Below, piece by piece: positions 1 to 64,000 of a DNA stretch of 64,000 bases. The notes under the pieces were generated by a model. That model searched no databases, was not told where the DNA came from, and was given only the letters and a program-made list of their open reading frames with translations. The stretch is from assembly GCA_964564415.1 (NCBI GenBank), contig CAZMAV010000009.1, positions 80,341 to 144,340 on the forward strand, written 5' to 3'. The DNA comes from an uncultured Bacteroidia bacterium (lineage in GTDB: Bacteria; Bacteroidota; Bacteroidia; J057). The position numbers were made by a program, and so were the translations under genes. Position 1 is the stretch's first letter. The number at the start of each line of letters is the position of its first letter.

Positions 1-39
1 AACTAGATTAATGTCAGCCTTGGCCCAATCCAGTGAGTA

Positions 40-1005
40 CTAATGAAAGATTATTTTGGTGGCTCCGTTGCCGTATTTCTTGACATCTCCTTGTTCCACG
101 GCTTTTACTTCCTTCACCGTCTTTACTATTTTATGTACTTCCTTTTTGAGTTTCCCCTCACCGACTCCGTGAATAGCCACCAGGGAGGCATAGTTTTCCA
201 TAATGGCCTTGTCCAGGGTTTTTTGAAAATGATCTACCTGGGCCTTGAGCATTTCTGATGGTTTGAGCAGGTAGGGCCGCTTGACAAGCTCCTCTATGTG
301 GAGGTCAACTTCGCCTTCCATGCGAGGCTTGGCTTCGTCAGCTTTTTTGATCTTGACAAACTCATTTTTCTCAATGGCGTTGACATCCTTGAATTGCTGA
401 TCCTCTCTTATGGAAAATGTCCAACCATCCTTGTTGAGCAGTTTGAGAAACTTGCTGGGCTTAAGGAGCCTCCCTTTGTCCCAGGGGAGTTCACGCTGCA
501 CGGGAGAGTGGGGAAAGCCCCGACCCGGAAGAAACTGCAGCACCTGAAAGTAGAAACTCTTGATTTTATTGAGCTCGGATTTATCGATCAGCATAAGTCG
601 ATAATGCTCCCCCGACTGCAAGGTTCCCGCGGCAATTCCATCGAAGCGCTTTCCGGTCTTGATGTAGCAGGTAAAAAGTATATCTACCGGCTCGGGATTG
701 ACGAGGTTGATCACATAGCGATGCTCGTCCTCACTGTTCACCACCATGCTCAATTCGACGATAGAAGTGCCCAATTGTTTGATGCTCTTGTCCAGCCGTT
801 GGCTGACCTTTTCGTCTACCTCGGCGGTTTTTCCCAGGTAGGCCGTCTCTGTGCTGTCAATGGGTATGATTTCGTCTATTCCTACATCAATGGGAAAGTC
901 ATCTCCCATGTCCACCTCTACATTCCTTTTGTCTATAAGCCTTGTGATGACTCCTGTACCACTTTCGTGAAGCAAACGTACCTTTTGACCTACCCTGTAA
1001 TTCAT
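40..1005 (-). CDS. Smr-domain protein (DUF2027-like N-terminal region plus C-terminal Smr/MutS2-type domain)
   Basis: The C-terminal 'VDLHIEELV...LVAIHGVGEGKLKKEVHKIV' matches the Smr-domain signature (DLHG-like motif plus GxG). The ORF is complete at 321 aa. Confidence 0.6.
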   Translation of the reverse strand: MNYRVGQKVRLLHESGTGVITRLIDKRNVEVDMGDDFPIDVGIDEIIPIDSTETAYLGKTAEVDEKVSQRLDKSIKQLGTSIVELSMVVNSEDEHRYVINLVNPEPVDILFTCYIKTGKRFDGIAAGTLQSGEHYRLMLIDKSELNKIKSFYFQVLQFLPGRGFPHSPVQRELPWDKGRLLKPSKFLKLLNKDGWTFSIREDQQFKDVNAIEKNEFVKIKKADEAKPRMEGEVDLHIEELVKRPYLLKPSEMLKAQVDHFQKTLDKAIMENYASLVAIHGVGEGKLKKEVHKIVKTVKEVKAVEQGDVKKYGNGATKIIFH

Positions 1006-1324
1006 ATCTTCCTGCTAAAATGAAGTTTCCTGCAAAAAACGATTTCTACCTAGATTTTTTTGAAATAAAAGAGAAAAACAACTGCCTTAATTAGAGGCAT
1101 TCAGACTTTTTTTCAAAAAAATCAATTTTTTTAAACTTTGTCGAAACTTTTTTTAATACGTGGAGTAGACTTGACTGTTATAAGGTAGACCAATCCTTCC
1201 ATTTTTTGTTCAACCCATAAGTCCGATTAAAAATGTTAGTTCCAAAACAACATATGGGAATCCTGAGAAGCCAGATGATCTGTCGCCAGATAGATTCAGA
1301 TTTGCTCAATGGGTTTGAAAGTGC

Positions 1325-1408
1325 GGAATCCGGGTGTGTGCAAAGGAAACAGGAATGACTTTGCAGATTTCTTCACACACCCGAACCTAAATCGTTCGGG
1401 TTTTTTTT
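1325..1408 (+). ncRNA. Candidate small structured RNA ending in an intrinsic terminator
   Basis: Nested stems: gggtgtgtg (1332-1340) pairs with cacacaccc (1374-1382), and inside it gcaaag pairs with ctttgc. A terminator hairpin cccgaac-ctaaatc-gttcggg is followed by T8 (1380-1408). The flanking 600 bp has no ORF. Confidence 0.25.
1380..1408 (+). terminator. Rho-independent terminator (7-bp GC-rich stem followed by T8)
   Basis: Stem cccgaac / gttcggg with a 7-nt loop, followed by tttttttt. Confidence 0.6.
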
Positions 1409-1879
1409 GTCTTCACATATTCATCTGATCGAACGCAGTCAGATAAGTTGCTTGATTATCAATCGGTTACTATTGTTTTCCTGCCTCTTGGATCATAATC
1501 CCATATGTCCAAAACTGAATTTAGGACAATTGGACGGACCTCATCAGGCATGTTACTGCTGAAGAATGGGCCATAAGCATTGTTCTTCTGGGCTTGGGAA
1601 AGCTATGCGTAGATCCGCTTAGCTTGGACCGACAGAGCTTTGATCTGACGGTAGTGGGAGAGGTATGCAGGGGTGTGACATTTTGATGCTAATACATACA
1701 ACTATTAGGTCCTTCTCAGGATGTGGTCAACAGTAAAGTTCGACAAGAGAATGTCAGGCTGTGAAGGAAAAACTGAAGGCTGTTGGGCAGGCATCCAACA
1801 GGGGAGAAAATATTGTAATTCGTTCTTTTTCACATACTTGAGGGGTGTAGTAGCGATAAAGAAATTTATCGCTACGCCT

Positions 1880-1954
1880 GACTCGGAAGTCCTATGGTGG
1901 GACGCCACATTGTCTATGTGGTAGCAGCGGGTTCGATTCCCGTCCGGGTCGCCA
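1880..1954 (+). tRNA. tRNA-Asp (GTC), CCA encoded
   Basis: The cloverleaf folds by hand: acceptor gactcgg/ccgggtc (one G-U pair), D-stem gtcc/ggac, anticodon stem ccaca/tgtgg with loop ttGTCta, T-arm gcggg-ttcgatt-cccgt, then discriminator g and cca. An 11-bp perfect hairpin (1849-1875) lies immediately upstream. Confidence 0.85.
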
Positions 1955-2120
1955 GGATCAAGGCCTTTCCCCTAGCATGGCAAAATAAAGTGGGAAGCGA
2001 TTGAGCTTAGCTTAAAGCTTCACACCCGACAAAAGGAGCCATGACTTGACCGGAATATGGCAGGTATCCAGCCTTGGAAGTCCCAAGGTTATGAGCTTTG
2101 ACGTACGAATGATTTGGCAA

Positions 2121-2189
2121 AACGCCCTAGCTTAAAGGACTAAAAGCGGCCTTAGAGGGTAGATATGGGTTCGATTCCCATGGGCGTTC
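2121..2189 (+). tRNA. tRNA-like element with a perfect acceptor stem and T-arm but no canonical D and anticodon arms (possible pseudo-tRNA)
   Basis: Acceptor aacgccc/gggcgtt is 7 bp and the T-arm atggg-ttcgatt-cccat is perfect. The 5' 46 nt (ta gctt aaaggactaa aagc ggccttagagggtagat) cannot form a 5-bp anticodon stem with a 7-nt loop. Confidence 0.35.
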
Positions 2190-2222
2190 ACCGAGAAAGG
2201 CTTTGATGAGCCTCTCCTTCAC

Positions 2223-2293
2223 TGCCCGATAGCCTAGCGGCAAGGCACCACATTTTGGCTGTGGAGACCCAGGTTCGAATCCTGGTCGGGCAT
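2223..2293 (+). tRNA. tRNA-Gln (TTG)
   Basis: U1-A72 acceptor tgcccga/tcgggca, as is typical of Gln tRNAs. Anticodon stem ccaca/tgtgg with loop ttTTGgc. T-arm ccagg-ttcgaat-cctgg. Confidence 0.8.
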
Positions 2294-2299
2294 CTTTTC

Positions 2300-2370
2300 C
2301 TATCCGAAGCGCAATGGCGGCGCACAAGTCAGGGAGACTTGGGGTGTGGGTTCGATTCCTGCCGGATAGT
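2300..2370 (+). tRNA. tRNA-Pro (GGG)-like; anticodon loop cagggag carries an unusual A33
   Basis: C1-G72 acceptor ctatccg/cggatag, typical of Pro. D-arm gcgc-aatggcg-gcgc. Anticodon stem caagt/acttg with loop caGGGag. T-stem gtggg/cctgc has two G-U pairs. Confidence 0.55.
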
Positions 2371-2374
2371 CTCT

Positions 2375-2446
2375 GGAACTATAGCTTAGCAGGTAGAGCG
2401 TCTGACTGAAGATCAGAAGGGGGTGGTTCGATTCCACACGGTTCTA
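2375..2446 (+). tRNA. tRNA-Phe (GAA)-like with a non-pairing acceptor stem (possible pseudo-tRNA)
   Basis: Canonical D-arm ta-gctt-agcaggta-gagc. Anticodon stem tctga/tcaga with loop ctGAAga. T-arm gtgg-ttcgatt-ccac. The 5' end ggaacta is not complementary to the 3' end cggttct. Confidence 0.4.
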
Positions 2447-2456
2447 CATTTTTGAG

Positions 2457-2539
2457 GGAACGCGTCAACGAAGGAAGGTTGAACCTGTCTGTAAAACAGG
2501 TGCTTTGGGGCTTAGTAGGTTCGACTCCTGCTCCAGACT
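2457..2539 (+). tRNA. tRNA-Tyr (GTA)-like class II element with a non-pairing acceptor stem (possible pseudo-tRNA)
   Basis: D-stem caac/gttg. Anticodon stem cctgt/acagg with loop ctGTAaa. Long variable arm. T-arm gtagg-ttcgact-cctgc. The 3' acceptor tccagac has no complementary 5' partner; the nearest complement, agtct-ct-gga, lies at 2368-2377, inside the Phe-like element. Confidence 0.3.
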
Positions 2540-2612
2540 CCCGATTGTATTTGCAAAGACCCGGCAAACCCTCTTAAGGCCAGCCGGGTCCTCAAACTGA
2601 TTTCAAATGGGC

Positions 2613-3818
2613 TTACTCGTTGGGATTCATGATTTTACCTAAAAAAAGGATGGTATTAGACTCGAGGTCTCGAATCACGAGCAGGAAAGGACGATCCACC
2701 CGAAGGGTAGGAGGAACTGAGGTAAGGCCTACCTCTACAGAAGTAGCACCAGCAGCTTCCAGGCCTCCTTCTTCGATCTTCAAAAAAGTCTTGTGCTTAA
2801 CTCTTGAAATAAAAAGATTGGAGCTTTCAACTACTCCGCTTAGATCAGCCGCATTTTTACGGAAAGCCTTCACCATTCCCAAACTTTTCATGGTCTCCTT
2901 CAATTCTTTTTCATATTTGATCTCCATCTTAGGAAAGATGACTATAAGTTGGGTTTCGCCCTGAAGATCCTGGATGAGGCTATCGTAAAAATCAGTAGAA
3001 AGAGAGGGAATCAAGTCAGCAGGTCTCTTTTCCGATTTTGGCAAAATAATATCCATGGCAAATTCTGGTTCATCTTTGCCGATAAGCAAAGTAATGGCTT
3101 GAAAATCAGGACGGTCGAGATAGCGAAATTGTGAATCGTGAAACATCATGTCAACGTCTTCCTGGGTATTGGAATCCGGAAAAAATGTTCCTGAATGGGT
3201 ACTGTTTTCCAAAAAAGGCTGGTTCCAGGGTCCCTTGAAGTAAATGGTATTGACCAAAAACATCACGTCTTGAGAACTGATGTTGCTGATGATGTTCTTG
3301 ATGCGATCTTCCGTTTGATCGGCTACCCACTGATTGATTTTGTCCTTGGCGGAAGGGTTTTCAAAATCCAAGGCTTCTACCTTGCTCTGAAAATTATCCT
3401 CGGCTTGACCGATAAAATCACTTTTGGGATTCAGCTCCTGCCTATGGTAAATAGCATTGGCGATGCTTAGCTGCAGCTTGCCATCTGAACGGACAAGCTT
3501 AAGGAGTAGGTTTTTGTATTGCTCGTTGAGTTTTTCCTCATCAAGCCCAGAGAGATGGAGGGCTTCGTAGATTTCTTGTTTTGTTTCTCCTTCTGCTCCA
3601 TTGGAGGTCATGCTAATGGCAGAACCTATGCTCAAGGGTGAGATGAAGATATTTTTATCGGGTTCTTCAGAGTCCAGAACTTTGAGCATTTGAAAGCCCA
3701 TTTCATTGTTGGCCTGGCTGACGTCCTCAAAGGTGGAGGAGGCTACATCTACAGGCTCCTCACAGGAGAGAAGACCAAAGATCAAAATCAGGCTGCTCAG
3801 GTGGATGATGGTTTTCAT
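2613..3818 (-). CDS. Serpin (serine protease inhibitor) family lipoprotein
   Basis: 401 aa. Lipoprotein signal 'LIFGLLSC'. Serpin core motifs 'NTIYFKGPWNQPF' and 'FLVNTIYFKG'. Reactive-centre-loop hinge 'KIEEGGLEAAGATSVEV' followed by '...RVDRPFLLVIRD...ILFLGKIMNP'. Confidence 0.85.
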   Translation of the reverse strand: MKTIIHLSSLILIFGLLSCEEPVDVASSTFEDVSQANNEMGFQMLKVLDSEEPDKNIFISPLSIGSAISMTSNGAEGETKQEIYEALHLSGLDEEKLNEQYKNLLLKLVRSDGKLQLSIANAIYHRQELNPKSDFIGQAEDNFQSKVEALDFENPSAKDKINQWVADQTEDRIKNIISNISSQDVMFLVNTIYFKGPWNQPFLENSTHSGTFFPDSNTQEDVDMMFHDSQFRYLDRPDFQAITLLIGKDEPEFAMDIILPKSEKRPADLIPSLSTDFYDSLIQDLQGETQLIVIFPKMEIKYEKELKETMKSLGMVKAFRKNAADLSGVVESSNLFISRVKHKTFLKIEEGGLEAAGATSVEVGLTSVPPTLRVDRPFLLVIRDLESNTILFLGKIMNPNE

Positions 3819-3961
3819 AAGGGTTTGGATTTTGTATTAAATTACTATCTAGAATTTAAAATTCAAATTCCTTCTTCTTCAGGCGAAAAAGCCGGAAATA
3901 ATCCTGCCTTTTTTTCTCTTTATCTCCAAATAAGGGTAACACAGCATGTTTCCAGAAAACG

Positions 3962-4046
3962 GGAAGGATGGCAGAATGGTAGTGCAACTGTTTCGAAAAC
4001 AGGAGTTGTCCTCCGGGACATGGGGGTTCGAATCTCTCTCCTTCCT
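3962..4046 (+). tRNA. tRNA-Ser (CGA), class II with long variable arm
   Basis: Acceptor ggaagga/tccttcc. Anticodon loop ttCGAaa. Variable arm agttgtcc-tccg-ggacat. T-arm ggggg-ttcgaat-ctctc. Confidence 0.75.
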
Positions 4047-4063
4047 CCTGTTCAAAGATCAAT

Positions 4064-4138
4064 GTACAAGTAGCTCAATGGCAGAGCACCTGGCTGTTAA
4101 CCAGGGGGTTGAAGGTTCGAGTCCTTCCTTGTGCGCCA
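4064..4138 (+). tRNA. tRNA-Asn (GTT), CCA encoded
   Basis: Acceptor gtacaag/cttgtgc. D-arm gctc-aatggca-gagc. Anticodon stem cctgg/ccagg with loop ctGTTaa. T-arm gaagg-ttcgagt-ccttc, then g and cca. Confidence 0.85.
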
Positions 4139-4212
4139 CAGGAAAAGGCCAAATATAAAGGAGGTAATCCAGCAACATCCAAGGCCGGCAGGAAGGTCCT
4201 GCCCCTGTGACG

Positions 4213-4300
4213 GGAAGTGTTAGCCGAATGGCAAGGCACCCGATTACTAATCGGGAAACCCGTACAAGCGGGTCTGTGGGTTCGAGTCCCATCGCTTCCG
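4213..4300 (+). tRNA. Class II tRNA with predicted anticodon ACT (a Ser-AGU reader with A34), unusual
   Basis: Acceptor ggaagtg/cgcttcc. Anticodon hairpin cccga-ttACTaa-tcggg. Long variable arm with stem cccg/cggg. T-arm gtggg-ttcgagt-cccat. Confidence 0.5.
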
Positions 4301-4321
4301 CAAACTCCTAACATTGGCAGC

Positions 4322-4395
4322 ACCCGGACGGCGCAATCGGCAGACGCATCAGGCTTAAACCCTGTTCGAGTGCGGGTTCGACTCCGCTCCGGGTA
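4322..4395 (+). tRNA. tRNA-Leu (TAA)-like but only 74 nt: the class II variable arm is missing and the T-stem is one base short (possible pseudo-tRNA or indel)
   Basis: The arm-by-arm architecture parallels the canonical bacterial tRNA-Leu(TAA) structure: acccgga .. gcg-caatcggcaga-cgc .. tcagg-ctTAAac-cctgt .. gcggg-ttcgact-ccgc .. tccgggt. The variable region is only 6 nt, and the T-stem 3' strand is ccgc where cccgc is expected. Confidence 0.4.
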
Positions 4396-4458
4396 CTTTT
4401 TATCCCAAAAGCGGGTGATAGGCCTACTTTTTCTTGACGCAAACTTGCCGTCTTTCAT

Positions 4459-4531
4459 GGTGGCCGTAGGGCAATGGTAGCGCATCGGATTGTGGCTCCG
4501 AAGGCAGGGGTTCGATTCCCTTCGGCTCACC
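4459..4531 (+). tRNA. tRNA-His (GTG) with G-1 and a one-nucleotide bulge in the 3' acceptor strand
   Basis: G-1 followed by gtggccg. Anticodon stem tcgga/tccga with loop ttGTGgc. T-arm agggg-ttcgatt-ccctt. The 3' end reads cggcTcacc, where cggccacc would pair perfectly with the 5' strand and C73. Confidence 0.7.
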
Positions 4532-4710
4532 CTCCTGAATCCCTAAAACTCCAGCAAAATGAAACGCGTAATTACCTACATCATCTCTGTGATGATCCAT
4601 AACAGAGCCATGAGGCATGGATGGCGAAAAACTCCCCCAGACCCTCCTCTTTCCAATGGGGAATCCCCTTTGACCGCCAACCTTCCCCCAGGAAGATCGT
4701 TTAGCTGTTT

Positions 4711-5091
4711 ATGAATGAAAGAGACCAAGCCCTACTTGAAATGAGGCCTCGACTCTCCCTCGACAACAGCAAGGCCGGGGAGGCAGAAAGTTTCCAAAAT
4801 AATACCCTTCGTCCCATCCTTAAATTACAAAATCCCCTGCTCAAAATCATGGTAAGGGGGTGGCTTGACGCCCACAAACAAGACCTGACCCAGCAGGATG
4901 GCAAAGAGGCAAAAAAACTGATCGAACACATCCTCAAGACCAACAAAGGACTGAGAGCCACCCTTTTTGCTATGGTGGTGGGACTGATGACGGAGGAAGA
5001 AGTGGAGGAATACCTTCAGCACAAAAGAGAAATGAATCGAAGGTTGACCACCATGCTCATTCAGCGACTTCAGGATCAACTGATGTTGTAA
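4711..5091 (+). CDS. Hypothetical protein
   Basis: 126-aa ORF with an ATG start and no recognisable motif. It sits in the region of gene remnants. Confidence 0.35.
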   Translation: MNERDQALLEMRPRLSLDNSKAGEAESFQNNTLRPILKLQNPLLKIMVRGWLDAHKQDLTQQDGKEAKKLIEHILKTNKGLRATLFAMVVGLMTEEEVEEYLQHKREMNRRLTTMLIQRLQDQLML

Positions 5092-5279
5092 ATATTCCTA
5101 TTTGTCAACAGGAGTAGATCATCCGTCTGTTACCTGGAATTGACCCCTGATCAGCGAATCCTAACAGCCTGCCACACTTATATCGGAAAGTGAAGTTTTA
5201 TCGTTCATATTTATGTTTAGGAAAACGCCTGTGGCAAGGCTAATCCTAGGATTATCAACCCCAATAATTCAGTACATTC

Positions 5280-5465
5280 ATGGTTAGAGTACAATTTAAG
5301 CCGATTGCCCCTCAACTTGAGAGAGATATTCTGGACCTCCTGACCTACAAAGGCAAAATCGCAGCCATGAAGCGCTACATCGAGATTACGGGCGCCCGCG
5401 TCCACGATGCCAAGATCGCTGTAGACCGCATGAGCAGAAACATTGAACCCGGCCAGGCCCTCTAA
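5280..5465 (+). CDS. Small protein with weak resemblance to the ribosomal L7/L12 C-terminal domain fold
   Basis: 61 aa. 'KGKIAAMKRYIEITGARVHDAKIAVDRM' resembles the L7/L12 C-terminal domain 'KIAVIKAVR..TGLGLKEAKDLVD'. Confidence 0.3.
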   Translation: MVRVQFKPIAPQLERDILDLLTYKGKIAAMKRYIEITGARVHDAKIAVDRMSRNIEPGQAL

Positions 5466-6115
5466 GGAAGATAAATCGAAGGATTTCTCTTCCCTGAGCC
5501 TCCTTTTCCTCTATTACGTAAATGCACCCTGAGTTTTTGCTGAGATCAAGCCTGGCCTTTCTATCCGTGAAGGTAGCCAATGGTCGGTAAGCCTTACCCC
5601 TAACGTCTGGCAGTTTCATCTCCCTCATCATTTGGTCTTTCTCCTGCCATTCCTAAATCAATATTTTTCCATTTACCCTCAGTAGATGCCCCTTCCAAAA
5701 AGGGATGGAGACCTGCGTGTTTGGGTTTAGGTCATTTTCTGCCCAGGCAAAATAGATGACCTGAATTTCTCCCTGTTTCCCAACTTCATGGGTAAAATAG
5801 CCTTTCATCCATTTTTTACATCAAAGCAAATTTTCATTTGACTCTATGCGAAAACATGTCTTGATCACTCTGAAAGTAGCCGACCGCCAAAAAGCCGTCG
5901 GTGATGCTGCGAATCCCACCTAGGAGGAAGGTTTACAGGCTTCCTGCCCATTTTTCCCCAATACCAGCCTGTACGGTAAAATCAGAGAATCATGGCAAAT
6001 CGTCAAAACCGAAGGGCCTGTTTTCAGCAAGATCAATACCAGGAAGAGCTGTTTCGCCGTTTGCTGAGGGAGGGTAAAGCGAGGTTTTTAGTTCAAAAAG
6101 AAGAAAAAGCATCTG

Positions 6116-6622
6116 TTGCGAATGGGTTTTGATGAAGGAAATGCCCTCCGGGAAGCCCTTGCAGCTATGCAACACGAAGCTTACGACAAAAAAGGCAGAG
6201 AGGCCAAACTCGAAATTTTGCAGGCTCTGCTTCGACAGCCCCAAAATTTCATCAAGCACGAGATTTTGAGTGAGGCAGCCCTCATGCCGGACGCCCGCCA
6301 GGGCTACGGACTTCCCATCGGGGGGGTCCTGGCTACGGAAAAATCCGTCATCCCCTACGCTGTGGGAGTAGACATTGGCTGTCGAATGGCCCTCTCGGTC
6401 TTCGATTTCAAAGCTGATTTTTTGGAGCGTCAGAAGCGTGAACTGCTGGACCCCCTTCGTGTGCACACCTTCTTTGGTGCTGGAAAAGGGCCTGACCAAC
6501 CCATGGAAGACGAGGCCCCCATCGCATACAAGGACATTTGGGAAGTCATGGCTCAGCAGGAGGATCTGGTAGACATTGTAGGTAAGTTTTCTCCAAAAAT
6601 CGTAAGGATGGCTGGCGATTGA
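6116..6622 (+). pseudogene. rtcB: rtcB remnant: the RtcB N-terminal segment joined in frame to the RtcB C-terminal tail, with the central catalytic region (~240 aa) missing
   Basis: 'LMPDARQGYGLPIGGVLATEKSVIPYAVGVDIGCRM' resembles the conserved RtcB N-terminal region (recalled consensus 'VMPDVHLGKGSTIGSVIPTKGAIIPAAVGVDIGCGM'). The C-terminus 'EDEAPIAYKDIWEVMAQQEDLVDIVGKF' resembles the RtcB C-terminal tail (recalled consensus 'IDEIPMAYKDIDAVMAAQSDLVEVIYTL'). The total is only 168 aa, whereas full-length RtcB proteins are about 400 aa. Confidence 0.6.
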
Positions 6623-6830
6623 TGTCGGCACTGAGAAGGAAACTTATCTCAAGTTAATTTTTTGTTAAGAAATAAAACGAAAACCGAATTAGGCTGAATT
6701 TGCTCTATGTGAATCCGGCCTTTCTTTTTGTAGTCAGGTTAAAAGGCCTCTTTAAATCTTGTCATGGTCGCTTGGATATGTTTTCATTCTTCAGTTTGTA
6801 TATCTTTGCAGGGGAAAAATATACGACCTC

Positions 6831-7148
6831 ATGAGATTATTCGTTTTGTGTGTCTTTTTTATTCCTATCTGGCTGGCAGCTCAAGAGCCTTCCAAAGGGG
6901 AAGCCCACACTGAGGATAACATCATTGCCTATATTCCAAGTGAAAAAGTCCTCTTTGGAAGCTGTGTGGTCAAGTCCCTGCGGGCAGACAAGGGCAACAC
7001 CACCCATGCCAACCTCTTCATGTGGCCCGAAACCGTCAAAAAAGTGAGAAAGAAATACAAGATCGCCGAAATCGTCATCCCCGGCCACGGACAGCCCGGC
7101 GGATTGGAACTGCTCGACTATACCATTCGCCTGTTTTCGAAGCGCTGA
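6831..7148 (+). pseudogene. Subclass B1 metallo-beta-lactamase remnant: a signal-peptide-like N-terminus joined to the C-terminal third; the HxHxD zinc-binding region is absent
   Basis: 'KGEAHTEDNIIAYIPSEKVLFGSCVVKS...ANLFMWPETVKKVRKKYKIAEIVIPGHGQPGGLELLDYTIRL' resembles the conserved C-terminal third of subclass B1 metallo-beta-lactamases (recalled BcII- and IMP-1-type consensus 'GHTEDNIVVWLP...ILVGGCLVK...VVPGHGEVGD'). It is preceded directly by 'MRLFVLCVFFIPIWLAAQEP'. The whole ORF is only 105 aa. Confidence 0.6.
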
Positions 7149-7247
7149 GCAGTTTTTCCCTTTTTATTCTAAAAATTGGATATGATGTATTTTACATCAT
7201 CTGGGTTGAATGCCTATATTTATCCACCTAAATGAGAGGTCCTCCCC

Positions 7248-9149
7248 ATGGACCTCAATCTAACCTATGCTACTATGACAAAACTATTCAAGGGTCGTTT
7301 CCAAGGCCATAAGCTGGCTATCTTCCTTTTGGGAACGATGTTGCTGCCTCTTTTCGCCTCTGCCCAACTCGATCGGGTGGAGCCTCCCCACTGGTGGGTA
7401 GGGATGAACAACAGCCAGCTGCAGTTGCTGGTCAAGGGTGAAGGTATTTCCACCTACATCCCCAGGGTGAAAGGAGAAGGACTAAGCATCAGAAAGGCTA
7501 CACCCGGCGACAGCCCCAACTACTTGTTTATCGACCTGGATACCCGTGATGCTGAGCCTGGTACTTATCTTTTTTCCCTGCAAAAAAGCGGTGCCGAAGA
7601 TGTGGAGTTTGAATACGAACTCAAAGAAAGGGAAATGGAAGCGGAGGAATTTGTGGGCTTTAACTCTTCAGACGTCATTTACCTGATCACGCCAGATAGG
7701 TTCGCCAATGGAGATCCCAGCAATGACAAGAGCGACGGAATGAGGGAGACAAAGGTCAACCGCGACAAGGACTACTCCCGCCACGGAGGAGACATAAAGG
7801 GTATCATGGACCATCTGGAATATCTGGAAAATATGGGCTTTACCGCCGTATGGTCCAATCCCCTTCTGGAAAACGACATGCCAAAGCAATCATATCACGG
7901 ATATGCGATCACCGATTATTACAAGGTCGATCCCCGCTTTGGTACCAATGAAACCTATATTCAACTGGCTGAAATGATGAGGGACCGAGGCATGAAACTC
8001 GTTTTTGACGGTGTGGTCAATCATTGTGGAGCCGAACACTGGTGGATGGAGGACATGCCCTTCAATGATTGGGTAAATTATCCCAAAACCAAGACCAATA
8101 CCAACCACCGCAGGACGGTGAATCAGGATCCCTATGCCGCTGATATTGACAAAGAGCAAATGAACCAGGGCTGGTTTGTCAGTGCTATGCCCGACCTCAA
8201 TCAGCGCAATTCTTTTATGGCCACCTATTTGATTCAAAACAGCATTTGGTGGATAGAGACATTAAAATTGGGAGGGATACGCCAGGATACCTATCCCTAT
8301 CCGGACAAGGATTTTCTTTCGGAGTGGACCTGTCGCATCATGGACGAATACCCCAATTTCAGCATGGTCGGTGAGGAGTGGACCACCAACCCCCTGCTGG
8401 TTTCTTATTGGCAGGAAGGAAGCGGACTGGCGGACGGCTATCGTTCCTGTCTGAGTTCTACCATGGATTTTCCCATGCAAACCAACCTGAAGCAAGCCTT
8501 GACAGAAGAAGAAGGCTGGGAAAGTGGCCTGGTCAAGCTTTATGAAGGCCTGGCCAACGATTTTGCCTATGCTGAGCCCATGGATCTCATGGTTTTTGCC
8601 GATAACCACGACATGGATCGCATCCATACCCAAATGGGAAAAGATCCTGCCCTCACCAAAATGGCCATGGCCTACATCTTGACTGTCAGAGGCATACCCC
8701 AGGTTTATTACGGAACGGAGATTCTAATGGAAAATTCAGAAAAGCCCGGCGATCACGGCCTGATTCGGACGGACTTTCCCGGAGGATGGTCAGGAGATCA
8801 AACCAATGCCTTCGAAGAGGTCGGGCTGAAGGAAGAAGAGCAGGATATGCAGCAGTATATGCAGCGCATCCTGGAATGGAGAAAGGAAAATGAGGTCATT
8901 CATCGGGGCAGGACCAAGCATTTTGCCCCTCAGGATGGGATGTATGTCTATTTCCGCTACCTGGGTGAGGAAATGGTCATGGTAGTTCTCAACAAAAATG
9001 AGGAGGCAGTCGAATTCAGCCTTCAGCGATTCAGTGAAATCTTGCCGGAAGGTAGGGTAGGTCGCGACATCCAAACAGATCAGAGCTACAACCTTGAAGA
9101 ATCGATTGCCGTCCCCGGAAAAACAGCCATAATCCTAGATGTAGAATAA
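7248..9149 (+). CDS. Glycoside hydrolase family 13 (alpha-amylase / neopullulanase-like), secreted
   Basis: 633 aa. Signal peptide. 'DVIYLITPDRFANGDPSNDK', 'GGDIKGIMDHLEYLENMGFTAVWSNPL', 'YHGYAITDYYKVDPRFGT', 'KLVFDGVVNHCG' and 'DGIRQDTYPY' are GH13 conserved regions. Confidence 0.85.
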   Translation: MDLNLTYATMTKLFKGRFQGHKLAIFLLGTMLLPLFASAQLDRVEPPHWWVGMNNSQLQLLVKGEGISTYIPRVKGEGLSIRKATPGDSPNYLFIDLDTRDAEPGTYLFSLQKSGAEDVEFEYELKEREMEAEEFVGFNSSDVIYLITPDRFANGDPSNDKSDGMRETKVNRDKDYSRHGGDIKGIMDHLEYLENMGFTAVWSNPLLENDMPKQSYHGYAITDYYKVDPRFGTNETYIQLAEMMRDRGMKLVFDGVVNHCGAEHWWMEDMPFNDWVNYPKTKTNTNHRRTVNQDPYAADIDKEQMNQGWFVSAMPDLNQRNSFMATYLIQNSIWWIETLKLGGIRQDTYPYPDKDFLSEWTCRIMDEYPNFSMVGEEWTTNPLLVSYWQEGSGLADGYRSCLSSTMDFPMQTNLKQALTEEEGWESGLVKLYEGLANDFAYAEPMDLMVFADNHDMDRIHTQMGKDPALTKMAMAYILTVRGIPQVYYGTEILMENSEKPGDHGLIRTDFPGGWSGDQTNAFEEVGLKEEEQDMQQYMQRILEWRKENEVIHRGRTKHFAPQDGMYVYFRYLGEEMVMVVLNKNEEAVEFSLQRFSEILPEGRVGRDIQTDQSYNLEESIAVPGKTAIILDVE

Positions 9150-9224
9150 AAAAGTAGCCCGACGGGAAGAAACTGTCGGGCTTCATACCTTACCTAATCA
9201 TCATAAATTCCCAACGGCTAAATA

Positions 9225-11180
9225 TTACTCTTTAACAACGGGGGAAGATGTCAACATGTTCCCTTGGCTGATGCTCAGTATGTAGTAACCTCCACTTAAG
9301 GAATTTAAATCTAGTGGAATTTTATTTGAAATCAACACTTCAAATCGGGTTTCATACACTATTTGCCCCTCAAGGTTCCTTATTGCTACCTGAACCGGCT
9401 CATGACCCCTAAAGTTGTGGAGCATGACTTCTACCTTTCCACGGCTTGGATTAGGATAAACGTCTACATCTAGCGGGGTGTTGCCTCCTTCTGAAAATAG
9501 TTCGATCGTGTGGCTGTAAGAATAGCTCCCATCCCGGTCGATTTGAAGGAGGCGATAGCTTAACTTGGAAGAGCGAGGCGGGATGTGGTCCATAAACTCA
9601 TAATTGCTAACCTGCGAAGAGTAGCCCTGGGCCTCCTTGCTTCCAATTACCTCCCAGCTTTCGCCATCAGTGCTTCTTTCTATGCTAAAGGATTGGCTGT
9701 TGCGCTCCGAAGCAGTAGCCCAGGTCAGCCTTATGCCGGATTCCTCTCTTTTACCTTCAAAACTGAGCCATTCCACCGGAAAAGAAGGCTGGCTTTCGAA
9801 GGCTCCCAAATCCACCGTGTTACCCTGTACACGGGTATTTCCAGAGGGATCCTGTGGGTTGATTCCCGGGGCACTGGCTGTTCCGGCATCTATGGCGGGA
9901 GAACCGCTAGCGGGTGCATAGTTGTCATCTAAGGTACAGGTAATGTTGTCAGGCCCGGCAGCCTGGAAAAGGTTTGGGTCTGCATCCATATTTTGACCTG
10001 CATCGCTGACCGTAGCCTGCCAATTGGGACCACTTCCATTGCTGCCTTGAAGGATGCTGTAGGCGATCTCCATGTTCGAGACTTGATTGGTCTTATAGAC
10101 TTGAGAACTCAGGTGGGTTTCTCCGTTTTGGTCGTTGTTGGACCAAAAGATAGAATTATAGAGGTTGATGTTTGAAGACTGGGTCATGTAGAATCCCCCA
10201 TAATTGCGGCTGGCCCGATTGGAGTAGCAAGTGGAGTTTGTAAAATTGCAGGAAGAAAAATTAAGGGCGTAAAGTCCTCCCCCGTCCTGGTCTGATTCAT
10301 TGAAGGTCAAGGAAGTATTGACCATCGTAACTCCTGAAAAGCTGGAGGCATACATTCCGCCGCCTTGAAGGCTGGCGCGGTTTCCACATAGGACCACCCC
10401 TTCCACGTTAAGGTTGGACAGGGAATTGGCGTAAATTCCCCCGCCCCTTTGGCCTATGTTGTTGTAGGCAAATAAGTTTGAAAGCGTAAGAGAGCTCAGG
10501 CTTTGAAGATAATATCCTCCTCCGTCTCCCAACGCTTCATTGTCAAAGGCATAGATATTGGAAAATTCTCCCAGTGAGATACTAGACACGTGTAATCCCC
10601 CGCCCTTGCCGATCACATAGTTGTCTTTGATAATGAGATTTTTGAGGGTTACGTTGCTCATGCCGCTAATCTTAAGCCCTCCTCCGTCTCTATTGCTGTT
10701 GCTGTCTCCGTATCCATTTTGAATGGTAAAACCGTCCAGGTAGGTAGAAGGTCCATTTCCCAAGAAGATGACCTCCCATACATTATCCGTGGGATCTCCC
10801 GCTGTCCCTATATCTCCGTCCAGCAGTGTCGAGTTGTTTTGCCAATTCCGCTGCCCCAGGTTGCTTTCGGTACCGGCAAAACCTCCAAAGATGTGTACAG
10901 GTTTGGGACAAAAGAATTTCCAGTCCCTGGAGTTGCCCTGTCCGGGCTGGCCGTAGGCCCTTCGATCCGGATAGTAGGTGCCGGCCTTGACCCAAAGGGT
11001 ATCATTGCCGCTCCAAGAACTTGTTTCCAGGGCATCCTGTAGATTCGTATAAGCATCAGTCCAGGAACTCCCGTCATTATTGCCACTCGCATCCTGCGCC
11101 ACATAAATGAGGCGGGCAAAGGAGAAATTCAGAAGTAAAAGAATAAAACTTGTGGTAAGAATTTTTTTCATGTTTGACAC
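9225..11180 (-). CDS. Secreted right-handed beta-helix repeat protein with a T9SS C-terminal sorting domain
   Basis: 651 aa. Signal peptide. Repeated 'GGGLHVSS / GGGYYLQS / GGGIYANS / GGGMYASS / GGGLYALN' beta-helix turns. The C-terminal ~80 aa ('VYPNPSRGKVEV...GGYYILSISQGNMLTSSPVVKE') matches a Por/T9SS sorting domain. Confidence 0.7.
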   Translation of the reverse strand: MSNMKKILTTSFILLLLNFSFARLIYVAQDASGNNDGSSWTDAYTNLQDALETSSWSGNDTLWVKAGTYYPDRRAYGQPGQGNSRDWKFFCPKPVHIFGGFAGTESNLGQRNWQNNSTLLDGDIGTAGDPTDNVWEVIFLGNGPSTYLDGFTIQNGYGDSNSNRDGGGLKISGMSNVTLKNLIIKDNYVIGKGGGLHVSSISLGEFSNIYAFDNEALGDGGGYYLQSLSSLTLSNLFAYNNIGQRGGGIYANSLSNLNVEGVVLCGNRASLQGGGMYASSFSGVTMVNTSLTFNESDQDGGGLYALNFSSCNFTNSTCYSNRASRNYGGFYMTQSSNINLYNSIFWSNNDQNGETHLSSQVYKTNQVSNMEIAYSILQGSNGSGPNWQATVSDAGQNMDADPNLFQAAGPDNITCTLDDNYAPASGSPAIDAGTASAPGINPQDPSGNTRVQGNTVDLGAFESQPSFPVEWLSFEGKREESGIRLTWATASERNSQSFSIERSTDGESWEVIGSKEAQGYSSQVSNYEFMDHIPPRSSKLSYRLLQIDRDGSYSYSHTIELFSEGGNTPLDVDVYPNPSRGKVEVMLHNFRGHEPVQVAIRNLEGQIVYETRFEVLISNKIPLDLNSLSGGYYILSISQGNMLTSSPVVKE

Positions 11181-11446
11181 TGTATCTGATTGTTCAATTG
11201 TTAGTCTAAGCTACATGTTATATTTATTTAAAAATTGTATTATTCTCCGAGTGTAGTAAAATACAGGTCCACCGGTTGACATTTTGCGATAAATGGAATT
11301 TCGGTAGTATGCCTTCCTGGCCCGATAAGGGCAAGGATTCTGAAATTATGCCAGGGACAGACCCTGGAGGTGATACACTTACTGGAAATTAGGAAGAAAG
11401 AAAATACTAGATTTTTCCTGTTTCATGTCTATTTGTAGAAGACAGA

Positions 11447-12310
11447 TCAATCCATGGAGAGGATCAGGTTTAGGGTATCTTCGGGTTGGCGGGCCCAGTC
11501 AAAGTGCCCAAATCCCTGGAGGGAGTGGAAATCTATTCTGCTATCTGGGTGAAATTTATGGGCCAGTTGGCGGGCTGCCTTTGGAGAGACCCAGTAGTCT
11601 TTTTCAAAGGTAATGACCCTTACATCTGTTTTCCGGCTGGCCATGGCCCCTTCGTAGTCATAGGTCGATTCTAGGGGATGGTATTCTCCTTTTTTGGTAT
11701 TGTGTCCCCAGTCTTTCATCAGGGTCTTGAATTCCCGGCCTCCAAAACCAACTTTATCCCCGGGATAATATCCCAATATTTCCGCCAGCAGTGGGAGGAA
11801 GATACCGGCCATCCTTACCCGCCAGCCAAAACCATGGGGCCAGTTTTTGTAAGACAAGGCAGCAGCAGCCACAAGGAGGAGGCGATCGATTTTGCTACCA
11901 AAACGGCCAATGTGCAGGCTGGCGATCTGTCCGCCTAAACTGTGGCCCAGCAAGCTCAACCTCAGTCCGGGCCATTTTTCCTTTACCCTGTCTATGACCT
12001 CGTCCATGTCATGCACATAGGTGTCGTATCCATAATCCAGCCCCCGGCGAGGCCTTTCGGAAGATTCGCCATGTCCCCTCCAATCGCAGCTGATTACAGT
12101 GATAGGTGCAGAAGTGCTCAGGCCCTCGGCCAATCGACGATAGTAGGTCTGCCTGACACCCAAAGCAGGAAAGATGAGGATCAATTCTTTGGGCTCCTCC
12201 GAAGAAGGATAAATATAAAGGCTGTTTTGGCTACCATCGCGGTAAGTGAAGGCTTCTTGAATCATGAAAGGCTTTTGGGCAAAATAAAAAAACTCCGCCC
12301 AATTCTTCAC
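11447..12310 (-). CDS. Alpha/beta hydrolase fold protein
   Basis: 287 aa. 'LLGHSLGGQIA' is a GxSxG nucleophile elbow, with a downstream His-containing motif. Confidence 0.7.
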   Translation of the reverse strand: MKNWAEFFYFAQKPFMIQEAFTYRDGSQNSLYIYPSSEEPKELILIFPALGVRQTYYRRLAEGLSTSAPITVISCDWRGHGESSERPRRGLDYGYDTYVHDMDEVIDRVKEKWPGLRLSLLGHSLGGQIASLHIGRFGSKIDRLLLVAAAALSYKNWPHGFGWRVRMAGIFLPLLAEILGYYPGDKVGFGGREFKTLMKDWGHNTKKGEYHPLESTYDYEGAMASRKTDVRVITFEKDYWVSPKAARQLAHKFHPDSRIDFHSLQGFGHFDWARQPEDTLNLILSMD

Positions 12311-12347
12311 CCTTTATCCTCAAGAAGCCCCTGAAAACGGTTCCGAA

Positions 12348-12595
12348 TTAGAGATCACCAAACACCCATACAGAAAAGGAAGGGGCGGCAGCTATGATCT
12401 TTCCCCTGAAGGCATAGCCCCCATAGACCGAAACTCCGATCTTGTCGCTGAGGTAGTAGGCAGCCTCCAGCCTTAGCATTTGATTGAATTCCCCATCGCC
12501 AGTCTGAAGGTTTTTTTATCGCCGGCAGCAGGATTGCCAAGAGGGAGCCCCGGGATGACAGAGAGAGACAAGGGGATTTTAGCTGCTTTCTTCAT
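12348..12595 (-). pseudogene. Small outer-membrane beta-barrel protein gene interrupted by a 1-nt indel in an A7 run (coding strand)
   Basis: Minus strand: the N-terminus 'MKKAAKIPLSLSVIPGLPLGNPAAGDKK' reads in one frame. After the homopolymer at 12511-12517 the ORF continues in another frame as '...TGDGEFNQMLRLEAAYYLSDKIGVSVYGGYAFRGKIIAAAPSFSVWVFGDL'. An A8 run would restore a continuous 82-aa ORF. Confidence 0.45.
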
Positions 12596-12874
12596 GATCA
12601 AAAGTATTTGATAAGGCTGTGGTAGAAATAAAGTATCACAAGAATATCACAGCAGCCTCCGGCAAATGGCAGATGGGCGACCCTAGGGCTGATTCATTAG
12701 AATGGCAGATGATGACAGTTTTTTACGAATCAAAACGGGAGGAGCTGAGGTTTACCATACATCCATTTATTCACCTTTAACTCCAATTTGACATGAAAGC
12801 AATTACCCTGAGTCTTATGCTGAACCTGGCTACCCAGCACGAGACTTGAAAGGGATTCTTTTAGGGTCTTGGCT

Positions 12875-13750
12875 TTATTCTTTGATCAATCTCCAGGTTT
12901 TCTGGTACTCGTTTTGGCTTTCCCTGACTTGGAGGTGATAGATGCCTCGGGGCAGGTCTGATATGTCGATCTGTCTTTCTTTACCATTGAAAGCCAGATT
13001 TTTGATCTTTCGACCCTGAAGATCCAGGAGGCTCAGGTTCCAGTTACCTTCAAAAGGCATTTGGATGTTGACAAGCGTAGAACTGGGGTTGGGGTAGAGG
13101 AGGGGGGTGGCAGGTATGCCTTCTTGGGCTTCTATGTCTTGACCGGCTTTTTCTGTTTCTCCCAGTTTTATGATAGCTAGCTTATGGCTCTTGCGGATGA
13201 TTTTTTTCCAAAGCCTCAGAGTCTTGCGCTCGTTGGCGTCCACTTCGTAGACATCCTGAGTATAGGAGGTACTTCCTTCCTCCTGAATTTCTCTTTTGGA
13301 CTCACGGATCAAGCCTACCTTGCCCTCTTTGATCCACTTTTTCCAATACTCATCATAGTCCTTGGTGTAGAGGGCCGAAATCAAGTTTTTGCTGCTTCCA
13401 TTGCCCAATTTGAAGGCTTCTATCCTCCATTTTCCACTTTTTGGGTCTTGCTTTTGAAGAAAATAATGGCTTCCCCTCTGGTGAATTTCTCCCTGAAAAA
13501 GAATGTGATCCTTAACATCGGTCTGAGAAGAGTAGACGATAAACTGATGGGGAAGTAGGCGGTGGAAGTCCAGGGTGTCGCTGACGACTTCTCCATTTTC
13601 ATCTTCAAAGGACCATAAATAGCGTCCCTGGAGAGAAATGGGATCACTGCCTTCTATTTTTTGATTGAAGAGGATAAGATCACCACAGGCAGAAAGAAAA
13701 ATTGCTGCCAGGCTAAGTAGGAGGATAATGGGTGTACGCATGAATGACAA
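12875..13750 (-). CDS. Secreted protein (lipoprotein-type signal peptide) with a T9SS C-terminal sorting domain
   Basis: 291 aa. Signal 'IILLLSLAAIFLSAC'. The C-terminus 'LLYPNPSSTLVNIQMPFEGNWNLSLLDLQGRKIKNL...RGIYHLQVRE' is a T9SS sorting domain. Confidence 0.6.
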   Translation of the reverse strand: MSFMRTPIILLLSLAAIFLSACGDLILFNQKIEGSDPISLQGRYLWSFEDENGEVVSDTLDFHRLLPHQFIVYSSQTDVKDHILFQGEIHQRGSHYFLQKQDPKSGKWRIEAFKLGNGSSKNLISALYTKDYDEYWKKWIKEGKVGLIRESKREIQEEGSTSYTQDVYEVDANERKTLRLWKKIIRKSHKLAIIKLGETEKAGQDIEAQEGIPATPLLYPNPSSTLVNIQMPFEGNWNLSLLDLQGRKIKNLAFNGKERQIDISDLPRGIYHLQVRESQNEYQKTWRLIKE

Positions 13751-14133
13751 GAGTTAAGTTCTTACAATATACCAGGGTTTTTTTAAATTCAGTAAACCCC
13801 AAAAGGCCAATTCTTGACCTTATTCGAATATACCTAGCTTTGGTCCAGATGAAAAAGGGTTAAAATTGCAGGCAGAGAATTCGACTTCTGAGGGGGAAAA
13901 GCTGCGGCCATTGCGCTATTATTTGGAGGGAATAGTGATTACCCCGAATGCATGCTTCAAGCGCTGCTGGAATTCCCATGAATAACTTGTGTTCAACTTT
14001 AAGAGCCCTATTAGTTTTTTCGTACAAAATTGATTTGTGATAAGCATTAATTTTTGGGCGATTATTAAACCCGGGAGTAGAAGGGAAGTCTAAGGGGTAA
14101 TTAGACAGTTATCAAATAACAAGAAACAAAAAA

Positions 14134-14562
14134 ATGAAACTTTTTCAGCAAAAATCCCTTACTCTTTTTCTTCTTTTCTCTCTTCTAGCATCCCTGTCTG
14201 TGGGTTCGGCGCCCCTGCTCCCGCCCTCCCAATCTTTTCTCCGCTGGGAAATGCTGGGAGCCCGCAAGATCAAGTACCGGGTCGAAAGAGACGAAATCTT
14301 GGTTACTGCCCGTGAGGGAGGTTTTACTGCCGTGAAGCTCAAGTTTCTACATGCCCCTGTCAATATGCGTAGGATGACTATTCACTTTAGAAATGGAGAT
14401 ACACAGGAGGTCGTGTTAAAAAATAATTTTGTCCCTGGGGGCGAATCCCGTGTGATTGACCTCAAAGGGGGGAAGCGGGTGATCAGAAAAGTGGTGTTTT
14501 GGTATGATTCTAAAAACAGAGCAGCACGAAGAGCCACGATTCAGTTGTGGGGTAGACACTGA
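14134..14562 (+). CDS. Hypothetical secreted protein
   Basis: 142 aa with an N-terminal signal peptide 'LTLFLLFSLLASLSVGSA'. Confidence 0.5.
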   Translation: MKLFQQKSLTLFLLFSLLASLSVGSAPLLPPSQSFLRWEMLGARKIKYRVERDEILVTAREGGFTAVKLKFLHAPVNMRRMTIHFRNGDTQEVVLKNNFVPGGESRVIDLKGGKRVIRKVVFWYDSKNRAARRATIQLWGRH

Positions 14563-14630
14563 TTCATGGATGTGCAGACGTATTCATGGGGTGGGGCACC
14601 TTTTTGGGGTGCCCCTATTTATGTCTGAGA

Positions 14631-15155
14631 TTATGAGTTGGCTTTTTCGGCACGAACTTTCAGGGCTTCATTCATGGCCTCGAAATTTCTCAGGGTCTCC
14701 TCTCCGATCCGCTTCATGATGCTTTTGCTAAGCAACCCTGAAAATGACTCTCCATGAATGAGGCGGCAGCGGTCCTGGCCAAGGTCCTCCAGTCGAAAGG
14801 AGTGCTTTCCTTTGAAGAGGCCCAGGGGAAGGGAGCCTCGCCATTCGAAGCTTTGGCCCCCCTCAAGTTCGGTTACCACAGGAGAAAAGACCTGTACCCG
14901 TGCCTCCGTCTGCATGTGGGTTTTGAGTCGCTCTCCCACTTCGAGTTTTCCTTCGATTTTTATGATAAAGGGGTTCCATTCTCCATAAGCCCGAAAGTCG
15001 GTGAGGATGTCCCAGACTACTGCCTGGCTGGCTTGGATCAGGATTTCTGTCTGGATTGTGGGGAAACTGTCTTGAGTGGCAGGCTTTCTAGATTTTTCGC
15101 TTAGGGCAGTCATAGGTATGTAATTTAGCTTTTTGGAAAAAGATTTTACTTCCAT
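14631..15155 (-). CDS. SRPBCC (START / polyketide-cyclase-like) family protein
   Basis: 'IQASQAVVWDILTDFRAYGEWNPFI' is a typical SRPBCC N-terminal signature. Confidence 0.6.
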   Translation of the reverse strand: MEVKSFSKKLNYIPMTALSEKSRKPATQDSFPTIQTEILIQASQAVVWDILTDFRAYGEWNPFIIKIEGKLEVGERLKTHMQTEARVQVFSPVVTELEGGQSFEWRGSLPLGLFKGKHSFRLEDLGQDRCRLIHGESFSGLLSKSIMKRIGEETLRNFEAMNEALKVRAEKANS

Positions 15156-15201
15156 TTGACTGCAAGAAAGGGGACCGAAGCGGCTATTCTGTTTACAATT
15201 G

Positions 15202-15798
15202 TTAACTTCTTCCTGAAATTCTACTGCGAATTCGGCTTAGGGAAACCGGGGTAATTCCCAGGTAGGTTGCCAGGACTTTCTGGGGAATGCGTCCTATGAG
15301 GTCTGGCCGGGTTTTCAGCATTGAGGTATATCGGTCTTCGGGCTTGTGGATGATAAGGGAGGCCAGGACCTTCTGGGCGTTGCTCATCCGCGCCTGACCG
15401 ATTTTACGGACCAGTTCCTGGGTCTTAGGAATGCGCTGGTACAATTCTTCCAGGTCGTCATACTTTAGGGCTAGCACCTTTCCATCTTCCAGGCTTTCCA
15501 GTACCTGAAAGGAGGGGCTTTGGGTGAAAAAACTCTCGTGGGAAGTGGCAAAAAGACCCTCATCAAAGATAAAGCCTGTAATTTCCTGACCCTCTTCGGT
15601 AAGGTAAAAAAAGCGGATCAGGCCCTGGAGGATAAAATAAGTCTCCTGACAGACCTCGGCCAACTCGACCAGGATTTGCCCCTTTTTTATTTGTCGAAGC
15701 TCCATTTTGGAGGCAAAGAGTGCCTGTTCCTCAGGAGTAAAGGAGACAAATTGCTCGATGTATTGCCACAGGGGATCAAAGGTGGAAGTCTTGGACAT
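15202..15798 (-). CDS. Crp/Fnr family transcriptional regulator
   Basis: 198 aa. cNMP-binding-like N-terminal domain and a C-terminal helix-turn-helix 'RIPQKVLATYLGITPVSLSRIRSRI'. Confidence 0.75.
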   Translation of the reverse strand: MSKTSTFDPLWQYIEQFVSFTPEEQALFASKMELRQIKKGQILVELAEVCQETYFILQGLIRFFYLTEEGQEITGFIFDEGLFATSHESFFTQSPSFQVLESLEDGKVLALKYDDLEELYQRIPKTQELVRKIGQARMSNAQKVLASLIIHKPEDRYTSMLKTRPDLIGRIPQKVLATYLGITPVSLSRIRSRISGRS

Positions 15799-15932
15799 CT
15801 CAAAAGGCTTTTGAGGAATTATCGTGAAAAAATAAAGTTAATCAAAGGGAAATGGGTAAAGTGCTGCCGGACTTATCAAACACGATTTGTTTACAGTGAT
15901 TGTTACGAATTATTTTTTGCGATACAATACAC

Positions 15933-15988
15933 AGTGCTCTTGGGGCTGGAAACAAATTATTTGTGATAGCCTCAGCAGGGCTTCAGGC
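15933..15988. repeat. Copy A of a ~55-bp diverged direct repeat (agtgctcttggg...aacaaatta...gatag.c...agggctt.agc)
   Basis: About 75% identical to 18183-18237. It lies in the divergent intergenic region upstream of the O-antigen-ligase-like gene. Confidence 0.5.
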
Positions 15989-16635
15989 ATTTATTTTTGA
16001 CAATCACCTATCACAAAAAAATATTGGTGACAGGCTCATTTTTCAGTCAATGATCCCTGCCTTGGTCATTGCAATAGGAGAAAAGTCCAGTATGTAAATT
16101 TATTTCAATCGGAGTTCGCTTGCCATGGGCATTTGACTTTTAGGGAGAATTTTTTGCCTTGACCACTCATCCCCGTATAGAATCTGTTGATCCTTCTAAT
16201 TCCACCACTGTGCTCTGAGGGGCTAGGGGAGAGGCTTCATTTGGTTATTTATGTATTGTCAAAACGGATCACTATCAACAACAGATATACTTTTCATGAA
16301 TCATTATACTCCCAAAAAGCGCGATTACGTCCTTAGCTCTTCTGAGCGTATCCATGAAAAAATCGTACTGGGCATCTGTCTTTGTGTATGTCTGAGCTTT
16401 TTTGTCAAGATTGTTTTATTCTAATATCCCACACTACTATGGTAATCAAGTGGCCAAATCTTTTCGCATAAAAAAAATTACTAGTTTAGGGCTTGATTGT
16501 CTTCGATGACGCTGTCGGGCTTCCTTGCTTTCTTTACAAAGGGTAAAAATAGCTTTGCGCATCGTCGATCGGATGGCAGTTGTTTTTACCCTTTTTTCAT
16601 GCGCTGAGCATGGTATCAGCAGACCTTTTCCTATG

Positions 16636-18153
16636 CGTCCCTTCCTTTTCAAACTAAATGAAGAAGAACAATTGCTCCATCGGGAGTATCCCAGCCTCAC
16701 CTATTGGCTGAGGGAGGAATTTGTGCGGCGTAAGTTGGAAAGTCCCTTCGGTTACCTTCTTCTTTGTAGCCTTGCCATGGTTTTTGCCTGGCAGATAGGG
16801 ACCTATGGCTGGGTATCGGGGGCGATCTGGTTGGTGGCTCTTCAGTTCATCCCTCTTCTTTTGGCGGCCATGTTCAACCTTCGTTTCGGGCTTTACCTCA
16901 GTATTTTTTCTGCCTTTATCCTTATGGGCCTTAAGAAAATCACGGGAAACCTGCCATTGGGAATTTTTCTGGATGCCAGCATTCTTTTCATGATTTTTGG
17001 TCTTTATCTCCGGCAGATCAGGCGCCGGGACTGGAGGGCTACCTTTCATATCTTTACAGTGGGGATCGTGGCCTGGCTCAGCTTCAATTTTATTCAGTTG
17101 TTCAACCCCAATAGCCCCAGTCAGGTGGCCTGGCTTTATGAGGTGCGGGATACAGCCCTTCGAATGATGTTTTTCTTCGTCCCTCTATACGCCCTTACCC
17201 GATTGGATCAACTGGAGCGAGTGGCAAAGTTTTGGATTTTGCTTACCTCCCTTGGGGCGCTATACGCCATTATACAGGAGATATTTGGCCTTATGCCCTT
17301 CGAAGAAATATGGATCATCCAGCAGGTCGAGGAGTTTGAGCGGCTGATGCTGGATGGAAAGGTCAGGAATTTTTCCTTTTTCTCTACCCCAGGGATCATG
17401 GGAATGCTCATGGCTGGAACCAGCGTATTTTGCCTTCCTTTGTTCTTCTTGCCTGGCTTGAGGAGATGGGAAAAAGGTGTCCTGGCAGTATGTGTGGCAC
17501 TGATGTGGATGGCCATGTTTCTTTCGGGTACCCGCACCGCCTTTGTCGTCCTTCCTTTAGGTTTTCTCTTTTTATTGACCTTATCTTTTGATAAAAAACT
17601 GATTCCCTTTGGCATAGCGATCTTCGCTTTTGGGGTAATCTTGTTTTTTGTCCCCTTGGATAATCCCAACCTTCAACGGTATCGGTCTACTTTTCGGCCT
17701 TCGGCTGCCAACTCCCTTCAGGAGCGCCTTCAGAATCAAGAGTATATCAAGCCTTACATACAGGCACATCCCATGGGCGGTGGACTAGGGATCACGGGCA
17801 AACGGGGACAGCAGTTTTCTCCCTTCAAGTTGATTTCAGAATTCAGGCCCAAAGGGGGCTATGTGCAAGTAGCTATTGAAATGGGATGGATTGGCCTCCT
17901 GCTGTATTTGGGGCTGCTCTTCATGGTCATGTACGTTGGGGTGAGAAACTACTTCAAGATGCGAAACCTTCGACTACGAACCTGGATCTTGGCTTTTTTG
18001 GGAGGTTTGTTTGTCCTTATCATCGGCAATTACTCTCAAAATCCCCTGATGAATCTTCCGTCCAGCCTGTTTTTCTACCTCGGCATGGCAGCTATTGTCC
18101 TTCTGCGCCGCTTTGACAATAAAAATCTGGCCTTCGATCCCTTCAAATGGTAG
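16636..18153 (+). CDS. O-antigen ligase / polymerase (Wzy_C) family integral membrane protein
   Basis: Polytopic membrane protein. 'MWMAMFLSGTRTAFVVL' is a Wzy_C-like motif. The ORF track begins at a TTG (16525); the likely ATG start is 16576 or 16636. Confidence 0.6.
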   Translation, partial: RPFLFKLNEEEQLLHREYPSLTYWLREEFVRRKLESPFGYLLLCSLAMVFAWQIGTYGWVSGAIWLVALQFIPLLLAAMFNLRFGLYLSIFSAFILMGLKKITGNLPLGIFLDASILFMIFGLYLRQIRRRDWRATFHIFTVGIVAWLSFNFIQLFNPNSPSQVAWLYEVRDTALRMMFFFVPLYALTRLDQLERVAKFWILLTSLGALYAIIQEIFGLMPFEEIWIIQQVEEFERLMLDGKVRNFSFFSTPGIMGMLMAGTSVFCLPLFFLPGLRRWEKGVLAVCVALMWMAMFLSGTRTAFVVLPLGFLFLLTLSFDKKLIPFGIAIFAFGVILFFVPLDNPNLQRYRSTFRPSAANSLQERLQNQEYIKPYIQAHPMGGGLGITGKRGQQFSPFKLISEFRPKGGYVQVAIEMGWIGLLLYLGLLFMVMYVGVRNYFKMRNLRLRTWILAFLGGLFVLIIGNYSQNPLMNLPSSLFFYLGMAAIVLLRRFDNKNLAFDPFKW

Positions 18154-18182
18154 TAGGTTGGAGCTTTCGCCGATCTAAAAAT

Positions 18183-18237
18183 AGTGCTCTTGGGTTAACA
18201 ACAAATTACTTGGATAGGCCGAGTAGGGCTTAAGCCA
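18183..18237. repeat. Copy B of the ~55-bp diverged direct repeat
   Basis: Begins 30 bp after the ligase-like gene stop and contains the palindrome ggcttaagcc. Confidence 0.5.
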
Positions 18238-18860
18238 TTCATTCGTGACAAGCTTAATTCAAAGTGATATTTTTTCCATTCCCAAAAGCTTTAGATCGAT
18301 CAGGAATCGGCTGTGCTATTTTTATTCGGGGAAGTCTTTAATCTTCCCGGTTTTATTTGGGGAATGTCGTGGGAGGCAAGTTTAAGGTAATCTGTAAATT
18401 ATCTTTTTGTAAAATTTCTTACATTTTTTGATAAAAGTTTAGGTAAAAAGGTCTGATCTTTCAATAATATTGATTATGTTAGAATAAAACTGAAACAAGT
18501 CTTTCGACTGATTGTGAAAAGCGTAGGTATTCATGTGATTGATCATGAATATGGAAAGAGAAAAAGATAAGAAGCTCGAGTGTTACACACACCTGAGCAT
18601 GGGATGGAGAAGGGAGTCTGAGTATCCTGTTGATCTCCATGTGCTGCATTTTCACTGTTTCGAGGTTTGGGGTAGACGTAATAGGGAACGCGATTGAAGC
18701 CTGCAAATGAGAGTTTGTCAGGCTATAGCAGTCTTCTTTTCAGGGATTTGACAACTGAAGATGAGAAACTTACGTATATTCCACTCCCTAAAGTTTGAAT
18801 GCTTTGAAAAGTGTACTTATCAAGCTTTTTTTCGTCAGAATGAAATAAACGATCTCGCAA

Positions 18861-19067
18861 ATGGAAGTATTAACTAGAATCACCCTGAATCCTGAAGTTT
18901 GCAACGGCAGACCCTCCATTCGCAACCAGAAGATGACCGTAAGCCTGTTATTGGAACTCCTCGCAGAAGGCCATACCCCTGATCAGATCATGAATGACTT
19001 TCCCTTTTTGGAGAAAGAGGATTTTCAAGCTTGCCTCAGATATGCGGCTCGTCTGACCAACTTCTAG
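18861..19067 (+). CDS. DUF433 domain protein (antitoxin-like), orphan
   Basis: 68 aa. 'PEVCNGRPSIRNQKMTVSLLLELLAEGHTPDQIMNDFPFLEKEDFQACLRYA' matches DUF433. No DUF5615 or PIN partner is visible. Confidence 0.6.
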   Translation: MEVLTRITLNPEVCNGRPSIRNQKMTVSLLLELLAEGHTPDQIMNDFPFLEKEDFQACLRYAARLTNF

Positions 19068-19321
19068 CTCTCATTTTTCATACTTATTGAATTGAAGGTC
19101 CATTGTGGCCTTCCTTTTGCCTGCTTAACAATTATTTTATCCAGGTCGGGACAACCTCCCCATGATCCCACCGTATTAAAACTTCCTCTCAAGTATATTT
19201 CTCGATCAGGGATGGTGAAAGTCCGCCGAAGAGAACTTCTCTTTCTCCCGCTCCCCTCATGCAAACACGGTTTGGTGTTATACACACTGCCGTATCCCTA
19301 CAGCTGTAACCAAACTTTACC

Positions 19322-21160
19322 ATGGGTTCATCCATACGCACGCTATTCAACCTATTGGGTAAGTACAAATATTGGTATTTATCCTCGGCATTATTGCTGA
19401 TCCTCTCGATCCTCTTTCGGAGCTTCGAGCCCAAGATTCTTCAGATCGCTATTGATCAGGTCATTGCCCTCATCGCTCCTGAGGTGCAAGCCGATCCCGG
19501 CGATATAGATCTCGTCGCCAGGGCCTTGCTTCAGGTATTGCCCGAGATCAAAATGGAAAACTTTGGCCTTTTGCTCAGTCTTTTGGCTATTATGTATGTG
19601 TTGACCTCCATTTTGAGGGGCGGCCTGCTTTTCGCCTCCAATGCTATCAATGCATGGTCGGCCGAGCATTTGACCAAAAATGTCAGGAACCGCCTTTTTG
19701 CCCACATCCAACACCTGCCTTTGAATTATTTTACCACCATTACCCGTGGGGAACTCATTCAGCGGAGCACAGGTGATGTAGACACGGTGAAAAATTTCAT
19801 CAAAGGGCAGGTCATTGCCTTGATTCGCATCCTGGCCATCTTTGGTTTTGCCTTTGCCCTTATTGCCATGATGAGCTGGCAGTACGCCCTCATCTGCATG
19901 AGTGTGGCCCCCTTCATGGTGATCACTTCCTATTTTTTCTTTAAAAAAGAGAAGAAAGTCTGGAGGGAGCACGAAAAAGAACAGGACCTTCTCAACAACA
20001 TGGTGCAGGAAAACCTCAACGGAATAAGGACCGTGATTGCCTATGCCAATGAGGAGCATGAGCAAAGCAGGTTTGAAGAGCAAAACCGCAAAAAGCGGGA
20101 AATAGGCCTTCGCCACAACAGGTTGCATATGTCTTTCTGGCCTTTTTCTGATTTCCTGGGCTTTCTGCAGGTATCGGTTTCTATTATCGCAGGAGGATAC
20201 TTTACGATGATAGGGAGCATCACTATTGGGCAGCTCCTGGCTTCTTATACCTACATCGGGATGGTTGCCTGGCCTTTGCGCAACCTGGGCAGGGTGCTCT
20301 CTGAAATGGGCATGGCTCAGGTAGCCCTTGAAAGACTTTCGGAAATCCTGAATGCAAAAGCCGAGGTAGACACCGGGATCACTCCTGAAAAGGTAAAGGG
20401 TAGCATACGCTTTGAGGGGGTAACCTTTGGCTATAAGAATGACGACATCTATGCATTACAAAATGTCAGTTTCGAGATAAAATCCGGAGAAAAGGTGGCC
20501 ATCGTCGGTCCTACGGGCGCGGGCAAGTCTAGCCTGATCAAGCTTCTGCTTCGCCTTTACGAACCCAATGAGGGACAGATTTTGCTGGATGGGAAGCCAT
20601 TGTCTACTTATAAGTGCTCTTACTTGAGGAAAAGGATCGGCATGGCCCATCAGAAGCCTTTTCTTTTTTCTACGAGTATCCGCAATAATATTGCCTACGG
20701 AAAACCACGGAGTCCCCTTGAAAAAATCCTGAAAGCTGCCAAGATCGCTCAGTTTTCAGAGATCAATGGGGTCTTTCCTGAGGGATATGAGACCCTGGTG
20801 GGTGAAAAAGGAGTAACCCTCTCCGGAGGGCAAAAGCAGCGGGTAGCGCTGGCCCGGACCCTCTTGCCAGAGCCGGATGTCCTGATCCTTGACGACATTA
20901 CCTCTGCGGTAGATACCGACACGGAGCAGGCCATGTTTGATGCGCTCAAGGATGAAATGCGGTCCAGGACCACCCTTATTCTTTCTCATAGGATAACCTC
21001 TATCCAGCAGGCCGATAAGGTCCTGGTATTTGACAATGGAAAATTGGTACAGGAGGGAAGTCCCACGGAACTGGAGAAGCAGGAGGGCTACTATCGGGAG
21101 ATTCATGAAATACAGTCTGCTGTAGAAGAGCAAATCCTCGAAGATACCCGCAAGGACTGA
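19322..21160 (+). CDS. ABC exporter, fused permease and ATPase (MsbA-like), subunit 1
   Basis: 612 aa. Six TM helices then a nucleotide-binding domain: Walker A 'GPTGAGKSS', signature 'LSGGQKQRVALAR', Walker B 'ILILDD'. Confidence 0.85.
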   Translation: MGSSIRTLFNLLGKYKYWYLSSALLLILSILFRSFEPKILQIAIDQVIALIAPEVQADPGDIDLVARALLQVLPEIKMENFGLLLSLLAIMYVLTSILRGGLLFASNAINAWSAEHLTKNVRNRLFAHIQHLPLNYFTTITRGELIQRSTGDVDTVKNFIKGQVIALIRILAIFGFAFALIAMMSWQYALICMSVAPFMVITSYFFFKKEKKVWREHEKEQDLLNNMVQENLNGIRTVIAYANEEHEQSRFEEQNRKKREIGLRHNRLHMSFWPFSDFLGFLQVSVSIIAGGYFTMIGSITIGQLLASYTYIGMVAWPLRNLGRVLSEMGMAQVALERLSEILNAKAEVDTGITPEKVKGSIRFEGVTFGYKNDDIYALQNVSFEIKSGEKVAIVGPTGAGKSSLIKLLLRLYEPNEGQILLDGKPLSTYKCSYLRKRIGMAHQKPFLFSTSIRNNIAYGKPRSPLEKILKAAKIAQFSEINGVFPEGYETLVGEKGVTLSGGQKQRVALARTLLPEPDVLILDDITSAVDTDTEQAMFDALKDEMRSRTTLILSHRITSIQQADKVLVFDNGKLVQEGSPTELEKQEGYYREIHEIQSAVEEQILEDTRKD

Positions 21161-21204
21161 TTTTTAATTTTTTTATCCTTCATTCATTCGACAACACATA
21201 AGCC

Positions 21205-23001
21205 ATGTTTATAGAAGAAGAAGATTACCAGTCGAAAAAAAAGGCCTTGGCTCCCTTCCTGCGGCGGATGTTTGCCCTAGCCGTCCAGTACAAGGGCTGG
21301 TTGGCCCTCCTCCTCCTCTGCGCCCTGGGAAGTGCCATGGTGGACGCGGCTATTCCTATTATTTGGAGGAAATACATAGATGAATGGATCACCCCAGTAG
21401 TCGACAGCTACAAAGCCGGCGGGGAAGGATACCTGTCCGGATTCATTTCCTACGGCCTGGCCTTTCTTATTGCCTTCAGCGTACAGGCTGTGGCTATTTT
21501 TGGGATGATCTATGCTGCGGGGAGGATTCAGGAATACGTGATTTTTGATCTGCGCAATCGGATGTTCGAGAAGTTGCAGTATTTGTCCTATGGTTTTTAC
21601 GACAAGGCAGCTATCGGACATTTGGCTATACGCCTCACCTCCGATGTCAACAAGGTCACCCGCATTATTTCCTGGGGTTTTCTGGATGTGACCTTCGGGA
21701 TCTTCATGATCCTTATATCCTTGGGAGCCATGTTTTGGTACAGCTGGAAATTGAGCCTCATCGTCCTGCTGTCCATCCCTATCCTCCTGTTGCTGGCGAT
21801 AAGGGTGAGGATCTTACTTTTGGGCTATGCCCGAAAGGCCAGAAAGACCTACAGTCAGATGGCCGCTTATATGACCGAGCATATCAATGGCCTTGAAGTA
21901 AATAAGACCACCGTGCAGGAGGACCGTTCGGCAGAGAAATTTGAAGAGGTAACCGAGACTTTTCGCTTTGCGGCCTACAAATCAGCCTATTATTCGGCGA
22001 TGTACTTTCCCATTGTGGTGGTTACGGGCTCTTTGGCAGCCGCTATGGTTATTTACCTTGGAGGACATTTGGCTTTGGCAGGGACGGCTGGAATCAGTGT
22101 AGGGGTGCTGGCCGCTTTCTTCTTTTACGCCCGAATGATCTTTGAGCCTATTTTTGACATTACCCGATACTATGCTTCGCTTCAGGATGCCCTCTCTGCC
22201 GGGGAAAGGATATTTTCTCTGATCGATGAACCCGTAGAGATCGGAGATGTCGAACAACTCGAAGCTTTTCATGGGATCAGGGGAGATATTCAATTCAAGG
22301 ATGTGGACTTCTACTACAATGAAGATAAACCCATCTTCCAGGATTTGAATCTCCATATACCTGCGGGGCAATCGGTGGCTTTGATTGGAGCAACCGGAAG
22401 TGGTAAAACTACCCTGGCGAGTTTGATTGCCCGATTTTATGAGCCTAAAAAGGGAGCCCTTCTGGTGGATGGAATAGGATACAGAGATCGGCAGCTCAAA
22501 AGTTATCGCTCTCAGTTAGGTATTATCCTTCAGACCCCTCACCTTTTTTCGGGGACGTTTCGGGATAACCTACGCTATGGGAAGCTGGATGCCACCGATG
22601 GAGAGATTCGACAGGCCTTGGAATTGATCGGAATTCCCGAGTATGGAGAGCGCCTGGATGAGCAGGTGGGAGAAGAGGGCAGTACGCTTTCCCTGGGAGA
22701 AAAGCAGCTGATATCCTTTGCCCGGGCTTTGCTCAAGAATCCCCAAATCCTCATCATGGATGAGGCGACTTCTTCGGTAGATACCTTGGCTGAACTCAAG
22801 GTTCAGAAGGGCATTGATCAGATGATTCGGGACCGTACCGCCATCATCATCGCCCATAGGCTTTCGACCATTCGAAATTGTGATCGCATCCTGGTCATGT
22901 CCCAGGGGCGCATCATCGAAGACGGCGACCACGAAGGGTTGCTGGCCAAAAAGGGTCATTATTATGAGTTGTACACCCAGCAAGCCAGAAAGGTAGAATA
23001 G
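21205..23001 (+). CDS. ABC exporter, fused permease and ATPase, subunit 2 (probable heterodimer partner)
   Basis: 598 aa. Walker A 'GATGSGKTT', signature 'LSLGEKQLISFAR', Walker B 'ILIMDE'. Confidence 0.85.
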   Translation: MFIEEEDYQSKKKALAPFLRRMFALAVQYKGWLALLLLCALGSAMVDAAIPIIWRKYIDEWITPVVDSYKAGGEGYLSGFISYGLAFLIAFSVQAVAIFGMIYAAGRIQEYVIFDLRNRMFEKLQYLSYGFYDKAAIGHLAIRLTSDVNKVTRIISWGFLDVTFGIFMILISLGAMFWYSWKLSLIVLLSIPILLLLAIRVRILLLGYARKARKTYSQMAAYMTEHINGLEVNKTTVQEDRSAEKFEEVTETFRFAAYKSAYYSAMYFPIVVVTGSLAAAMVIYLGGHLALAGTAGISVGVLAAFFFYARMIFEPIFDITRYYASLQDALSAGERIFSLIDEPVEIGDVEQLEAFHGIRGDIQFKDVDFYYNEDKPIFQDLNLHIPAGQSVALIGATGSGKTTLASLIARFYEPKKGALLVDGIGYRDRQLKSYRSQLGIILQTPHLFSGTFRDNLRYGKLDATDGEIRQALELIGIPEYGERLDEQVGEEGSTLSLGEKQLISFARALLKNPQILIMDEATSSVDTLAELKVQKGIDQMIRDRTAIIIAHRLSTIRNCDRILVMSQGRIIEDGDHEGLLAKKGHYYELYTQQARKVE

Positions 23002-23199
23002 AACAAGAGTAGTGGGAAGGAATTTTTTTCTTCCCATTTTTCTTTACCTCATTTTTGATTTTGAATACCTGTTAAAATGCTATTAATCTGATAGTGAGGG
23101 GGATGTATTTTTGGTGGTTCTTCATGGATGAAGAGCTTATCTTGACTTTCAGGGGGTGATTTTCCTTGAAAAGCAGGATGGGGATGGAGACCTTGGATC

Positions 23200-24732
23200 A
23201 TGAAAACACGAGTACAAGCCCCATTATTTCCCCCGTTTCTAATGCTGGGCGGGGGAATTTTTCTTTCTATCCATTCTCCTCCTTTCATTCCCATTGTTAC
23301 CCTGGGAATTTTTCTCCTTCTCCTGGTATTTTATAAGTGGAAAGGTCCTGCTCATTTGCTTTTCAAAGAGCGGGTAAGGCAACTATTGACGGCTTGTTGC
23401 TTTGTAGGTCTGGGAATATCTGCAGCTCAGATTGAGAAGCTTCATCCTCATGAGGAAGAATTGGAATGTATCAACTGTCAAAAAGTCGAATGCCAGGCCA
23501 GCCTCATCGCTCCCGTCAAGTCCAATGATTTTGGGCGAAAGGTAATGGTAGACATTGAGGCCTGCTACTACGGGACAAAATGGCATCCCATGGAAGGCAA
23601 AGTGATGCTGTATTTGCCAAAAAGTGATAGCCAGGTGTATAAAAAATATGATCAGGTCCAGTTTAAAGGCTATTTGACCACCCTCAACACTCCCTATCCT
23701 TCCTATTTAAAATACCTACAAAGCCAGGGAATCTTCCATGCATCCTATGGGGATGAGGTAAAGAAAATAGGGCGGAAGCAGGGCATTGCACTCCTGGCCT
23801 ACGACATTCAGCAGGCCATGGCTGCACAGGTCGATAAGCTATTTTCTGATACAGAAAAAGCCGGATTGATGAAGGCCATGATGCTGGGAGAGCGGTCCGA
23901 CCTCGACAGGGAGACCAGGGATAATTTTGCCCAGGCCGGTATCAGCCATGTACTGGCAATATCGGGCATGCACATCGGAATCATTTTTCTAATCCTGGAT
24001 AAGGTGCTTTTTTTCTTTTCCTACCTCCCTCGGGGTTATCAGGTTAAGCAGTTGGTGATCTTACTTCTGTTGTTGGGATTTATGCTCCTGACGGGGGGGA
24101 GTCCGGCTGTGGTCAGGGCGACCCTAATGTTTGCCGCCATTCTCGTCAGCAAAATGAGTTACCAGCGCTATCAAAGCCTTAACATCGTATCCTTGACCGG
24201 CATTGTCCAACTTCTGCTGGAGCCTTCTTTGGCGATGAACCTGGGTTTTCAATTGTCATATGCTGCGGTGCTGAGCCTGGTAATCCTCTATCCCCACTGG
24301 GAAAAGCATTTTGGGACAGGCGTAGGATGGAAGGATGCCCTAAGTGGCTGGATTGGTGTCAGTCTAATCGCAACCCTGGCTACCACACCCTTGATTGTAC
24401 TTACTTTTCATCAGTTTCCTACCTATTTTCTTCTCAGCAACATCCTGGTTAGCCTACCTGTGAGTCTTATGATCTGGTTGGGTTTCCTAACGGTCATCCT
24501 GGCCTTTGTTTCTCCCATAAATGCCTTGCTGGCCTGGGCCTCTGGCTGGGTCATGGACCTCCTTCTTTTTATCATAAAATGGATCAATGAACTGCCACAT
24601 GGCCTCCTTCATGCAGAAGCTGACCTATGGAGGGGGGCTTTATTCCTCTTTGTCGAACTGCTTTTGGCGGGGCTTATTTTGTATTTACTTAAGGCTAAGC
24701 TGAGCCTAATCCCTTTGAGGCGGCAGGCATAG
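23200..24732 (+). CDS. comEC: ComEC/Rec2 family competence protein (no C-terminal metallo-beta-lactamase domain)
   Basis: 510 aa. 'MMLGERSDLDRETRDNFAQAGISHVLAISGMHIGI' is the ComEC competence domain. Polytopic membrane protein. Confidence 0.75.
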   Translation: MKTRVQAPLFPPFLMLGGGIFLSIHSPPFIPIVTLGIFLLLLVFYKWKGPAHLLFKERVRQLLTACCFVGLGISAAQIEKLHPHEEELECINCQKVECQASLIAPVKSNDFGRKVMVDIEACYYGTKWHPMEGKVMLYLPKSDSQVYKKYDQVQFKGYLTTLNTPYPSYLKYLQSQGIFHASYGDEVKKIGRKQGIALLAYDIQQAMAAQVDKLFSDTEKAGLMKAMMLGERSDLDRETRDNFAQAGISHVLAISGMHIGIIFLILDKVLFFFSYLPRGYQVKQLVILLLLLGFMLLTGGSPAVVRATLMFAAILVSKMSYQRYQSLNIVSLTGIVQLLLEPSLAMNLGFQLSYAAVLSLVILYPHWEKHFGTGVGWKDALSGWIGVSLIATLATTPLIVLTFHQFPTYFLLSNILVSLPVSLMIWLGFLTVILAFVSPINALLAWASGWVMDLLLFIIKWINELPHGLLHAEADLWRGALFLFVELLLAGLILYLLKAKLSLIPLRRQA

Positions 24733-25947
24733 GTAAGCACTGGCGACCTCGTATCTGTCCAGGGCTTCCAGGAAGTAGTAGTCAGCCATGGTCTGAGGAG
24801 CGTCAATATCGATGCCATCGGGTTTGGAGAGGGTAGAGTGATCCAAAATAAAGGGATGTTGCCCGGCTCCAACATACTGGGGATGGCTAAGGCTCTGCAG
24901 GATTTTATGGGCATGGCTAAAATAAGGATGGGCGAGGGTAGGAGGAAGGTGCAAGCAAAGATCAAGGAGAGCTGAAGCCGTGACAGCCGCTGCAGAGGCA
25001 TCGCGGGGTTCCTGGGGCAGGGGAGGAGCTTCAAAATCCCAGTAAGGAATGCCATCCGAGGGCACCTGAGCAATCCAGGTATCTGCGAGGCAGTGGGCGG
25101 CTTCCAGCCAGCGTAAATCTCGGTAATAGGAGTAAAGCCGACTGTAACCGTAGATGGCCCAGGCCTGTCCCCGCGTCCAGGCTCCTGCCCCCTGACCGGG
25201 AAGGATGGAGATCAGGTCCCCATTGGAAGGGTCAAAAATAATCTTGTGATGGGTAAGGCAGCCTGAATCTTGCTTAATAAAGTGGCGAAGGGTAAAGTCC
25301 GCATGGGTCCGAACTATATTTTCAAAATTACCCGAGGGAAGTCTTACATCGGCCCAGGAGAGTAGCTCTAGGTTGATCAGGTTGTCGATGATGACCGCAA
25401 AATGTTGATCCTCTTTGCTGTCGAGGCTTTTGATGGCTCCGACCTCAGGGGAGAACCGGGTGGACAAAGTCCTGGCGGCCTGTATCAGGTATGTACGGTA
25501 GCGAGGGTCTCCGGTAGCCTGAAAAGCCTTTTGAAAGCTGCAAAATAACATGAATCCCAGGTCGTGGGTGTTGAAATTGCCTACCTGAGAAGCAAGCATG
25601 GGAGTAAATCTTTCGGCTTCATATTTCCAGGTAGAATCTCCGCTTTGAAGATAAGCCCACCAGAGGTTTCCTACATAAAAGCCCACCGTCCAAACATGGG
25701 CAGGATCTGAAATAATGCTTTTCTTTTTGGCATTCCAGCTTCTCACCGAACGGGTAGAATCTCGGTGCAGGACTACCATGTTTTGGAGCCTGTCCAGGGA
25801 TATGCTGCGAAGGCTGTCCAGGGGGAGGGGGCGTTCTAATCCTGGAGGATGAAGGGTGGGAAGGCTGGAAAGGGAGGTAGACTCGCAGCCTAAAAAGGAC
25901 AGTAGGAGTAGGAAAAAAAGCCAGGATGTCATTTGGAATCCAGCCAT
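24706..25947 (-). CDS. Six-hairpin glycosidase, GH88/GH105-like (unsaturated glucuronyl/rhamnogalacturonyl hydrolase family), secreted
   Basis: 413 aa. Signal peptide. 'GAGAWTRGQAWAIYGYSRLY' and 'WYAYLQSGD' are typical of the GH88/105 (alpha/alpha)6 fold. There is a 26-bp tail-to-tail overlap with comEC. Confidence 0.6.
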   Translation of the reverse strand: MAGFQMTSWLFFLLLLSFLGCESTSLSSLPTLHPPGLERPLPLDSLRSISLDRLQNMVVLHRDSTRSVRSWNAKKKSIISDPAHVWTVGFYVGNLWWAYLQSGDSTWKYEAERFTPMLASQVGNFNTHDLGFMLFCSFQKAFQATGDPRYRTYLIQAARTLSTRFSPEVGAIKSLDSKEDQHFAVIIDNLINLELLSWADVRLPSGNFENIVRTHADFTLRHFIKQDSGCLTHHKIIFDPSNGDLISILPGQGAGAWTRGQAWAIYGYSRLYSYYRDLRWLEAAHCLADTWIAQVPSDGIPYWDFEAPPLPQEPRDASAAAVTASALLDLCLHLPPTLAHPYFSHAHKILQSLSHPQYVGAGQHPFILDHSTLSKPDGIDIDAPQTMADYYFLEALDRYEVASAYLCLPPQRD

Positions 25948-26163
25948 AATTTTTACCCGTATTATTTTTTTGTTATAGAAATGAAAAAAGAGGAAAAAGT
26001 CGGTTGAAAAAAAGTTAAGAGGGTGTTAAGCGAATATGGTTTTTTGTCTAAAACTTCCATTTTAAGGGTCAAAAGTCGTGCTAAACATAAGGGCAATCCC
26101 TATAATTTCTATCTTTATAGAGAAAAGGAAAAGTACCTGCTATCGTCCTATTTCCCAAATGCT

Positions 26164-26871
26164 ATGACCAAAGAGCAAGACATCATCACTAAACCTGCCA
26201 AGATTTTAATTGTAGATGACGAAGCTGATATTCTGGACTTACTGGAATATAATTTTAAGCAGGAAGGATACGCGGTCATCAGGGCGATGGATGGGGAAGA
26301 AGCCCTGAGGATAGCTGCAGCTGAACAGCCCGATTTGATTATCCTGGATATTATGATGCCCAAGATGGACGGGGTCTCCACCTGTCTGGCTTTGCGATCA
26401 ACTTCAGGTCTAAAAGATGCAGTCATCGTTTTTTTGACAGCCAGGGCCGAGGAATACTCCGAGGTGGCGGGCTTTGAGGCAGGAGCTGACGATTATATCT
26501 ACAAACCAATCAAGCCACGGGTGTTGAAGAGCCGTATCAAGGCCATGCTTCGCCGCCATCATGTACGCCCACAAAAGGACCCCAATACGATACTTATTCA
26601 CGACCTGGAGATCATCAAGGATGAATATGTGGTCCGAAAGGCCTCGGGTGAGATGATTTCCCTGCCGCGCAAAGAATTCGAACTGTTTTACTACCTGGCT
26701 TCTAGGCCGGGAAAAGTCTTCAGCCGAGAAGATCTTTTGGTACGAATTTGGGATAATGTACACGTGACCGACAGGACCGTGGACGTTCATGTGAGAAAGC
26801 TTCGCGAAAAAATCGGCATCAAATACATCGTAACCGTTAAAGGTGTAGGATATAAGTATCTGCCTGAATGA
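26164..26871 (+). CDS. OmpR/PhoB-type response regulator (REC plus winged-helix DNA-binding domain)
   Basis: 'ILIVDDEADILDLLEYNF', 'DLIILDIMMPKMDG', then the trans_reg_C domain 'LPRKEFELFYYLASRPGKVFSREDLLVRIWD'. The ORF track starts at a GTG (26023); the ATG is at 26164. Confidence 0.85.
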   Translation: MTKEQDIITKPAKILIVDDEADILDLLEYNFKQEGYAVIRAMDGEEALRIAAAEQPDLIILDIMMPKMDGVSTCLALRSTSGLKDAVIVFLTARAEEYSEVAGFEAGADDYIYKPIKPRVLKSRIKAMLRRHHVRPQKDPNTILIHDLEIIKDEYVVRKASGEMISLPRKEFELFYYLASRPGKVFSREDLLVRIWDNVHVTDRTVDVHVRKLREKIGIKYIVTVKGVGYKYLPE

Positions 26872-26962
26872 TATTATAATGCCTTAATCGAGAGTTAATT
26901 AAGGCGGTCTATCTTTAAGGAAGTTTTTCAGAGTGAAAAAAATAGCCAAACTGTACCAAGGG

Positions 26963-27364
26963 ATGCGGGAGCCGCTGGTGGTCATTGTAGATGATGAAGA
27001 AGACTTGCTGGATTTGTACGAATACAACTTCGCCAAGAGGGGCTTTAGGGTAGCCACTTTCGAAAGGGCAGAGGCAGCATTTGACTTTATCCTGGAGGAA
27101 AAGCCGCAGATCATCCTCTGCGACTGGATGATGCCCGACATGGACGGACTGGAATTTTGTCGGAAAGTCAAATCCAATATTCAACTGGCTGATATTCCCT
27201 TTCTGATGGTTACCTGCCGCACTGAAAAGTCAGCTATTCGTCAAGCCCTTGCCTCCGGTGTTTCCGACTACATTTCCAAGCCTATTGGAATGGAGGATCT
27301 CATAGAAAGGGTCAATTTTATCCTGGGCTCCGATCGCTCTACCCGCACCGGAACAGATTCTTGA
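26963..27364 (+). CDS. Stand-alone response regulator receiver (CheY-like) protein
   Basis: 'LVVIVDDEEDLLDLYEYNF', 'IILCDWMMPDMDGLEFCRKVK', 'VTCRTEKSAI'. There is no output domain. The start is an alternative GTG at 26933. Confidence 0.75.
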   Translation: MREPLVVIVDDEEDLLDLYEYNFAKRGFRVATFERAEAAFDFILEEKPQIILCDWMMPDMDGLEFCRKVKSNIQLADIPFLMVTCRTEKSAIRQALASGVSDYISKPIGMEDLIERVNFILGSDRSTRTGTDS

Positions 27365-27390
27365 TTTGCCCCAATCTTTCCTAACTTGCC

Positions 27391-27825
27391 TTGGCAAATT
27401 CCAGACCTATGGCAGCATACATGTACACCCTCCCTTTTAGAATTCCCAATATCTATGGCGGTTTTGGTCAGGTAAAGGGACTGCTGAAGGTAGATAAAGA
27501 GAGCCTTTCCTTTGATTTTCAGTCTGAAGACGCCATCCTTGGCTTGCTGAAGTCTCAGCCCAGGGTCGAGCGCATACCGATGCGAGAGGTAGAATCCGCA
27601 GAGGTTAAAACCAGCCTTTTTTCACGCAAGTTGATCCTTCGCTTTTATAAGTTGGAGACCCTGGAAGCATTTCCACAAGTCTCTGGAGATAAGCGTGCCG
27701 GAGAACTGCAGCTTAGGGTCAAGCGGGGAGACAAAGAGAGGGCCCTTAAGATCGAATCCTATGTAAACCTAAGAATCTCAGAGATTCGCCTGGACAGCTT
27801 TGATCAGGACGACATGTACAGCTAG
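27391..27825 (+). CDS. Hypothetical protein immediately downstream of the response-regulator pair
   Basis: 144-aa ORF with an ATG start and no recognisable motif. Confidence 0.4.
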   Translation: MANSRPMAAYMYTLPFRIPNIYGGFGQVKGLLKVDKESLSFDFQSEDAILGLLKSQPRVERIPMREVESAEVKTSLFSRKLILRFYKLETLEAFPQVSGDKRAGELQLRVKRGDKERALKIESYVNLRISEIRLDSFDQDDMYS

Positions 27826-27863
27826 GATTCAACCTAAAAGCCTTGGCAAATTAAAGACTACAA

Positions 27864-28523
27864 TCAGGCACTGGGAGTATAAAGGCTGGGAGTGAAGCGT
27901 CGGAAGTAGGCTTTAAGGCCCTCGATCAACTCTTGAGTCTTTTCATCGGAAGGACTTTGAAGGACAAAAAAACGTTCCTCTCCATACCAAATGACAAGAT
28001 CGCCGCTCTCCGGAGACCACCATCGATACTGTTCGGGAAATGGATTGCCCTTGTGTGCATACCCTTCGAGTAGGTAGGCTCCATCCACAGAAATCCCCGT
28101 ATACCTGATCTCTCGTTCATCTGCACGAACCATCATGGCTGTATCCTCATCTACCGTAAACTGATAGTCCAGCAAAGACTGGCGATGCAGGGTATCTCCG
28201 AGATCTATGCTCATTTCGAGGGCGTAGTATTCTTTGAGTCCCCCCTCCGATTCAAAAATATTGGTGAGGCTAAGTTGCCGAAACAGAAGGCTGTCGATCG
28301 CCAGAATTCGGTTCCACTGTTTATCAGCTTTGTCCTTATTGCCCTCTGCCTCATAGCGATAGGTTTGCGCATAAGATTCATCCACCAAATCCACGACCTG
28401 CCTCATTTTCTTGTGTAGAAGTGTCTCAGGCTTTTCCAGACAAGGGGGATATGATGAAGGTTGGCAGGAGGGAAAAATAAGGGTAAATCCCAAACCTGCC
28501 CAAAGGAGGTATCTTTTGATCAT
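27864..28523 (-). CDS. Hypothetical lipoprotein
   Basis: 219 aa. Signal 'LLWAGLGFTLIFPSC'. Confidence 0.5.
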   Translation of the reverse strand: MIKRYLLWAGLGFTLIFPSCQPSSYPPCLEKPETLLHKKMRQVVDLVDESYAQTYRYEAEGNKDKADKQWNRILAIDSLLFRQLSLTNIFESEGGLKEYYALEMSIDLGDTLHRQSLLDYQFTVDEDTAMMVRADEREIRYTGISVDGAYLLEGYAHKGNPFPEQYRWWSPESGDLVIWYGEERFFVLQSPSDEKTQELIEGLKAYFRRFTPSLYTPSA

Positions 28524-29139
28524 GGTTCAAATATAGGGATTAAGAGAGGGCAGACCTAAAAGTCATGAAGGGAGTGATTATGGGTACTCCCCGATTTAAA
28601 ACGGCAGCGTTTTATACTTAAAGCAAATCGGCAATAAGGATTATCACGAATGAATGGCTAAAGCGCCGTTGGGGCTATCATAAGTAACTTGTCTTCAACT
28701 CCAAGAGCGCCATGGGTTGTATCGCAAAAAATGATTGGTATCAATTCATTAATTGATAGGGATGGGGTTATTGGTTTTTTAAGGTAGTGTATCCCAAAGT
28801 ATGGAGTAGGAATTTTTTTTATTTTTAGTATAAATAAATTTCGGAAATAATATAAAAATAAAGTTGTGTGATCAACAAGGGGACCCTTGAGGGGGTAAAT
28901 AGGCAAAATTTGATCAAATTCATGCGTTCTTTCAAAATTTTGTGAAAGTGAGAATCTCAATTTTATGTAACTGCCTCTGGTGAGCTTCGTAACCAAGAGA
29001 GTAGGACAAAAGTGATTTTCACTTTCAAACCTTTTTGAACTCCCCACCTTACGAATTTTTGAATTTGTGTCCTGTTTGGCCTGGAAGTCAGCCTGGCAGG
29101 ATTCAATCTTAACTTTCTATCTTTTTGATACCTCTTTTT

Positions 29140-29772
29140 ATGAGGTTTATATTCTTATTTTTTACTATTCTTTCACTTCCATTATTGTCATTTGCCCAAA
29201 CTCAGACCCAAAAGGGAAGCTTTATATTTGGGGGTGGTGGGGCTTTGAATGCCTCATCTTCCAACGTTAATGTAACCCAGGATGGGGAAAGTGTCAATGA
29301 GGACGGACCTCATACACTCAACCTCAACATTATCCCTGACATCGCTTACTTTTTGGCAGATAATTTTACCTTAGGTCCGGCTGCAGATTATTCTCTTCAA
29401 CGGATTTCTATCGACGATACCCGAACTACCGACGGTAATTTTTGGGCTAGGCCTATGTTAAGGGGATATTTACCCTTTGACAACAACAATGCAATCTTTC
29501 TCCACGTAGGATTAGGTTTTGGTACTTTCAACGATGACCTTATGATCGATATTGAGGTGCTGCCGTCCACGACCCACTTACTTAAGATTAGTATTGGACC
29601 GGGTCTGACACTTTTTTCCAATGGACAAGTGGGTATAGAAGTAGCTGCCCTTTATAATTTCAACCGCAGTAATGTCGCGGTCGTCGGGGATGTGATCAAC
29701 ACTCAAACCATCACAAACACCAATGAATTTGACGTACGCATAGGCGTGCCATGGTATTTGAATAGAAATTAG
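29140..29772 (+). CDS. Small outer-membrane beta-barrel (porin-family/OmpW-like) protein
   Basis: Signal 'MRFIFLFFTILSLPLLSFAQ'. Alternating hydrophobic beta-strand pattern and a C-terminal 'VPWYLNRN'. The ORF track starts at a TTG (29125). Confidence 0.55.
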   Translation: MRFIFLFFTILSLPLLSFAQTQTQKGSFIFGGGGALNASSSNVNVTQDGESVNEDGPHTLNLNIIPDIAYFLADNFTLGPAADYSLQRISIDDTRTTDGNFWARPMLRGYLPFDNNNAIFLHVGLGFGTFNDDLMIDIEVLPSTTHLLKISIGPGLTLFSNGQVGIEVAALYNFNRSNVAVVGDVINTQTITNTNEFDVRIGVPWYLNRN

Positions 29773-29899
29773 GGATAGTAGTTTAATATTCCCCTACCCA
29801 ATAAGGGGAGCCCATGCACCCAAGGGATAAAATTTCCGACCATGTTAAACCCAAAATTTTTAGACCCGACACACTTAACATTTAACAACCAACAATCTT

Positions 29900-30352
29900 A
29901 TGTTTTATATCAAAAACCTATTAAGCTATCTACTGATTTTTTCTTTTTCATTCTTCTTTTTGACTGCCTGTCAAGAACAGCAAGAGGAAAAAGAAGAGGA
30001 CCAAGTCGAAGACTTCGAAAAATTTATCGATGATGTAGAAGACCGGGTACAAAAGATGGAAAGAAATTCCAAGGAGTACACCCGCGATGCAGTCGATGAA
30101 CTTCAGAACGAGATTCAGACCCAGCAGGAGAAGATCAAGGATAATTATGCCGATCTCTCTGAGGAAGGAAAAGAGGAAATGGACGAACTTTCTGCTCGTC
30201 TGGACAAGGCCACCCGAACTTTGGAAGACAGGGTAAAAGGAAGCATCCAAAAGGCCAAGAGCCAACTTGAAGAGAGCGGTGAGAAAATGAAAGAGAAAGG
30301 AGAGGAAATGATGGAGAAGATGAAAGACAGCCTCGGCTCCGAAGATGAGTAA
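29900..30352 (+). CDS. Coiled-coil lipoprotein, highly charged (E/K-rich)
   Basis: 150 aa. Lipobox 'FFLTAC'. The remainder is E/K/D-rich and predicted helical. Confidence 0.5.
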   Translation: MFYIKNLLSYLLIFSFSFFFLTACQEQQEEKEEDQVEDFEKFIDDVEDRVQKMERNSKEYTRDAVDELQNEIQTQQEKIKDNYADLSEEGKEEMDELSARLDKATRTLEDRVKGSIQKAKSQLEESGEKMKEKGEEMMEKMKDSLGSEDE

Positions 30353-30398
30353 TCTGCTTTCTCTGTTTTTAAATTAATCCAAAAGACAGAATTACAAC

Positions 30399-30590
30399 AT
30401 GGACGACTTAAGATTAAAACTCAAAGGAAACTGGAACCTCGTCAAGGGCAAGCTTAAGCAGGCTTATTCTCAACTGACTGACGAAGATCTGGTCTACGAA
30501 GAAGGCAAAGAAGACGAACTCCTAGGCAAGCTCCAGCAAAAAACAGGAGAAGCCAAAGACAAATTGAAAAGCATGATTGACAGCTTCTAA
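30399..30590 (+). CDS. csbD: CsbD-family general stress protein
   Basis: 63 aa. '[43 protein letters not shown]' is the CsbD signature. Confidence 0.7.
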
Positions 30591-30610
30591 AGTAAATAAT
30601 CACCTTCAAA

Positions 30611-30650
30611 CCAAAAGTCAGAGATCCGTTAAGGTCTTTGACTTTTTGGT
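30611..30650 (+). terminator. Imperfect hairpin followed by a T-run downstream of csbD
   Basis: ccaaaagtcagagatc-cgttaa-ggtctttgactttttgg: a 12-bp stem with two mismatches, followed by ttttt. Confidence 0.45.
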
Positions 30651-30687
30651 TCTCTGCCAAAAATTGCGGGGATGCGATTCTGGGGTG

Positions 30688-30827
30688 CGACCCTTCCAGG
30701 GTCGATCTCCACGCGGTACGCGTATTACATAGGTTGAACCCCTCTGGGGTTCATAGGGCGCACAACCTCGGAGAGGTTGCACCTTGGTAGTCTAGGGAGC
30801 ATTGATTTTTCGACCCTAGAAGGGTCG
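30688..30827. repeat. Cluster of five short GC-rich hairpins in a convergent intergenic region; the first and last share the stem cgaccc/gggtcg
   Basis: Five hairpins: cgaccc-ttcca-gggtcg (30688-30704), acgcg-gta-cgcgt (30711-30723), gaacccc-tct-ggggttc (30736-30752), caacctc-gga-gaggttg (30763-30779), cgaccct-aga-agggtcg (30811-30827). Confidence 0.5.
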
Positions 30828-30913
30828 TACTTTCTGCTCTTCCCGCTAAAATTGTCAGAGAACCGACTTTTTTTTATGGAATCAGACAGATTTTCTGAAC
30901 TTACTTTCCTGAT

Positions 30914-33088
30914 TTAGGCTTCAATGCCTATGGAGATAGGGGTCTTTTCAGAGACGCCCATGGATTTGGCTACATCGAGCACCTGGGTCAACATGGTCTT
31001 TTGACCTTCATCTTTGGTCTGCTGCATCATGCGCATGATCAGGGCTGAAATGCTCAGGTTTTTGACGTCTTCACTGCTAATGTTGAACTGGCTGATAAGG
31101 GCAGCTAGGCTTTTTGATAGGGATGGATTCCCATTGCCATTTCCGAGGAGGGAAAGCTTGAGGTCCTGGATATTTTCACTTCCATTGACCAGTTTGTCTA
31201 CAAACTTCCCTGTGGTAACGGCGTTGGATAGCCTGTCGAAGAACTCCTGCTCTCCACCCATGATGTCAATTTTGGCTGATTTGAGGGCTTGGGCAAGGAC
31301 AGTAGCCTGTGCAGCCGCAATCTCCTTCTGAATGTCGATGCGGGCAAGTTCAATGCGGGTCTCTTTTTCCAGCCTCAGCTTGAACTCCTCATGCTCTTTG
31401 CCTACCCCATCGAGCTGCTTCATGGCTTTGGCCTTGGCCTCTACACCTTTGGCGTCTGCAATGCCTTTTTCCTCGACAATCTTGGCTTCTGCCAGTCCCA
31501 TTTTCTCTTCCGCTTCCGCTTTGGCCTGGAGGACTTTGGCCTCTGCCATGCCTCGCTCGACAGCAATTTTGGCTTCTACCATGCCCTTTTTGCGGTTGGC
31601 TTCTGCCTCAGCTTCGCCTTTAAGTTCGATGCCTTTGGCTTCTGCATTATTTCTGAAATCTAAGGAGTTGGCCTCAGCTTCCCCTTCCTTTTCCCGGGCC
31701 CGGGCTTTGGCTTCGAGGACTCGGGCTTCGGCCAGTCCGATGGCGGCGTGCTCCTCGGCGGTAGCGTCGGCCATGATCTTTTTGGCTTCGGCCTCTTTGT
31801 CGGCAGCTTCGCGTGCAGCGTTGGCTTCGATGATTCGCTTTTGAGACTCAAGCTCGGCAGCATCCTTTCCGGCTTCGGCGAGTTTGACCTGCTCTACGAA
31901 TTTTTCCTGTGCCCGCTGCTCAGCATTGAGGATGGCGACTTTTTTCTCCCGCTCTGCTGTGGCGATGGATTCTGTGTCCTTCATCCGCTCCTGCTCCTCG
32001 ACCACCTCTCTCTCCACGGCTACCCGGTCGCGGATAACATCCTGTATGTTTTTGCGCTCCTCTTCCAGGGCTTTTTCCTTCTCAATTTGTGCCAGGGCTA
32101 CAATGCGCTCCCGCTCTGTAGCCTCCAATTGCCTGTCTCGCTCTACCTTTTCAGACTCTACCGCCTCTGTACGCTCCTTATTTTTCTTGGCCGCAATGAT
32201 GTCTCGAAGTTTGTTTTGCTCCTCGATATCGATCTCGCGCTCGCGAACCAGGCGAGCTTTTTCAGCCTTGGCCCTCTCTTCTTCGTCCACTCGTTTGATT
32301 TCGGCCTCCTCACGGGAGCGAATGTTGGCGATTTCTCGCTGCTGAATGGCCTCTTTTTCTTCCTGCTGCTTTTCCAATTCCAGGATAGCCTCCCTGGCTT
32401 CTACATCCTGCTTTTTTAGTTCCTTTTCTTTCTCTCGCTGAATCTTGTTGGCCAGGGTGATCTGCTTGGCCGTCAAGTCGCGGATTTTCTTGATACCCTC
32501 AGCATCAAGGATATTGTCGGCATCCAGATACTCTACTCGGGTCTGCTCAAGGTAGTCAATGGCGATGTCCTGAAGCATATAGCCGTTGAGGTCGTCTCCA
32601 ATTTCTTCCATGACCAACTGCTTGAGGCGGGAGCGGGCATTGTAGAGATCGACAAAGTTGAAATTGATGCCAACCGTCTTGACAGCCTCCGAAAAAAGGG
32701 CCTCAAAAAGAGTACGTAGCAATTCGGGGTCCGAAGCTCTCTCGCAGCCTATGGTCTGGGCCACCCGTCGGATAGACTCCTTTTCGGGATTGACACGGAC
32801 GAAAAAGACCACCTTGATATCGGCCCTCATATTGTCCTTGCATATGAGTCCATCCTTGCCCTCCCTTTCTATGACCATCTGCTTTACGCTGATATCCATG
32901 GTCTCCAAGGTGTGGAGGAGGGGAACAGCAATGATTCCTCCCATGGACACCTTTACTCCGTTGGGGCCAGTCCGCACCAGGGCCTTGCCCTGAGGAACCT
33001 TCCGATAGAAGGTAGCGATCAGGGCCAGGATGCCAAAGATGATGGCTACGGCCACGACCGCAATGACAACGAAAATATTTTCAAACAT
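30914..33088 (-). CDS. yqiK: Flotillin-like SPFH/band-7 protein (YqiK family) with a long E/A/K-rich coiled coil
   Basis: 724 aa. N-terminal TM helix plus an SPFH domain ('VKQMVIEREGKDGLICKDNMRADIKVVFFVRVNP'). The central region is made of 'AEAKxxEAKA'-type repeats. Confidence 0.8.
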   Translation of the reverse strand: MFENIFVVIAVVAVAIIFGILALIATFYRKVPQGKALVRTGPNGVKVSMGGIIAVPLLHTLETMDISVKQMVIEREGKDGLICKDNMRADIKVVFFVRVNPEKESIRRVAQTIGCERASDPELLRTLFEALFSEAVKTVGINFNFVDLYNARSRLKQLVMEEIGDDLNGYMLQDIAIDYLEQTRVEYLDADNILDAEGIKKIRDLTAKQITLANKIQREKEKELKKQDVEAREAILELEKQQEEKEAIQQREIANIRSREEAEIKRVDEEERAKAEKARLVREREIDIEEQNKLRDIIAAKKNKERTEAVESEKVERDRQLEATERERIVALAQIEKEKALEEERKNIQDVIRDRVAVEREVVEEQERMKDTESIATAEREKKVAILNAEQRAQEKFVEQVKLAEAGKDAAELESQKRIIEANAAREAADKEAEAKKIMADATAEEHAAIGLAEARVLEAKARAREKEGEAEANSLDFRNNAEAKGIELKGEAEAEANRKKGMVEAKIAVERGMAEAKVLQAKAEAEEKMGLAEAKIVEEKGIADAKGVEAKAKAMKQLDGVGKEHEEFKLRLEKETRIELARIDIQKEIAAAQATVLAQALKSAKIDIMGGEQEFFDRLSNAVTTGKFVDKLVNGSENIQDLKLSLLGNGNGNPSLSKSLAALISQFNISSEDVKNLSISALIMRMMQQTKDEGQKTMLTQVLDVAKSMGVSEKTPISIGIEA

Positions 33089-33162
33089 GTGGGTAAAAAT
33101 TGGTTGTGAGTAACAATTTATCTAAAGAATGATTCAAGCTTCTGGTACAGGGTTGAAATGGC

Positions 33163-33825
33163 TTACACATCAAAATGGGTGATGAGAAACTCATTCTTTT
33201 CTTCCCGGTATTCCACCAAGAGGACTTTTTCTCCTTTTTTATGAATTTGCTCGTCTTCAGAACGGACGTTGATCAAGAAGCTATGATCCCCATTTAGGAC
33301 CTCAGCCTGGCTTCTTTTCTGAGGGATTGCCTCCATGCGCAAGACCGCTACCTTGCCTACGAGGTCTTTGTAGCTGCTGGCCTCACGGTTGAGAGACCTA
33401 AAAATGGGCAGAAAGGGCCAGGTCAATCCTTTGGTGATAAATAGAGACAGAAAGAAGTTGGGGACAAGAATAAAGAGGCCTATCCAAGGGATGCCCTCTC
33501 CAAACATATCAAAGGCAAACATTGCCAGGGACCAAAGGGTCAAGGCCAGGAAACTAAAAAATACCATGAAGGGGACCTTGTCAAGGTTAAAAAATAACAT
33601 TCCCTTGATTAGCCAGCCCCCATCTTCGATCTCAGTATCCGCATCCACATCGACATCAACTTCGGTGTCCATGTCAAGGTCTACATCACTGTCCACTTCC
33701 ACATCCATGAAGTCCAAGTCTAGCAAACCGATAAATACGGTAATCCAATATACCAGAACTACCATCAGGAGTATGGTATAGATCAAATTGCCGGGGTGGA
33801 AGGCCGCCCGAAATAGTTCTGTCAT
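33163..33825 (-). CDS. yqiJ: NfeD/YqiJ-like membrane protein (flotillin-associated, OB-fold C-terminus)
   Basis: 220 aa. Multi-TM N-terminal half. Acidic 'DVDSDVDLDMDTEVDVDVDADTE' linker. C-terminal soluble domain. Sits directly upstream of, and co-oriented with, the flotillin gene. Confidence 0.6.
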   Translation of the reverse strand: MTELFRAAFHPGNLIYTILLMVVLVYWITVFIGLLDLDFMDVEVDSDVDLDMDTEVDVDVDADTEIEDGGWLIKGMLFFNLDKVPFMVFFSFLALTLWSLAMFAFDMFGEGIPWIGLFILVPNFFLSLFITKGLTWPFLPIFRSLNREASSYKDLVGKVAVLRMEAIPQKRSQAEVLNGDHSFLINVRSEDEQIHKKGEKVLLVEYREEKNEFLITHFDV

Positions 33826-34196
33826 GGCATTGATAATTTAACCCTGAAAATATAGTGAAATATCACAAAGTCAGCCAGAGGGAGACGCAATTTCCATTTT
33901 GTGTTTTCACCTTTTTCTGTCGAGTCGCTGTAGGAGCGGTGCCTTGGTTTGAAAATTAAGATTGGAAAAGGTCCTTCACTGTCTGATCGATACAACAAAT
34001 AGAGTTAAAGCCAAAAGATAAAGTTGGAAAAAGGAGGAGGGATGGAGAGGACAAGTATAGGAGGCTCTTGATTTGGAGATAATACAATTTTCAATAAAAT
34101 ATAGGTTTCGGGACAATAACCTCTAATTTCTTTCTTAATCTATCTTGTGGAATGCTCTTTGTACTAGGAAGGCTAGACTTTTTGCGAAAATACATC

Positions 34197-34925
34197 ATGA
34201 GCCCTTTCAAGTTTATTGCATTCCTGCTGGCCCTCTTCTGTCTACAATCCTGTGCAGAAGAAAAGGAGGCCGAGGTTTTGGATTCTGAGGTACAGGAAGA
34301 CACCCTGATAGTGGTAGGTCGAAATTTGTACGAGGTCGAGGATCAGGGGCCTCAATATGCGGTAGACCAGGCCTTCTCTCAGGGGGATTTCGATCCGGGG
34401 GATATTCCTCCCATCATCGAAAAGCAATTGGACGGGGCTTCTTTCATCAAAGGAGCTTATTGGAAGGATGGCAATGGAGACAACTACCTGGGTATCTACA
34501 AAGAAGTGGACCGCGACAAGGACCTTACACAGTTGAGGGCTTTTCATGCCGTAAACCTGGGAGGAGATAAGTTTAGGATACTAAAAATGCTCAATGATGG
34601 GATCGCCAACTGCGAATTTGACTTGATCCTCGACCTCATTCCTGCCTCTTTGACCATTACCGATATCGACTCCAATCGGTATGCAGAGGTCATCTTTGTC
34701 TATCAGATGGGCTGTATATCCGATGTCAGTCCCCTACAAGCCAAACTGATGGTATTGGAGAATGGAAATAAGTACGCCATCCGGGGCAACACCTCCCTAT
34801 CTGCTTCGGATGACCAAAAAGCTCAGATAGACAGCCTTTTGAACCAGGCCCCTATCGCGATTCAGACCTACGCCCAGGCACAGTGGGAGCGCTTTACCGA
34901 CACGACTGTGTACTACTGGAGATAG
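34197..34925 (+). CDS. Hypothetical lipoprotein
   Basis: Signal 'MSPFKFIAFLLALFCLQSCA'. The ORF track starts at an upstream ATG (34152). Confidence 0.5.
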   Translation: MSPFKFIAFLLALFCLQSCAEEKEAEVLDSEVQEDTLIVVGRNLYEVEDQGPQYAVDQAFSQGDFDPGDIPPIIEKQLDGASFIKGAYWKDGNGDNYLGIYKEVDRDKDLTQLRAFHAVNLGGDKFRILKMLNDGIANCEFDLILDLIPASLTITDIDSNRYAEVIFVYQMGCISDVSPLQAKLMVLENGNKYAIRGNTSLSASDDQKAQIDSLLNQAPIAIQTYAQAQWERFTDTTVYYWR

Positions 34926-35179
34926 CAGTTGTTGGTTAATGTAAGGATGGAGGCTTCACTTGCAGCTTAAATTGAGAATTTGAGCCTTTGCATTCCCTGA
35001 TGGAAGGAAGGCCATTTTTTATTTTGCTAAATTGATGGTAAGCCTAATGATCTGTAACAAATGCTACAGATAGAAGGTCTACTGAGTAATGTCATTCTTT
35101 TTCCCCTCGAACTCATTTAGTTTTCCTAAACCAAAGTGCTTTCCCCGGCGTTAGATTTATAACCTTTACATTAAAAAAA

Positions 35180-35935
35180 ATGAATGCTTTCAAAATCACT
35201 TCTCTTTTACTAGCGGTTTTGTACCTATTTAGCTCTTGCAAACAGGAGCTATCTGTGCTTAATGTCCAGATTGACGCAGAAGCCGGAGGTAGTCCCTGGA
35301 ATGTCGACCAGCTTTTTTCTACCAATGGAAGCGACCAGGTAAAGATCGATAAGATCAAATTTTATGTGTCAAATATCTCCCTCCGCAACGAAGAAGGAGA
35401 TGAAGTGGAGAACAGGGAAATATACCTGATCGACCTTGGTGAAGGAGAAAATCAGTTTACGATCAGCGATTTTGAAGCAGGTAATTATGACAGGCTTTGC
35501 TTCGGTATTGGTGTTCCTGAAGACTTCAATTTGCTAGACCCTGCCCAATACGAGTCCAGCCATCCCCTTAGTATTCGTCAGGGTATGCACTGGTCTTGGT
35601 CGGTAGGCTATATTTTTGCAAAAATTGAAGGAGATTGGGATAGCACAGGAACAGGTAACTTTGAAAAGCCTATCCTGTATCACACAGGTACCCAAGAGCT
35701 GTTTAAGGAAGTCTGCTTTGACGCAGCAGGATTGGCACTCTCAGATGAGTCTCCTAAGAGTGTTCGTTTGACCCTGGATGTTCCTAGTCTGTTTGTCTCA
35801 GACTCTGATTCCCTGAATTTGAGTACAGAAAACTTTTCTCATACAAGTCCTGTCGGCTCTAAAGCTTTTGAAATATCGGAAAAAGTTACCCGTCAGCTTA
35901 CTCAGGAAGCCCTTAAACTGGAATCTATCCAGTAA
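35180..35935 (+). CDS. Periplasmic lipoprotein, possible MbnP-family partner of the downstream di-haem peroxidase
   Basis: 251 aa. Lipobox 'LLAVLYLFSSC'. Its size and its position directly upstream of the di-haem cytochrome c peroxidase match MbnP/MbnH-type pairs. Contains 'GMHWSWSVGY'. Confidence 0.4.
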   Translation: MNAFKITSLLLAVLYLFSSCKQELSVLNVQIDAEAGGSPWNVDQLFSTNGSDQVKIDKIKFYVSNISLRNEEGDEVENREIYLIDLGEGENQFTISDFEAGNYDRLCFGIGVPEDFNLLDPAQYESSHPLSIRQGMHWSWSVGYIFAKIEGDWDSTGTGNFEKPILYHTGTQELFKEVCFDAAGLALSDESPKSVRLTLDVPSLFVSDSDSLNLSTENFSHTSPVGSKAFEISEKVTRQLTQEALKLESIQ

Positions 35936-35967
35936 ATGAGTATTATTTTTATAGAAAGAAGATCAGC

Positions 35968-37065
35968 ATGAAGAGCTTGCGCTACCTCCTTCCCACTTTA
36001 TTGGTATTGGCACTGCTGGCCTGCCAAAAAGACCCGCCCATTGTCAGCCCTCAGCGTCTGCCTTTCGTTCCGGATATTCCGGATCACGTGGAGGCCATGA
36101 CCATTCCCGACTACAATCCCATCACGCAAGCCAAGGTAGACCTGGGTAAAAAGCTTTTTTTTGACCCTATCCTTTCTGCGGATACCACTGTTGCATGCGC
36201 CTCATGCCACAAGCAATCCAATGCTTTTACGGCCTCAAGTCCCAGCAGTCCCGGGGTAGGAGGTGCATTGGGTTTTCTTCCTGAAGAAAGGCGAAATTCC
36301 ATGCCCCTCTTTAACCTCGCCAATGATAGGTTTTTGTTTTGGGATGGAGCTGTACACGCTGCCGAAGGAGCTTATAATGAATTGGAAATACAGGCCCTCA
36401 AGCCCATTACCAATACCTTCGAAATGATCAATACCCTCGAGGAGGTCAATCGCCGCCTCAAGGAGCATCCAGAGTATCCCCAACTTTTCCAAAAAGCTTT
36501 TGACGATACGATCAAGGATCAATACATAGCCATGGCCCTGGCTTCCTTCGAACGTACCCTGGTGAGTTACAATACTAAGTATGACCGTTACCTGGCAGGG
36601 GGGCTGGACAGCACAGTCTTTACTGCCCAGGAGTGGAGAGGTCTCAGGGTATATTTTGATGAAAGGGAAGGGGCCAAACATGCGGAGTGCTTTCACTGTC
36701 ATGGGGGTCCCAACCTCAACGATCCTGGTCAGGTGTTCAGAAACAATGGCCTTTTCCCCTCCAACGATCCCTTTGGAGAAGACCTGGGTGCTTTTAGGGT
36801 ATTTGGGCAGGAGGTAGGGGTCAAATTCAAGGTGCCCTCCCTGAGAAATATTTCTTTTACAGCCCCCTACATGCATGATGGCCGTTTTCAGACCTTGGAT
36901 GAGGTATTGGATTTTTACCAAAAAGGAGGTGATCCCAATAATCCCAACCGGGACCGCTTGATGCAAACCATGGGTTTTACAGACCAGGAAAAGGAAGACC
37001 TGAAAGCCTTCCTCCTCACGCTTAGCGACAGCTTATTTATTACCAATCCAGCCTTCCGGCCTTAG
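35968..37065 (+). CDS. Di-haem cytochrome c peroxidase family protein (CCP/MauG/MbnH-like)
   Basis: 365 aa. Lipoprotein signal. Two CxxCH haem-binding motifs ('CASCH' and 'CFHCH'). 'PSLRNISFTAPYMHDGRFQTLDEVLDFY' is the conserved CCP C-terminal region. Confidence 0.8.
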   Translation: MKSLRYLLPTLLVLALLACQKDPPIVSPQRLPFVPDIPDHVEAMTIPDYNPITQAKVDLGKKLFFDPILSADTTVACASCHKQSNAFTASSPSSPGVGGALGFLPEERRNSMPLFNLANDRFLFWDGAVHAAEGAYNELEIQALKPITNTFEMINTLEEVNRRLKEHPEYPQLFQKAFDDTIKDQYIAMALASFERTLVSYNTKYDRYLAGGLDSTVFTAQEWRGLRVYFDEREGAKHAECFHCHGGPNLNDPGQVFRNNGLFPSNDPFGEDLGAFRVFGQEVGVKFKVPSLRNISFTAPYMHDGRFQTLDEVLDFYQKGGDPNNPNRDRLMQTMGFTDQEKEDLKAFLLTLSDSLFITNPAFRP

Positions 37066-37606
37066 AAAAAGGAAGGTTGCTGCGGCCAGGAGTGTGAAGT
37101 CCGTATTCCTTTGAAATTTTGTGTTCAGCCTCTGTCCAAAGATCAAGGGGAGTGTAGGCCAGATGGCGGCTTTGAAGGCAGATAGAAGCACGACCCCCGG
37201 GCAGGCTTCGGTAAACCAACCAGTACACCCTGGCCTCCCAGGTAAAAATATATTCCTTGACTTCCCTGCCAGCCTCAACTTCACTGACCTCTTTGGCCTG
37301 GATGTGGTCAAAATAGGCCAGGCAATCTTGAAATGACTTTTTGGCCTCTCTTCGCTTATCGAAGTATCGCTCCATGCGCACGTCAAAGAGTCGGTCCCTG
37401 TGAAACTCGTAATCGAAGTTGGCCTTCCTCCAACTTGCCTCAATGCTGCCTGCTTTCAGGCTTTTGGTTTTGGCGCCTTTAACCTCTTCTACTTGTCGGA
37501 AAATGCCATGGCTACTTTGACCAAAGGAAAAAAACATAGGATTTTGTCCCTTCATAGAACTGGCAAATAAAATAGCGAAAAGGATAAGCAAGTATTTGTT
37601 GATCAT
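37040..37606 (-). CDS. Hypothetical secreted protein
   Basis: 188 aa. Signal 'LLILFAILFASSMKGQ'. Its 3' end overlaps the CCP gene 3' end by 26 bp (convergent). Confidence 0.4.
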   Translation of the reverse strand: MINKYLLILFAILFASSMKGQNPMFFSFGQSSHGIFRQVEEVKGAKTKSLKAGSIEASWRKANFDYEFHRDRLFDVRMERYFDKRREAKKSFQDCLAYFDHIQAKEVSEVEAGREVKEYIFTWEARVYWLVYRSLPGGRASICLQSRHLAYTPLDLWTEAEHKISKEYGLHTPGRSNLPFSKAGRLDW

Positions 37607-37865
37607 GGGTTTGTAGATTGAAAAAGCTCTGAAAAACGGATGTTAGGCATGTAGAAGTCTGGGTTTTGTTTCGGTAGTAAGGTTTGTTTGGTTTTTGTAT
37701 TAAATTATACGTAAAATTAAAATAAATGTGCTTAGAATGCCATCCAAACGGGTAGGGGATATGTCAGATCGGGAGGGGATTTTATCGAAAATCCCGAAAG
37801 TGAAAAGGGGCAGGGTTGTTAAATCAGGGGTGGAGCCAAGACATTAGGCCGATCCTCATTAGAGG

Positions 37866-39806
37866 TTGAGAAAGAATCCTTACTTTAGGTCTGTGAAGGA
37901 AGTCATTAGGATCGGATTGATTGCTGTGTTGCTGCTGGGATGGACGAGAGGGCAGGACCTCAAGATAAGTTTTGACCGGCAAAACAACTTCACCTATTCA
38001 ACTCAGAGCCTGCTTTCTTACCGGCTAAAGAAGGAAAACTACCGAATACAGGTCATCTGGGATCAAGACCTTATCCTAAATACCAACAGAAATCCTTCCT
38101 CTCTGGTCCTCTTCAACATCCGCGCCCAAGTCTGGCAGCACCACAGGGTAGGGGACTCTCTGGAAATAAGCTCTTTTACAGAAGTAGAGCAGTTTTGGAC
38201 CACGCAAAACCAGCGTTACAGCCAGTATTTTGGTCTCAACTATCGGTGGAAAACCTGGCTCAGCCTTACCCCCATGCTGGGATATAGTTGGGATTATCGG
38301 TCGGCCCGCCTGGATCAGGGATTCTCACCTGCCCTAAGCCTGAGGTCGAGGCATCGATTCAAGGATGGTACTTTTATGGAAAACCGCCTCTGGTCCCGGT
38401 TGAAATACATTGCCCCCCGCCATCAACGCAACCTGAGCTTTAGTTCGAATTGGAACAAAAGCTTGGGGGAAGATGCCCGTATCGCATGGGGGGTGGAAAT
38501 GGGTTCCAACCAGATGGATGACTATCGCCTTTCCTCTGTCGAGCAGATCGAATCCGATACAGCCGCCGCTTTTTTGAGCCTACGATATCGGGTAGCTCCC
38601 CGGCTTACCTGGACCTCCGACAATCGTCTGATTTTCAATCGCCGCCTTTTTGATTATGAAGTCTTCGAAATAGAAGAGCCAGAATTCAATGACCTGCGCT
38701 TCAACCAGCGGCAATTGTTCAGTCTGCAGCAGCTGGACATGGTGAGAGAAAAGTGGAGTTTTCAAGGGCAGTATATCTATGAGTTTCTGGAAAGGAACTA
38801 TCAGTTGGACAATGACCTTGACCTCCCCCAGCGGGAGTTTGACCGTCGCACCCGCCGCGAAAAGCAAAAGGATGCCTTTCGACGTACCCACAGTTTCAAC
38901 CTCAATGCGGCTTACATCCCCAATGATAAGCACCGCCTCAGCCTGGAAGCCAACAACAAATACATTCAATACGATACTCCTTCGGAAGACAACTTTGATG
39001 ACCACGACGAACTGACCTATGGCCTTCGTTTGGGCTGGAAGGCCCGCTGGGACAGCAAGTTTTCCACCCAGTACGCCCTCACGGGAGGGCTGAGGCGCTA
39101 TGCCTTCCTTTTTGGGGAGAGAAGCCAGGACAACTACACCCAGCGCAACCTACGCCTGGATTTTTCCTACAATTGGTTCCCCTTGAAAAAGCTAAGGCTC
39201 TTTGGAGAGCAGCGCATCTATGTAACCTATAATGTCAAGGACTTTACGGATAAGAATCTGACGGATCGCTCTACCCGCAACCTGGAGACGAGATTGGGGG
39301 CGGACTATCTTTGGAGCCAGAAGTGGAGGTCTCGCTTTCGCTTTTACTGCAAAGAGATTCAGGTCTCCTACCTCAACTGGGCGGCCTTTTCGGAGACAGG
39401 ACTGGATACGACGACCACCCTTCGAGTAGAAATGAGTCATAGCTATGTGCATGGATTGGGGCAGGGGCCCTACCGGCTCCGCTATGATTTTGGTTATCGC
39501 CACGCGGGCCGTTTTCGCTTTTTAAACTCTTCCATGACGAGTTTGGAGAATGTGTTGACTCCGATCAACCTTCACATTCGGACGCAGCAGACGGGTCCTT
39601 CGACGGGCATAGAATTGATGGGTAGGCAGGGCAGCCTTTTTGAGCTTGATCTGTGGTGGCAGTGGCAGATTCAGGATTTTGTCTATGATGAAGTATCCAG
39701 GTTTTCCACGCTTTCCTCCAATTATCAGGAGGAGCAGCTACGGAGGGTAGACCTGAGCTTCAGGCCCTTCATTCGACTCCGGCTCAATCTTTGGCTTGGG
39801 GCATGA
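37866..39806 (+). CDS. Putative outer-membrane beta-barrel protein (aromatic-, R- and Y-rich, alternating strands)
   Basis: 646 aa. N-terminal hydrophobic segment. High W/Y/R/F content and strand-like alternation throughout. Only a TTG start is available in frame, because a stop codon lies at 37860-37862. Confidence 0.45.
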   Translation: MRKNPYFRSVKEVIRIGLIAVLLLGWTRGQDLKISFDRQNNFTYSTQSLLSYRLKKENYRIQVIWDQDLILNTNRNPSSLVLFNIRAQVWQHHRVGDSLEISSFTEVEQFWTTQNQRYSQYFGLNYRWKTWLSLTPMLGYSWDYRSARLDQGFSPALSLRSRHRFKDGTFMENRLWSRLKYIAPRHQRNLSFSSNWNKSLGEDARIAWGVEMGSNQMDDYRLSSVEQIESDTAAAFLSLRYRVAPRLTWTSDNRLIFNRRLFDYEVFEIEEPEFNDLRFNQRQLFSLQQLDMVREKWSFQGQYIYEFLERNYQLDNDLDLPQREFDRRTRREKQKDAFRRTHSFNLNAAYIPNDKHRLSLEANNKYIQYDTPSEDNFDDHDELTYGLRLGWKARWDSKFSTQYALTGGLRRYAFLFGERSQDNYTQRNLRLDFSYNWFPLKKLRLFGEQRIYVTYNVKDFTDKNLTDRSTRNLETRLGADYLWSQKWRSRFRFYCKEIQVSYLNWAAFSETGLDTTTTLRVEMSHSYVHGLGQGPYRLRYDFGYRHAGRFRFLNSSMTSLENVLTPINLHIRTQQTGPSTGIELMGRQGSLFELDLWWQWQIQDFVYDEVSRFSTLSSNYQEEQLRRVDLSFRPFIRLRLNLWLGA

Positions 39807-40617
39807 GCTGCAGGATTTCGGGGAGAATTTTCCCACTGGGGCCTTGTAGGTAGAAGCCTCGGCCGCTTTCTATGGCCTCATAAGAAAATAGGCTGGGTTC
39901 TATGTTGATGTCGATCAGAAGGGCTCCGGAGCGTAAGGCGGTATCCACCACCTGTATGGGTAGGGTAGTGGCCCCTGAAGTTCCAATGGTAATTAGAATA
40001 TCTGTCTGTGCGGCCACGGCCAGGGAACTTTTAAAGCGAAAGTATTTTTCATTGTAGACTTCGTCAAACCAAAGGACATGGGGACGGGTCATCTCTCCGC
40101 ATTTGGGACAGCGGAGCAGGTTCATTTCGGCGTCGCTGAAAAGGCTATTTCTAAGCTTGGCTCCTACTTTTTTTGGAAATGGATAGAGGTCTGTGCTGCA
40201 ATCCTGGCTACATCGGACATAATCCAGGGTGCCGTGAATCATAAAAGTCCTCTCCAGGCTGTTGCCAGCTCTGAGGTGGAGGCCGTCTACGTTTTGGGTG
40301 ATGAGGGTAAAGCGATCTTCAAGGAGGTTTTCCAGTTCGACCAAAGCGTAATGTCCGGGATTGGGCAGGGCACGCTGGCAGACCGTCCGGCGAAAGAGGT
40401 ACCACATCCAGACATCCCGGGGGTGCTTGACAAACATATCATGGGTAGCGATCTCCTCGGGGGTATACTTTTCGGAGCCTACCTTCCAGTATCCTTGAGG
40501 GCCTCTAAAGGTAGGAATACCACTTTCGGCCGATACCCCTGCACCGGTCAGTACCGTCAATCGGCCCTTCCCCTGAATGAACTGCTGTATTTCCCTCTTG
40601 AGTTTTTCCGAAATCAT
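39784..40617 (-). CDS. cobB: NAD-dependent protein deacylase, sirtuin (SIR2/CobB) family
   Basis: 277 aa. 'GAGVSAESGIPTFRGPQGYW', 'QNVDGLH', a Zn ribbon 'CSQDC...CPKCG', and 'RPHVLWFDE'. Confidence 0.8.
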   Translation of the reverse strand: MISEKLKREIQQFIQGKGRLTVLTGAGVSAESGIPTFRGPQGYWKVGSEKYTPEEIATHDMFVKHPRDVWMWYLFRRTVCQRALPNPGHYALVELENLLEDRFTLITQNVDGLHLRAGNSLERTFMIHGTLDYVRCSQDCSTDLYPFPKKVGAKLRNSLFSDAEMNLLRCPKCGEMTRPHVLWFDEVYNEKYFRFKSSLAVAAQTDILITIGTSGATTLPIQVVDTALRSGALLIDINIEPSLFSYEAIESGRGFYLQGPSGKILPEILQLMPQAKD

Positions 40618-40723
40618 GTCGATCGACCTATTCCTACTAAATTAAGTAACTAGGGCCTTCCTCTGCAAATTTGATTTTTCGAAGTAAAGAAATGAATGAT
40701 AGCCGTGAAAGAAAAAAATGTAC

Positions 40724-41182
40724 CTATTCTTCTCCAATACTGGATTCTCCCAGGTATTTTTGGATGGTCTCTCTGATATTCTCTGTGAAAAGGTCAAATT
40801 CAAAATCCTTCTCCAGCCAATGAGCGATGAATGGATAGGCTTCCTGGTGAGCGGCAAGGGCAGGAAGGACAGTGGAAATTAGAATAAAGGTAGAAGAAAC
40901 AAGGGGCGCGAGTTCCTGAGCCACATTTAGCCCAACTTCAGAGGGGAGGTTAAAATCAATGAAAATGAGGACCTGCTCGTCTAGGTCTAGTTCGCCGGAG
41001 CGAAAGGCTTCAACAAAGTCTTTGCCTGCCTGGTAGTGGTAAAAACCCCCATCAAACTGTATGCGGTTAAGAGCAGCTTGGAAAAGTACCACATCTGAAG
41101 GGGTATCTTCCACCAGTATGATTTTGTAAGGACTTGCCAAAGGTATGTTACATTTTAATATCAATAGAAGTTTGGATAGCAA
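40724..41182 (-). CDS. Stand-alone receiver-domain protein (orphan response regulator)
   Basis: 152 aa. 'IILVEDTPSDVVLFQAAL' and 'LIFIDFNLP' are REC-domain motifs. Confidence 0.55.
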   Translation of the reverse strand: MLSKLLLILKCNIPLASPYKIILVEDTPSDVVLFQAALNRIQFDGGFYHYQAGKDFVEAFRSGELDLDEQVLIFIDFNLPSEVGLNVAQELAPLVSSTFILISTVLPALAAHQEAYPFIAHWLEKDFEFDLFTENIRETIQKYLGESSIGEE

Positions 41183-41429
41183 TCATGGTTCGCCATCACA
41201 AACCGAGATCAAGGCATCTGTGTAGGTATAAAATCACAGGCTTGCTAACGGCATGAATTACTGACTGATACGCATTATTTGCAACGATCTGTAAGATAAA
41301 TACAGCTTTAAAAGCCTAATGAGCCCTGCACTTAAAAAGTTAGAAAAACTATTTCGTTATATATCAAATCATCCCCTTTTCGGTTTGTCATAGCGCTTAA
41401 AGGGGCAATTTTTAGCCCTGTTTGGCGGG

Positions 41430-42551
41430 TTAATACATCTCATATCCTTGAAATTTGCAGGGAAGGGGTCCATTGAAGAGCTGTATTCTTTTCATGGGTT
41501 TGAGGCCGACGTGCTTGATGGCCTCCATGTTGGAACTGATCAGCCAGGCCTTCCATCCCTTGTACTTCTGCTTGAAGCAATCCCCGATCTCCTTGTAGAA
41601 GCCCTTGATGTCGGCGTGGACGAGTCGTTCGTCATAGGGAGGATTCATCAGCAGATATCCTGAATCTGCCGGGGCTTCTGCTTTTAAGAAAGATTGTTTG
41701 AGGGGCTGAATGTGGGACTCCAGTCCTGCAGCCCGGATATTTTCGTCAGCGGCCTTGATGCTAACGGGAGAAATATCGGCGGCAAAAATAGGTGCCCTGG
41801 CTTCTGTCCTCAGGTCCATGGCCTCTTCTACCACCCTCTCCCATGCTTTTGAGTCAAAGTCGGACCACTGCTGAAAGCCAAATCCCTTGCGAAGAAGCCC
41901 GGGGGCCGTCCGAATAGCCATGAGTCCGGCCTCGATGGGAAGGGTACCCGAACCACACATTGGATCAAAAAAGGCTTCCTCTCCTTTCCAACCCGAAAGC
42001 ATGATCATCCCTGCAGCCAGGACCTCATTGATAGGGGCCTTGGTATTCAGCTTTCGATAGCCCCTGAGGTGAAGGGAGTCCCCGGAACTGTCTAGGTAGG
42101 TGCTCACCTCATCCCCACGAATATTGACATGGATGCGTACATCCGGCCTTTTGAGGTCGACAGAGGGGCGTCGACCTCTTTTTTGTCTAAATCGGTCTAC
42201 CAGGGCATCCTTGGTCTTAAGAGCGACATAGTGAGAATTTTTGAAGAGGTGGGAGCCTGTGACGGCATCTATGGCAAAAAATTGGTCGGCCTGAAGGTAG
42301 TCTTCCCAGGGAATCTTCTTCATCTGCTGATAGAGGTCCTCCTCCGTAGCCGCCCTAAAATTCCTAATACCCATGAGGATGCGTATGGCACTGCGAAGAA
42401 ACATGTTGCTGCGATACATAAGGGCAGGGTCTCCCTCAAAGGATACTGCTCGCTTGAGTAGCTTAATCTGATGCGCTCCCAAGAGCTTCAGTTCATCTGC
42501 CAGAACCTGCTCCAGCCCCTGAAAAGTCTTTGCGATAAAAAAATCTGACAT
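41430..42551 (-). CDS. THUMP-domain class I SAM-dependent RNA methyltransferase (RlmL/COG0116-like)
   Basis: 373 aa. N-terminal THUMP-like region. SAM-binding 'FDPMCGSGTLPIEA'. Catalytic 'LLMNPPYDERL' (an NPPY motif). Confidence 0.7.
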   Translation of the reverse strand: MSDFFIAKTFQGLEQVLADELKLLGAHQIKLLKRAVSFEGDPALMYRSNMFLRSAIRILMGIRNFRAATEEDLYQQMKKIPWEDYLQADQFFAIDAVTGSHLFKNSHYVALKTKDALVDRFRQKRGRRPSVDLKRPDVRIHVNIRGDEVSTYLDSSGDSLHLRGYRKLNTKAPINEVLAAGMIMLSGWKGEEAFFDPMCGSGTLPIEAGLMAIRTAPGLLRKGFGFQQWSDFDSKAWERVVEEAMDLRTEARAPIFAADISPVSIKAADENIRAAGLESHIQPLKQSFLKAEAPADSGYLLMNPPYDERLVHADIKGFYKEIGDCFKQKYKGWKAWLISSNMEAIKHVGLKPMKRIQLFNGPLPCKFQGYEMY

Positions 42552-43017
42552 CTACCTGTGGAATTTTCCCTTCCTTCTTCTCTGTTAGGTTAGGAAGTGT
42601 GTGACAAACATACATCGGCCCGGCAGGCTTTTCCAAACAATGCCGCTTAAGGGTGGAATGGAAGGGAGCCGAGGCCCATCGTTCTTTGAAGAAGAGGAAG
42701 TCTGAATCAGATTTTTGAGGACTACGATAGCTGGAAGAGAATATTTCTGAGTTAAGTCTGCATTAAAAATGTCAATAATTGTATATTTTGCAGAATATCT
42801 TTCATCTTTGTAGCCCAAGGAATTGGCGTGGAGGTTTGGAAGGGATATGGAAAATTTAGCTGGATAAAGCTCATTGTTGCGTTTTTTCGCAGATATTGAA
42901 AAGTCTGAAACAGCTGATAATAAGCCAATCCTTTGTGTTTTAGGTTCAATTCTATATTTTTGATCGCATTTACTGCTCAATCATACATTAAATCTAAAAT
43001 TATAAAAGGCTTTAACA

Positions 43018-43932
43018 ATGGCTGATACTAACAAACCTACACCGGCTGACTACTCAAATGAGGCGAACATCAAGCCAGCCAGTCCCTTCAAGGCAATCTT
43101 TCCTTACCTGGCGATCATCGTCTGCGCCGTGGTAGCTTATTCCATTTTCTATGGAGTATTCGGTCAACCTGAAAACTTCAAGGGTGGACCCGAAGCGTAT
43201 GAGGTTTACTCGCAGTGGGAGTCCGATGGAGCCGATCCTGCTACTGAGCCTCCTCACTGGACAGACGGAGAGCCCGCCAAGGACAACCTGATGGGACTGG
43301 TCTACAAGGGTGGATTCGTTATCCCCATCGGTATGACCATTACCTTGGTTATCCTTGTTTTCTTCATCGAGCGTCTGATCACCCTGCTTCGCGCCAGCGG
43401 CCGTGGCAACACCGACGTCTTTGTGAAGAAAATTCGTCTGATGCTTTCCAGAGGAGAGATTACTGAAGCCGCCATGGAGTGCGACAAGCAGAAAGGCTCT
43501 GTTGGAAACGTCATCAAAGCCGGGCTTCGCAAGTACCAGGAAATGGAAGCGGCTTCTGACCTCGACAAAGAAACCCGCAAAAACGCCATCCAAGCCGAAT
43601 TGGAAGAGGCCACTATGCTGGAACTTCCCATGCTGGAGCGCAACCTTCCCATCCTGGCCACCATGGCTTCTCTGGGTGTACTTGTAGGTCTGTTTGGTAC
43701 CGTACTCGGTATGATTCGCGCCTTCTCCGCCTTGGGTGAAGGAGGAGCGCCAAACGCTGCGGAGCTCTCCGTCGGTATCTCCGAGGCCTTGATCAACACA
43801 GCCTTCGGTATTGCCAATTCTGCGGTTTCCGTATTGCTCTACAACTTCTTTACGACTCAGATCGATAAGATGACTTACGCCATGGATGAAGCAGGCTATA
43901 GCATCGTTCAGACTTTCGACGTGAACAACTAA
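43018..43932 (+). CDS. exbB: MotA/TolQ/ExbB proton-channel family protein
   Basis: 304 aa. Three TM segments in the C-terminal half and 'LSVGISEALINTAFGIANS'. Sits first in an exbB-exbD-exbD-tonB array. Confidence 0.8.
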   Translation: MADTNKPTPADYSNEANIKPASPFKAIFPYLAIIVCAVVAYSIFYGVFGQPENFKGGPEAYEVYSQWESDGADPATEPPHWTDGEPAKDNLMGLVYKGGFVIPIGMTITLVILVFFIERLITLLRASGRGNTDVFVKKIRLMLSRGEITEAAMECDKQKGSVGNVIKAGLRKYQEMEAASDLDKETRKNAIQAELEEATMLELPMLERNLPILATMASLGVLVGLFGTVLGMIRAFSALGEGGAPNAAELSVGISEALINTAFGIANSAVSVLLYNFFTTQIDKMTYAMDEAGYSIVQTFDVNN

Positions 43933-44026
43933 TTTAGCCTCAAGAAATATACGCTTACAGTTCCAGGTTTTTTGGGGCTGTAAGCCTTTCCTTGAAGCAT
44001 TGTTTCATTCATTAATCCCGTGATCA

Positions 44027-44677
44027 ATGGCTAAGAAACCCAAACGTGGGGCACCGACGATCGACATGACCGCAATGGTGGACGTGGCTTTCCTTCTCCT
44101 CACATTTTTTATCCTGACCACGACCCGCTTCCGCGAGGAGGAAAAGGTCGAGGTGGATACTCCTTCTTCTGTGTCAGACCTCGAGGTAAAAGACCAGGGC
44201 CTGATGACCGTTTCCATCGGCTCTGAAGGGGAGGTCTATGTAGGATTTACCGATATCAAGACCCGTACAGGTATATTAAATTTGTATATCCAGGAGAAAC
44301 TCTCCGAAGATGGCAAAAGTATCTCCGAAGATGGAGCCCGCTACTTCTCCACCCTTCAGGAGTTTGGCGTACCCCTGGGTCAGATTTCCGCCTGGCTCAA
44401 CGAAACCGGAGAATTCACCATGTCAGAATTCCCACACGAAGGTATACCAACTCCCGATCCCGACTCGGCTACCACGGATAATCCCAACGAACTTAAGGAG
44501 TGGATTAGATGGGGCCGACTCACAGACCAGCGGATGCGCTTTGCCATCAAAGGCGACGTGGATACCCAATATGAAATCATCTCCAATGTCATCTCTTCCC
44601 TTCAAGACTGGAAAATCAACCAGTTTAGCCTCATCACTGAGCAGGAAGACGGAAGCGAAGCAGAGGAAGAAGAATAA
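44027..44677 (+). CDS. exbD: ExbD/TolR family biopolymer transport protein
   Basis: 'TIDMTAMVDVAFLLLTFFILTT' is the ExbD N-terminal TM signature. Confidence 0.8.
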   Translation: MAKKPKRGAPTIDMTAMVDVAFLLLTFFILTTTRFREEEKVEVDTPSSVSDLEVKDQGLMTVSIGSEGEVYVGFTDIKTRTGILNLYIQEKLSEDGKSISEDGARYFSTLQEFGVPLGQISAWLNETGEFTMSEFPHEGIPTPDPDSATTDNPNELKEWIRWGRLTDQRMRFAIKGDVDTQYEIISNVISSLQDWKINQFSLITEQEDGSEAEEEE

Positions 44678-44727
44678 AAAATTAGTATATTAACTGGTGA
44701 TTCGATCACCTCAAACATGCTTACGAC

Positions 44728-45327
44728 ATGGCAGATGTAGAACAGTCGCAAGACAGTGGCAAAAAAGGCAGTGGCCCGAAGACGAAAAAGAAATCTACGC
44801 GGATCGATATGACCGCCATGGTGGACGTGGCCTTCCTCCTGCTTACCTTTTTTGTACTGACAGCCACCATGACCAATACCAACGTGATGGAGCTGACCAT
44901 GCCTCCCAAAACGGATGAAAACATTGATGAGGAGGATAAGTACAAAAAGATCGACGAAAAGAAGATCATGACCATCCTTTTGTATGAAAATGATACGGTC
45001 AAGTACTTTACAGGCATCACCGACCCGGAGGTAAAGAGTACCAATTACAGTGAAACTGGAATTGGCAAAGCTATCCGTGGACACCTCAATTATTACAGGG
45101 TACTGAACATCCCTCGCTGTAAAGGGCGTCAGTCCGAAGGTTGCTGGGACCCTATCTTTCTGATCAAACCCAAGCCAATCTCCAGGTATAAGAACATGGT
45201 CGATCTGCTGGACGAATTGGCGATTGAAGGAGCTACCAAGTACGCCATCGACAAATTTAGCGACGCCGACAGCATTGTGGTCGCTGAGTCCAGAAAAAGA
45301 GAATTGGAGGGAGAAGGCGACGAGTAG
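44728..45327 (+). CDS. exbD: ExbD/TolR family biopolymer transport protein (second copy)
   Basis: 'RIDMTAMVDVAFLLLTFFVLTA'. Confidence 0.8.
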   Translation: MADVEQSQDSGKKGSGPKTKKKSTRIDMTAMVDVAFLLLTFFVLTATMTNTNVMELTMPPKTDENIDEEDKYKKIDEKKIMTILLYENDTVKYFTGITDPEVKSTNYSETGIGKAIRGHLNYYRVLNIPRCKGRQSEGCWDPIFLIKPKPISRYKNMVDLLDELAIEGATKYAIDKFSDADSIVVAESRKRELEGEGDE

Positions 45328-45610
45328 GCCACCTTTTTCCTGGATCGTTCTTTTGATTTACTGCTTATGTTGATTTTTTTTATGGAAAATCTGTACTCCC
45401 AGACTCTTTTAATAAAAGAGAGTCATGAGAAAAAATCCATTTCACCCAAGGTCTCCGGCTATGAATATTGGAAACTTAGGTAAAGCAAAATAGCAGGAGA
45501 TGCTCAGTAAAGTCCTTGGATTGGAAAAAGGACTTCAAGGTTTAACAAATTAAGCAGTAAAAGATTTAAATTTACAGATAAGGTACTCGTAAAGAGACAA
45601 ATACATCATC

Positions 45611-46456
45611 ATGGCCGCAGAACAAGCAATTGCTAGAAGAAATATTGCCGACATGGACGAGATGGTTTTTGAGGATCGCGAACACCGATACGGGGCCTAT
45701 GTGCTCCGGAAGAGGTATCCGATCCACCTGGCCATTGGTACGCTGATCACAGCTGCCATCGCGCTTTCAGGAACCTTTGGTCCATATCTGGCTGACAAAT
45801 ACGATTGGTTTGGCAAGGGCGAGGAAGCCGAGGAGACCAAGACCGTCAGTGTTTCGATCAAATTGGAAGACCTTCCTCCTCCACCTCCGGTAGACGAGGA
45901 GAAGGAACCCCCACCGCCACCACCAGACGTGCCTCCCCCAAAGGTGAAGACCGTCGCCTTCCAGATTCCAGAACCTACGCCTGAAGAAGAACTGGACCCT
46001 GAAGAAGATCAGACCATTGTCGAAGTGGAAGAGCTAAACGAAGCCCCTAACATCGGCCTGGAAGACCAGGAAGGTGAAGAATTTGGCGTCTTTACCGGTG
46101 AGGTAGACGGAGAAGGCGAGGAGTTTGACGTAGTGGTCGATAAAACTCCAGACCCTAGCGAATTCATATTTGCCGATGAACTGCCTCAGCCCATCAATAT
46201 GGAGGACATCAAAAAGCTGATTGGTTATCCGCAGATCGCCCGCGACGCAGGTATCCAGGGCAACGTGGTCGTCCGTGTATTGGTAGACAAGAAAGGGAAT
46301 TACAGGGACCACCGCATGATCAACCAGGTCCACCCCATTCTTGCCAAGGCTGTGGTGTCAAAGCTACCCCAGTTGAGATTTACTCCCGCCATTCAGGGAG
46401 GGAAGCCCATACAGTTTTGGGTAAACATTCCTTTCAATTTCAAACTCATAGACTAA
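45611..46456 (+). CDS. tonB: Energy transducer TonB
   Basis: N-terminal TM segment, a proline-rich spacer 'PPPPPVDEEKEPPPPPPDVPPPK', and the C-terminal TonB domain 'GIQGNVVVRVLVDKKGN...IPFNFKL'. Confidence 0.8.
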   Translation: MAAEQAIARRNIADMDEMVFEDREHRYGAYVLRKRYPIHLAIGTLITAAIALSGTFGPYLADKYDWFGKGEEAEETKTVSVSIKLEDLPPPPPVDEEKEPPPPPPDVPPPKVKTVAFQIPEPTPEEELDPEEDQTIVEVEELNEAPNIGLEDQEGEEFGVFTGEVDGEGEEFDVVVDKTPDPSEFIFADELPQPINMEDIKKLIGYPQIARDAGIQGNVVVRVLVDKKGNYRDHRMINQVHPILAKAVVSKLPQLRFTPAIQGGKPIQFWVNIPFNFKLID

Positions 46457-46480
46457 GGCAAATCTTTTTAAGAATAATGC

Positions 46481-46516
46481 AAAGGAGCTTTTCCTGAGGG
46501 AAGGCTCCTTTTTTGC
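46481..46516 (+). terminator. Rho-independent terminator after tonB
   Basis: aaaggagc-(15-nt loop)-gctccttt followed by tttttt. Confidence 0.55.
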
Positions 46517-46582
46517 TATCTGAGCTACAGGAGGATACATTCGCGCAATTACTCCTTGTTTATTAGGGATTGATGTGTAGTT

Positions 46583-47197
46583 TTGCGGAAAATTTCTACC
46601 GGATTGAAGGAGGGAAAACGGATACGACTGGCGATTTTTGCCTCTGGAGGAGGGTCAAATGCAAGAAAAATAGTGGGACATTTTAGGGGTCATCCCCACG
46701 TGAGTCCTGCCCTTTTTTTGACTCACAATCCCCAATCAGGGGTACTGAATCTGGGCAAAGAAATCGACTGCCCTGTTTTGGTTCTGGGAAAAAGTCAAAT
46801 CAGGGATGGAGGCTATCTTTTGGCACAGATGGACCTTCATCACATTGATCTGATAGTTTTGGCTGGATATATTAAATATATCCCCGCGGAGCTGGTTAGG
46901 GCTTTTCCTGGAAAAATCCTCAACATTCATCCTTCGCTTCTGCCACAATTTGGTGGAAAAGGAATGTATGGCGTCCATGTACACCGAGCCGTCCTGGAAG
47001 CCGGAGAGACCAAGTCGGGCATGACCATACACCTGATAAACGAGGAGTACGACAAGGGGGAAATTATTTGTCAGGCAGAGGTAAATCTCGATCCCTCCTG
47101 GACAGCCGAAGAGGTGGCAGCCGCTGTCTTGAAGCTTGAGCATGAGCACTATGCCCCCACCATTGAGCGGGTATGTGAAAGGTTCTTCCCTGAATAG
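46583..47197 (+). CDS. purN: Phosphoribosylglycinamide formyltransferase
   Basis: 'RLAIFASGGGSN', 'IDLIVLAGYIKYIP', 'LNIHPSLLPQFGG', 'GVHVHRAVLEAGETKSGMTIHLINEEYDKGEII'. The ORF begins at a TTG; the true start may be the TTG at 46604. Confidence 0.85.
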   Translation: MRKISTGLKEGKRIRLAIFASGGGSNARKIVGHFRGHPHVSPALFLTHNPQSGVLNLGKEIDCPVLVLGKSQIRDGGYLLAQMDLHHIDLIVLAGYIKYIPAELVRAFPGKILNIHPSLLPQFGGKGMYGVHVHRAVLEAGETKSGMTIHLINEEYDKGEIICQAEVNLDPSWTAEEVAAAVLKLEHEHYAPTIERVCERFFPE

Positions 47198-47226
47198 AAA
47201 TTTTTCATTCGATTGAAAGCGGCATT

Positions 47227-48747
47227 ATGACAGCAAAAAAAGCGATACGCTCCGCCCTCATTTCTGTGTATCACAAGGAGGGACTGGATAAAATAGCCAA
47301 AGAACTTATCGAGCGGGAGGTGGTCATCTATTCTACTGGTGGTACCGCTCGTTACTTAGAGGAAATCGGGGCAAAAGTAAAGGAAGTGGCCGACCTGACC
47401 GGCTTTCCTTCCATCCTGGGAGGAAGGGTCAAAACCCTTCACCCCAAAGTCCACGGAGGTATCCTCGCCCGCCGAAGCGAAAGCCAGGATATAGAAACCC
47501 TTGAAAAATACGAGATTCCTCCCATCGATCTGGTGGTGGTAGACCTCTATCCCTTTGAAGATACCGTGGCCTCAGGAGCTTCTGAAGAGGAAATCATAGA
47601 GAAGATTGACATAGGTGGGATCGCCTTGATCCGTGCAGCCGCCAAAAACTTCGCTGATGTGACCTGTGTCGCAAGCCAGGAAGACTATGCTACCTTGGCC
47701 AAGCATCTTGGTGAGCAAGAGGGCAGCATCAGCCTGGAGCAGCGCAAGCAGTTTGCCGCCCGGGCCTTCGATGTCTCTTCACACTACGATACCCAGATTC
47801 ACGCCTACCTCGATCCTGATTTTTCGGGTCTAAAGCTTTCCCTGAGCAAGCCAAGGCATCTCCGTTACGGAGAGAACCCTCATCAAAAGGGCTATTTCCT
47901 GGGAGACCTGTCCCGGGTATTTGACCAGCTAAATGGGAAGGAGCTGTCCTACAACAACCTGGTGGACATAGACGGAGCCTTACAACTGGTAGATGAATTT
48001 GAAGAGCCATTTTTTGCCATTATCAAGCACACCAATCCCTGTGGCTGTGCGGTTGGCAAGGATTTCAAAGAAGCCTGGCATAGGGCCTTGGAGGGAGATC
48101 CTGTATCCGCATTTGGAGGAATTCTGGCCTGCAATGGCCGCATTGACAAGGAGCTTGCCGAGGAGATCAACAAGCTCTTCTACGAGGTGCTGATCGCAGA
48201 AGACTTTTCTCTGGAGGCACTGGAAGTCCTTCAAACCAAGAAAAAGCGCATCGTCCTCAAGCGCCTTTCTAAGGAAAGCCATTCACAGATCCTTAAGTCT
48301 GCTGTCAATGGTTATCTGATTCAGGACAAGGATCACAAAAAAATTGGATCGGAGGACCTGGAAGTCAAGACCAGTCGCAAGCCTGGAAAGGCCGAGCTTG
48401 CGGATGTTCTTTTTGGGGACCTGGTTTGTAAGCATCTAAAGTCCAATGCCATTGCCCTGGTAAAAAATGGACAATTGATCGGAAGTGGCATAGGGCAGAC
48501 TTCTCGTATCGACGCCTTGAAGCAGGCCATTGCCAAGGCGGAAGCCCGGGGTTTCGAACTCGAGGGGTCTGTATTGGCTTCTGACGCTTTTTTTCCCTTT
48601 GCCGACTCAGTAGAAATGGCCCATGCCAAGGGAATTGGGGTAGTGGTCCAACCCGGAGGCTCGGTCCGCGATGAGGATACCATTAATTTTTGTGAAAGTC
48701 ATGGCATGTGCTTAATTTTCACCGGGATAAGACATTTTAAGCATTAA
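47227..48747 (+). CDS. purH: Bifunctional AICAR transformylase / IMP cyclohydrolase
   Basis: 506 aa. 'ALISVYHKEGL', 'STGGTARYL', 'GGRVKTLHPKVHGGILARR', 'GGIALIRAAAKN' and the C-terminal 'VVVQPGGSVRDED'. Confidence 0.9.
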   Translation: MTAKKAIRSALISVYHKEGLDKIAKELIEREVVIYSTGGTARYLEEIGAKVKEVADLTGFPSILGGRVKTLHPKVHGGILARRSESQDIETLEKYEIPPIDLVVVDLYPFEDTVASGASEEEIIEKIDIGGIALIRAAAKNFADVTCVASQEDYATLAKHLGEQEGSISLEQRKQFAARAFDVSSHYDTQIHAYLDPDFSGLKLSLSKPRHLRYGENPHQKGYFLGDLSRVFDQLNGKELSYNNLVDIDGALQLVDEFEEPFFAIIKHTNPCGCAVGKDFKEAWHRALEGDPVSAFGGILACNGRIDKELAEEINKLFYEVLIAEDFSLEALEVLQTKKKRIVLKRLSKESHSQILKSAVNGYLIQDKDHKKIGSEDLEVKTSRKPGKAELADVLFGDLVCKHLKSNAIALVKNGQLIGSGIGQTSRIDALKQAIAKAEARGFELEGSVLASDAFFPFADSVEMAHAKGIGVVVQPGGSVRDEDTINFCESHGMCLIFTGIRHFKH

Positions 48748-48831
48748 TTTTTTGGATAATTATGAATTCCGTTTGTTCGGAATAAGTAACTGTCTTTTTC
48801 ATCTTCTACCCTTTTATCATCAAGACACTCG

Positions 48832-49854
48832 ATGGGAGTATTCGATTTTTTCACCACAGACATTGCGATAGACCTGGGAACGGCCAACACACTGATAATG
48901 TACAATGATCAGGTCGTGGTGAACGAACCCTCCATAGTAGCTATAGATAGGATGTCGGGCAAGGTCATTGCGGTAGGTCGGGAGGCCCAGCAGATGCACG
49001 AAAAGACCCACGAGAAGTACCGGACCATTCGTCCCCTCCGCGATGGAGTGATTGCTGATTTTACGGTAGCGGAGCACATGATTCGGAAGATGATCGGCAT
49101 GATCCCCCGCAAGCGCCGCTTGTTTTCTGCCAATTATCGCATGGTCATTTGTATCCCCAGTGGCATTACCGAGGTCGAGAAGCGAGCTGTGAAGGACTCT
49201 GCGGAGCAGGCAGGAGGCAAGGAGGTATATCTCATTCCCGAGCCCATGGCAGCAGCTATAGGAATTGGGCTCAATGTAAAGGAACCTACCGGCCACATGA
49301 TCGTGGATATTGGTGGGGGAACGACCGAGATTGCTGTGATCGCCCTTTCGGGCATCGTTACGGACCAGAGCATTCGCATCGCCGGCGATGAATTTAACGA
49401 TGACATCCTGGATTACATGCGAAAGCAGCACAATATGCTCATCGGTGAGCGAAGTGCCGAGCGCATCAAGATAGAGGTGGGCGCTGCCCTTCCCGAACTT
49501 GAGGAGCCTCCATCGGAGATTGAGATTCGAGGAAAAGACCTGATGACAGGGATTCCCAAGACCATTTCGGTTTCTTACAAGGAAGTATCCCACGCCCTTA
49601 ACAAATCAATTACCAAGATAGAAGACGCCATCCTGAAGGCCCTGGAAAATACTCCTCCTGAGCTTTCCGCAGATATTTATGAGCGAGGAATACATCTGAC
49701 GGGGGGAGGAGCCTCCCTCAGAGGGCTGGACATCCGGCTGGCCGAAAAAACTAAGCTCCCCATACACGTGGCCGAAGATCCCCTTAAGGCCGTAGTCAGA
49801 GGTACAGGTATTTCCTTGGTCAACCTCGATGAGTTTAAATACCTCCTGGGCTGA
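48832..49854 (+). CDS. mreB: Rod shape-determining protein MreB
   Basis: 340 aa. 'IAIDLGTANTLIM', 'VDIGGGTTEIAV' and 'ERGIHLTGGGASLRGLD' are actin-fold motifs. Confidence 0.9.
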   Translation: MGVFDFFTTDIAIDLGTANTLIMYNDQVVVNEPSIVAIDRMSGKVIAVGREAQQMHEKTHEKYRTIRPLRDGVIADFTVAEHMIRKMIGMIPRKRRLFSANYRMVICIPSGITEVEKRAVKDSAEQAGGKEVYLIPEPMAAAIGIGLNVKEPTGHMIVDIGGGTTEIAVIALSGIVTDQSIRIAGDEFNDDILDYMRKQHNMLIGERSAERIKIEVGAALPELEEPPSEIEIRGKDLMTGIPKTISVSYKEVSHALNKSITKIEDAILKALENTPPELSADIYERGIHLTGGGASLRGLDIRLAEKTKLPIHVAEDPLKAVVRGTGISLVNLDEFKYLLG

Positions 49855-49907
49855 AGGGAAAATCAGGTCGGGAAGTGATGTTGTGCAGGCTGTAAGTGGA
49901 TTGAATT

Positions 49908-50792
49908 ATGTTTCGATTGCTAAGATTCTTTTCGAAGTACCGCGACAACCTGTTGTTGGCGGGGCTTCTACTCACGGCCTTTATCCTTATCGTTCGTGCC
50001 AATGACCATCAGCGCCATCTGGCGGGTGATGCCCTGCTCAATGCCTCAGGAGAAGTTCAGGAGTCGGTTTCCCTGGTCTACGAATACCTCGATTTGTGGG
50101 AGGAAAATGAAAAACTCAAGGTGCAAAACAGCCAGCTGCAGGAACAATTGGACCTGACCCGGCAGCGCCTGGATACCTATGCTGGAATGCTCAATGCCGA
50201 CAGCCTAGAATGGGCGAAGCTGGATTCCCTTACCCAAACCGACCTCGACACTTTTCGCTATATTCCCGGGAAGGTTATTAAAAATACCACCCATAAGTCC
50301 TACAATTATCTCGTGCTCAACAAGGGAGCCAAGGAAGGAGTCAAAGTTGACCGTGGGGTGATTTCTCCTAAGGGAATCGTAGGGAGGGTGATACGGGTGG
50401 TAGATAACTATTGCCTGGTTCAATCTGCCCTCAATGTAGACTTCGAACTCATGGTGAGGGCTGCGCCCAAGGGAGAACCCCTCAAGCCCGGTGCTACAGG
50501 ATTTTATGAGTGGATCCCCAAGGACAATCGAAGGGCCCGCATCACCTATGTGTCCGAAACAGTGACGGTAAAGGAAAATTATGAAGTAGTGACTACTGGC
50601 AACAGCATCGTTTTTCCCCCGGGAATCCGCGTGGGACGGGTATCGGAAGTCGAAAAAGAAAAAGCCACAGGATTTTACCAGATCGACATGGAGTTGGCGA
50701 CTGACTTTGAAAAACTCAGAAATGTATACATCATGGATGCCAGCCACAGGGAAAGGATCGACAGCCTTGAAACAGGAGTGATAAAGGAATGA
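49908..50792 (+). CDS. mreC: Rod shape-determining protein MreC
   Basis: N-terminal TM segment, a coiled coil 'ENEKLKVQNSQLQEQLD', then a beta-rich domain. It sits between mreB and mreD. Confidence 0.8.
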   Translation: MFRLLRFFSKYRDNLLLAGLLLTAFILIVRANDHQRHLAGDALLNASGEVQESVSLVYEYLDLWEENEKLKVQNSQLQEQLDLTRQRLDTYAGMLNADSLEWAKLDSLTQTDLDTFRYIPGKVIKNTTHKSYNYLVLNKGAKEGVKVDRGVISPKGIVGRVIRVVDNYCLVQSALNVDFELMVRAAPKGEPLKPGATGFYEWIPKDNRRARITYVSETVTVKENYEVVTTGNSIVFPPGIRVGRVSEVEKEKATGFYQIDMELATDFEKLRNVYIMDASHRERIDSLETGVIKE

Positions 50793-51295
50793 CAAATATT
50801 TTGAGACATAGCCTGGGATTTGTCCTGCTCTTGGTTTTCCAGGTCTTTCTCTTCAACCATCTGGTCCTCTTTCAGATGGCCCTACCCTTTGTCTTTTTAA
50901 TTTTTCTCTTCATGCTTCCCCTGGATACCCCTCGCCCCCTGATGTACGGGCTGGCTTTTTTCATGGGGCTGGTGGTGGATATATTTTCTGACCATTCCGC
51001 GACGGGGCTTCACGCTTTTTCAGCCCTTATGGCATCGGCCATGAGGGTAAGGCTGGCCAGCACCCTCAGTGCTTCCAACTTCAGGGGAGTAGAAGAAATC
51101 GACCTCCCCTCCCAAAGCTCTGTATGGCTGCTGATGTACATAGCCATTTTATGTTTTATCCATAATTTATTTTATTTTTTACTAGAAGATTTCACTTTTC
51201 TAAGAATTTTTTATGTTTTGGGAAAGGCCTTCTTTAGCACCCTTTATGCGACGGCCATTGGATTTTTGATCGTTTACGTTTTTTATAAAAAATAA
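50789..51295 (+). CDS. mreD: Rod shape-determining protein MreD
   Basis: 168-aa polytopic membrane protein. Overlaps the mreC stop by 4 nt. Position in the operon. Confidence 0.7.
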   Translation: MTNILRHSLGFVLLLVFQVFLFNHLVLFQMALPFVFLIFLFMLPLDTPRPLMYGLAFFMGLVVDIFSDHSATGLHAFSALMASAMRVRLASTLSASNFRGVEEIDLPSQSSVWLLMYIAILCFIHNLFYFLLEDFTFLRIFYVLGKAFFSTLYATAIGFLIVYVFYKK

Positions 51296-53112
51296 TGGAA
51301 AGGCAGCAAATTCGCGGCATCATCATCCTGGCCATCATGGGCCTGATCCTCCTCCTCTACATTGGGAGGCTCTTTTCCATTCAGATCCTCAGCCGTGAAT
51401 ATTCTCAAAGGGCCGAGGGTAATGTCATCAAGACCCGGCCGGTGATTCCTCCCCGTGGCAATATCTACAATCGCCACGGAGAAATCTATGTGAGCAACCG
51501 GCCCGTTTTCAATATGTACATTACCGCTTCCGAGCTTTACATTCCGGATACCACTGTCTTGCTCCAATACCTGGATATGGACAGGAAAAGCCTGGAAAAT
51601 ATTCTCAAAAAAGCTTCAAAAAACCTACACAAGTACAAGGCATACCTCGTTTCCCGCAACATTGAAAAGGAGACTTACGGAGCCATGCTGGAAGCCTTCA
51701 TCGACTTCAGGGGCATCAGCTTTTCGGTGGCTAATAAGCGACACTACAATTATCCGGTGGGAGGCAACATCCTGGGCTATATCAATGAGGTCGACAATAC
51801 GGACATCATCGCCTCCGAAGGTCGTTACCGAATGGGGGACCTGATCGGAAGGGCGGGAATAGAAAGGTCTCAGGATACCCTTCTGCGGGGAAAACAGGGA
51901 AACAACAAGGTCTTGGTCAATGTAACGGGTAAGGTTGTCGGTCCCTATGCAGAGGGAGAATTCGACCAGGAAGCTGAAAAGGGCCAGGACATCATGCTCG
52001 GGATTGACACTGACCTTCAGGCCTTCGGAGAGTCCCTCATGGAGGGAAAAAAAGGAAGTATCGTAGCCATCAATCCGGGTTCGGGAGAAATTTTGGCATT
52101 TGTAAGCGCACCTACCTATGATCCAGCAGCTCTCACAGGAAAAAAATTCAGCGAGAATTTCATGCGCCTCAAGCAGGACTCGCTCTCGCCTTTGTTCAAC
52201 AGACCCCTGAGGGCCCGCTATCCGCCCGGATCTATCTTTAAGATTCCCCTGGCCCTGGCTGCCTTGGAAGAAGGGATCATAGACCCCAGGACCTACTACA
52301 CCTGCGGGGGAGGGTTTCGCCGCAACAGGGGCAAGCCCGGCTGTCGTTATCACGCTCCGCAGAAACTCAAGTCTGCCATCCGGGTATCCTGCAACTCCTA
52401 TTTTGCGGCTACCTACTACGACTTTATCCACCACGACCAATACGAAGACCACGTAGAGGGTTACAATACCTGGTACACATACATGAAACAAATGGGAATT
52501 GGTACCCGCCTGGGGCTGGACATTCCCTACGAAATCAAGGGACTCCTGCCTACCGCAGAGTACTACGACGCCTTGTACAGGAAGCGCTGGAACGGAATGA
52601 CCATCATTAGCAATGCCATCGGCCAGGGTGAAATCCTCATGACTCCGGTGCAAATGGCCCACTTGGCTGCCCTGGTTGCCAATCGGGGCACCTACATCAA
52701 TCCCCACTTTGTAAGGGCCGTCAGATCAAGAAAAAGCAGGGACTGGATCAAAGTGTCCTACGAAAGAAAAAGCGTTGACATTTCCAGTCAAAACTTTGAA
52801 CTGGTCATCGATGCCATGGAAAGTGTGGTCAATGGAGGTACGGGGGGGAGGGCCTTTCTTACCCATACTCCGATGGGCGGAAAGACGGGTACGGTGGAGA
52901 ATCCTCATGGGGAAGACCACGCTGTATTTATCGGTTTTGCCCCTATCGAACAGCCGCAGATCGCCATCGCTGTGGTCCTGGAAAACGCTGGCGGAGGAGG
53001 AAGTTGGGCAGCACCCACAGCCTCCCTCATGATCGAAAAGTACATCAAGGGCGAAATCATAGATAAAAAATGGGAAGAGCAGCGAATCAGGAAAGCAAAG
53101 TTCTCAAACTAG
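51295..53112 (+). CDS. mrdA: Penicillin-binding protein 2 (elongasome transpeptidase)
   Basis: 605 aa. 'PPGSIFKIP' (SxxK region), 'SCNSYF' (SxN) and 'GGKTGT' (KTG) motifs. Confidence 0.85.
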   Translation: MERQQIRGIIILAIMGLILLLYIGRLFSIQILSREYSQRAEGNVIKTRPVIPPRGNIYNRHGEIYVSNRPVFNMYITASELYIPDTTVLLQYLDMDRKSLENILKKASKNLHKYKAYLVSRNIEKETYGAMLEAFIDFRGISFSVANKRHYNYPVGGNILGYINEVDNTDIIASEGRYRMGDLIGRAGIERSQDTLLRGKQGNNKVLVNVTGKVVGPYAEGEFDQEAEKGQDIMLGIDTDLQAFGESLMEGKKGSIVAINPGSGEILAFVSAPTYDPAALTGKKFSENFMRLKQDSLSPLFNRPLRARYPPGSIFKIPLALAALEEGIIDPRTYYTCGGGFRRNRGKPGCRYHAPQKLKSAIRVSCNSYFAATYYDFIHHDQYEDHVEGYNTWYTYMKQMGIGTRLGLDIPYEIKGLLPTAEYYDALYRKRWNGMTIISNAIGQGEILMTPVQMAHLAALVANRGTYINPHFVRAVRSRKSRDWIKVSYERKSVDISSQNFELVIDAMESVVNGGTGGRAFLTHTPMGGKTGTVENPHGEDHAVFIGFAPIEQPQIAIAVVLENAGGGGSWAAPTASLMIEKYIKGEIIDKKWEEQRIRKAKFSN

Positions 53113-53118
53113 GAAACC

Positions 53119-54402
53119 ATGAAGGAAAGACGGTTTAGGAGATCACTCAATATCGACAGCCTCACCCTGGGCATCTACTTTCTCATGGTGCTCCTGGGCT
53201 GGATGACCATCTATTCTGTCAGTTCAAGTGGGGGAGAGGGAGAGATATTCGATTTTTCGACTACCCATGGCAAGCAATTGATTTGGATGGGCATAGCCGT
53301 GTTGCTTGGGGGCTTTGTGTTGGCCATAGATTTTCGACTCTTCAAAACCCTGGCCTATGTGGCCTATGGAGGAGCCATAGCCTTATTGATCTTAACAATC
53401 TTTGTGGGTGAGGAAATTAATGGGGCCAAGGCCTGGCTGGTGATCGGAGGCCAGCCCTTCCAGCCAGCGGAATTTGCCAAGATCGCCACTGCCCTGGCCC
53501 TGTCCCGCTACATGTCCACCCAAGGATTTTCCATTTCCAACTTCCGGCAATTGGCCATTTCTGCTGGCATGGTCATCCTGCCTGCCATTATCGTAATCTT
53601 TCAAAATGATACCGGATCTGCCCTGGTTTTTGGCAGTTTTATCCTGGTTTTCTTTCGCGAAGGCCTGTCTCCCCTGCTGCCTATTCTCTTGATATTTACT
53701 GCCCTGGTAATCATCTTTACCCTCTATCTCAATAATTTTCTCTACATCCTCCTGGGGCTTCTCCTGGTGGGCGCTATCAGTTTTCTGATCACCTACAATA
53801 TCAGGTATCTGATGAGAAATATACTCATTCACGTACTGGTACTGGCCTTCTTTGGAGGGCTTTCCTTTGGTGCTCAGACCCTTTTCCAGAAACTACCTCC
53901 TCACCAGCAAAATCGCATCCTGGTTTGGTTCAATCCCAAAGCCGATCCCTTTGGTGCGGGATACAACGTGATTCAGTCAAAGATTGCCATTGGCTCGGGC
54001 CATATCTACGGCAAGGGCTACTTGGATGGGAATTATACCAAGTACAGATTCGTACCCAAGCAGGAGACAGACTTTATATACTGTACCATCGGCGAAGAAC
54101 TGGGCTGGGTGGGATCGACCTTCGTAATTATCCTATTTTTTGTCCTTTTGGCTCGCCTGCAGTTCATGGCGGAAAATGGGAAGATGCGCTTTACCCGGAT
54201 CTATGGCTACTCCTGTATGTCCATTATATTTTTTCACGTATTGGTAAATGTCGGGATGACCATCGGTTTTATTCCCGTCATTGGCATACCCCTGCCTTTC
54301 TTCAGTTATGGAGGTTCGGCCATGATTTCATTTACCCTCCTTCTTTTTGTCATGATCAACCTCTACGCCCACAGGGGAGCGGTTTTGTCCCGATCCCTCT
54401 GA
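53119..54402 (+). CDS. rodA: Peptidoglycan glycosyltransferase RodA (SEDS family)
   Basis: 427 aa, 10-TM protein. 'AWLVIGGQPFQPAEFAKIATALALSRYM' and 'TDFIYCTIGEELGWVG'. Confidence 0.85.
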   Translation: MKERRFRRSLNIDSLTLGIYFLMVLLGWMTIYSVSSSGGEGEIFDFSTTHGKQLIWMGIAVLLGGFVLAIDFRLFKTLAYVAYGGAIALLILTIFVGEEINGAKAWLVIGGQPFQPAEFAKIATALALSRYMSTQGFSISNFRQLAISAGMVILPAIIVIFQNDTGSALVFGSFILVFFREGLSPLLPILLIFTALVIIFTLYLNNFLYILLGLLLVGAISFLITYNIRYLMRNILIHVLVLAFFGGLSFGAQTLFQKLPPHQQNRILVWFNPKADPFGAGYNVIQSKIAIGSGHIYGKGYLDGNYTKYRFVPKQETDFIYCTIGEELGWVGSTFVIILFFVLLARLQFMAENGKMRFTRIYGYSCMSIIFFHVLVNVGMTIGFIPVIGIPLPFFSYGGSAMISFTLLLFVMINLYAHRGAVLSRSL

Positions 54403-54478
54403 TTTTAGATTCCTTCCTCCATGCGAATGTGAAGGAAGAATGCCGAAATTAGAGCTGAGGCACCTTCTTAAGGACTAT

Positions 54479-55615
54479 TCAGGCCAGGATTCTTTTCAGG
54501 TGCCAGGCAGCGTAGCCCGGACCTGCTGTCATGCCCTTCCCTCCTATGCCGGTGAGGACATGGACATGGTCGCCAATTTTTTCCTGATAAATATCTCTTT
54601 GCTTGCACTGCGAATACTTACCGATCCATTGGCGGCGCAGCTTGTAGGTGGGTAAATCGAAAATCTTTTGAGCTTCCTGAAGGATATACCGGGTAATATC
54701 CTCCTCTATATCCATTCCCAGTTGATCTGCAATAGCAGCTTCCTGATAATGGTGGGAATCCCCAATGATCATGGAACCATCTTCCCTTTGTTTGAAAAGA
54801 ATGTGAACCCCCCACTTTTTCCAAAGACTATCTGCCTCTTCACGGGCAGCTATTTCTGGATAGGAAGGACATTCCTGAAAACTCTCATACCTGCGAATGC
54901 TCAGCCCTGTGAGGATGTTAGGACCAAGGACAAGGCCGGGCTGGGGCAGGGTTTCCATCATCTGCAATTTGACCGCAAGTAGGTCGCTCTTAATAAATTG
55001 CTCCGGAAAAAGGGCCTTGAACTCATTGCCGCCGCAGATCAGAATTTTCCGGCCCTTGTAAGTTCGGTTTTGAGTATCTCTGACTGCGGGGGCAAGGACT
55101 TCCCGGATCTGTGTACCGGGATGGTAGTTCAGCCCCATCTCCTCTTCCAAGTACTTCAGGACCCTTCTGACCATGACCCTGGGGTCCAGGCTCATCTCTT
55201 CGGGAAAAAATAGTCCTCCAAAGCAGTAATCTTTCCTCAGTCTGGGATACCTTTCAAGGCATTGAGAGGAGCTTAGCAGTTGGGAGGTATAATTGTTTTC
55301 CCTATTGATATGGGCGACCTCTTCCAGAAGGGTCATCTCCTCGGCATTGGAAGCCAGGTAAACGCTACCCTCTTGTCGGAGGCTTATATCTACAAGGCGC
55401 TGAAGTTGGCGGTAAATGTCCAGGCTTTTTCTGCCGAAGACTTGCCACTTTTGGTTCATCCCCGAGGGAACGATCTGCCCAAAATTTTGGGTAGAGGCTC
55501 CTCTGGGCCGATCGTCCTTCTCGAAGAGCCTGACACTGAGGCCCTTTTTGAGGGCATGATAGGCATGAAAAGTACCCAGCACTCCCCCTCCAATAATAAT
55601 GAGATCTGTCGTCAT
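54479..55615 (-). CDS. FAD-dependent oxidoreductase (DAO family)
   Basis: 378 aa. N-terminal Rossmann motif 'DLIIIGGGVLGTFHAYHAL'. Confidence 0.7.
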   Translation of the reverse strand: MTTDLIIIGGGVLGTFHAYHALKKGLSVRLFEKDDRPRGASTQNFGQIVPSGMNQKWQVFGRKSLDIYRQLQRLVDISLRQEGSVYLASNAEEMTLLEEVAHINRENNYTSQLLSSSQCLERYPRLRKDYCFGGLFFPEEMSLDPRVMVRRVLKYLEEEMGLNYHPGTQIREVLAPAVRDTQNRTYKGRKILICGGNEFKALFPEQFIKSDLLAVKLQMMETLPQPGLVLGPNILTGLSIRRYESFQECPSYPEIAAREEADSLWKKWGVHILFKQREDGSMIIGDSHHYQEAAIADQLGMDIEEDITRYILQEAQKIFDLPTYKLRRQWIGKYSQCKQRDIYQEKIGDHVHVLTGIGGKGMTAGPGYAAWHLKRILA

Positions 55616-55973
55616 GGCGATCTGATTGTGAGTTCACAAGATAAGCATCACACGAGACACGGAGAATCTCCAGAGCGCAAATTGTGATGCGGGCTACCAT
55701 AATTTATGTTTAATTATCTCTCACCTGTTGCATACTCCAGCCTAATAATTGGGGAGCTATTTCTTCTCAAGTGATTTCCCTCTCCTTGGGGTCCTTCTCC
55801 ACGAATTTTTTGATTCACCCCATGGATGGAGACTGGATCAAGGGAGACAGTGACAGGATGGAAGGGGGGTGTAGGAGGCTTTTAACATCCTTTTAACACC
55901 CCAGACCCTTGACGTAAACATGGCCCATAGCTAATTTCGCATTAAGTAGAATAAGCAGAAAATATCATCTCGC

Positions 55974-56897
55974 ATGGATATTGCGGTCAATTCGATGTCC
56001 AAAAGCTATGGCCTACAAAAGGCTGTCGATGACATCTCTTTTCAGGTCAAAACAGGGGAAATCGTAGGTTTTTTGGGTCCTAATGGAGCCGGGAAAACCA
56101 CGACCATGAAGATCATTACGGCCTACATGTCTCCCACATCTGGGACCGTGAGGGTAGGTGATTTTGATGTAAACGAGGATGCGAACTCCATCAAGCCCTT
56201 GATTGGATATTTGCCTGAAAACAATCCCCTCTACTTGGAAATGCCTGTTTTGGAGTACCTGGCATTCGTAGCCGACGTGCAAGGGGTGGAGAAGGGAAGG
56301 ATAGCGGAGCGAATCCGATCTGTGGTGGGCAGCTGTGGCCTTGATAAGGAAAAACACAAACGTATACAGGAGCTTTCCAAGGGCTATAGGCAGCGGGTCG
56401 GACTGGCTCAGGCCCTCATCCACGATCCTGAAATTTTGGTCCTGGACGAGCCGACTACCGGTCTGGACCCCAATCAGATTGTGGAAATAAGAAACCTCAT
56501 CCGCGAGGTGGGCAAGGAAAAGACGGTCCTCCTCTCCACCCATATCCTGCCGGAGGTAGAAGCGACTTGCGACCGCATTCTCATCATCAACAATGGCAAA
56601 ATCGTAGCGGATGGCACGGCCGAATCCCTCCGCCATGCCTTTGAGGGTCAGTTTACCTTTAAGGTCATGATCAAAACCGCAGGCGATATTTCCGGTGAAC
56701 TGAGGGAACTGGAAGGGAGTGCCAATGTGGAGATATTGCCTGAGGAGGCTCACCGGTACCGGATTACGGCGACCGAAGATGAAGCCTTCAGGGCGAGGCT
56801 CTTTAACTTTTGTGTAGACAAAAACTACCTTCTCCTGGAGTTGATTCCCGAAACCAAGAGCCTGGAGGATATTTTCCGAAACCTTACCCTCAACTGA
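55974..56897 (+). CDS. gldA: Gliding-motility-associated ABC transporter ATP-binding protein GldA
   Basis: 307 aa. Walker A 'GPNGAGKTT', signature 'LSKGYRQRVGLAQAL', Walker B 'ILVLDEPTTGLD'. Sits directly upstream of gldF and gldG. Confidence 0.75.
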   Translation: MDIAVNSMSKSYGLQKAVDDISFQVKTGEIVGFLGPNGAGKTTTMKIITAYMSPTSGTVRVGDFDVNEDANSIKPLIGYLPENNPLYLEMPVLEYLAFVADVQGVEKGRIAERIRSVVGSCGLDKEKHKRIQELSKGYRQRVGLAQALIHDPEILVLDEPTTGLDPNQIVEIRNLIREVGKEKTVLLSTHILPEVEATCDRILIINNGKIVADGTAESLRHAFEGQFTFKVMIKTAGDISGELRELEGSANVEILPEEAHRYRITATEDEAFRARLFNFCVDKNYLLLELIPETKSLEDIFRNLTLN

Positions 56898-56917
56898 TCT
56901 TTCAAGATTCCTTTACC

Positions 56918-57646
56918 ATGAAGAAAATCTGGTCCATCGCACAAAGAGAATTTTCGACTTACCTAGATTCCCTGGTGGCCTACATCCTCCTGGTGGTCTT
57001 TGTGGGAATCACTGGGATATTTACCTGGCTTTCCTTTACGGATGTCTTTTATACCAATGTGGCCTCAATGGCTCCATTTTTCAGCATATCTTACTGGGTG
57101 CTCTTTTTCTTCATTCCCGCCCTGACCATGAGGATGCTGGCCGAGGAAAGGCGGAGCGGCACCCTGGAAGTTCTCCTTACCAGAGCCGTGACGGACTGGC
57201 AGGTTGTCTTTGGGAAATTTTTAGGAGCCCTGATGCTCATAGGTGTCACCTTGGCCTTCACCCTTCCCTGGTATGGCTCTATTGCTTACCTGGGTCCGGT
57301 GGACCATGGCTCTGTCATCGCGGCCTATTTGGGCCTTTTGTTGATGAGCGCCATGTATATCAGCATTGGTATATTTGCATCGAGCTTTACTGATAATCAG
57401 ATCGTAGCTTTTCTATCTGCTCTTGTCATTGGTATTTTCTTTCATTGGGTATTTGGTTTGATGAGCAATATTTTTTCGGGGAGCCTGAGGGATATTTTTA
57501 CCTTTCTCTCCACCCAGACCCATATCGAGTCTATCACCCGGGGGGTCATTGACCTTAGAGACTTGGTTTTCTTCCTTTCCATCACCCTTTTGGGACTTTA
57601 TTTCGCAGAAGTTCGACTGGCCAAAAGAAACGTAGCCGAAGCCTAA
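56918..57646 (+). CDS. gldF: Gliding-motility-associated ABC-2 permease GldF
   Basis: 242 aa with six TM helices. The ORF track starts upstream at a non-ATG codon (56810); the ATG is at 56918 (MKKIWSIAQREF). Confidence 0.7.
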   Translation: MKKIWSIAQREFSTYLDSLVAYILLVVFVGITGIFTWLSFTDVFYTNVASMAPFFSISYWVLFFFIPALTMRMLAEERRSGTLEVLLTRAVTDWQVVFGKFLGALMLIGVTLAFTLPWYGSIAYLGPVDHGSVIAAYLGLLLMSAMYISIGIFASSFTDNQIVAFLSALVIGIFFHWVFGLMSNIFSGSLRDIFTFLSTQTHIESITRGVIDLRDLVFFLSITLLGLYFAEVRLAKRNVAEA

Positions 57647-57656
57647 CAACATTTCC

Positions 57657-59213
57657 ATGAAGCTATCCAGAACGACTGTCAATACGCGAACCCTTCTCTT
57701 TATCGCCGTGATCGTAGTGCTCAACTTATTAGTGGGGAGGGCATATTTTCGCCTGGATTTTACGGCTGATCAGCGATACACCCTCACCAAGAGCACAAGG
57801 GATATTGTCAAAAATCTGAGTCAGCCCGTCACCGTTACAGCCTATATTTCCGAAAATCTCCCTCCCCAGCTCGACCGCACAGCCAGGGATTTTCGAGACC
57901 TCCTGGTGGAGTATAGGTCGGCTTCCAATGACAACATTGTCTACGAATTCATTGATCCTACAGAGGATGAAGAGAAAAAACAGGAGGCTATACAGGCTCA
58001 GGTTTTTCCCCGGCAGATACAGTCCCGCGAGAAAGATAAAGTAGAGGTACAGGAAGGATTTATCGGAGCGGTAATTCGGATGGGAACCAATCAGGCTTCT
58101 ATTCCGGCCCTGGTCGATCAGCGGGGGCAGGCCCTTAACCTGGAGTATGCCCTTACTTCAAATATTTTGAAGGTAGATACAACCCAAAAGACCAGCATTG
58201 GTGTGTTGATCGGCCATGGAGAAAGTGGCCTCAACCGCCTCCGTCAGGCTCAAGAACTCCTCTCTGTGCAGCACAGCCTGGACACCCTCCGTTTTTCTAC
58301 CGACCCCAATGCCTTTAACAAATACCGAACCCTGGTGAGCCTGGGAGCCAACCAAGCTTTTACAGAGGATGAATTGGAGAGATTGGATGCCTTTTTGGAG
58401 AGCGGGGGGCGTTTGTTTTTGGGGGTAGAAGCTGTCAATGCCAGCCTGGATGCCCGTCGTCCCTGGACCAAGGGAAACACTGGGCTGGAGGAGTGGATCA
58501 ATGATAAGGGAGTGCAGGTCAACCAAAACTTTCTGATCGATATACAGGCCGTCGAAATAGGGGTGCAAACGGTCATCGGCACCTTTGGGGGGCAGCCTAT
58601 CTATGGCACACAAAATGTCCCTTTTCCCTACTTTCCCAGGGTGAGAAATTTTCAGGATCATCCCATTTCCCAAGGATTGGAAGAGGTATTTTTTCAGTTT
58701 CCAAGTCCCATCGGAATTTTGGGAACAGAAAAGGAGATTAGCATCAGTCCCCTGGTCAAATCCTCCAATAATTCTGGTAGCCAGGCTCCTCCTCAATTTT
58801 TTAACCAGGAAAAGCAGTGGACCCGGGCTGATTTTCCCCTTGGCCCCCAAACAATAGGGGTGGCCATGGAGGGTAAACTGGCGGGAAATACACAAACTCG
58901 AATGGTGGTCTTTTCGGATGGGGACTTTCCTCAGGGTGATCAGCAGCAGCCAGCCATTCCGGATAATGTTAACCTGTTTGCCAATGCCCTCGACTGGCTG
59001 GAGGGCAATACGGCCCTGGCAGCCATTCGTACCAAAGAAGTCGAATCTCGTCCCATCGAAAAGTTTCTCACCGAAGAAGAAGTCGGAAGCCGGACGGCAT
59101 TCAAGTGGATCAATTTCCTCCTGCCCATCGTGATCGTCGTGGGTTTTGGCCTGCTTCGTCGACAAAGAAGATCGGCTGAGAGAAAAAGATGGAGAGAGGT
59201 GGATTATTCTTAA
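57657..59213 (+). CDS. gldG: Gliding-motility-associated ABC transporter substrate-binding/auxiliary protein GldG
   Basis: 518 aa. N-terminal TM segment, a large periplasmic domain and a C-terminal TM segment. Operon position after gldA and gldF. Confidence 0.7.
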   Translation: MKLSRTTVNTRTLLFIAVIVVLNLLVGRAYFRLDFTADQRYTLTKSTRDIVKNLSQPVTVTAYISENLPPQLDRTARDFRDLLVEYRSASNDNIVYEFIDPTEDEEKKQEAIQAQVFPRQIQSREKDKVEVQEGFIGAVIRMGTNQASIPALVDQRGQALNLEYALTSNILKVDTTQKTSIGVLIGHGESGLNRLRQAQELLSVQHSLDTLRFSTDPNAFNKYRTLVSLGANQAFTEDELERLDAFLESGGRLFLGVEAVNASLDARRPWTKGNTGLEEWINDKGVQVNQNFLIDIQAVEIGVQTVIGTFGGQPIYGTQNVPFPYFPRVRNFQDHPISQGLEEVFFQFPSPIGILGTEKEISISPLVKSSNNSGSQAPPQFFNQEKQWTRADFPLGPQTIGVAMEGKLAGNTQTRMVVFSDGDFPQGDQQQPAIPDNVNLFANALDWLEGNTALAAIRTKEVESRPIEKFLTEEEVGSRTAFKWINFLLPIVIVVGFGLLRRQRRSAERKRWREVDYS

Positions 59214-59233
59214 GCCAAAAATCCTAAAAAGAC

Positions 59234-60154
59234 ATGTTCAAAAGATTTTCCCATCAACAATTGCTCATTACCCTTGGGGTTTTGCTGGGCCTATACCTTC
59301 TTTCCTTTCTTCTGGGGGGAAGCAAAGAAAGAAGTTTTGAAGCCAATGTCCTGAGCTTGGATACGGCACAGGTCAGCAAATTGGTCCTCACACCCTCAGG
59401 AGAAAGAACTTACCGCCTCCAAAAAAATCAGGGAAGCTGGGAGGTGGAACTGGCCGAGGCTTCATTTGCAAGGGCGGAGGCATCCAAGGTCAGGAGAGCT
59501 TTGGGAAGCATTGCCAGGCTTCAGGCCAGGGGACTGGCCAGCAGAAATGAGGAGCAGTGGTCTGACTTTGGGGTGGATGAATCTGGTGTCAACATAAAGA
59601 TCTTTCAGGGAGAGGAACTCCTCGGAGAAATTTATGGGGGGGAGACTTTTTACCAACAGTCTGGCCTCATGTCCTATGTGAGGAAGGAGGGTGAGAAGGA
59701 GACCCTGATGGTACCGGCCAACCTGAAGGCAAGCTTCGGAAAAAAGCCCAATGATTGGCGCGACAAGGCCCTGGTGCTTGGCGACAGGAACAGTTGGAAC
59801 ATGCTGACCTTTACCTATGAAGGGGATTCCTCCTTTCAAATGATAAAAAATGGACAGAACCAGTGGATGTACTCGGATTCTACCGCAAGCAACAGCAGTG
59901 AGGTAGGATCTTATATCCGAAAATTGGCGCTGACCAAGGGGATCACTTTTGCCGATCGACTTCCTGGGGGCCGGCCTTCCATGAGCCTTTCGGTGCAGAG
60001 TTTTACAGGTCCACCCTTTGAGATTGCTGCCTACGAGGAGGGTCAGGGAGCTTATCTCATCACCTCGACAGCCAATCCTGGAGCTGTCTTCGAAGGAGAA
60101 GGCTTGATCAACGAAATATTCGTAAGCCCCCAAACATTCGCTTTTGATGATTAA
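59234..60154 (+). CDS. DUF4340-like protein (commonly found after gldG)
   Basis: 306 aa. N-terminal TM segment. Identified by its position immediately after gldG. Confidence 0.5.
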   Translation: MFKRFSHQQLLITLGVLLGLYLLSFLLGGSKERSFEANVLSLDTAQVSKLVLTPSGERTYRLQKNQGSWEVELAEASFARAEASKVRRALGSIARLQARGLASRNEEQWSDFGVDESGVNIKIFQGEELLGEIYGGETFYQQSGLMSYVRKEGEKETLMVPANLKASFGKKPNDWRDKALVLGDRNSWNMLTFTYEGDSSFQMIKNGQNQWMYSDSTASNSSEVGSYIRKLALTKGITFADRLPGGRPSMSLSVQSFTGPPFEIAAYEEGQGAYLITSTANPGAVFEGEGLINEIFVSPQTFAFDD

Positions 60155-60169
60155 GGCTTTCGGGGCCGA

Positions 60170-60213
60170 GGTCTTCGGGGCTATCAATGTCCCTATCCTT
60201 AGCCCCGAAGACC
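60170..60213 (+). terminator. 13-bp perfect inverted repeat (ggtcttcggggct / agccccgaagacc) after the gld operon; possible terminator or regulatory hairpin
   Basis: Perfect 13-bp stem with an 18-nt loop. There is no immediate T-run; T-rich sequence follows about 20 nt downstream. Confidence 0.4.
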
Positions 60214-60378
60214 CTGAACACCAAAAAATAAGTATTTTATTTTTTATTCAATTTCCGATAACTTAAAACAATTCCCGGCCATGTTGCCTGCTAACTTATT
60301 TAAGCTAAATGAAACGCACTGACTTTAGAAAAGCAGTTTCCATCTAAGAATGGAGTAAACTGGAAAACAAAGTCCCTC

Positions 60379-61263
60379 ATGGCGCCCAAGTGTTGGGCAC
60401 TGACCTGGTCATCATCCGCTGCGGGGATGAAGCTTCGGTACTTTATGGACGCTCGCCTCGCCGATGGATTTGTGGAGGGTGAAAACCTAATCTGTGGCCT
60501 GCACAACTGGAATTACCGCTATGATACGGGGGTGAGCGAGTACAATCCCGCCGAGCCCCTATACAAATTTACCTCCCTGATCGAAGAGGGCAAAGTATGG
60601 ATTGAAGAGGAAGAAGTCTGCGAGTTTGAGGTGAACGCAGTTCTCCCTCCCTTTGATGAGGATGAGTACCTGGGCAAATATGCCGATACCCACCCCGAAG
60701 CAACGGAGCCTTACACCAAGTATATCAAGCACCTGGCCCATCATGGCTTCTCCAAATGGGGCCATCACGGCCAAACCCAAGCCATGGATGTCGACCGAAA
60801 CACCCTGCCCAAATGGGAGCATATCCAAATCCTACCCGCCCAGCTTCACAGCAAGCCCCTCTTTGACGAGGACGAAGTAGAAATGAAGACCCTTATCGGG
60901 CCCCGGGTCCCCAGGCACCTCGATCTTAGGGGAGCCGAGGGTGTCTCCCTTATCGTAACTGAAGGACTTCGGGTGGCTGAAGACTTTATCAAAGCCCTTG
61001 CCCTGGGTACAGACGCCATAGCCATCGCCAACTCAGCCATGCAGGCCATCGGTTGTCTGGGCATGAGGGCTTGCCATACTGACAACTGTCAGGTGGGTAT
61101 TGCTTCCATGAAACACCACTTTCGGCAGCGACTTGAAATTCAAAAATCCGCCAAGCAACTCCACAATTTCTTCGAAGCCAGCAATGAATTGATGGCAGTC
61201 CTGGCCAGGGCCTGTGGACACGAGAAAATTGGAGATTTTACCTGGGAAGACCTGGGAACCTAG
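60379..61263 (+). CDS. Glutamate-synthase-domain-2-related (FMN-binding family) protein, C-terminal region only; N-terminal half of unclear homology
   Basis: 'LGTDAIAIANSAMQAIGCLGMRACHTDNCQVGIASMK' matches the conserved C-terminal part of COG0069 proteins. The FMN-binding core upstream of this region is absent. 294 aa versus about 500 aa for family members. Confidence 0.4.
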   Translation: MAPKCWALTWSSSAAGMKLRYFMDARLADGFVEGENLICGLHNWNYRYDTGVSEYNPAEPLYKFTSLIEEGKVWIEEEEVCEFEVNAVLPPFDEDEYLGKYADTHPEATEPYTKYIKHLAHHGFSKWGHHGQTQAMDVDRNTLPKWEHIQILPAQLHSKPLFDEDEVEMKTLIGPRVPRHLDLRGAEGVSLIVTEGLRVAEDFIKALALGTDAIAIANSAMQAIGCLGMRACHTDNCQVGIASMKHHFRQRLEIQKSAKQLHNFFEASNELMAVLARACGHEKIGDFTWEDLGT

Positions 61264-61316
61264 GACCATGACATGCACCGACTCTCAGGTGTAGCATTCA
61301 TGGGGGTGAATCAGGT

Positions 61317-62216
61317 CTAAGCTTTTTGATGAGACTCTCTGGCCGCAAAAGCCTGCTGCTCTCTATCGATAAATTCACGGAGGGAGGTAGGCTTTTTTCC
61401 TGTCAGCAGCTGATAGTGCTCCGTAATGGGGGGTGGGGGTTGAAATCGAGGTAGAAAATGTAGCATAATCATGACCACAGCGAAACCCGTAGACATTCCT
61501 TCTCGCTTTTTGCGAAGGAAAAAACTTAGGGGATTCAGGCTTTGATAGGTGATTTTCTCCCCCAACACATCACTCATTTGCCGGGCTACTTCCTGAAAAT
61601 GGAGCAGCTCTGTACCCGTTATTTCAAGGGCCTTGTTTTTGTGCTGGTCAAAGTCTGCAATGAGATAGGCCGTCGCCTCACCGATATTTTGGGCGTCGAT
61701 CCACAGAAACTTGGCCATTCCGGCAGGCAGGACAATCTTTCTTTCTTTTTGAATGTCAGAAAGCAGGGTCGTGCTGAGGTTTTGCATAAAATAGGAAGGC
61801 CGTACGAAAATGTACTCGAATTCCATCTCTCGGATCAATTTCTCCATCTTATGGTGGGGAATAATAGAACTGGCTTCTACTCCCTGGACAGAAAGGAATA
61901 CAATCTTTTTGATTCCCTGAGCCTTCGCCTGAGAAAGCATAGGTCTGAAAATTCCATCTACATCCGAAAGTTGTGGGGGACGGAGCAAAAATATGATGTC
62001 TTGCCCTTCAAAAGCCTCAGAAAAGGTCTCTCCTTGTTGGAAATCGAAGGGGACATATAGCAAATCCGGGTAGGTTTCAAGGATTTCTTTGTCCTTCTCT
62101 ACATCTCGGGCGGCTATGGTCAGCCTGGCTTGAAAAGGAATTTCGTGAAGATATCGGATCAACTCCCTGCCTATGTTTCCGGTCGCACCGGTGATAAGTA
62201 TATTTTTCATGCCCAT
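61317..62216 (-). CDS. NAD(P)H-binding NmrA-like / atypical SDR family oxidoreductase
   Basis: 299 aa. N-terminal 'ILITGATGNIGRELIRYL' Rossmann motif. Confidence 0.7.
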   Translation of the reverse strand: MGMKNILITGATGNIGRELIRYLHEIPFQARLTIAARDVEKDKEILETYPDLLYVPFDFQQGETFSEAFEGQDIIFLLRPPQLSDVDGIFRPMLSQAKAQGIKKIVFLSVQGVEASSIIPHHKMEKLIREMEFEYIFVRPSYFMQNLSTTLLSDIQKERKIVLPAGMAKFLWIDAQNIGEATAYLIADFDQHKNKALEITGTELLHFQEVARQMSDVLGEKITYQSLNPLSFFLRKKREGMSTGFAVVMIMLHFLPRFQPPPPITEHYQLLTGKKPTSLREFIDREQQAFAARESHQKA

Positions 62217-62693
62217 GGTACACCTTAATTCTTGGTGAATATAAGGAAAAATAAGCAGGAAAAGCGATGACCATTGTCCTGTCGTGAGCTTCTTTATCTC
62301 AGTGGAAGAAATATTGAGGATGTAGAAAAGGGCTTAGAAAGAAGTTGAGATGTTTGAGTAAGGGAAAAATTAGGCTATTTACCATGCCTTAAAAGCAGTG
62401 GGCAAATGTATATACAAATGTGTATATGATAATTGAATATTTTTATGTTAAATATAAAATTATTCTATGAATAATTTAATACATTGAATATAAGAATTCT
62501 TTTATAGAAACTAATTGATGAGGAGCCCCTCCCCTCGGTTCCATTCAATCGGATGAATTTTCAGACCGGTCTTAGCGAACCTGTCCGATTCCCCCTCCCC
62601 GGGGGGATCGAACCTCATTATTTCTGGGGCTTAACCCCTGAGCCTCCAGATAAAAGTATGTCTACATCTACCATCCTTAAAAATCATTTTATC

Positions 62694-63173
62694 ATGAACA
62701 GATTTGTCATGAGAAATATTTCCCTGACTATCATAGCTATCCAACTTAGTATGGGAGTAGCCTTCGGACAATTTCTTGAGACCAATAACTTTGAAATACT
62801 TCCTGCGGGCTGGACCCATCCGACGACCAACTTCGATGTGAAGTTTACCTCCCTGGGGGAATCAGGTGGAGTCCCGGGGCCTACCCCCCAGGGCTGTGAC
62901 CTCTATGGTTTTCGGGCACAAATCAATACGACCAATTCGATCAACCTGGGCATGAATGCAGTAGGATTTGGAAGCCTTACCATTCCTACCCTGACCTTTG
63001 AAAATGGTGCCCAGCAAGGTGCGTTAGACCGTTTTTGGACCACCAACCAGACCGGCTCCGGATGTGGTACCCTATTGAGCTTTTACGGTCAAAACTCCGG
63101 CAACATTGTTTTTACCCTTCTGGTTCGGGCCTCGCATCCGGAGGCATTTGGCAACCTTCAGACCGAAACCTGA
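62694..63173 (+). CDS. Hypothetical secreted protein
   Basis: Signal 'MNRFVMRNISLTIIAIQLSMGVAFGQ'. The ORF track starts upstream (62553), running through a GC palindrome. Confidence 0.45.
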   Translation: MNRFVMRNISLTIIAIQLSMGVAFGQFLETNNFEILPAGWTHPTTNFDVKFTSLGESGGVPGPTPQGCDLYGFRAQINTTNSINLGMNAVGFGSLTIPTLTFENGAQQGALDRFWTTNQTGSGCGTLLSFYGQNSGNIVFTLLVRASHPEAFGNLQTET

Positions 63174-63343
63174 AGTACTAACTCTGGTGGGGCAGAGGAA
63201 GCCAGCGAACCAAGCACAGCAGGCTTCGCAATGTAGTGCTGAAGCTCTATGGGAAAATACATAGGAAAGGATCTATCCTGGTGGGGAAGGCTAGGTCCTT
63301 TTTACCATTTGAGACAACCAATTCCTCACTTGAACTGGAACTT

Positions 63344-64000
63344 TCACCTATCCAGCTTCACCCGGGGGTCCAAGGCGACATAAAGAAGGTCAGTCAGAAT
63401 GTTGATCGAGACAAAGATAATTCCAATAAAAAGGGCGCAACCCATGATAACCGGAAAGTCCTGCTGATTGAGCGCATCTATGGTGAGCTTTCCAATGCCT
63501 TGCCAGTTGAAAATATACTCGATAAAAAAGGCCCCGGCGAGAAGAGAGGCCAGCCAGTTGGTGAGGGAGGAGAGCACGGGATTCAGGGCATTGCGGAGGG
63601 CGTGCCCCAGGACTACTCTCACGGGAGAAAGGCCTTTTGCCCTGGCTGTACGGACATAATCCGAAGCCAAGGCTTCTATCATGCTGGATCGGGTCAACTG
63701 TATAAAGACCGCCAGAGGCCTGATGCCCAGGGCTAAGGCAGGAAGAAAGAGATTTTTGAGGACCAGACGCTGATCCATGGAAAATATTTCCGGTTCCAAC
63801 AGGTAGCCACTGACCGATAGGCCCGTCCAGGACTGCCACTGTACCGCGAAAAGCCAGGCAATTAAAACGCCCATGAAAAAAGACGGAGCTGAAATCCCAA
63901 AAACAGAGAATGAAAGGATAAGCTGGTCCCAAGGCTTCCCTTGATTAAGGGCAGCTATCACCCCCAAAAATATTCCCAAAATTCCTGCAAAAAAGATGGC
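63344..64000 (-). CDS. Peptide/nickel ABC transporter permease (OppB/DppB family), 5'-partial at the window edge
   Basis: 'IEALASDYVRTARAKGLSPVRVVLGHALRNALNPVL' is the EAA-loop signature of OppB/DppB permeases. The N-terminus lies beyond position 64000. Confidence 0.75.
   Translation of the reverse strand, partial: AIFFAGILGIFLGVIAALNQGKPWDQLILSFSVFGISAPSFFMGVLIAWLFAVQWQSWTGLSVSGYLLEPEIFSMDQRLVLKNLFLPALALGIRPLAVFIQLTRSSMIEALASDYVRTARAKGLSPVRVVLGHALRNALNPVLSSLTNWLASLLAGAFFIEYIFNWQGIGKLTIDALNQQDFPVIMGCALFIGIIFVSINILTDLLYVALDPRVKLDR

Follow-up and report, generated by a model that had tools for sequence, protein, structure and literature searches.

A probable degraded copy of a spare-tRNA and RNA-repair operon, with an old resident serpin gene, in an uncultured Bacteroidia bacterium

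Positions 1-7150 of the window, as we call the whole 64-kb stretch of DNA analysed here, are likely to be a degraded copy of a chromosomal operon that, in some Bacteroidota, combines a spare set of tRNAs with RNA-repair genes, and an old resident serpin gene lies inside it. We observe this degradation and residence in the anatomy of the locus, in its homology and synteny with related loci, in its deletions, in the lowered scores of its tRNAs and in the purifying selection on the serpin. A first-pass annotation had instead described a serpin acquired horizontally into a tRNA island.

ARAGORN finds nine tRNA genes in the window, all on the plus strand and within 1880-4532, where they form two co-oriented blocks with short spacers (1880-2447 and 3962-4532). 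Eight of the nine are supported by the Rfam tRNA model (RF00005) at 36-70 bits, the gathering score being 29 bits. The first-pass annotation had counted eleven plus-strand tRNA-like sequences in two clusters; these searches uphold most of its calls, but the other two (2122-2192 and 2456-2541) are not ordinary tRNAs. The features of the locus are as follows.

40-1005, minus strand: Smr/DUF2027-domain protein, 321 aa (Pfam Smr, E=1.5e-9); left flank, divergent to the locus
1180-1412, plus strand: conserved non-coding leader or small-RNA-like element; hairpin GGGUGUGUG...CACACACCC, directly followed by a terminator
1439-1815, no strand: position of Ro60 (TROVE) in relatives; about 380 bases without a detectable Ro60 remnant
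1850-1875, plus strand: hairpin directly 5′ of tRNA-Asp, preceded by the motif TTGAGGGGTGTA (read from the sequence)
1880-1954, plus strand: tRNA-Asp(GTC), opening the array (ARAGORN; Rfam 50.2 bits; CCA end encoded)
1955-2121, plus strand: structured spacer RNA between tRNA-Asp and the next element (RNAalifold on the window, L168, L004 and L005)
2122-2192, plus strand: tRNA-shaped RNA without an anticodon loop, with a 7-bp acceptor stem, D arm and T arm (alignments)
2223-2294, plus strand: tRNA-Gln(TTG) (ARAGORN; Rfam 66.5 bits)
2300-2371, plus strand: tRNA-Pro(GGG), weak (ARAGORN only; below the Rfam gathering score)
2375-2447, plus strand: tRNA-Phe(GAA) (Rfam 51.9 bits vs 63.0 in L168)
2456-2541, plus strand: chimeric pseudo-tRNA with a 5′ part from tRNA-Tyr(GTA) and a 3′ end from tRNA-Cys
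2613-3818, minus strand: serpin, 401 aa, intact, predicted lipoprotein (PF00079, E=2.6e-107, full length)
3962-4048, plus strand: tRNA-Ser(CGA) (ARAGORN; Rfam 48.6 bits)
4064-4138, plus strand: tRNA-Asn(GTT) (ARAGORN; Rfam 70.4 bits; CCA end encoded; same sequence as in L168)
4213-4301, plus strand: tRNA-Ser(ACT) (ARAGORN; Rfam 43.3 bits vs 52.9 in L168)
4322-4396, plus strand: tRNA-Leu(TAA), damaged (Rfam 35.8 bits vs 51.0 in L168)
4460-4532, plus strand: tRNA-His(GTG) (Rfam 48.3 bits vs 60.2 in L168)
4711-5091, plus strand, as the array: 126-aa protein, conserved in L002, L004 and L005 (dN/dS 0.12)
5280-5465, plus strand: 61-aa protein, 82-100% identical in L002, L004 and L005 (dN/dS 0)
5992-6108, plus strand: what is left of PcfJ-like gene 1, its opening 39 codons (95% identical by tblastn to residues 1-39 of L002 PcfJ1)
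6110-6622, plus strand: remnant of an RtcB RNA ligase (Pfam RtcB, E=1.3e-21; tblastn)
6831-7148, plus strand: right flank, a fusion of what remains of a DUF4440 gene (its first 25 codons) and of a 248-aa gene (residues 166-248) (tblastn)

Related loci show what the window has lost. In L004 and L005, the order is Smr, Ro60, 14-18 tRNAs, the serpin on the opposite strand, 9-10 tRNAs, the 126-aa and 61-aa genes, two to four PcfJ genes, HNH, GNAT and RtcB; these two have 23-28 tRNAs per array, within a same-strand unit that runs from Ro60 to RtcB and includes a YrlA-like RNA. Comparable loci without a serpin are L171 (Ro60, 26 tRNAs, the 61-aa gene, PcfJ, HNH, two GNAT genes, RtcB), L201 (Ro60, 48 tRNAs, an L12-like 63-aa gene, HNH, RtcB), L202 (Ro60, 22 tRNAs nearly in the order of the window, a 127-aa gene, a 60-aa gene, GNAT, RtcB) and L172/L199 (Ro60, 18-23 tRNAs, an RLIG1-like ligase). 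tRNA-Asp opens the array in the window, as it does downstream of Ro60 in L004, L005, L171, L201 and L202. Intact arrays hold about 20-48 tRNA genes for 19-20 amino acids, an architecture drawn from four to seven independent loci, mostly metagenome bins. The linkage of Ro60, array and RtcB/HNH recurs at no fewer than six distinct Bacteroidota loci, and also on viral contigs: 9 of 25 Ro60-bearing contigs in IMG/VR carry 6-42 same-strand tRNAs within 10 kb.

The left edge of the window follows the same plan up to the point where Ro60 should lie. The Smr protein (dN/dS 0.044 vs L168) is 76% identical to its L004 homologue, which adjoins Ro60, and this neighbour is also present in L005, L168 and the P0127 contig. 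Window positions 37-1438 match L004 16714-15318, and 1816-2188 match 13511-13123, while Ro60 occupies 13517-15040 in L004; tblastn with three Ro60 proteins found no remnant in the window (best E=0.18). L168 has lost Ro60 as well. The leader at 1180-1412 has no Rfam match. By alignment it corresponds to the L004 and L005 sequences between Smr and Ro60, and it lies upstream of Ro60 in relatives. Its hairpin and terminator (a terminator-like site at 1379-1401, CCCGAAC...GUUCGGG plus a U run) precede Ro60 in L171 and L172 as well, and 5 of 13 pairs are compensatory.

Several RNA elements at the head of the array are conserved as well. The TTGAGGGGTGTA motif, with a hairpin of differing sequence, stands at the matching position in L005 and L171. 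In the spacer RNA at 1955-2121, 98.2% of cells are paired and both partners have changed in 13 pairs, compared with 0-3 pairs in slid controls, counts that come from only three independent lineages and a structure taken from the same alignment. The tRNA-shaped element at 2122-2192 has its anticodon arm replaced by a 4-bp stem with a 4-nt loop (3-4 nt across copies), is kept at four other loci (L168, L004, L005 and L171) and covaries at acceptor pair 7 (C-G, A-U, G-C). Our covariance model of it, R1, scores 79-96 bits only in these four loci and the window, whereas no ordinary tRNA exceeds 43 bits. ARAGORN reports the L171 copy as "tRNA-??? (tc)", and Rfam calls the L004, L005 and L171 copies tRNAs at 43-52 bits but not that of the window. 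YrlA-like matches inside intact arrays have E-values of 5e-8 to 6e-6 and reach 42-45 bits, short of the 69 bits that Rfam sets as gathering score; the Rfam search found none in the window.

Further along the locus, comparison with L002, L003 and L168 (93-96% DNA identity) reveals five deletions, each with 8-15 bases in common at its junction; between them they removed three tRNAs (the Tyr 3′ part, Leu and the Cys 5′ part), two PcfJ genes, HNH, GNAT, most of RtcB and parts of two flanking genes. The leftmost made the Tyr/Cys chimera, which neither ARAGORN nor Rfam calls as a tRNA: its junction lies inside shared T-arm sequence (window 2515-2529 vs L003 3231 and 2967, blastn), and comparison with the Tyr, Leu and Cys genes of L168 shows that tRNA-Leu(TAG) went in the same event. 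At 6095-6108, the segment corresponding to L002 7707-3953 is missing, that is, both PcfJ genes, HNH and GNAT (blastn). RtcB suffered two internal deletions (junctions 6275-6282 and 6509-6518); Pfam matches just positions 11-83 of its 426-position profile and the C-terminus, and coordinate arithmetic from the blastn pieces leaves about residues 3-65, 116-196 and 432-468 of 468, so that two-thirds are lost. The last junction, at 6897-6905 (vs L002 2271 and 1388), fuses the DUF4440 and 248-aa genes, both of which are intact 3′ of RtcB in L002 and L007. The decayed genes that the first-pass annotation noticed just downstream are real (Pfam, tblastn, blastn), but they are PcfJ and RtcB, members of the same operon, and not scars of serpin integration.

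The surviving tRNAs are also eroding. The Phe, Ser(ACT), Leu and His genes score 10-15 bits below those of L168, a relative that is 94-96% identical, although some of these differences could date from the L168 lineage instead. tRNA-Phe has three substitutions, G7 to A among them, with window-specific acceptor-stem mismatches, and the Rfam search flags non-canonical pairs in it. In tRNA-Ser(ACT), pairwise alignment reveals the changes G34 to A and G9 to T; relatives at 94-96% identity have GCT as the anticodon of this gene. Alignments with L168 likewise reveal U8 to C and a one-base T-arm deletion in tRNA-Leu and a D-stem mismatch in tRNA-His. The sequence of tRNA-Pro(GGG), identical in the window and L168, has A at position 33 (as read from the letters) and not the universal U, and tRNA-Ser(CGA) scores higher in the window than in L168. 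With nine tRNAs left for only eight amino acids, the remnant is unable to work as a full back-up set.

Two small genes between array and deletions have fared better. The 126-aa gene is not array-specific, since no tRNAs lie near some 400 homologues in other Bacteroidota; an array occurs at only 2 of 80 homologous loci there, L007 and L008, which are the L004 and L005 loci. The 61-aa protein, in contrast, is a specific companion of these arrays: it has only 5 homologues in 5.8 billion proteins, and its gene also follows the arrays of L171, L201 and L202. Judging from a sub-threshold Ribosomal_L12 match (E=0.1; "weak" for the L201 homologue), it is possibly similar to the C-terminal domain of ribosomal L7/L12.

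As the first-pass annotation stated, the serpin, antisense to the array, is the sole gene between the two tRNA blocks. The lipoprotein signal and reactive loop that it reported are also borne out: a hydrophobic N-terminal stretch ends in LLSC, with the Cys invariant in four close homologues, and the reactive-centre loop aligns with alpha-1-antitrypsin-type serpins (P1 = Thr, P1′ = Ser). PDB matches include conserpin (E=9e-62), 5ncs (E=7.5e-56) and chains named miropin (5nct and 5ncw, about 6e-49). With a dN/dS of 0.20, the gene is still under purifying selection. Close homologues in the same position and orientation, between flanking genes that also agree, are 92% (L002/L168), 55% (L004) and 49% (L005) identical, and the next-nearest serpins, outside the clade, come from many phyla and are only about 39% identical.

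It could be argued that an ordinary tRNA cluster, as an integration hotspot, recently took up the serpin by horizontal transfer, the downstream decay being collateral damage. The composition of the gene (GC 43.5%, GC3 48.5%) is about 2-2.5 SD below the other ORFs of the window, none of 80 other bacterial serpin loci has a tRNA array around it, and its outside relatives are distant, as such an arrival would predict. Codon usage, however, is ordinary (rank 18 of 33), selection maintains the gene, and no integrase or transposase is found among the called genes within 10 kb. The genes deleted from the window stand intact beside the same serpin in L002. Synteny largely refutes a recent arrival: the position is shared with lineages at about 70% DNA identity and 49-55% serpin identity, so any acquisition must be old, and we regard this explanation as very unlikely. 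What stands of the horizontal-acquisition claim is that the serpin interrupts the array and that homologous arrays without it exist (L171, L201 and L202), which makes a past insertion plausible. The serpin is thus a long-resident array gene, whose presence in a single sub-lineage (the window, L002/L168, L004 and L005) most likely goes back to one ancient insertion. A functional role of the serpin in the system, for instance in blocking proteases that process or import tRNA-cleaving toxins, would fit its retention in the array over deep divergence and its predicted export or lipid anchoring. We find this the most improbable of the alternatives, as four other Ro60-array loci (L171, L172/L199, L201 and L202) have no serpin, the gene is on the opposite strand, and it is selected for in the window after the loss of the repair genes but disrupted in L168, where those genes are intact.

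The array itself might be a plain housekeeping tRNA operon (an accretive array) with Ro60 and RtcB as coincidental neighbours. Bacterial tRNA genes often lie in operons, and those of the window are co-oriented with short spacers, but the loss or damage of many members, leaving eight specificities, would be lethal for a sole set, many of the tRNAs score low, and Pro-GGG lacks U33. The recurrence of the linkage across Bacteroidota and viral contigs, and the confinement of arrays to the L004/L005 loci among the 80 of the 126-aa gene, make this highly improbable. The array is a remnant of a Ro60/RtcB-linked long tRNA array and not the ordinary chromosomal cluster that an integration hotspot would imply. 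A purged mobile element (a prophage, an ICE or a plasmid segment) that once brought in array, Ro60, RtcB, PcfJ and serpin together is also very unlikely. Long tRNA arrays (L-arrays) are reported to spread horizontally and to be present on plasmids, ICEs and phages (PMC8421152; PMC4758250), Ro60 with tRNA arrays occurs on the IMG/VR viral contigs, PcfJ is named for a conjugative-plasmid protein and is accompanied by an HNH nuclease, and the distribution among Bacteroidota is patchy, Tellurirhabdus (L173), for example, having Ro60 without an array. Against this, the Smr flank and the DUF4440/248-aa flank are syntenic between window/L002 and L004, and Smr also flanks the L005 and P0127 loci, which points to long-standing vertical inheritance at a single site in the chromosome. 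Within 10 kb there is no integrase and no gene for phage structure or conjugation, PcfJ has no relatives on viral contigs, and PADLOC matched no system.

We therefore favour decay of a resident operon. The intact form would comprise, on one strand, the leader, Ro60, tRNA-Asp, the structured RNA, the anticodon-less RNA, a YrlA-like Y RNA, further tRNAs, the 61-aa gene, one to four PcfJ genes, HNH, GNAT and RtcB. By analogy with work on Anabaena and on Salmonella/Deinococcus, it would function in stress or repair, and it would presumably be redundant with the housekeeping tRNAs. Should tRNAs or the translation machinery come under attack or stall, as through tRNA-cleaving toxins or ribosome-targeting antibiotics, it could supply a replacement tRNA pool, RtcB might re-ligate cleaved RNAs, and Ro60 with its tRNA-like RNA might handle or scaffold damaged RNAs. 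The serpin would work separately from this system, inhibiting proteases as an exported or surface protein: in the window it stays under selection, as do the 126-aa and 61-aa genes, while the repair genes are gutted, and in L168, conversely, the serpin is disrupted and PcfJ and HNH are intact. The lineage of the window would be losing this system, with Ro60 and the YrlA-like RNA going first, a loss common to L168; the array would have shrunk to 12 tRNAs and later, in the window, to 9. The five short-homology deletions gutted Tyr/Leu/Cys, PcfJ, HNH, GNAT, RtcB and the flanking genes, and several surviving tRNAs carry damaging substitutions.

Known systems offer close parallels. Ro/TROVE proteins with a tRNA-like partner have been described as an RNA-repair platform alongside phage tRNAs and RNA ligases (PMC7824862). 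L-arrays occur in several phyla, including Bacteroidetes, and contribute supernumerary tRNAs; that of Anabaena is normally silent and is induced under impaired translation, with rtcB and an HNH gene co-regulated (PMC8421152). The relatives of the window fit these long tRNA arrays linked to HNH and rtcB, but they are headed by Ro60.

The feature in the window is a decaying, serpin-bearing derivative of an operon that combines a long tRNA array (L-array), headed by the TROVE protein Ro60, with the gene for the RNA ligase RtcB. The first-pass annotation had suggested horizontal acquisition of the serpin into a tRNA island, a reading that is partly supported; a fresh serpin island is largely refuted by synteny with relatives. 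Over the whole 64-kb window, ARAGORN calls nine tRNA genes, all on the + strand and all within 1880-4532, and the Rfam tRNA model supports eight of them at 36-70 bits, with Pro-GGG under the gathering score. Thus, of the eleven tRNA-like sequences originally counted, nine are tRNAs according to ARAGORN, while the other two (2122-2192 and a chimera at 2456-2541) exist but are atypical. The description of a 401-aa serpin on the - strand as the sole gene between the two tRNA blocks was correct (PF00079, E=2.6e-107).

Features of the locus (window positions)
1180-1412, leader element upstream of the Ro60 position, with a hairpin at about 1322-1376 and a terminator at 1379-1401
1880-2447, + strand, array block 1 (ARAGORN): tRNA-Asp(GTC), Gln(TTG), Pro(GGG), Phe(GAA)
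1955-2121, spacer (about 170 nt) separating tRNA-Asp from the anticodon-less RNA
2122-2192, + strand, anticodon-less tRNA-like RNA
2456-2541, Tyr/Cys chimeric tRNA
3962-4532, + strand, array block 2 (ARAGORN): tRNA-Ser(CGA), Asn(GTT), Ser(ACT), Leu(TAA), His(GTG)
5280-5465, gene for a 61-aa protein
6116-6622, RtcB remnant ORF
2515-2529, 6095-6108, 6275-6282, 6509-6518 and 6897-6905, junctions of five deletions, all within 4.4 kb

Two details of the array may be recorded here. In the tRNA-Pro(GGG) at 2300-2371, as read from its sequence, A replaces the normally invariant U33, and the T stem contains two G-U pairs; the closely related metagenome contig L168 has the identical gene, and the arrays of two relatives (L005 and L202) also include a Pro-GGG gene. 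The interval 2541-2612, which separates block 1 from the stop codon of the serpin, contains a hairpin (GACCCGGC...GCCGGGTC) that may be a bidirectional terminator separating convergent transcripts.

Intact counterparts are found in two Bacteroidota MAG loci, L004 (GCA_022760475.1) and L005 (GCA_039817415.1), with arrays of 23 and 28 tRNAs, respectively, and with the serpin inside the array, in the same place and orientation as in the window. Their order is Ro60, 14-18 tRNAs, the antisense serpin, 9-10 tRNAs, a 126-aa gene, a 61-aa gene and then two to four PcfJ-like genes, HNH, GNAT and RtcB (468 aa), the L005 locus ending before the RtcB position. All genes of the unit except the serpin lie on one strand, opposite to the serpin. 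A divergent Smr-domain gene stands upstream of Ro60 in these serpin-bearing relatives, and its window counterpart is 76% identical. The 126-aa and 61-aa genes of the window are 49% and 87% identical to those of the relatives, and PcfJ and RtcB are present as fragments. Searches with the 61-aa protein and with Ro60 led to further loci that contain such an array and no serpin.

Ro60-linked tRNA arrays without a serpin
L171: Ro60, 26 tRNAs, 61-aa gene, PcfJ, HNH, two GNAT, RtcB
L201: Ro60, 48 tRNAs, 63-aa gene with a weak Ribosomal_L12 match, HNH, RtcB
L202: Ro60, 22 tRNAs starting with Asp, Gln, Thr, Pro, Phe (compare the window), 127-aa gene, 60-aa gene, GNAT, RtcB
L172 (marine bacterium AO1-C): Ro60, then 23 tRNAs and an RLIG1-like ligase
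L199 (metagenome contig closely similar to L172): 18 tRNAs

All 20 amino acids are covered in L171, L201 and L202, and 19 in L004 and L005. HNH and RtcB lie downstream of the array in L004, L171, L201 and the metagenome contig L002, while L202 has RtcB and L005 has HNH; RtcB is intact (443-468 aa) in L002, L004, L171 and L202, and the L201 copy (466 aa) overruns the end of the locus. In L172 (12033-18025) and L199 (from a coral metagenome, 11964-18040), the array consists of tandemly duplicated blocks (Met four to five times, Val/Ser-ACT repeats, Glu/Gly repeats), the RLIG1-like ligase gene replaces RtcB, and "tRNA-Ser(ACT)" calls recur.

The 61-aa protein retains 82-100% identity between lineages in which serpin identity is down to 49-55%, has just five homologues in 5.8 billion proteins, and bears a weak likeness to the C-terminal domain of ribosomal L7/L12 (E=0.1; the match of the L201 homologue to PF00542 is likewise "weak"). 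Its gene lies 3' of the array in every intact locus with RtcB, and a metagenome scan with the protein gave no confirmed match. The 126-aa protein was considered as an island marker and set aside, as it is widespread in Bacteroidota (400 relatives) and not array-specific: among 80 of these relatives whose loci were examined, tRNAs were nearby only in the two that correspond to L004 and L005 (L007 and L008). A PADLOC run on all island proteins returned just generic HNH similarity.

The decay of the window copy can be followed against metagenome contigs with 93-96% DNA identity to it (L002/L167, L003 and L168). Relative to these, the window has five deletions, with 8-15 bases common to both sides of each junction. 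The first runs from inside tRNA-Tyr to inside tRNA-Cys, with its junction in their common T-arm sequence; tRNA-Leu(TAG) was lost with it, and the chimera at 2456-2541 is its product. The second, of 3.75 kb, has taken PcfJ1 from codon 40, PcfJ2, HNH, GNAT and the start of RtcB, and the third and fourth lie within RtcB, of which about 168 of 468 residues are left (residues ~66-115 and 197-431 are missing from the remnant ORF). Through the fifth, a DUF4440 gene of which the 25 initial codons remain is fused to the final 83 codons of the gene that follows it. An assembly artefact was rejected as the source of these deletions, since the same structure is present in an independent Logan assembly of the locus (L001) and the junctions share just 8-15 bases, less than the k-mers that assemblers normally use. 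The deletions cluster in the operon and its right flank, and the adjoining cyclomaltodextrinase gene is intact.

The head of the operon has suffered losses as well. Ro60, which L004, L005, L171, L201 and L202 have at the corresponding position, is absent from the window, where a search of 1380-1900 for a remnant gave E=0.18 at best. In the intact arrays, matches to the Y RNA type YrlA (RF02553) at 42-45 bits, under the gathering score of 69, with E from 5e-8 to 6e-6, are found 0.4-0.5 kb downstream of Ro60 (L004 13013-13071, L005 13597-13733, L171 11951-12077), and the L171 sequence shows, by eye, a T arm, a closed acceptor-like stem-loop and a D arm, which is the YrlA topology (compare PMC4201824). 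The window has no YrlA match at E<=10, and Rfam at relaxed thresholds over 1000-5300 found tRNAs only, with no Y RNA, Pedo-repair or other family. Both Ro60 and the YrlA-like RNA are likewise absent from L168, which has 12 tRNAs, and so protein and RNA were lost together. The remaining tRNAs have also suffered: four of the nine score 10-15 bits below their L168 orthologues, namely tRNA-Phe (51.9 against 63.0 bits), the tRNA-Ser whose window anticodon is ACT (43.3 against 52.9), tRNA-Leu-TAA (35.8 against 51.0) and tRNA-His (48.3 against 60.2). Among the changes are mismatches in the acceptor and D stems, a U8-to-C substitution, a base lost from the T arm and a Ser anticodon that has gone from GCT to ACT. 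What is left of the array covers eight amino acids, with the ancestral tRNA order still discernible. The locus is a snapshot of the dismantling of a non-essential tRNA and RNA-repair operon, in which the loss of Ro60 and Y RNA, stepwise deletions, recombination between tRNA T arms, and mutations in anticodon and stems can all be seen, and amid which the serpin, an unrelated embedded gene, survives under selection.

Several RNA elements accompany the tRNAs. The sequence at 2122-2192 has acceptor, D and T arms and, in place of the anticodon arm, a 4-bp stem with a 4-nt loop, and counterparts are found in L004 (13122-13190), L005 (13783-13852), L171 (11688-11766) and L168 (3684-3757). A covariance model of this anticodon-less RNA gives 79-96 bits in the five loci and at most 43 bits for every true tRNA; over 36 loci, including viral ones, it found no further copies, which confines the element to the group of window/L168, L004, L005 and L171. 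The element always follows tRNA-Asp just downstream of Ro60; its replacement stem is capped by a loop of 3-4 nt (UUCG in L171, GUGA in L004), there is covariation at acceptor pair 7, and in L171 an ACCA end is encoded. In the spacer that precedes it, predicted helices persist throughout the window, L168, L004 and L005, with 98% of cells paired. Both partners have changed in 13 of 56 pairs, compared with 0-3 in slid controls, and these compensatory changes maintain the helices in L004 and L005; the structure was itself derived from this alignment, which spans only three independent lineages. In the window and L168, the sequence after tRNA-Asp can pair with that after the anticodon-less RNA, closing the whole unit of 250 nt. 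Further upstream, the leader element has no Rfam match, and its hairpin and terminator are kept in five lineages (window, L004, L005, L171 and L172), which suggests a regulatory, attenuator-type leader or a small RNA. The final three bases of the leader hairpin (GGGUGUGUG...CACACACCC) are shared with the intrinsic terminator. Three of these are candidate new RNAs: the anticodon-less element, the spacer with its predicted helices, and the leader together with the terminator.

The serpin itself has a full-length domain, with residues 35-399 matching positions 1-370 of 370 in the PF00079 profile. Its reactive-centre loop, EEGGLEAAGATSVEVGLTSVPP, aligns with EEGTEAAAATFLEAIPMSIPP of conserpin bearing the alpha-1-antitrypsin loop, which makes P1 Thr and P1' Ser. 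Small residues occupy the hinge (P15 Gly, P12-P9 Ala/Gly), so that loop insertion should be permitted, judging from sequence, and P14 is Leu, deviating from Thr/Ser; the clade shows no variation at G351, E353, A354, G356, A357 and T358. The N-terminus, MKTIIHLSSLILIFGLLSC, contains an LLSC motif whose Cys18 is invariant among close homologues, and a lipid anchor is predicted; the acidic residues after the Cys (CEEP) recall the Bacteroidetes surface-export signal. The closest homologues are 92% (P0001), 55% (P0003) and 49% (P0004) identical and the next about 39%, and a metagenome scan gave, among the matches listed, distant serpins at 27-39% identity, the best full-length one at 37%. As a negative control from the same scan, none of 80 other serpin loci lay in a tRNA array, and two had a single tRNA nearby. 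Against the 92% homologue, dN/dS is 0.20, which indicates a working gene under somewhat relaxed constraint; Smr and cyclomaltodextrinase have values of 0.04, the 126-aa gene has 0.12 and the 61-aa gene 0.

Four other readings of the locus deserve consideration, and none fits as well as a decaying L-array/RtcB operon, which explains both the synteny and the pattern of decay better. The first-pass annotation proposed that the serpin was acquired horizontally into a tRNA island, and the existence of homologous arrays without a serpin does speak for its having been inserted. A recent island, however, sits poorly with the shared position in L004 and L005 and with a composition shift that is only mild: the serpin gene has 43.5% GC where the ORFs average 49.5% (SD 2.4), and its GC3 of 48.5% compares with 56.7% (SD 4.3), 2-2.5 SD low, while codon usage is ordinary (rank 18 of 33 by distance), a deviation with no island signature. 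We infer a single insertion in the ancestor of the window/L004/L005 group; the serpin may instead have been lost in the serpin-less lineages. A remnant of a mobile element would recall the viral contigs with Ro60, 9 of 25 of which have 6-42 same-strand tRNAs within 10 kb (a PcfJ scan of viral contigs found nothing). No integrase or recombinase appears in the relatives' gene tables or among the window ORFs, and the flanks are syntenic across lineages; by gene tables, composition and flanks, the locus does not look like a genomic island.

The position of the serpin inside the array might also mark it as a functional part of the system. In L168, PcfJ and HNH are intact and the serpin is disrupted, and the window presents the reverse; together with the four array lineages that have no serpin, this argues that its function is independent of the array. 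The disrupted L168 gene (4639-5628) encodes 329 aa and is missing the reactive-centre loop, owing to indels or possibly to sequencing error. As for a housekeeping tRNA operon, ARAGORN found no tRNA outside the array within the 64-kb window. The array tRNAs may be supernumerary, with indirect support from the tolerated loss and damage of members. They would then duplicate tRNAs of a dispersed housekeeping set, and this redundancy would let the window lineage lose them. The comparison shows the content and order of genes and RNAs, the homology to L-arrays, Ro60 and RtcB, the chromosomal synteny and the decay. The intact form of the decaying operon may, by analogy with known systems, supply a replacement tRNA pool and RNA repair upon damage to translation or tRNAs.

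A bolder proposal, which we regard as possible but rather doubtful, is that the Ro60-headed arrays form a distinct, undescribed family of RNA-repair and spare-translation operons in Bacteroidota, with 1955-2192 as a new functional non-coding RNA. If so, the core order of the family would be leader, Ro60, tRNA-Asp, structured RNA, anticodon-less RNA, YrlA-like RNA, 20-48 tRNAs, L12-like mini-protein, PcfJ, HNH, GNAT and RtcB, and the 1955-2192 RNA, which persists in the window despite the loss of Ro60 and Y RNA, could act as another partner of Ro60, as a decoy that draws tRNA-targeting enzymes, or as a sensor. A literature search of incomplete coverage returned no description of Ro60-headed tRNA arrays in Bacteroidota, a weak sign of novelty. 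Cultivable or sequenced carriers such as marine bacterium AO1-C (GCA_001890965.1) allow the action of Ro60 on tRNAs to be tested.

Among known systems, the serpin resembles miropin and other Bacteroidota lipoprotein serpins in its full-length, inhibitory-type fold by sequence, its lipoprotein-type signal with Cys and its Ala-rich hinge. In PDB it matches 5ncs (E=7.5e-56), which, like 5ncu, is labelled "Serpin" only, and the chains named miropin (5nct, 5ncw) at ~6e-49. It differs from these serpins in being only distantly related in sequence, in P1 Thr and P14 Leu, and in the location of its gene inside a tRNA array. The tRNA sets of jumbo phages and mycobacteriophages likewise combine many tRNAs with an RNA ligase and Ro60, a combination interpreted as a defence against nucleases that target tRNAs; Ro/TROVE and its tRNA-like partner are seen there as an RNA-repair platform that accompanies phage tRNAs and ligases (Iyer et al. 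2021, PMC7824862). The window locus, in contrast, lies on the chromosome between conserved cellular flanks, and phage genes are absent from its vicinity.

The intact relatives also share with the rsr-yrlBA-rtcBA operon of Salmonella Typhimurium (Chen et al. 2013, 2014, PMC4201824; Hughes et al. 2020, PMC7790460) the presence of Ro60, a putative tRNA-mimicking YrlA-like RNA and RtcB in one same-strand unit. Unlike in Salmonella, 20-48 true tRNA genes separate Ro60 from RtcB, and neither RtcA nor RtcR, a sigma-54 activator with a CARF domain (families RtcA and Sigma54_activat), is among the called genes within 10 kb in L004, L005, L171 and L202; L201 has a sigma-54 activator 9.5 kb upstream. The additional anticodon-less RNA has ends that form an acceptor stem, a topology opposite to that of YrlA, and the window itself is without Ro60 and Y RNA and has RtcB as a fragment.

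The architecture of the intact loci fits L-arrays, which are supernumerary, horizontally spreading sets with as many as 43 tRNA genes, reported from Bacteroidetes and other phyla, linked in cyanobacteria to an HNH gene and rtcB, and, in Anabaena, silent until translation is impaired and then co-induced with rtcB (Santamaria-Gomez et al. 2021, PMC8421152). As in the L-array of Anabaena PCC 7120 and in tRNA array units, there are tens of co-oriented tRNA genes with short spacers, about one or more per amino acid, and some pseudogenes, distribution is patchy, HNH endonuclease and rtcB are linked, and relatives differ by rearrangements, deletions and duplications. The Bacteroidota arrays are distinguished by Ro60 and a YrlA-like RNA at their head, by further conserved companions (the 61-aa L12-like protein, PcfJ paralogues and GNAT), by a chromosomal, syntenic rather than plasmid-borne location, and by the antisense serpin in one sub-lineage. 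Tran et al. (2016, PMC4758250) defined tRNA array units as at least 20 co-oriented tRNA genes at two or more per kb, and L004, L005, L171, L201 and L202 reach both number and density. The window, with nine tRNA genes and two pseudo or atypical elements in 2.65 kb, reaches the density and not the number, its HNH gene is deleted and only a remnant of RtcB is left; given that its homologues are full, it is a reduced derivative and not a full L-array. Several Bacteroidota lineages, and viral contigs too, have a conserved linkage in which Ro60 and a Y-like RNA go together with complete tRNA sets and RtcB. This joins two fields that are usually kept apart, that of L-arrays and translational stress and that of Ro60 and Y RNA repair.

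What the first reader, a model, noticed from the sequence alone, without database searches (positions are those of the whole stretch)
2121..2539. Several tRNA-like elements in cluster 1 do not form canonical cloverleaves (possible pseudo-tRNAs or a rearranged array)
Element 2121-2189 has a perfect acceptor stem and T-arm, but its 5' half cannot form D and anticodon arms. The Phe(GAA)-like element (2375-2446) and the Tyr(GTA)-like element (2457-2539) have good D, anticodon and T arms, but their 5' and 3' acceptor strands are not complementary. The 3' acceptor of the Tyr-like element (tccagact) is instead nearly complementary to agtct-ct-gga at 2368-2377, inside the Phe-like element, which hints at a past rearrangement or nested duplication. 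The Pro(GGG)-like gene carries A33 instead of the near-universal U33.
Basis: seen in the sequence. Interest (0 to 1): 0.6.

Follow-up and report, generated by a model that had tools for sequence, protein, structure and literature searches.

The report
Eroded tRNA array with chimeric pseudo-tRNA
The odd "tRNAs" are mostly ordinary decay of an accessory tRNA gene array (one is a Tyr/Cys fusion left by a 278-base deletion), but one element is a conserved tRNA-shaped RNA that lacks an anticodon loop and looks functional.

Summary
The window carries a shrunken copy of a long accessory tRNA array. In related Bacteroidota genomes this array lies between a Ro60/Rsr gene and an RtcB RNA ligase gene and holds 22-28 tRNAs plus Y-RNA-like genes.

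- **Tyr-like element (2456-2539):** a real pseudogene. Three sister contigs (~93-94% identical) have intact Tyr(GTA), Leu(TAG), an Ala remnant and Cys(GCA). The window lost 278 nt between two GTAGGTTCGA T-loop repeats, which fused the Tyr 5' part to the Cys 3' end.
- **Phe:** a canonical cloverleaf (51.9 bits). Two window-specific substitutions weaken its acceptor stem.
- **Element 2121-2189 ("X"):** not a pseudogene. Four independent lineages keep it, with compensatory changes in the acceptor and T stems, an invariant D arm, and a short capped hairpin in place of the anticodon arm (a 7-bp stem with a UUCG loop in one relative).
- **Pro(GGG) A33:** inherited. It is shared with a distant relative despite a rewritten anticodon stem.

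Elsewhere in the locus, Rsr, HNH and GNAT are gone, PcfJ is reduced to 39 codons and RtcB is fragmented.

The parts
1817..1879 (+). Conserved leader in front of the first array gene: the motif ACTTGAGGGGTGT followed by a hairpin at 1850-1875.
   Evidence: It aligns with L014, L002 (in front of both Asp copies) and L015 (blastn; sequences). The same motif and hairpin occur in L041 and L042. The hairpin arms differ between lineages but stay complementary (read by eye).
1880..1954 (+). tRNA-Asp(GTC), canonical cloverleaf with U37.
   Evidence: ARAGORN; Rfam tRNA 50.2 bits; ortholog alignment.
1955..2120 (+). Conserved structured spacer between Asp and X, ending in the invariant motif TTTGACGTACGA.
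   Evidence: RNAalifold on W, L014, L002 and L015 gives 36 pairs, 12 of them with compensatory changes. The spacer is absent from L041. There are only about 3 independent lineages, so this is tentative.
2121..2189 (+). Element X, a tRNA-shaped RNA. It has a 7-bp acceptor stem, a D arm (GCTT/AAGC, loop AAAGGACTAA), a mini hairpin GCCU-UAGA-GGGU in place of the anticodon arm, a 4-nt variable region, a T arm (AUGGG UUCGAUU CCCAU) and discriminator C.
   Evidence: Model R1 scores 80-95 bits only at the orthologous site in W, L013, L014, L002, L015 and L041; ordinary tRNAs score <=45 bits. 98% of cells are paired and 6 pairs changed on both sides. The MFE fold equals the proposed fold in L002, L015 and L041.
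2223..2294 (+). tRNA-Gln(TTG), canonical.
   Evidence: ARAGORN; Rfam 66.5 bits.
2300..2371 (+). tRNA-Pro(GGG), a perfect cloverleaf with A33.
   Evidence: ARAGORN. Identical in L013/L014. A33 is also present in L002, which has different acceptor and anticodon stems; L042 has U33.
2375..2447 (+). tRNA-Phe(GAA), canonical but weakened: G7A at 2381 gives a 7-66 A x C mismatch, and C72U at 2445 gives G1.U72.
   Evidence: Rfam 51.9 bits against 63.0 in L014. MFE -16.1 against -22.4 kcal/mol. Both changes are unique to the window among 7 orthologs.
2456..2524 (+). The 5' part of tRNA-Tyr(GTA): acceptor 5' strand, D arm, anticodon arm, long variable arm, and the T-stem 5' strand with part of the T loop. 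The junction repeat GTAGGTTCGA lies at 2515-2524.
   Evidence: Collinear with the intact Tyr of L013/L014. blastn: W 1-2529 = L014 9647-7115.
2525..2539 (+). The 3' end of tRNA-Cys(GCA): the rest of the T loop, the T-stem 3' strand, the acceptor 3' strand TCCAGAC and the discriminator.
   Evidence: blastn: W 2515-6108 = L014 6851-3286. The repeat copies lie 278 nt apart in L012, L013 and L014, and the window has a single copy.
2613..3818 (-). Serpin gene embedded in the array, convergent with block 1.
   Evidence: Pfam Serpin, 2.6e-107. Its homologues in L002 (49% identity) and L015 (55%) are also flanked by tRNA blocks.
3962..4532 (+). Array block 2: Ser(CGA) 3962-4048, Asn 4064-4138, Ser(ACT) 4213-4301, Leu(TAA) 4322-4396, His 4459-4532. 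Several carry changes found only in the window.
   Evidence: ARAGORN. Window-specific changes: Ser G34A and G9U; Leu a 1-nt loss in the T stem and U8C; His D-stem and T-stem changes. Rfam bits, W against L014: Ser(GCT) 43.3/52.9, Leu 35.8/51.0, His 48.3/60.2.
4711..5465 (+). Two small conserved array-associated ORFs: 126 aa at 4711-5091 and 61 aa at 5280-5465.
   Evidence: Present next to the array in L012-L015, L041 and L042. No Pfam hit.
5992..6622 (+). Gene wreckage: PcfJ codons 1-39 (5992-6108) abut RtcB residues 8-195 (6110-6514, with an internal loss) and 428-469 (6482-6622).
   Evidence: tblastn with the sister proteins; blastn against L012. Pfam RtcB matches only profile positions 11-83 of 426 as its best stretch.

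Best explanation
Cluster 1 is the front half of an eroding accessory long tRNA array (an 'L-array'). The array belongs to a Bacteroidota island whose full form is: rsr (Ro60/TROVE), Asp, X, Y-RNA-like genes, 20-28 tRNAs (with a serpin gene inside), two small ORFs, PcfJ, HNH, GNAT, RtcB.

In the window's lineage the island is being dismantled by deletions.

(1) Tyr-like element. It is a dead chimera. Slipped-strand or illegitimate recombination between two 10-nt direct repeats (GTAGGTTCGA, spanning the T stem and T loop of Tyr and of Cys) removed 278 nt. Lost were the Tyr 3' end, Leu(TAG), a truncated Ala-like remnant and the Cys 5' part. What remains is the Tyr 5' strand GGGAACG facing the Cys 3' strand TCCAGAC. 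This is shown.

(2) Phe. It is still a cloverleaf but carries two uncompensated acceptor-stem substitutions found only in the window. Ser(GCT->ACT), Leu(TAA) and His carry comparable private lesions. This is shown. That these lesions reflect relaxed selection after loss of the repair genes is inferred.

(3) X. It is a maintained gene for an L-shaped tRNA mimic. The acceptor/T minihelix, the D arm and the elbow contacts (U8, A14, G18G19, T loop) are kept. The anticodon arm is replaced by a short capped hairpin, so X cannot decode. It should still be cut out of the polycistronic transcript by RNase P and 3'-end enzymes, like its tRNA neighbours. I infer that it acts as a tRNA-shaped decoy or scaffold in the tRNA damage and repair context of the island. 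Lacking an anticodon loop, it would be immune to anticodon nucleases.

(4) A33 of Pro(GGG) and U37 of Asp. These are inherited, conserved anticodon-loop peculiarities of this array, not damage.
For: Deletion. blastn gives W 1-2529 = L014 9647-7115 and W 2515-6108 = L014 6851-3286. The alignment with L012, L013 and L014 shows the same break. The repeat copies are exactly 278 nt apart in three independent assemblies, and the window has a single copy with a Tyr left flank and a Cys right flank. The sister Tyr and Cys acceptors pair at 7 of 7 positions, the window chimera at 2 of 7. The sister Tyr folds as a cloverleaf (z = -2.4), the chimera does not (z = -0.3).

Erosion. No TROVE, HNH or GNAT is found anywhere in the 64 kb. 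PcfJ is cut to 39 codons and RtcB is in fragments. Private lesions in Phe, Ser, Leu and His were polarised with up to 6 outgroup orthologs and come with lower CM scores.

Island architecture.

X. The acceptor pair 7-66 is C-G, G-C or A-U in different lineages. T-stem pairs 49-65 and 50-64 are both changed on both sides in L041. The anticodon-arm replacement differs in sequence but is always a capped hairpin.

Pro A33.

Selection. tRNA-like genes differ from L014 at 2.9% of positions, against roughly 10% for the spacers. Selection therefore acted over most of the divergence.

Literature. L-arrays are horizontally transferred, occur in Bacteroidetes, contain pseudogenes, suffer frequent insertions and deletions, and neighbour HNH and rtcB genes (PMC8421152). 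tRNA-like Y RNAs lie next to Ro60 (PMC4201824).
Against: There is no expression or read-level data. L001, which is 100% identical to the window, may come from the same read set, so it is not fully independent confirmation. The spacer divergence figure is inflated by alignment-end gaps. X rests on only four independent lineages (W/L012-14, L002, L015, L041), and its function is entirely inferred. X survives almost unchanged in a lineage that has lost rsr and, in the window, rtcB, so a strict functional link to those genes is doubtful. Some sister-lineage tRNAs also carry imperfections, such as the Ser(CGA) D stem and the truncated Ala, so erosion is not unique to the window.
Confidence: 0.8

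Rival explanations
1. X (2121-2189) is just another decaying pseudo-tRNA that happened to lose part of its anticodon arm.
For: Rfam tRNA does not score it in the window. The surrounding array is demonstrably eroding. The window's own MFE fold differs from the consensus in the 5' half.
Against: X is retained at the same position (directly after Asp) in lineages whose serpins are only 49-55% identical and whose spacers are largely unalignable. Six pairs have changes on both sides, and 98% of cells are paired against 35-49% for slid controls. The D arm is invariant over 20 nt. In L041 the arm is a 7-bp stem with a UUCG tetraloop, which is a built structure rather than a remnant. X differs from L014 at only 1 of 69 positions.
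Confidence: 0.15
2. X is a Y RNA, that is an Rsr/Ro60-bound RNA of the YrlA or Yrn1 type.
For: X is the second gene downstream of rsr in L015, L002 and L041. Bacterial Y RNAs carry tRNA-like domains. D. radiodurans Yrn1 has D and T arms with a short 'anticodon' hairpin between them (PMC4201824).
Against: There is no Rfam YrlA match at X. I found no extended Ro-binding stem formed by the flanks when I inspected them by eye. The relatives' genuine YrlA-like genes share a 5' GGGTGCCGTAGA motif that X lacks, and the window contains that motif only at chance level. X is kept in the W/L012-14 lineage, which has no rsr.
Confidence: 0.1
3. The irregular elements are assembly or sequencing artefacts: a collapsed repeat or indel errors.
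For: The junction lies in a repeat. The window's Leu(TAA) lesion is a single-base indel.
Against: An independent Logan assembly of SRR7048221 is 100% identical over 8,686 nt, including every lesion. The repeat is only 10 nt, far shorter than assembler k-mers. The larger deletions (PcfJ to RtcB) follow the same pattern.
Confidence: 0.05
4. One reading: the Tyr-like 3' strand belongs with a 5' strand at 2368-2377, so Phe is nested inside a split or rearranged tRNA.
For: AGTCT-CT-GGA at 2368-2377 is nearly complementary to TCCAGACT.
Against: The same AGTCTCTGGAAC junction between Pro and Phe is present in L013/L014, where Tyr and Cys are both intact. TCCAGAC pairs perfectly with the Cys 5' strand GTCTGGA, which lies in the deleted stretch.
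Confidence: 0.02

Closest known systems
Long tRNA arrays ('L-arrays' / tRNA array units), for example the Anabaena PCC 7120 trn operon (Santamaria-Gomez et al. 2021, PMC8421152; Tran et al. 2016, PMC4758250)
   Same: A dense, same-strand block of supernumerary tRNA genes covering most isotypes. Protein genes are embedded in it. HNH endonuclease and rtcB genes are neighbours. Some members are pseudogenes, and insertions and deletions between relatives are frequent. L-arrays are reported in Bacteroidetes.
   Different: Here the array sits directly downstream of rsr (Ro60) and is interspersed with YrlA-like Y RNA genes, a serpin, PcfJ-like genes and the anticodon-less element X. The window's copy has shrunk to 9 callable tRNAs, below the 20-gene definition.
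rsr-yrlBA-rtcBA RNA repair operon of Salmonella, and YrlA/Yrn1 Y RNAs (Chen et al. 2014, PMC4201824; Hughes et al. 2020, PMC7790460)
   Same: In the relatives, Ro60, tRNA-like non-coding RNAs and the RtcB ligase are linked in one locus. The tRNA-like modules keep the T-arm/D-arm elbow.
   Different: YrlA is a permuted tRNA mimic (T arm, closed acceptor, D arm) held on a Ro-binding stem. X has open tRNA-like ends and a closed anticodon arm, and shows no Ro-binding stem. No RtcR or RtcA was seen. The window itself has lost rsr and has a dead rtcB.
Phage tRNAs with anticodon-loop changes that escape tRNA-targeting nucleases (van den Berg et al. 2023, PMC10264068)
   Same: Accessory tRNAs with conserved non-standard anticodon-loop residues (Pro A33, Asp U37). 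Many Rsr-carrying IMG/VR contigs also carry tRNA arrays.
   Different: No nuclease or resistance was tested here. That paper does not discuss position 33 or 37. The link is only an analogy.
Eukaryotic tRNA-like small RNAs such as mascRNA (Rfam RF01684)
   Same: A cloverleaf-like RNA processed like a tRNA but with a reduced anticodon arm. There is a weak Rfam match to X of L002 (21.7 bits).
   Different: The score is far below the gathering score of 42.5, and mascRNA is a different domain of life with no homology implied.

Membership tests
Canonical tRNA (Rfam RF00005) | 7-bp acceptor stem formed by the 5' and 3' ends | tested here: met
   X 7/7; Pro 7/7; Phe 6/7, including 2 G.U. NOT met by the Tyr-like element, 2/7.
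Canonical tRNA (Rfam RF00005) | 5-bp anticodon stem with a 7-nt loop and U33 | tested here: not met
   X has a 4-bp stem with a 4-nt loop; relatives have 5 bp/3 nt, 4 bp/4 nt and 7 bp/UUCG. Pro(GGG) has a 7-nt loop but A33. Phe and the Tyr-like element meet this feature.
Canonical tRNA (Rfam RF00005) | Covariance-model score at or above the gathering score (29 bits) | tested here: not met
   No RF00005 match for X, Pro(GGG) or the Tyr-like element in the window even at E<=10. Phe scores 51.9 bits. X of L002 and L015 reaches 43.0 and 45.4 bits, and Pro(GGG) of L002 reaches 52.9.
Deletion-derived chimeric tRNA pseudogene | Both parental genes intact and adjacent in close relatives, with the breakpoint at a shared direct repeat | tested here: met
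   Tyr and Cys are intact in L012, L013 and L014. GTAGGTTCGA copies lie 278 nt apart there, and the window has a single copy at 2515-2524.
tRNA array unit / L-array | At least 20 tRNA genes at 2 or more per kb, on the same strand | tested here: not met
   The window has 9 ARAGORN tRNAs plus X and the chimera. Homologous arrays do meet it: L002 28, L015 23, L041 26, L042 22. The window holds a remnant of such an array.
tRNA array unit / L-array | Neighbouring HNH endonuclease and rtcB genes (frequent but not obligatory, per PMC8421152) | tested here: inconclusive
   Present in L012, L014, L015 and L041. In the window HNH is absent and RtcB is fragmentary.
YrlA-type Y RNA (Rfam RF02553) | Permuted tRNA-like domain on a terminal Ro-binding stem, encoded near rsr, with CM score >= 69 bits | tested here: not met
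   X gives no YrlA match, is not permuted, and the window has no rsr. The relatives' candidate Y RNAs reach only 42-45 bits. They show the permuted architecture when read by eye.

The most novel reading that the evidence does not exclude
Element X is the founding member of an undescribed family of bacterial anticodon-less tRNA mimics: an open acceptor end, an intact elbow, and the anticodon arm replaced by a capped hairpin. It is encoded as the second gene of Ro60-linked tRNA arrays in a Bacteroidota clade and co-occurs with PcfJ-like and HNH genes. It would act as a nuclease-proof tRNA decoy or a scaffold in tRNA damage and repair. More broadly, rsr followed by a long tRNA array and ending in rtcB would be a recurrent 'tRNA back-up and repair' island.
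Probability: 0.4. Interest if true: 0.6.

Novelty: new member of a known kind. Interest (0 to 1): 0.4.

Why it matters
For annotation, this is a clean worked example of how tRNA arrays decay. Short T-loop repeats act as deletion breakpoints and produce chimeric genes that look like tRNAs with mismatched ends.

The more useful product is the context. In a Bacteroidota clade, long tRNA arrays are physically wedged between Ro60 and RtcB and mixed with Y-RNA-like genes. This strengthens the proposed link between accessory tRNA arrays and the response to tRNA damage.

The context also contains a conserved tRNA-shaped RNA that cannot decode. If X is expressed, it gives a simple handle for asking what non-translational job tRNA mimics do in these islands.

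Tried and rejected
- **Phage collection:** only generic tRNA matches, no related locus.
- **Exact 20-mer of the X D arm, JGI metagenomes:** one hit, L011, which is a chance match inside a coding region with no tRNA. The sister contigs were missed because of a single C>T difference.
- **Same 20-mer and a degenerate 19-mer, IMG/VR:** nothing found.
- **Dyadobacter and Arundinibacter serpin loci, L003-L010:** no tRNAs, so they are irrelevant.
- **P0122, the closest Rsr homologue at 73% identity:** its DNA could not be fetched.
- **X model against 25 Rsr-carrying viral contigs and L042-L045:** only ordinary tRNAs at <=45 bits.
- **Sigma-54 or Bacteroidetes-type promoter in the TTTGACGTA...GGCAC motif upstream of X:** considered by eye and dropped, because the spacing and the -12 element do not fit in most lineages.
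- **Extended flank pairing around X that could form a Ro-binding stem:** I looked for it by eye and found nothing consistent across lineages.
- **A37G of Phe as a window lesion:** withdrawn. Outgroups show that G37 is ancestral and that the sister lineage changed.
- **The extra U in the His 3' acceptor strand as damage:** withdrawn. It is shared with L014 and L015.
- **PMC10264068 on anticodon-loop positions 32, 33 and 37:** no mention found.
Full report
**What is in the window.** ARAGORN finds nine tRNA genes on the + strand, in two blocks separated by a minus-strand serpin gene (2613-3818).
- Block 1 holds Asp 1880-1954, Gln 2223-2294, Pro(GGG) 2300-2371 and Phe 2375-2447.
- Block 2 holds Ser(CGA), Asn, Ser(ACT), Leu(TAA) and His, within 3962-4532.
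- Rfam's tRNA model confirms eight of these.
- Even at E<=10, Rfam gives nothing for Pro(GGG), for the element at 2121-2189 (called X here) or for the Tyr-like element. The only match to the Tyr-like element is tRNA-Sec at 17.7 bits.

The flanking genes are bacterial: an Smr-domain protein, a GH13 amylase and a T9SS-type secreted protein. The phage collection holds no related locus.

**Checking the observation.**
- Two elements are indeed non-canonical. X has perfect acceptor and T arms but no 5-bp/7-nt anticodon arm.
- The Tyr-like element has D, anticodon, variable and T arms, but only 2 of 7 acceptor positions can pair.
- Pro(GGG) has the loop CAGGGAG, that is A33.
Six of its seven acceptor positions pair, two of them as G.U, and it scores 51.9 bits.
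GCTT/AAGC closes a 10-nt loop with G18G19. The whole tRNA-like fold costs -21.2 kcal/mol, against -22.0 for the MFE.

**Relatives.** Related loci were found in two rounds.
- The serpin gave a 100% identical Logan contig (L001).
- It also gave three sister contigs at ~93-94% nucleotide identity: L012, L013 and L014, from two JGI metagenomes and one SRA run.
- Two distant MAG loci came from the same search: L002 (serpin 49% identical) and L015 (55%).
- Rsr homologues of L015 then gave L041-L045.

**The Tyr-like element is a Tyr/Cys deletion chimera.** The sister contigs read Phe, Tyr(GTA), Leu(TAG), a truncated Ala-like stub, Cys(GCA), serpin.
- Their Tyr has the acceptor GGGAATG/CATTCCC and folds as a type II cloverleaf.
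- Their Cys has the acceptor GTCTGGA/TCCAGAC.
- blastn splits the window exactly here: W 1-2529 = L014 9647-7115, and W 2515-6108 = L014 6851-3286.
- The 10-mer GTAGGTTCGA (T-stem 5' strand plus the start of the T loop) occurs in both Tyr and Cys, 278 nt apart, in L012, L013 and L014.
- The window has one copy, at 2515-2524, with Tyr sequence to its left and Cys sequence to its right.

So 2456-2524 is Tyr and 2525-2539 is Cys. The window lost the Tyr 3' end, Leu(TAG), the Ala stub and the Cys 5' part.

The sisters have the identical sequence there. It resembles GTCTGGA by chance.

**Phe and the other lesions.** Orthologs from up to six loci were used to polarise the changes.

| Gene | Changes found only in the window | Rfam bits, window vs L014 |
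|---|---|---|
| Phe | G7A (uncompensated, 7-66 A x C); C72U | 51.9 vs 63.0 |
| Ser(GCT) | G34A (now ACT); G9U | 43.3 vs 52.9 |
| Leu(TAA) | one base lost from the T-stem 3' strand; U8C | 35.8 vs 51.0 |
| His | a D-stem mismatch; a T-stem G.U | 48.3 vs 60.2 |

Two initial suspicions were withdrawn. Phe G37 is ancestral, and the bulged U in the His acceptor is shared with L014 and L015.

**The whole locus is eroding.** The full island is seen in L015, L002, L041 and, in part, in L042 and L012/L014. Its order is:
- rsr (TROVE/Ro60), then Asp, then X
- several YrlA-like RNAs, which are permuted tRNA mimics scoring 42-45 bits (below the gathering score of 69)
- 20-28 tRNAs, with or without an embedded serpin
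- 126-aa and 61-aa ORFs
- PcfJ (once or twice), HNH, GNAT, RtcB

The W/L012-14 lineage has already lost rsr and the Y RNAs and has a reduced array. The window has gone further. tblastn finds no TROVE, HNH or GNAT anywhere in the 64 kb. PcfJ is reduced to codons 1-39, which abut RtcB residue 8. RtcB lacks roughly residues 196-427.

The tRNA-like genes still differ from L014 about three times less than the spacers do: 2.9% against roughly 10%, the latter inflated by end gaps. Selection therefore acted for most of the divergence, and the damage is recent.

**X is a conserved tRNA mimic, not a pseudogene.** X sits directly after Asp in W, L013, L014, L002, L015 and L041.
- A covariance model built from these copies scores 80-95 bits at those sites only. 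All ordinary tRNAs in 33 loci score <=45 bits.
- On the five-sequence alignment, 98% of cells pair, against 35-49% when the partners are slid. Six pairs changed on both sides.
- The acceptor pair 7-66 is C-G, G-C or A-U in different lineages. Pairs 1-72 and 2-71, and T-stem pairs 49-65 and 50-64, are rewritten in L041.
- The stretch TAGCTTAAAGGAMTAAAAG(C/T) is otherwise invariant; the last base is T in L013/L014, which keeps the pair as G.U. It covers U8, A14, G18G19 and A21.
- The anticodon arm is replaced by GCCU-UAGA-GGGU in W, GCCUG-AGA-CAGGC in L002, GCCU-GUGA-AGGU in L015, and a 7-bp stem with a UUCG tetraloop in L041.
- ViennaRNA returns exactly this four-helix fold as the MFE for L002, L015 and L041.

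X therefore has everything needed for the tRNA L-shape and for end processing, and nothing for decoding.

Its discriminator base and first base pairs vary, which argues against a fixed aminoacylation identity (inference). It is not a YrlA-type Y RNA: there is no Rfam match, it is not permuted, no Ro-binding stem was seen, and it persists without rsr.

Its function is unknown. My best inference is a tRNA-shaped decoy or scaffold in the tRNA damage and repair setting. In this small sample it co-occurs with PcfJ and HNH: present together in 4 lineages, absent together in 4 loci.

**Pro(GGG) A33.** The gene is identical in the sisters. L002 keeps A33 although its acceptor and anticodon stems are rewritten with full compensation. 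L042 has U33. A33 is thus an inherited feature of a gene under structural selection. Asp similarly has U37 in five lineages. A role in escaping anticodon-loop-directed enzymes is an analogy to phage tRNAs (PMC10264068) and was not tested.

**Comparison with what is known.** Long accessory tRNA arrays (L-arrays) are described as horizontally transferred and present in Bacteroidetes. They contain pseudogenes (3 of 26 genes in Anabaena), suffer frequent insertions and deletions, and neighbour HNH and rtcB genes (PMC8421152).
- Ro60-adjacent tRNA-like Y RNAs are described in more than 250 bacteria and phages (PMC4201824).
- The window is thus a decayed member of a known kind.
- I did not find three things described in the searched literature: the tight rsr / long array / rtcB arrangement, the embedded serpin, and X.
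- The rsr / long array / rtcB arrangement recurs in L041 and L042. L043-L045 show rsr followed by arrays of 15-44 tRNAs, with no rtcB in the fetched stretch, and many IMG/VR contigs also pair rsr with tRNA arrays.

**Verdict.** The finding is largely explained as ordinary gene decay, with a precise mechanism for the Tyr-like element. One component, X, is a likely new tRNA-like RNA family that deserves follow-up.

Noticed in passing
window 4213-4301: tRNA-Ser has anticodon ACT. This is a window-specific G34A (position 4246) of the Ser(GCT) kept in all relatives, together with G9U. A34 is otherwise almost confined to tRNA-Arg(ACG) in bacteria.
   Followed up: yes
window 4322-4396 and 4459-4532: Leu(TAA) lost one base from the T-stem 3' strand and has U8C. 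His has private D-stem and T-stem changes. An extra bulged U in the His 3' acceptor strand is shared with L014 and L015, so it is a conserved oddity rather than damage.
   Followed up: yes
window 1955-2120: The spacer between Asp and X is conserved in W, L014, L002 and L015. RNAalifold predicts 36 pairs, 12 with compensatory changes, followed by an invariant TTTGACGTA(C/T)G motif. It may be a further structured RNA. It is absent from L041.
   Followed up: partly
window 1817-1879: The leader motif ACTTGAGGGGTGT plus a hairpin (1850-1875) precedes the first array gene (Asp) in every relative, directly after the rsr stop codon where rsr exists. The hairpin arms covary.
   Followed up: partly
window 5992-6622: A PcfJ-like gene is truncated to 39 codons and abuts a fragmented RtcB (residues 8-195 with an internal loss, plus 428-469). 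About 3.7 kb present in the sisters (PcfJ x2, HNH, GNAT) is missing.
   Followed up: yes
window 5280-5465: A 61-aa ORF is 77% identical at the nucleotide level to L015 and L002, far more conserved than its surroundings. It always lies next to the array and has no Pfam match.
   Followed up: partly
window 2613-3818; L002 6001-7170; L015 8001-9203: A secreted-type serpin gene is embedded, on the opposite strand, inside the tRNA array in three divergent lineages. This is an unexplained conserved linkage.
   Followed up: partly
L015 11013-11071, 9810-9880, 10570-10690; L002 9567-9703; L041 10925-11075: Several Y-RNA-like genes are interspersed among the tRNAs downstream of rsr. They share a 5' GGGTGCCGTAGA and a 3' ...GTAGTTGCCCC terminal stem, and some enclose a permuted tRNA-like domain. 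Rfam YrlA gives 42-45 bits, below the gathering score. ARAGORN miscalls parts of them as tRNAs, for example 'Leu(GAG)' in L002 and 'Arg(CCG)' in L015.
   Followed up: partly
L014 6945-6995 (stretch deleted from the window): A truncated Ala-like stub with only an acceptor stem and a T arm. It corresponds to a low-scoring Ala(TGC) in L002 and L015 and shows earlier decay in the sister lineage too.
   Followed up: no
L043 and L045, about 10490-10760: Repeated 75-nt 'tRNA-Ser(ACT)' calls alternate with Val(TAC) in another Rsr-linked array. Their anticodon and isotype are unusual, and they were not examined.
   Followed up: no

Follow-up and report, generated by a model that had tools for sequence, protein, structure and literature searches.

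Two short open reading frames in the 64-kb window, that is, in the whole stretch of DNA that was analysed, are true fragments of larger genes, the first of an rtcB (ORF1) and the second of a subclass B1 metallo-beta-lactamase (MBL) gene (ORF2), and the matches that identify them lie far above chance. Very probably they are recent pseudogene remnants, one of them chimeric, that were left behind when a series of RecA-independent deletions between short direct repeats removed most of a dispensable genomic island. The process is one of ordinary gene decay, and it involves no new mechanism, system or kind of small gene. The features on which the argument turns are the following:

2456 to 2541, plus strand: hybrid tRNA remnant, the 5' part of a tRNA-Tyr joined to the 3' end of a tRNA-Cys by deletion 5
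5992 to 6132, plus strand: ORF of 46 aa, left over from the N-terminal part of the first PcfJ-family gene (PcfJ1)
6116 to 6622, plus strand: rtcB remnant (ORF1), recognised from profile, structure-chain and homologue alignments
6623 to 6830, plus strand: retained intergenic region between the rtcB and DUF4440 genes, recognised from its alignment with the related contigs L003 and L004
6831 to 7148, plus strand: chimeric ORF2, in which codons 1-25 of a DUF4440 signal peptide (6831-6905) are in frame with a B1 MBL tail (6897-7148)

ORF1 opens with a TTG codon and encodes 168 aa; the public annotation starts instead at the ATG at 6122 and gives a product of 166 aa (P0001). ORF2 encodes 105 aa. The 46-aa ORF just upstream is homologous to PcfJ1 over its first 39 codons, beyond which it continues into rtcB sequence in a different frame; residues 16-39 of PcfJ1 match positions 6037-6108 at 96% identity (tblastn). 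The rtcB remnant is now situated downstream of this PcfJ N-terminal ORF, which uses another frame.

The intact form of the locus was found in a 12.4-kb contig of the JGI metagenome 3300023202 (L003, the contig that encodes the protein P0124), which is about 93-96% identical to the locus in the window. The gene order of this contig is serpin, tRNAs, a 126-aa ORF, a 61-aa ORF, two PcfJ genes, HNH, GNAT, RtcB (468 aa), DUF4440 (142 aa), B1 MBL (248 aa) and amylase. The same order, with some extra genes, is found in two more distant genomes, GCA_039817415.1 (RtcB 81% identical) and GCA_022760475.1 (76%), and from this synteny we conclude that the long form is ancestral. An origin of the long allele by insertion is contradicted by the full-length domains of the intact genes. 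Full-sized RtcB homologues of about 466-470 aa are common, with about 8000 of them across the Bacteroidota. The intact allele is present in four samples, none of which is one of the two sequencing runs that carry the short allele. The relatives too have undergone independent and stepwise losses within the island; the sulfotransferase and CCP_MauG genes carried by L090 and L092 are missing from L003, and the serpin gene of L093 has suffered an independent, frameshifting deletion of 32 nt.

A blastn comparison of the window with L003 yields five collinear blocks of 93-96% identity:

window 2515-6108 with L003 290-3887
window 6095-6282 with L003 7641-7828
window 6275-6518 with L003 7980-8223
window 6509-6905 with L003 8928-9323
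window 6897-9112 with L003 10206-12421

These blocks define deletions 1 to 4. A fifth deletion, within the tRNA array, is visible in the comparison with L093 and L094. The five junctions, in terms of window coordinates, are:

6101 to 6108, plus strand: deletion 1, 3767 bp (not a multiple of three), at the microhomology AAGAAAAA, 8 nt exact
6275 to 6282, plus strand: deletion 2, 159 bp or 53 codons, at GCAGC(n)CT, 5 nt exact
6509 to 6518, plus strand: deletion 3, 714 bp or 238 codons comprising the RtcB catalytic core, at GACGAGG(n)CC, 7 nt exact
6897 to 6905, plus strand: deletion 4, 891 bp or 297 codons, at GGGGA(A/G)GCC, 5 nt exact
2515 to 2529, plus strand: deletion 5, 278 bp of the tRNA array, at the repeat GTAGGTTCGA.TCCT, 10 nt exact

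Deletion 1 eliminated most of PcfJ1, the whole of PcfJ2, the HNH and GNAT genes and the first two codons of rtcB, and deletion 4 took away residues 26-142 of DUF4440, residues 1-165 of the MBL and the spacer between the two genes. At all five junctions a direct repeat flanks the missing segment on either side in the intact allele, and the window has retained only one of the two copies. The repeats are 5-10 nt long when an exact match is demanded and 8-15 nt when one mismatch is allowed; in a simulation, less than 1% of random deletions of the same sizes had a microhomology of at least 5 nt. None of the deleted segments could be detected elsewhere in the 64-kb window by blastn or tblastn, and translocation of the missing DNA within it was rejected on these grounds.

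Such junctions are familiar in bacteria. Albertini et al. 1982 are said to have described them for spontaneous lacI deletions between short direct repeats, Bzymek and Lovett 2001 reportedly attributed deletions of this kind to replication slippage, and Mira, Ochman and Moran 2001 reportedly drew attention to the deletional bias of bacterial genomes. The deletions reported here share with the usual short-repeat deletions the retention of one copy of a 5-10 nt repeat, the typical sizes (159 bp to 3.8 kb) and the non-essential, accessory nature of the genes that were lost. They differ from them in that there are five events in 9 kb, three of which have left open, in-frame ORFs and one of which has created a chimera between two genes.

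The history of the locus would then have been as follows. The ancestor would have carried, in order, the serpin gene and a long tRNA array, two small ORFs, two PcfJ genes, HNH, GNAT, RtcB, DUF4440, B1 MBL and amylase, an accessory island that the window lineage presumably no longer needed; a relative at about 94% identity still has this arrangement, and genus-level relatives have it with additional genes. Replication slippage or illegitimate recombination between direct repeats of 5-10 nt would have mediated all of the losses. The 3767-bp deletion would have taken the segment from PcfJ to GNAT along with the start of rtcB; those of 159 and 714 bp, an N-terminal segment of rtcB and its catalytic core; the 891-bp deletion would have put the signal peptide of DUF4440 in front of the C-terminus of the MBL; and the 278-bp deletion, between tRNA T-arms, would have cost three tRNAs. 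Once the first deletion had inactivated the island, the later ones would have been neutral and only to be expected.

The nature of ORF1 is clear from its alignments. Against the Pfam RtcB profile (PF01139) it matches positions 11-83 of 426, with a weak second stretch, far from the whole profile; the L003 orthologue covers positions 1-423 of 426 at 275.7 bits. When aligned to solved RtcB structures, ORF1 residues ~49-118 correspond to the N-terminal block and residues 130-147 to the C-terminal tail (chain positions ~443-466). What it retains is the Bacteroidota-type N-terminal extension, the MPDxHxGYG...VGVDIGCRM block and this tail. Relative to the intact L003 orthologue, the missing core amounts to 238 codons (residues ~196-433 of 468) and a second in-frame loss to 53 codons (RtcB residues ~63-115), and the true start and first two codons of the gene are gone. 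An alignment with eight homologues established that the segments GGGNHFVE, SHSGSRG, ENHHNFAW and SASHGAGR are all absent; VGVDIGCRM is unchanged, and the His of MPDAHQGYG, the same in all of the aligned homologues, has become Arg (MPDARQGYG).

RtcB binds two Mn ions by means of one Asp, one Cys and three His ligands, and ligation requires a covalent His-GMP intermediate. The GNHF, SHSGSR, NHHN and SxHGAGR segments presumably supply, as in the published RtcB structures, the other metal ligands as well as the His that becomes guanylylated. From the Mn ligand set ORF1 has retained only the Asp/Cys pair of VGVDIGCRM. Since every core His motif is missing, including the one with the guanylylated His, ORF1 is not expected to be active. 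With respect to the RtcB family as known from E. coli and Pyrococcus horikoshii (PF01139), its N-terminal Asp/Cys block and its C-terminal tail are clearly homologous; however, without GNHF, SHSGSR, NHHN and SxHGAGR, and with Arg for the His of MPDxHxGYG, it is a fragment and no active member of the family.

ORF2 has a more complex origin. Its last 83 residues are the B1 MBL portion, 96% identical to the orthologue, and over its first 25 residues it agrees at 92% identity with the beginning of P0124, the 142-aa DUF4440 protein; the leader MRLFVLCVFFIPIWLAAQEPSKGEA comes from the DUF4440 gene upstream, whereas the MBL of L003 has a leader of its own, MINLMKTSLSTILPLFMALSMVAQ. ORF2 is an inter-gene DUF4440::MBL chimera, joined at a Gly-Glu-Ala coding repeat that the two genes have in common. 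The retained intergenic region contains the motif TATCTTTG (of the TAnnTTTG type), which is conserved in the alignment with L003 and L004 and lies about 23 nt upstream of the ORF2 ATG; judged from the known Bacteroidota -7 consensus, it is putatively promoter-like. With the DUF4440 upstream region, including TATCTTTG and the ATG, still in place, ORF2 may continue to be transcribed and its product exported.

Subclass B1 enzymes bind Zn1 through His116, His118 and His196 and Zn2 through Asp120, Cys221 and His263. The tail of ORF2 aligns strongly with this subclass; the closest solved chain, PDB 9c3d_A, is matched at residues 142-224, and the equivalents of His196, Cys221 and His263 are present in GEAHT, FGSC and PGHG, with the Gly preceding the Cys221 equivalent changed to Ser. 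In contrast to true members of the subclass, ORF2 lacks HxHxD and the N-terminal half of the alpha-beta/beta-alpha sandwich and bears a foreign leader, and its score against NCBIfam NF033088 (subclass B1 MBL; positions 136-216 of 217, 109.7 bits) falls short of the 200-bit cutoff; the L003 MBL exceeds that cutoff (238.9 bits, positions 3-216 of 217). The orthologue's zinc motif, HFHDD, falls within the 891 bp that were deleted, and it is intact in P0122, an MBL that a protein search with ORF2 recovered at 96% identity. ORF2 is not expected to be active, because His116, His118, Asp120 and half of the fold are missing. The appropriate annotation for both ORFs is that of pseudogene fragments, and screens for resistance genes should leave out ORF2, which is a chimera and no beta-lactamase.

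The first-pass annotation had presented the two ORFs as mini-genes that keep both termini and lack a catalytic core. Its coordinates are correct; the omission of about 240 aa from the rtcB core agrees well with the 238 codons missing relative to the intact orthologue, and the HxHxD zinc site is indeed gone from ORF2. The idea that only N- and C-termini are covered holds roughly for rtcB, where the loss of the start and the second deletion of 53 codons had escaped notice. It does not hold for the MBL, whose apparent N-terminus is the foreign DUF4440 leader. Its broader proposal of deletion-driven decay beside a tRNA island is borne out by the five microhomology-flanked deletions; the alignment to the orthologous locus that it recommended, in search of breakpoints and microhomology, gave exact repeats of 5-10 nt at all of the junctions, and the link that it had drawn from the rtcB remnant to the tRNA array proved sound.

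This link is best appreciated in the relatives. In the L092 island PcfJ, HNH, GNAT, sulfotransferase and RtcB genes come after an array of 22 tRNA genes, and the island of the window has nine tRNA genes, no HNH and a mere fragment of rtcB; L093 has 12 tRNA genes. In the relatives the tRNA array and rtcB belong to one conserved island, which is eroding in the window lineage. Deletion 5 joins the T-arms of tRNA-Tyr and tRNA-Cys (GTAGGTTCGAnTCCT) at the cost of three tRNAs; tRNA-Leu(tag) has disappeared, as has most of tRNA-Cys. Neither ARAGORN nor Rfam calls a tRNA in the resulting hybrid at 2456-2541. In one of the tRNAs that the window has kept, the anticodon GCT has become ACT, and the T-stem of another has lost 1 nt.

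Long tRNA arrays (L-arrays) occur in the Bacteroidetes, HNH and rtcB are among their linked or co-regulated genes, and insertions and deletions in them are frequent (PMC8421152). The relatives studied here likewise pair an array of 12-22 tRNA genes with HNH and RtcB genes. The present island differs from the L-arrays of that report (PMC8421152) in that it also contains PcfJ-family, GNAT and sulfotransferase genes, that a serpin gene lies inside the array on the opposite strand, and that in the window the array is down to nine tRNA genes and rtcB and HNH are destroyed or gone. No relevant literature was found on RtcB together with PcfJ. The biological value of the finding is modest, and consists in a clear before-and-after picture of the erosion of a presumably accessory tRNA-array/RtcB island in close uncultured Bacteroidota.

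Some indication of the age of these events comes from the substitutions. Relative to L003, the counts of synonymous and nonsynonymous differences (sd/nd) are 17/7 for the RtcB remnants (dN/dS ~0.11), 10/3 for the MBL tail (dN/dS 0.08) and 67/12 for the flanking amylase (dN/dS 0.04). Such low dN/dS values imply that most of the divergence took place under purifying selection, and hence that the deletions are young compared with the split of the two lineages. When the amino-acid differences are polarised with outgroups, the window branch has the derived state in most of them, and several fall at invariant or near-invariant positions; besides the Arg in MPDARQGYG, RIGF has become RMGF, the RtcB remnant shows replacements of Gly by Ser, of His by Pro and of Arg by Trp, and in the MBL tail FGGCMV has become FGSCVV. 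The counts are small, and the pattern indicates a probable relaxation of constraint following inactivation, as would be expected of recent pseudogenes.

Whether the four clustered deletions occurred one after the other is a separate question. No intermediate allele, with a subset of the deletions, was present among the five lineages or samples examined, only two close lineages having been found, and a search of genome contigs for such alleles returned only relatives at no more than 60% identity; as no intermediate was found, the serial history can only be called probable. It is conceivable, if unlikely, that all four arose in one complex event in which a stalled nascent strand switched template forward four times, primed at each switch by a few microhomologous bases, in a manner analogous to FoSTeS/MMBIR. 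An event of this type would have retained three short blocks of ~166, 226 and 378 bp. The four junctions do fit into ~800 bp of window sequence, equivalent to 6.3 kb in the ancestor, are collinear and in the same orientation, and are all microhomologous, and the retained blocks are similarly diverged from one another; together with the missing intermediates, these are the points in its favor. However, with just one deleted and one intact lineage at close range the absence of intermediates has little weight. Moreover, independent small deletions are common here, as shown by deletion 5, which lies apart in the tRNA array at a distance of 3.6 kb, and by the 32-nt deletion in the L093 serpin gene, and distant relatives have lost genes in a stepwise manner, as the sulfotransferase and CCP_MauG genes missing from L003 attest. 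The clustered, collinear, microhomologous junctions within a few kb do resemble those of eukaryotic template switching, but inversions, duplications and templated insertions are all lacking, and serial deletions fit the data equally well or better. A broader combination, in which a single multi-jump event of the FoSTeS/MMBIR type occurred in a prokaryote and/or the in-frame products are expressed and retained for function, we consider quite unlikely.

The second part of that combination rests on the open reading frames, and we infer that it is chance, of a biased sort, which kept them open. Three of the four deletions at the cluster are multiples of three, and all three intragenic ones are in frame. 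Selection for the reading frame was considered, given that three in-frame outcomes out of three (1/27 by chance) first looked suspicious, but the outcome is largely what one would expect from the phase bias of short repeats. Inside the CDSs of this genome and of L003, direct repeats occur in the same codon phase in 52% of cases for a length of 5 nt, 56% for 6 nt, 62% for 7 nt, 68% for 8 nt and 75% for 9 nt, values far higher than the one third expected. At the junctions themselves the repeats code for identical residues on both sides (Asp-Glu at deletion 3, Gly-Glu-Ala at deletion 4, and Ala-Ala-Leu). The in-frame outcome is therefore a consequence of the fact that short coding repeats are mostly phase-matched, and not of any selection for the products. 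When short repeats mediate deletions in coding DNA, open, in-frame mini-genes are to be expected as a by-product, a point that is useful in the judgment of similar finds.

The same reasoning applies to core-deleted RtcBs elsewhere. Six other RtcB proteins with in-frame core deletions exist in the public data (P0006, P0007, P0021, P0256, P0290 and P0307), with boundaries that vary from one to another; P0006 and P0007, which are closely related, have deletions that are incompatible with each other, and the first 103 residues of P0006 are missing as well. A convergent deletion with the same boundaries in P0006 was considered and rejected, since the boundaries are ~6 residues off on each side and those of the other examples are further off still; the resemblance to P0006 arises from the fact that the query is itself built from just those two pieces. 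The sporadic occurrence of such ORFs is explained by the same repeat phase bias. The existence of a small RtcB-like family, of which ORF1 would be a full-length member, was likewise rejected. Word-indexed and exhaustive searches gave no end-to-end homologue other than the query, and among 1.84 billion representatives the exhaustive search matched the ORF1 protein end to end with itself only, as the first-pass reading of an internally deleted gene had implied.

It could nevertheless be imagined that the mini-proteins are kept for a function, the RtcB fragment by binding RtcB partners or RNA ends in the role of a regulator or a decoy, and the chimera as a secreted peptide. The two ORFs are open, three deletions are in frame, ORF2 retains a promoter-like motif, a start and a signal peptide, and further in-frame core-deleted RtcBs are on record. 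If the products are indeed retained, these other RtcBs would hint at a recurrent and tolerated 'RtcB shell' protein. We find this highly improbable, as the phase bias already predicts the in-frame outcome, the other mini-RtcBs are sporadic singletons with different boundaries that form no family, the window branch is altered at invariant residues, and the rtcB remnant has lost both its own start and the genes upstream.

Serial decay by short-repeat deletion also presupposes that the sequence is real, and the assemblies bear this out. The Logan assemblies of SRR7048221 (L001) and SRR7048223 (L096), adjacent accessions that may share a study or a DNA source, match the window at 100% identity throughout the region, and the 181-kb NCBI contig encodes the same proteins. 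That the short forms are an artefact of assembly or library (collapse, chimeric reads or template switching) in an organism with intact genes, a suspicion to which the first-pass annotation had given voice as a systematic assembly collapse, and to which the microhomology of in-vitro template-switch chimeras and the origin of the sequence in a metagenome-assembled genome, judged at the assembly level, lend some color, is scarcely credible given the identical sequence in both runs and at NCBI, the junction repeats of 5-10 nt, which are far below the assembler k-mer and too short for the collapse of a de Bruijn graph, and the lineage-specific changes at invariant residues, as in real pseudogenes. 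No intact-allele proteins are on record from either run. The other genes of the window are full length, among them purH, mreB, PBP2, rodA, comEC and ABC transporters; in a Pfam scan of 20 other ORFs, 17 had matches that covered essentially the full profiles of their main domains and three belonged to no family, and the coding density elsewhere in the window is normal.

The tRNA array differs in size among the lineages, falling from 22 tRNA genes in the distant, 76%-level relative L092 to 12 in both L093 and L094, two relatives without the window's 278-bp deletion in the array, and to nine in the window. In every lineage compared (these four), a serpin gene of 401 aa lies in the middle of the array on the opposite strand. 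The serpin gene of L093 (about 4640-5630) carries an internal deletion of 32 nt, equivalent to about positions 582-613 of the closely related metagenome contig L003, which cuts its product to 329 aa in an allele that is elsewhere 99.5% identical.

The loci discussed here are as follows.

tRNA array: window 1880-4532; L092 38-4242; L093 3444-6342
PcfJ-HNH-GNAT-RtcB gene string: L003 3771-9041; L090 (a second distant relative) 1419-11407; L092 5408-11407
altered tRNA-Ser and tRNA-Leu(taa): window 4213-4301 and 4322-4396
small ORFs of 126 aa and 61 aa: window 4711-5091 and 5280-5465
core-deleted RtcB loci on public contigs: L005-L009

Genus-level relatives share a string of genes 3' of the array: two to four PcfJ-family genes, a small HNH nuclease, a GNAT gene, in some cases a sulfotransferase, and RtcB. 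Beyond the reported linkage of HNH and rtcB to long tRNA arrays (PMC8421152), our literature search found no paper on the PcfJ/GNAT combination. Between the array and the PcfJ genes are two small ORFs that are kept in all the relatives, as far as L092, and have no Pfam matches.

Among the individual tRNAs, the tRNA-Ser of the window has the anticodon ACT versus GCT in three relatives, and the T-stem of its tRNA-Leu(taa) is one base shorter than that of L093; both changes look like decay of array tRNAs. The tRNA-Pro(ggg) at 2300-2371, called by ARAGORN, scores below the gathering threshold of the Rfam tRNA model, and its L093 copy is identical.

Within the coding sequences of the window and L003, 52-75% of direct repeats of 5-9 nt share the same codon phase. 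Since direct repeats in coding DNA mostly do so, microhomology deletions often keep reading frames open, and this bias offers a general reason for the open ORFs that such deletions leave behind.

In-frame loss of the RtcB catalytic core is also seen in ORFs from several unrelated public contigs (P0006, P0007, P0021, P0256, P0290 and P0307). The P0006 sequence is identical across five samples. Although it is closely related to P0007, the two have different deletion boundaries that are mutually incompatible.

Further along, L092 has a DJ-1/PfpI gene between a Por_Secre_tail protein and an alpha/beta hydrolase (interval 18794-19525), where the window has only 266 bp (11181-11446); this could be a further loss, or a gain in L092.
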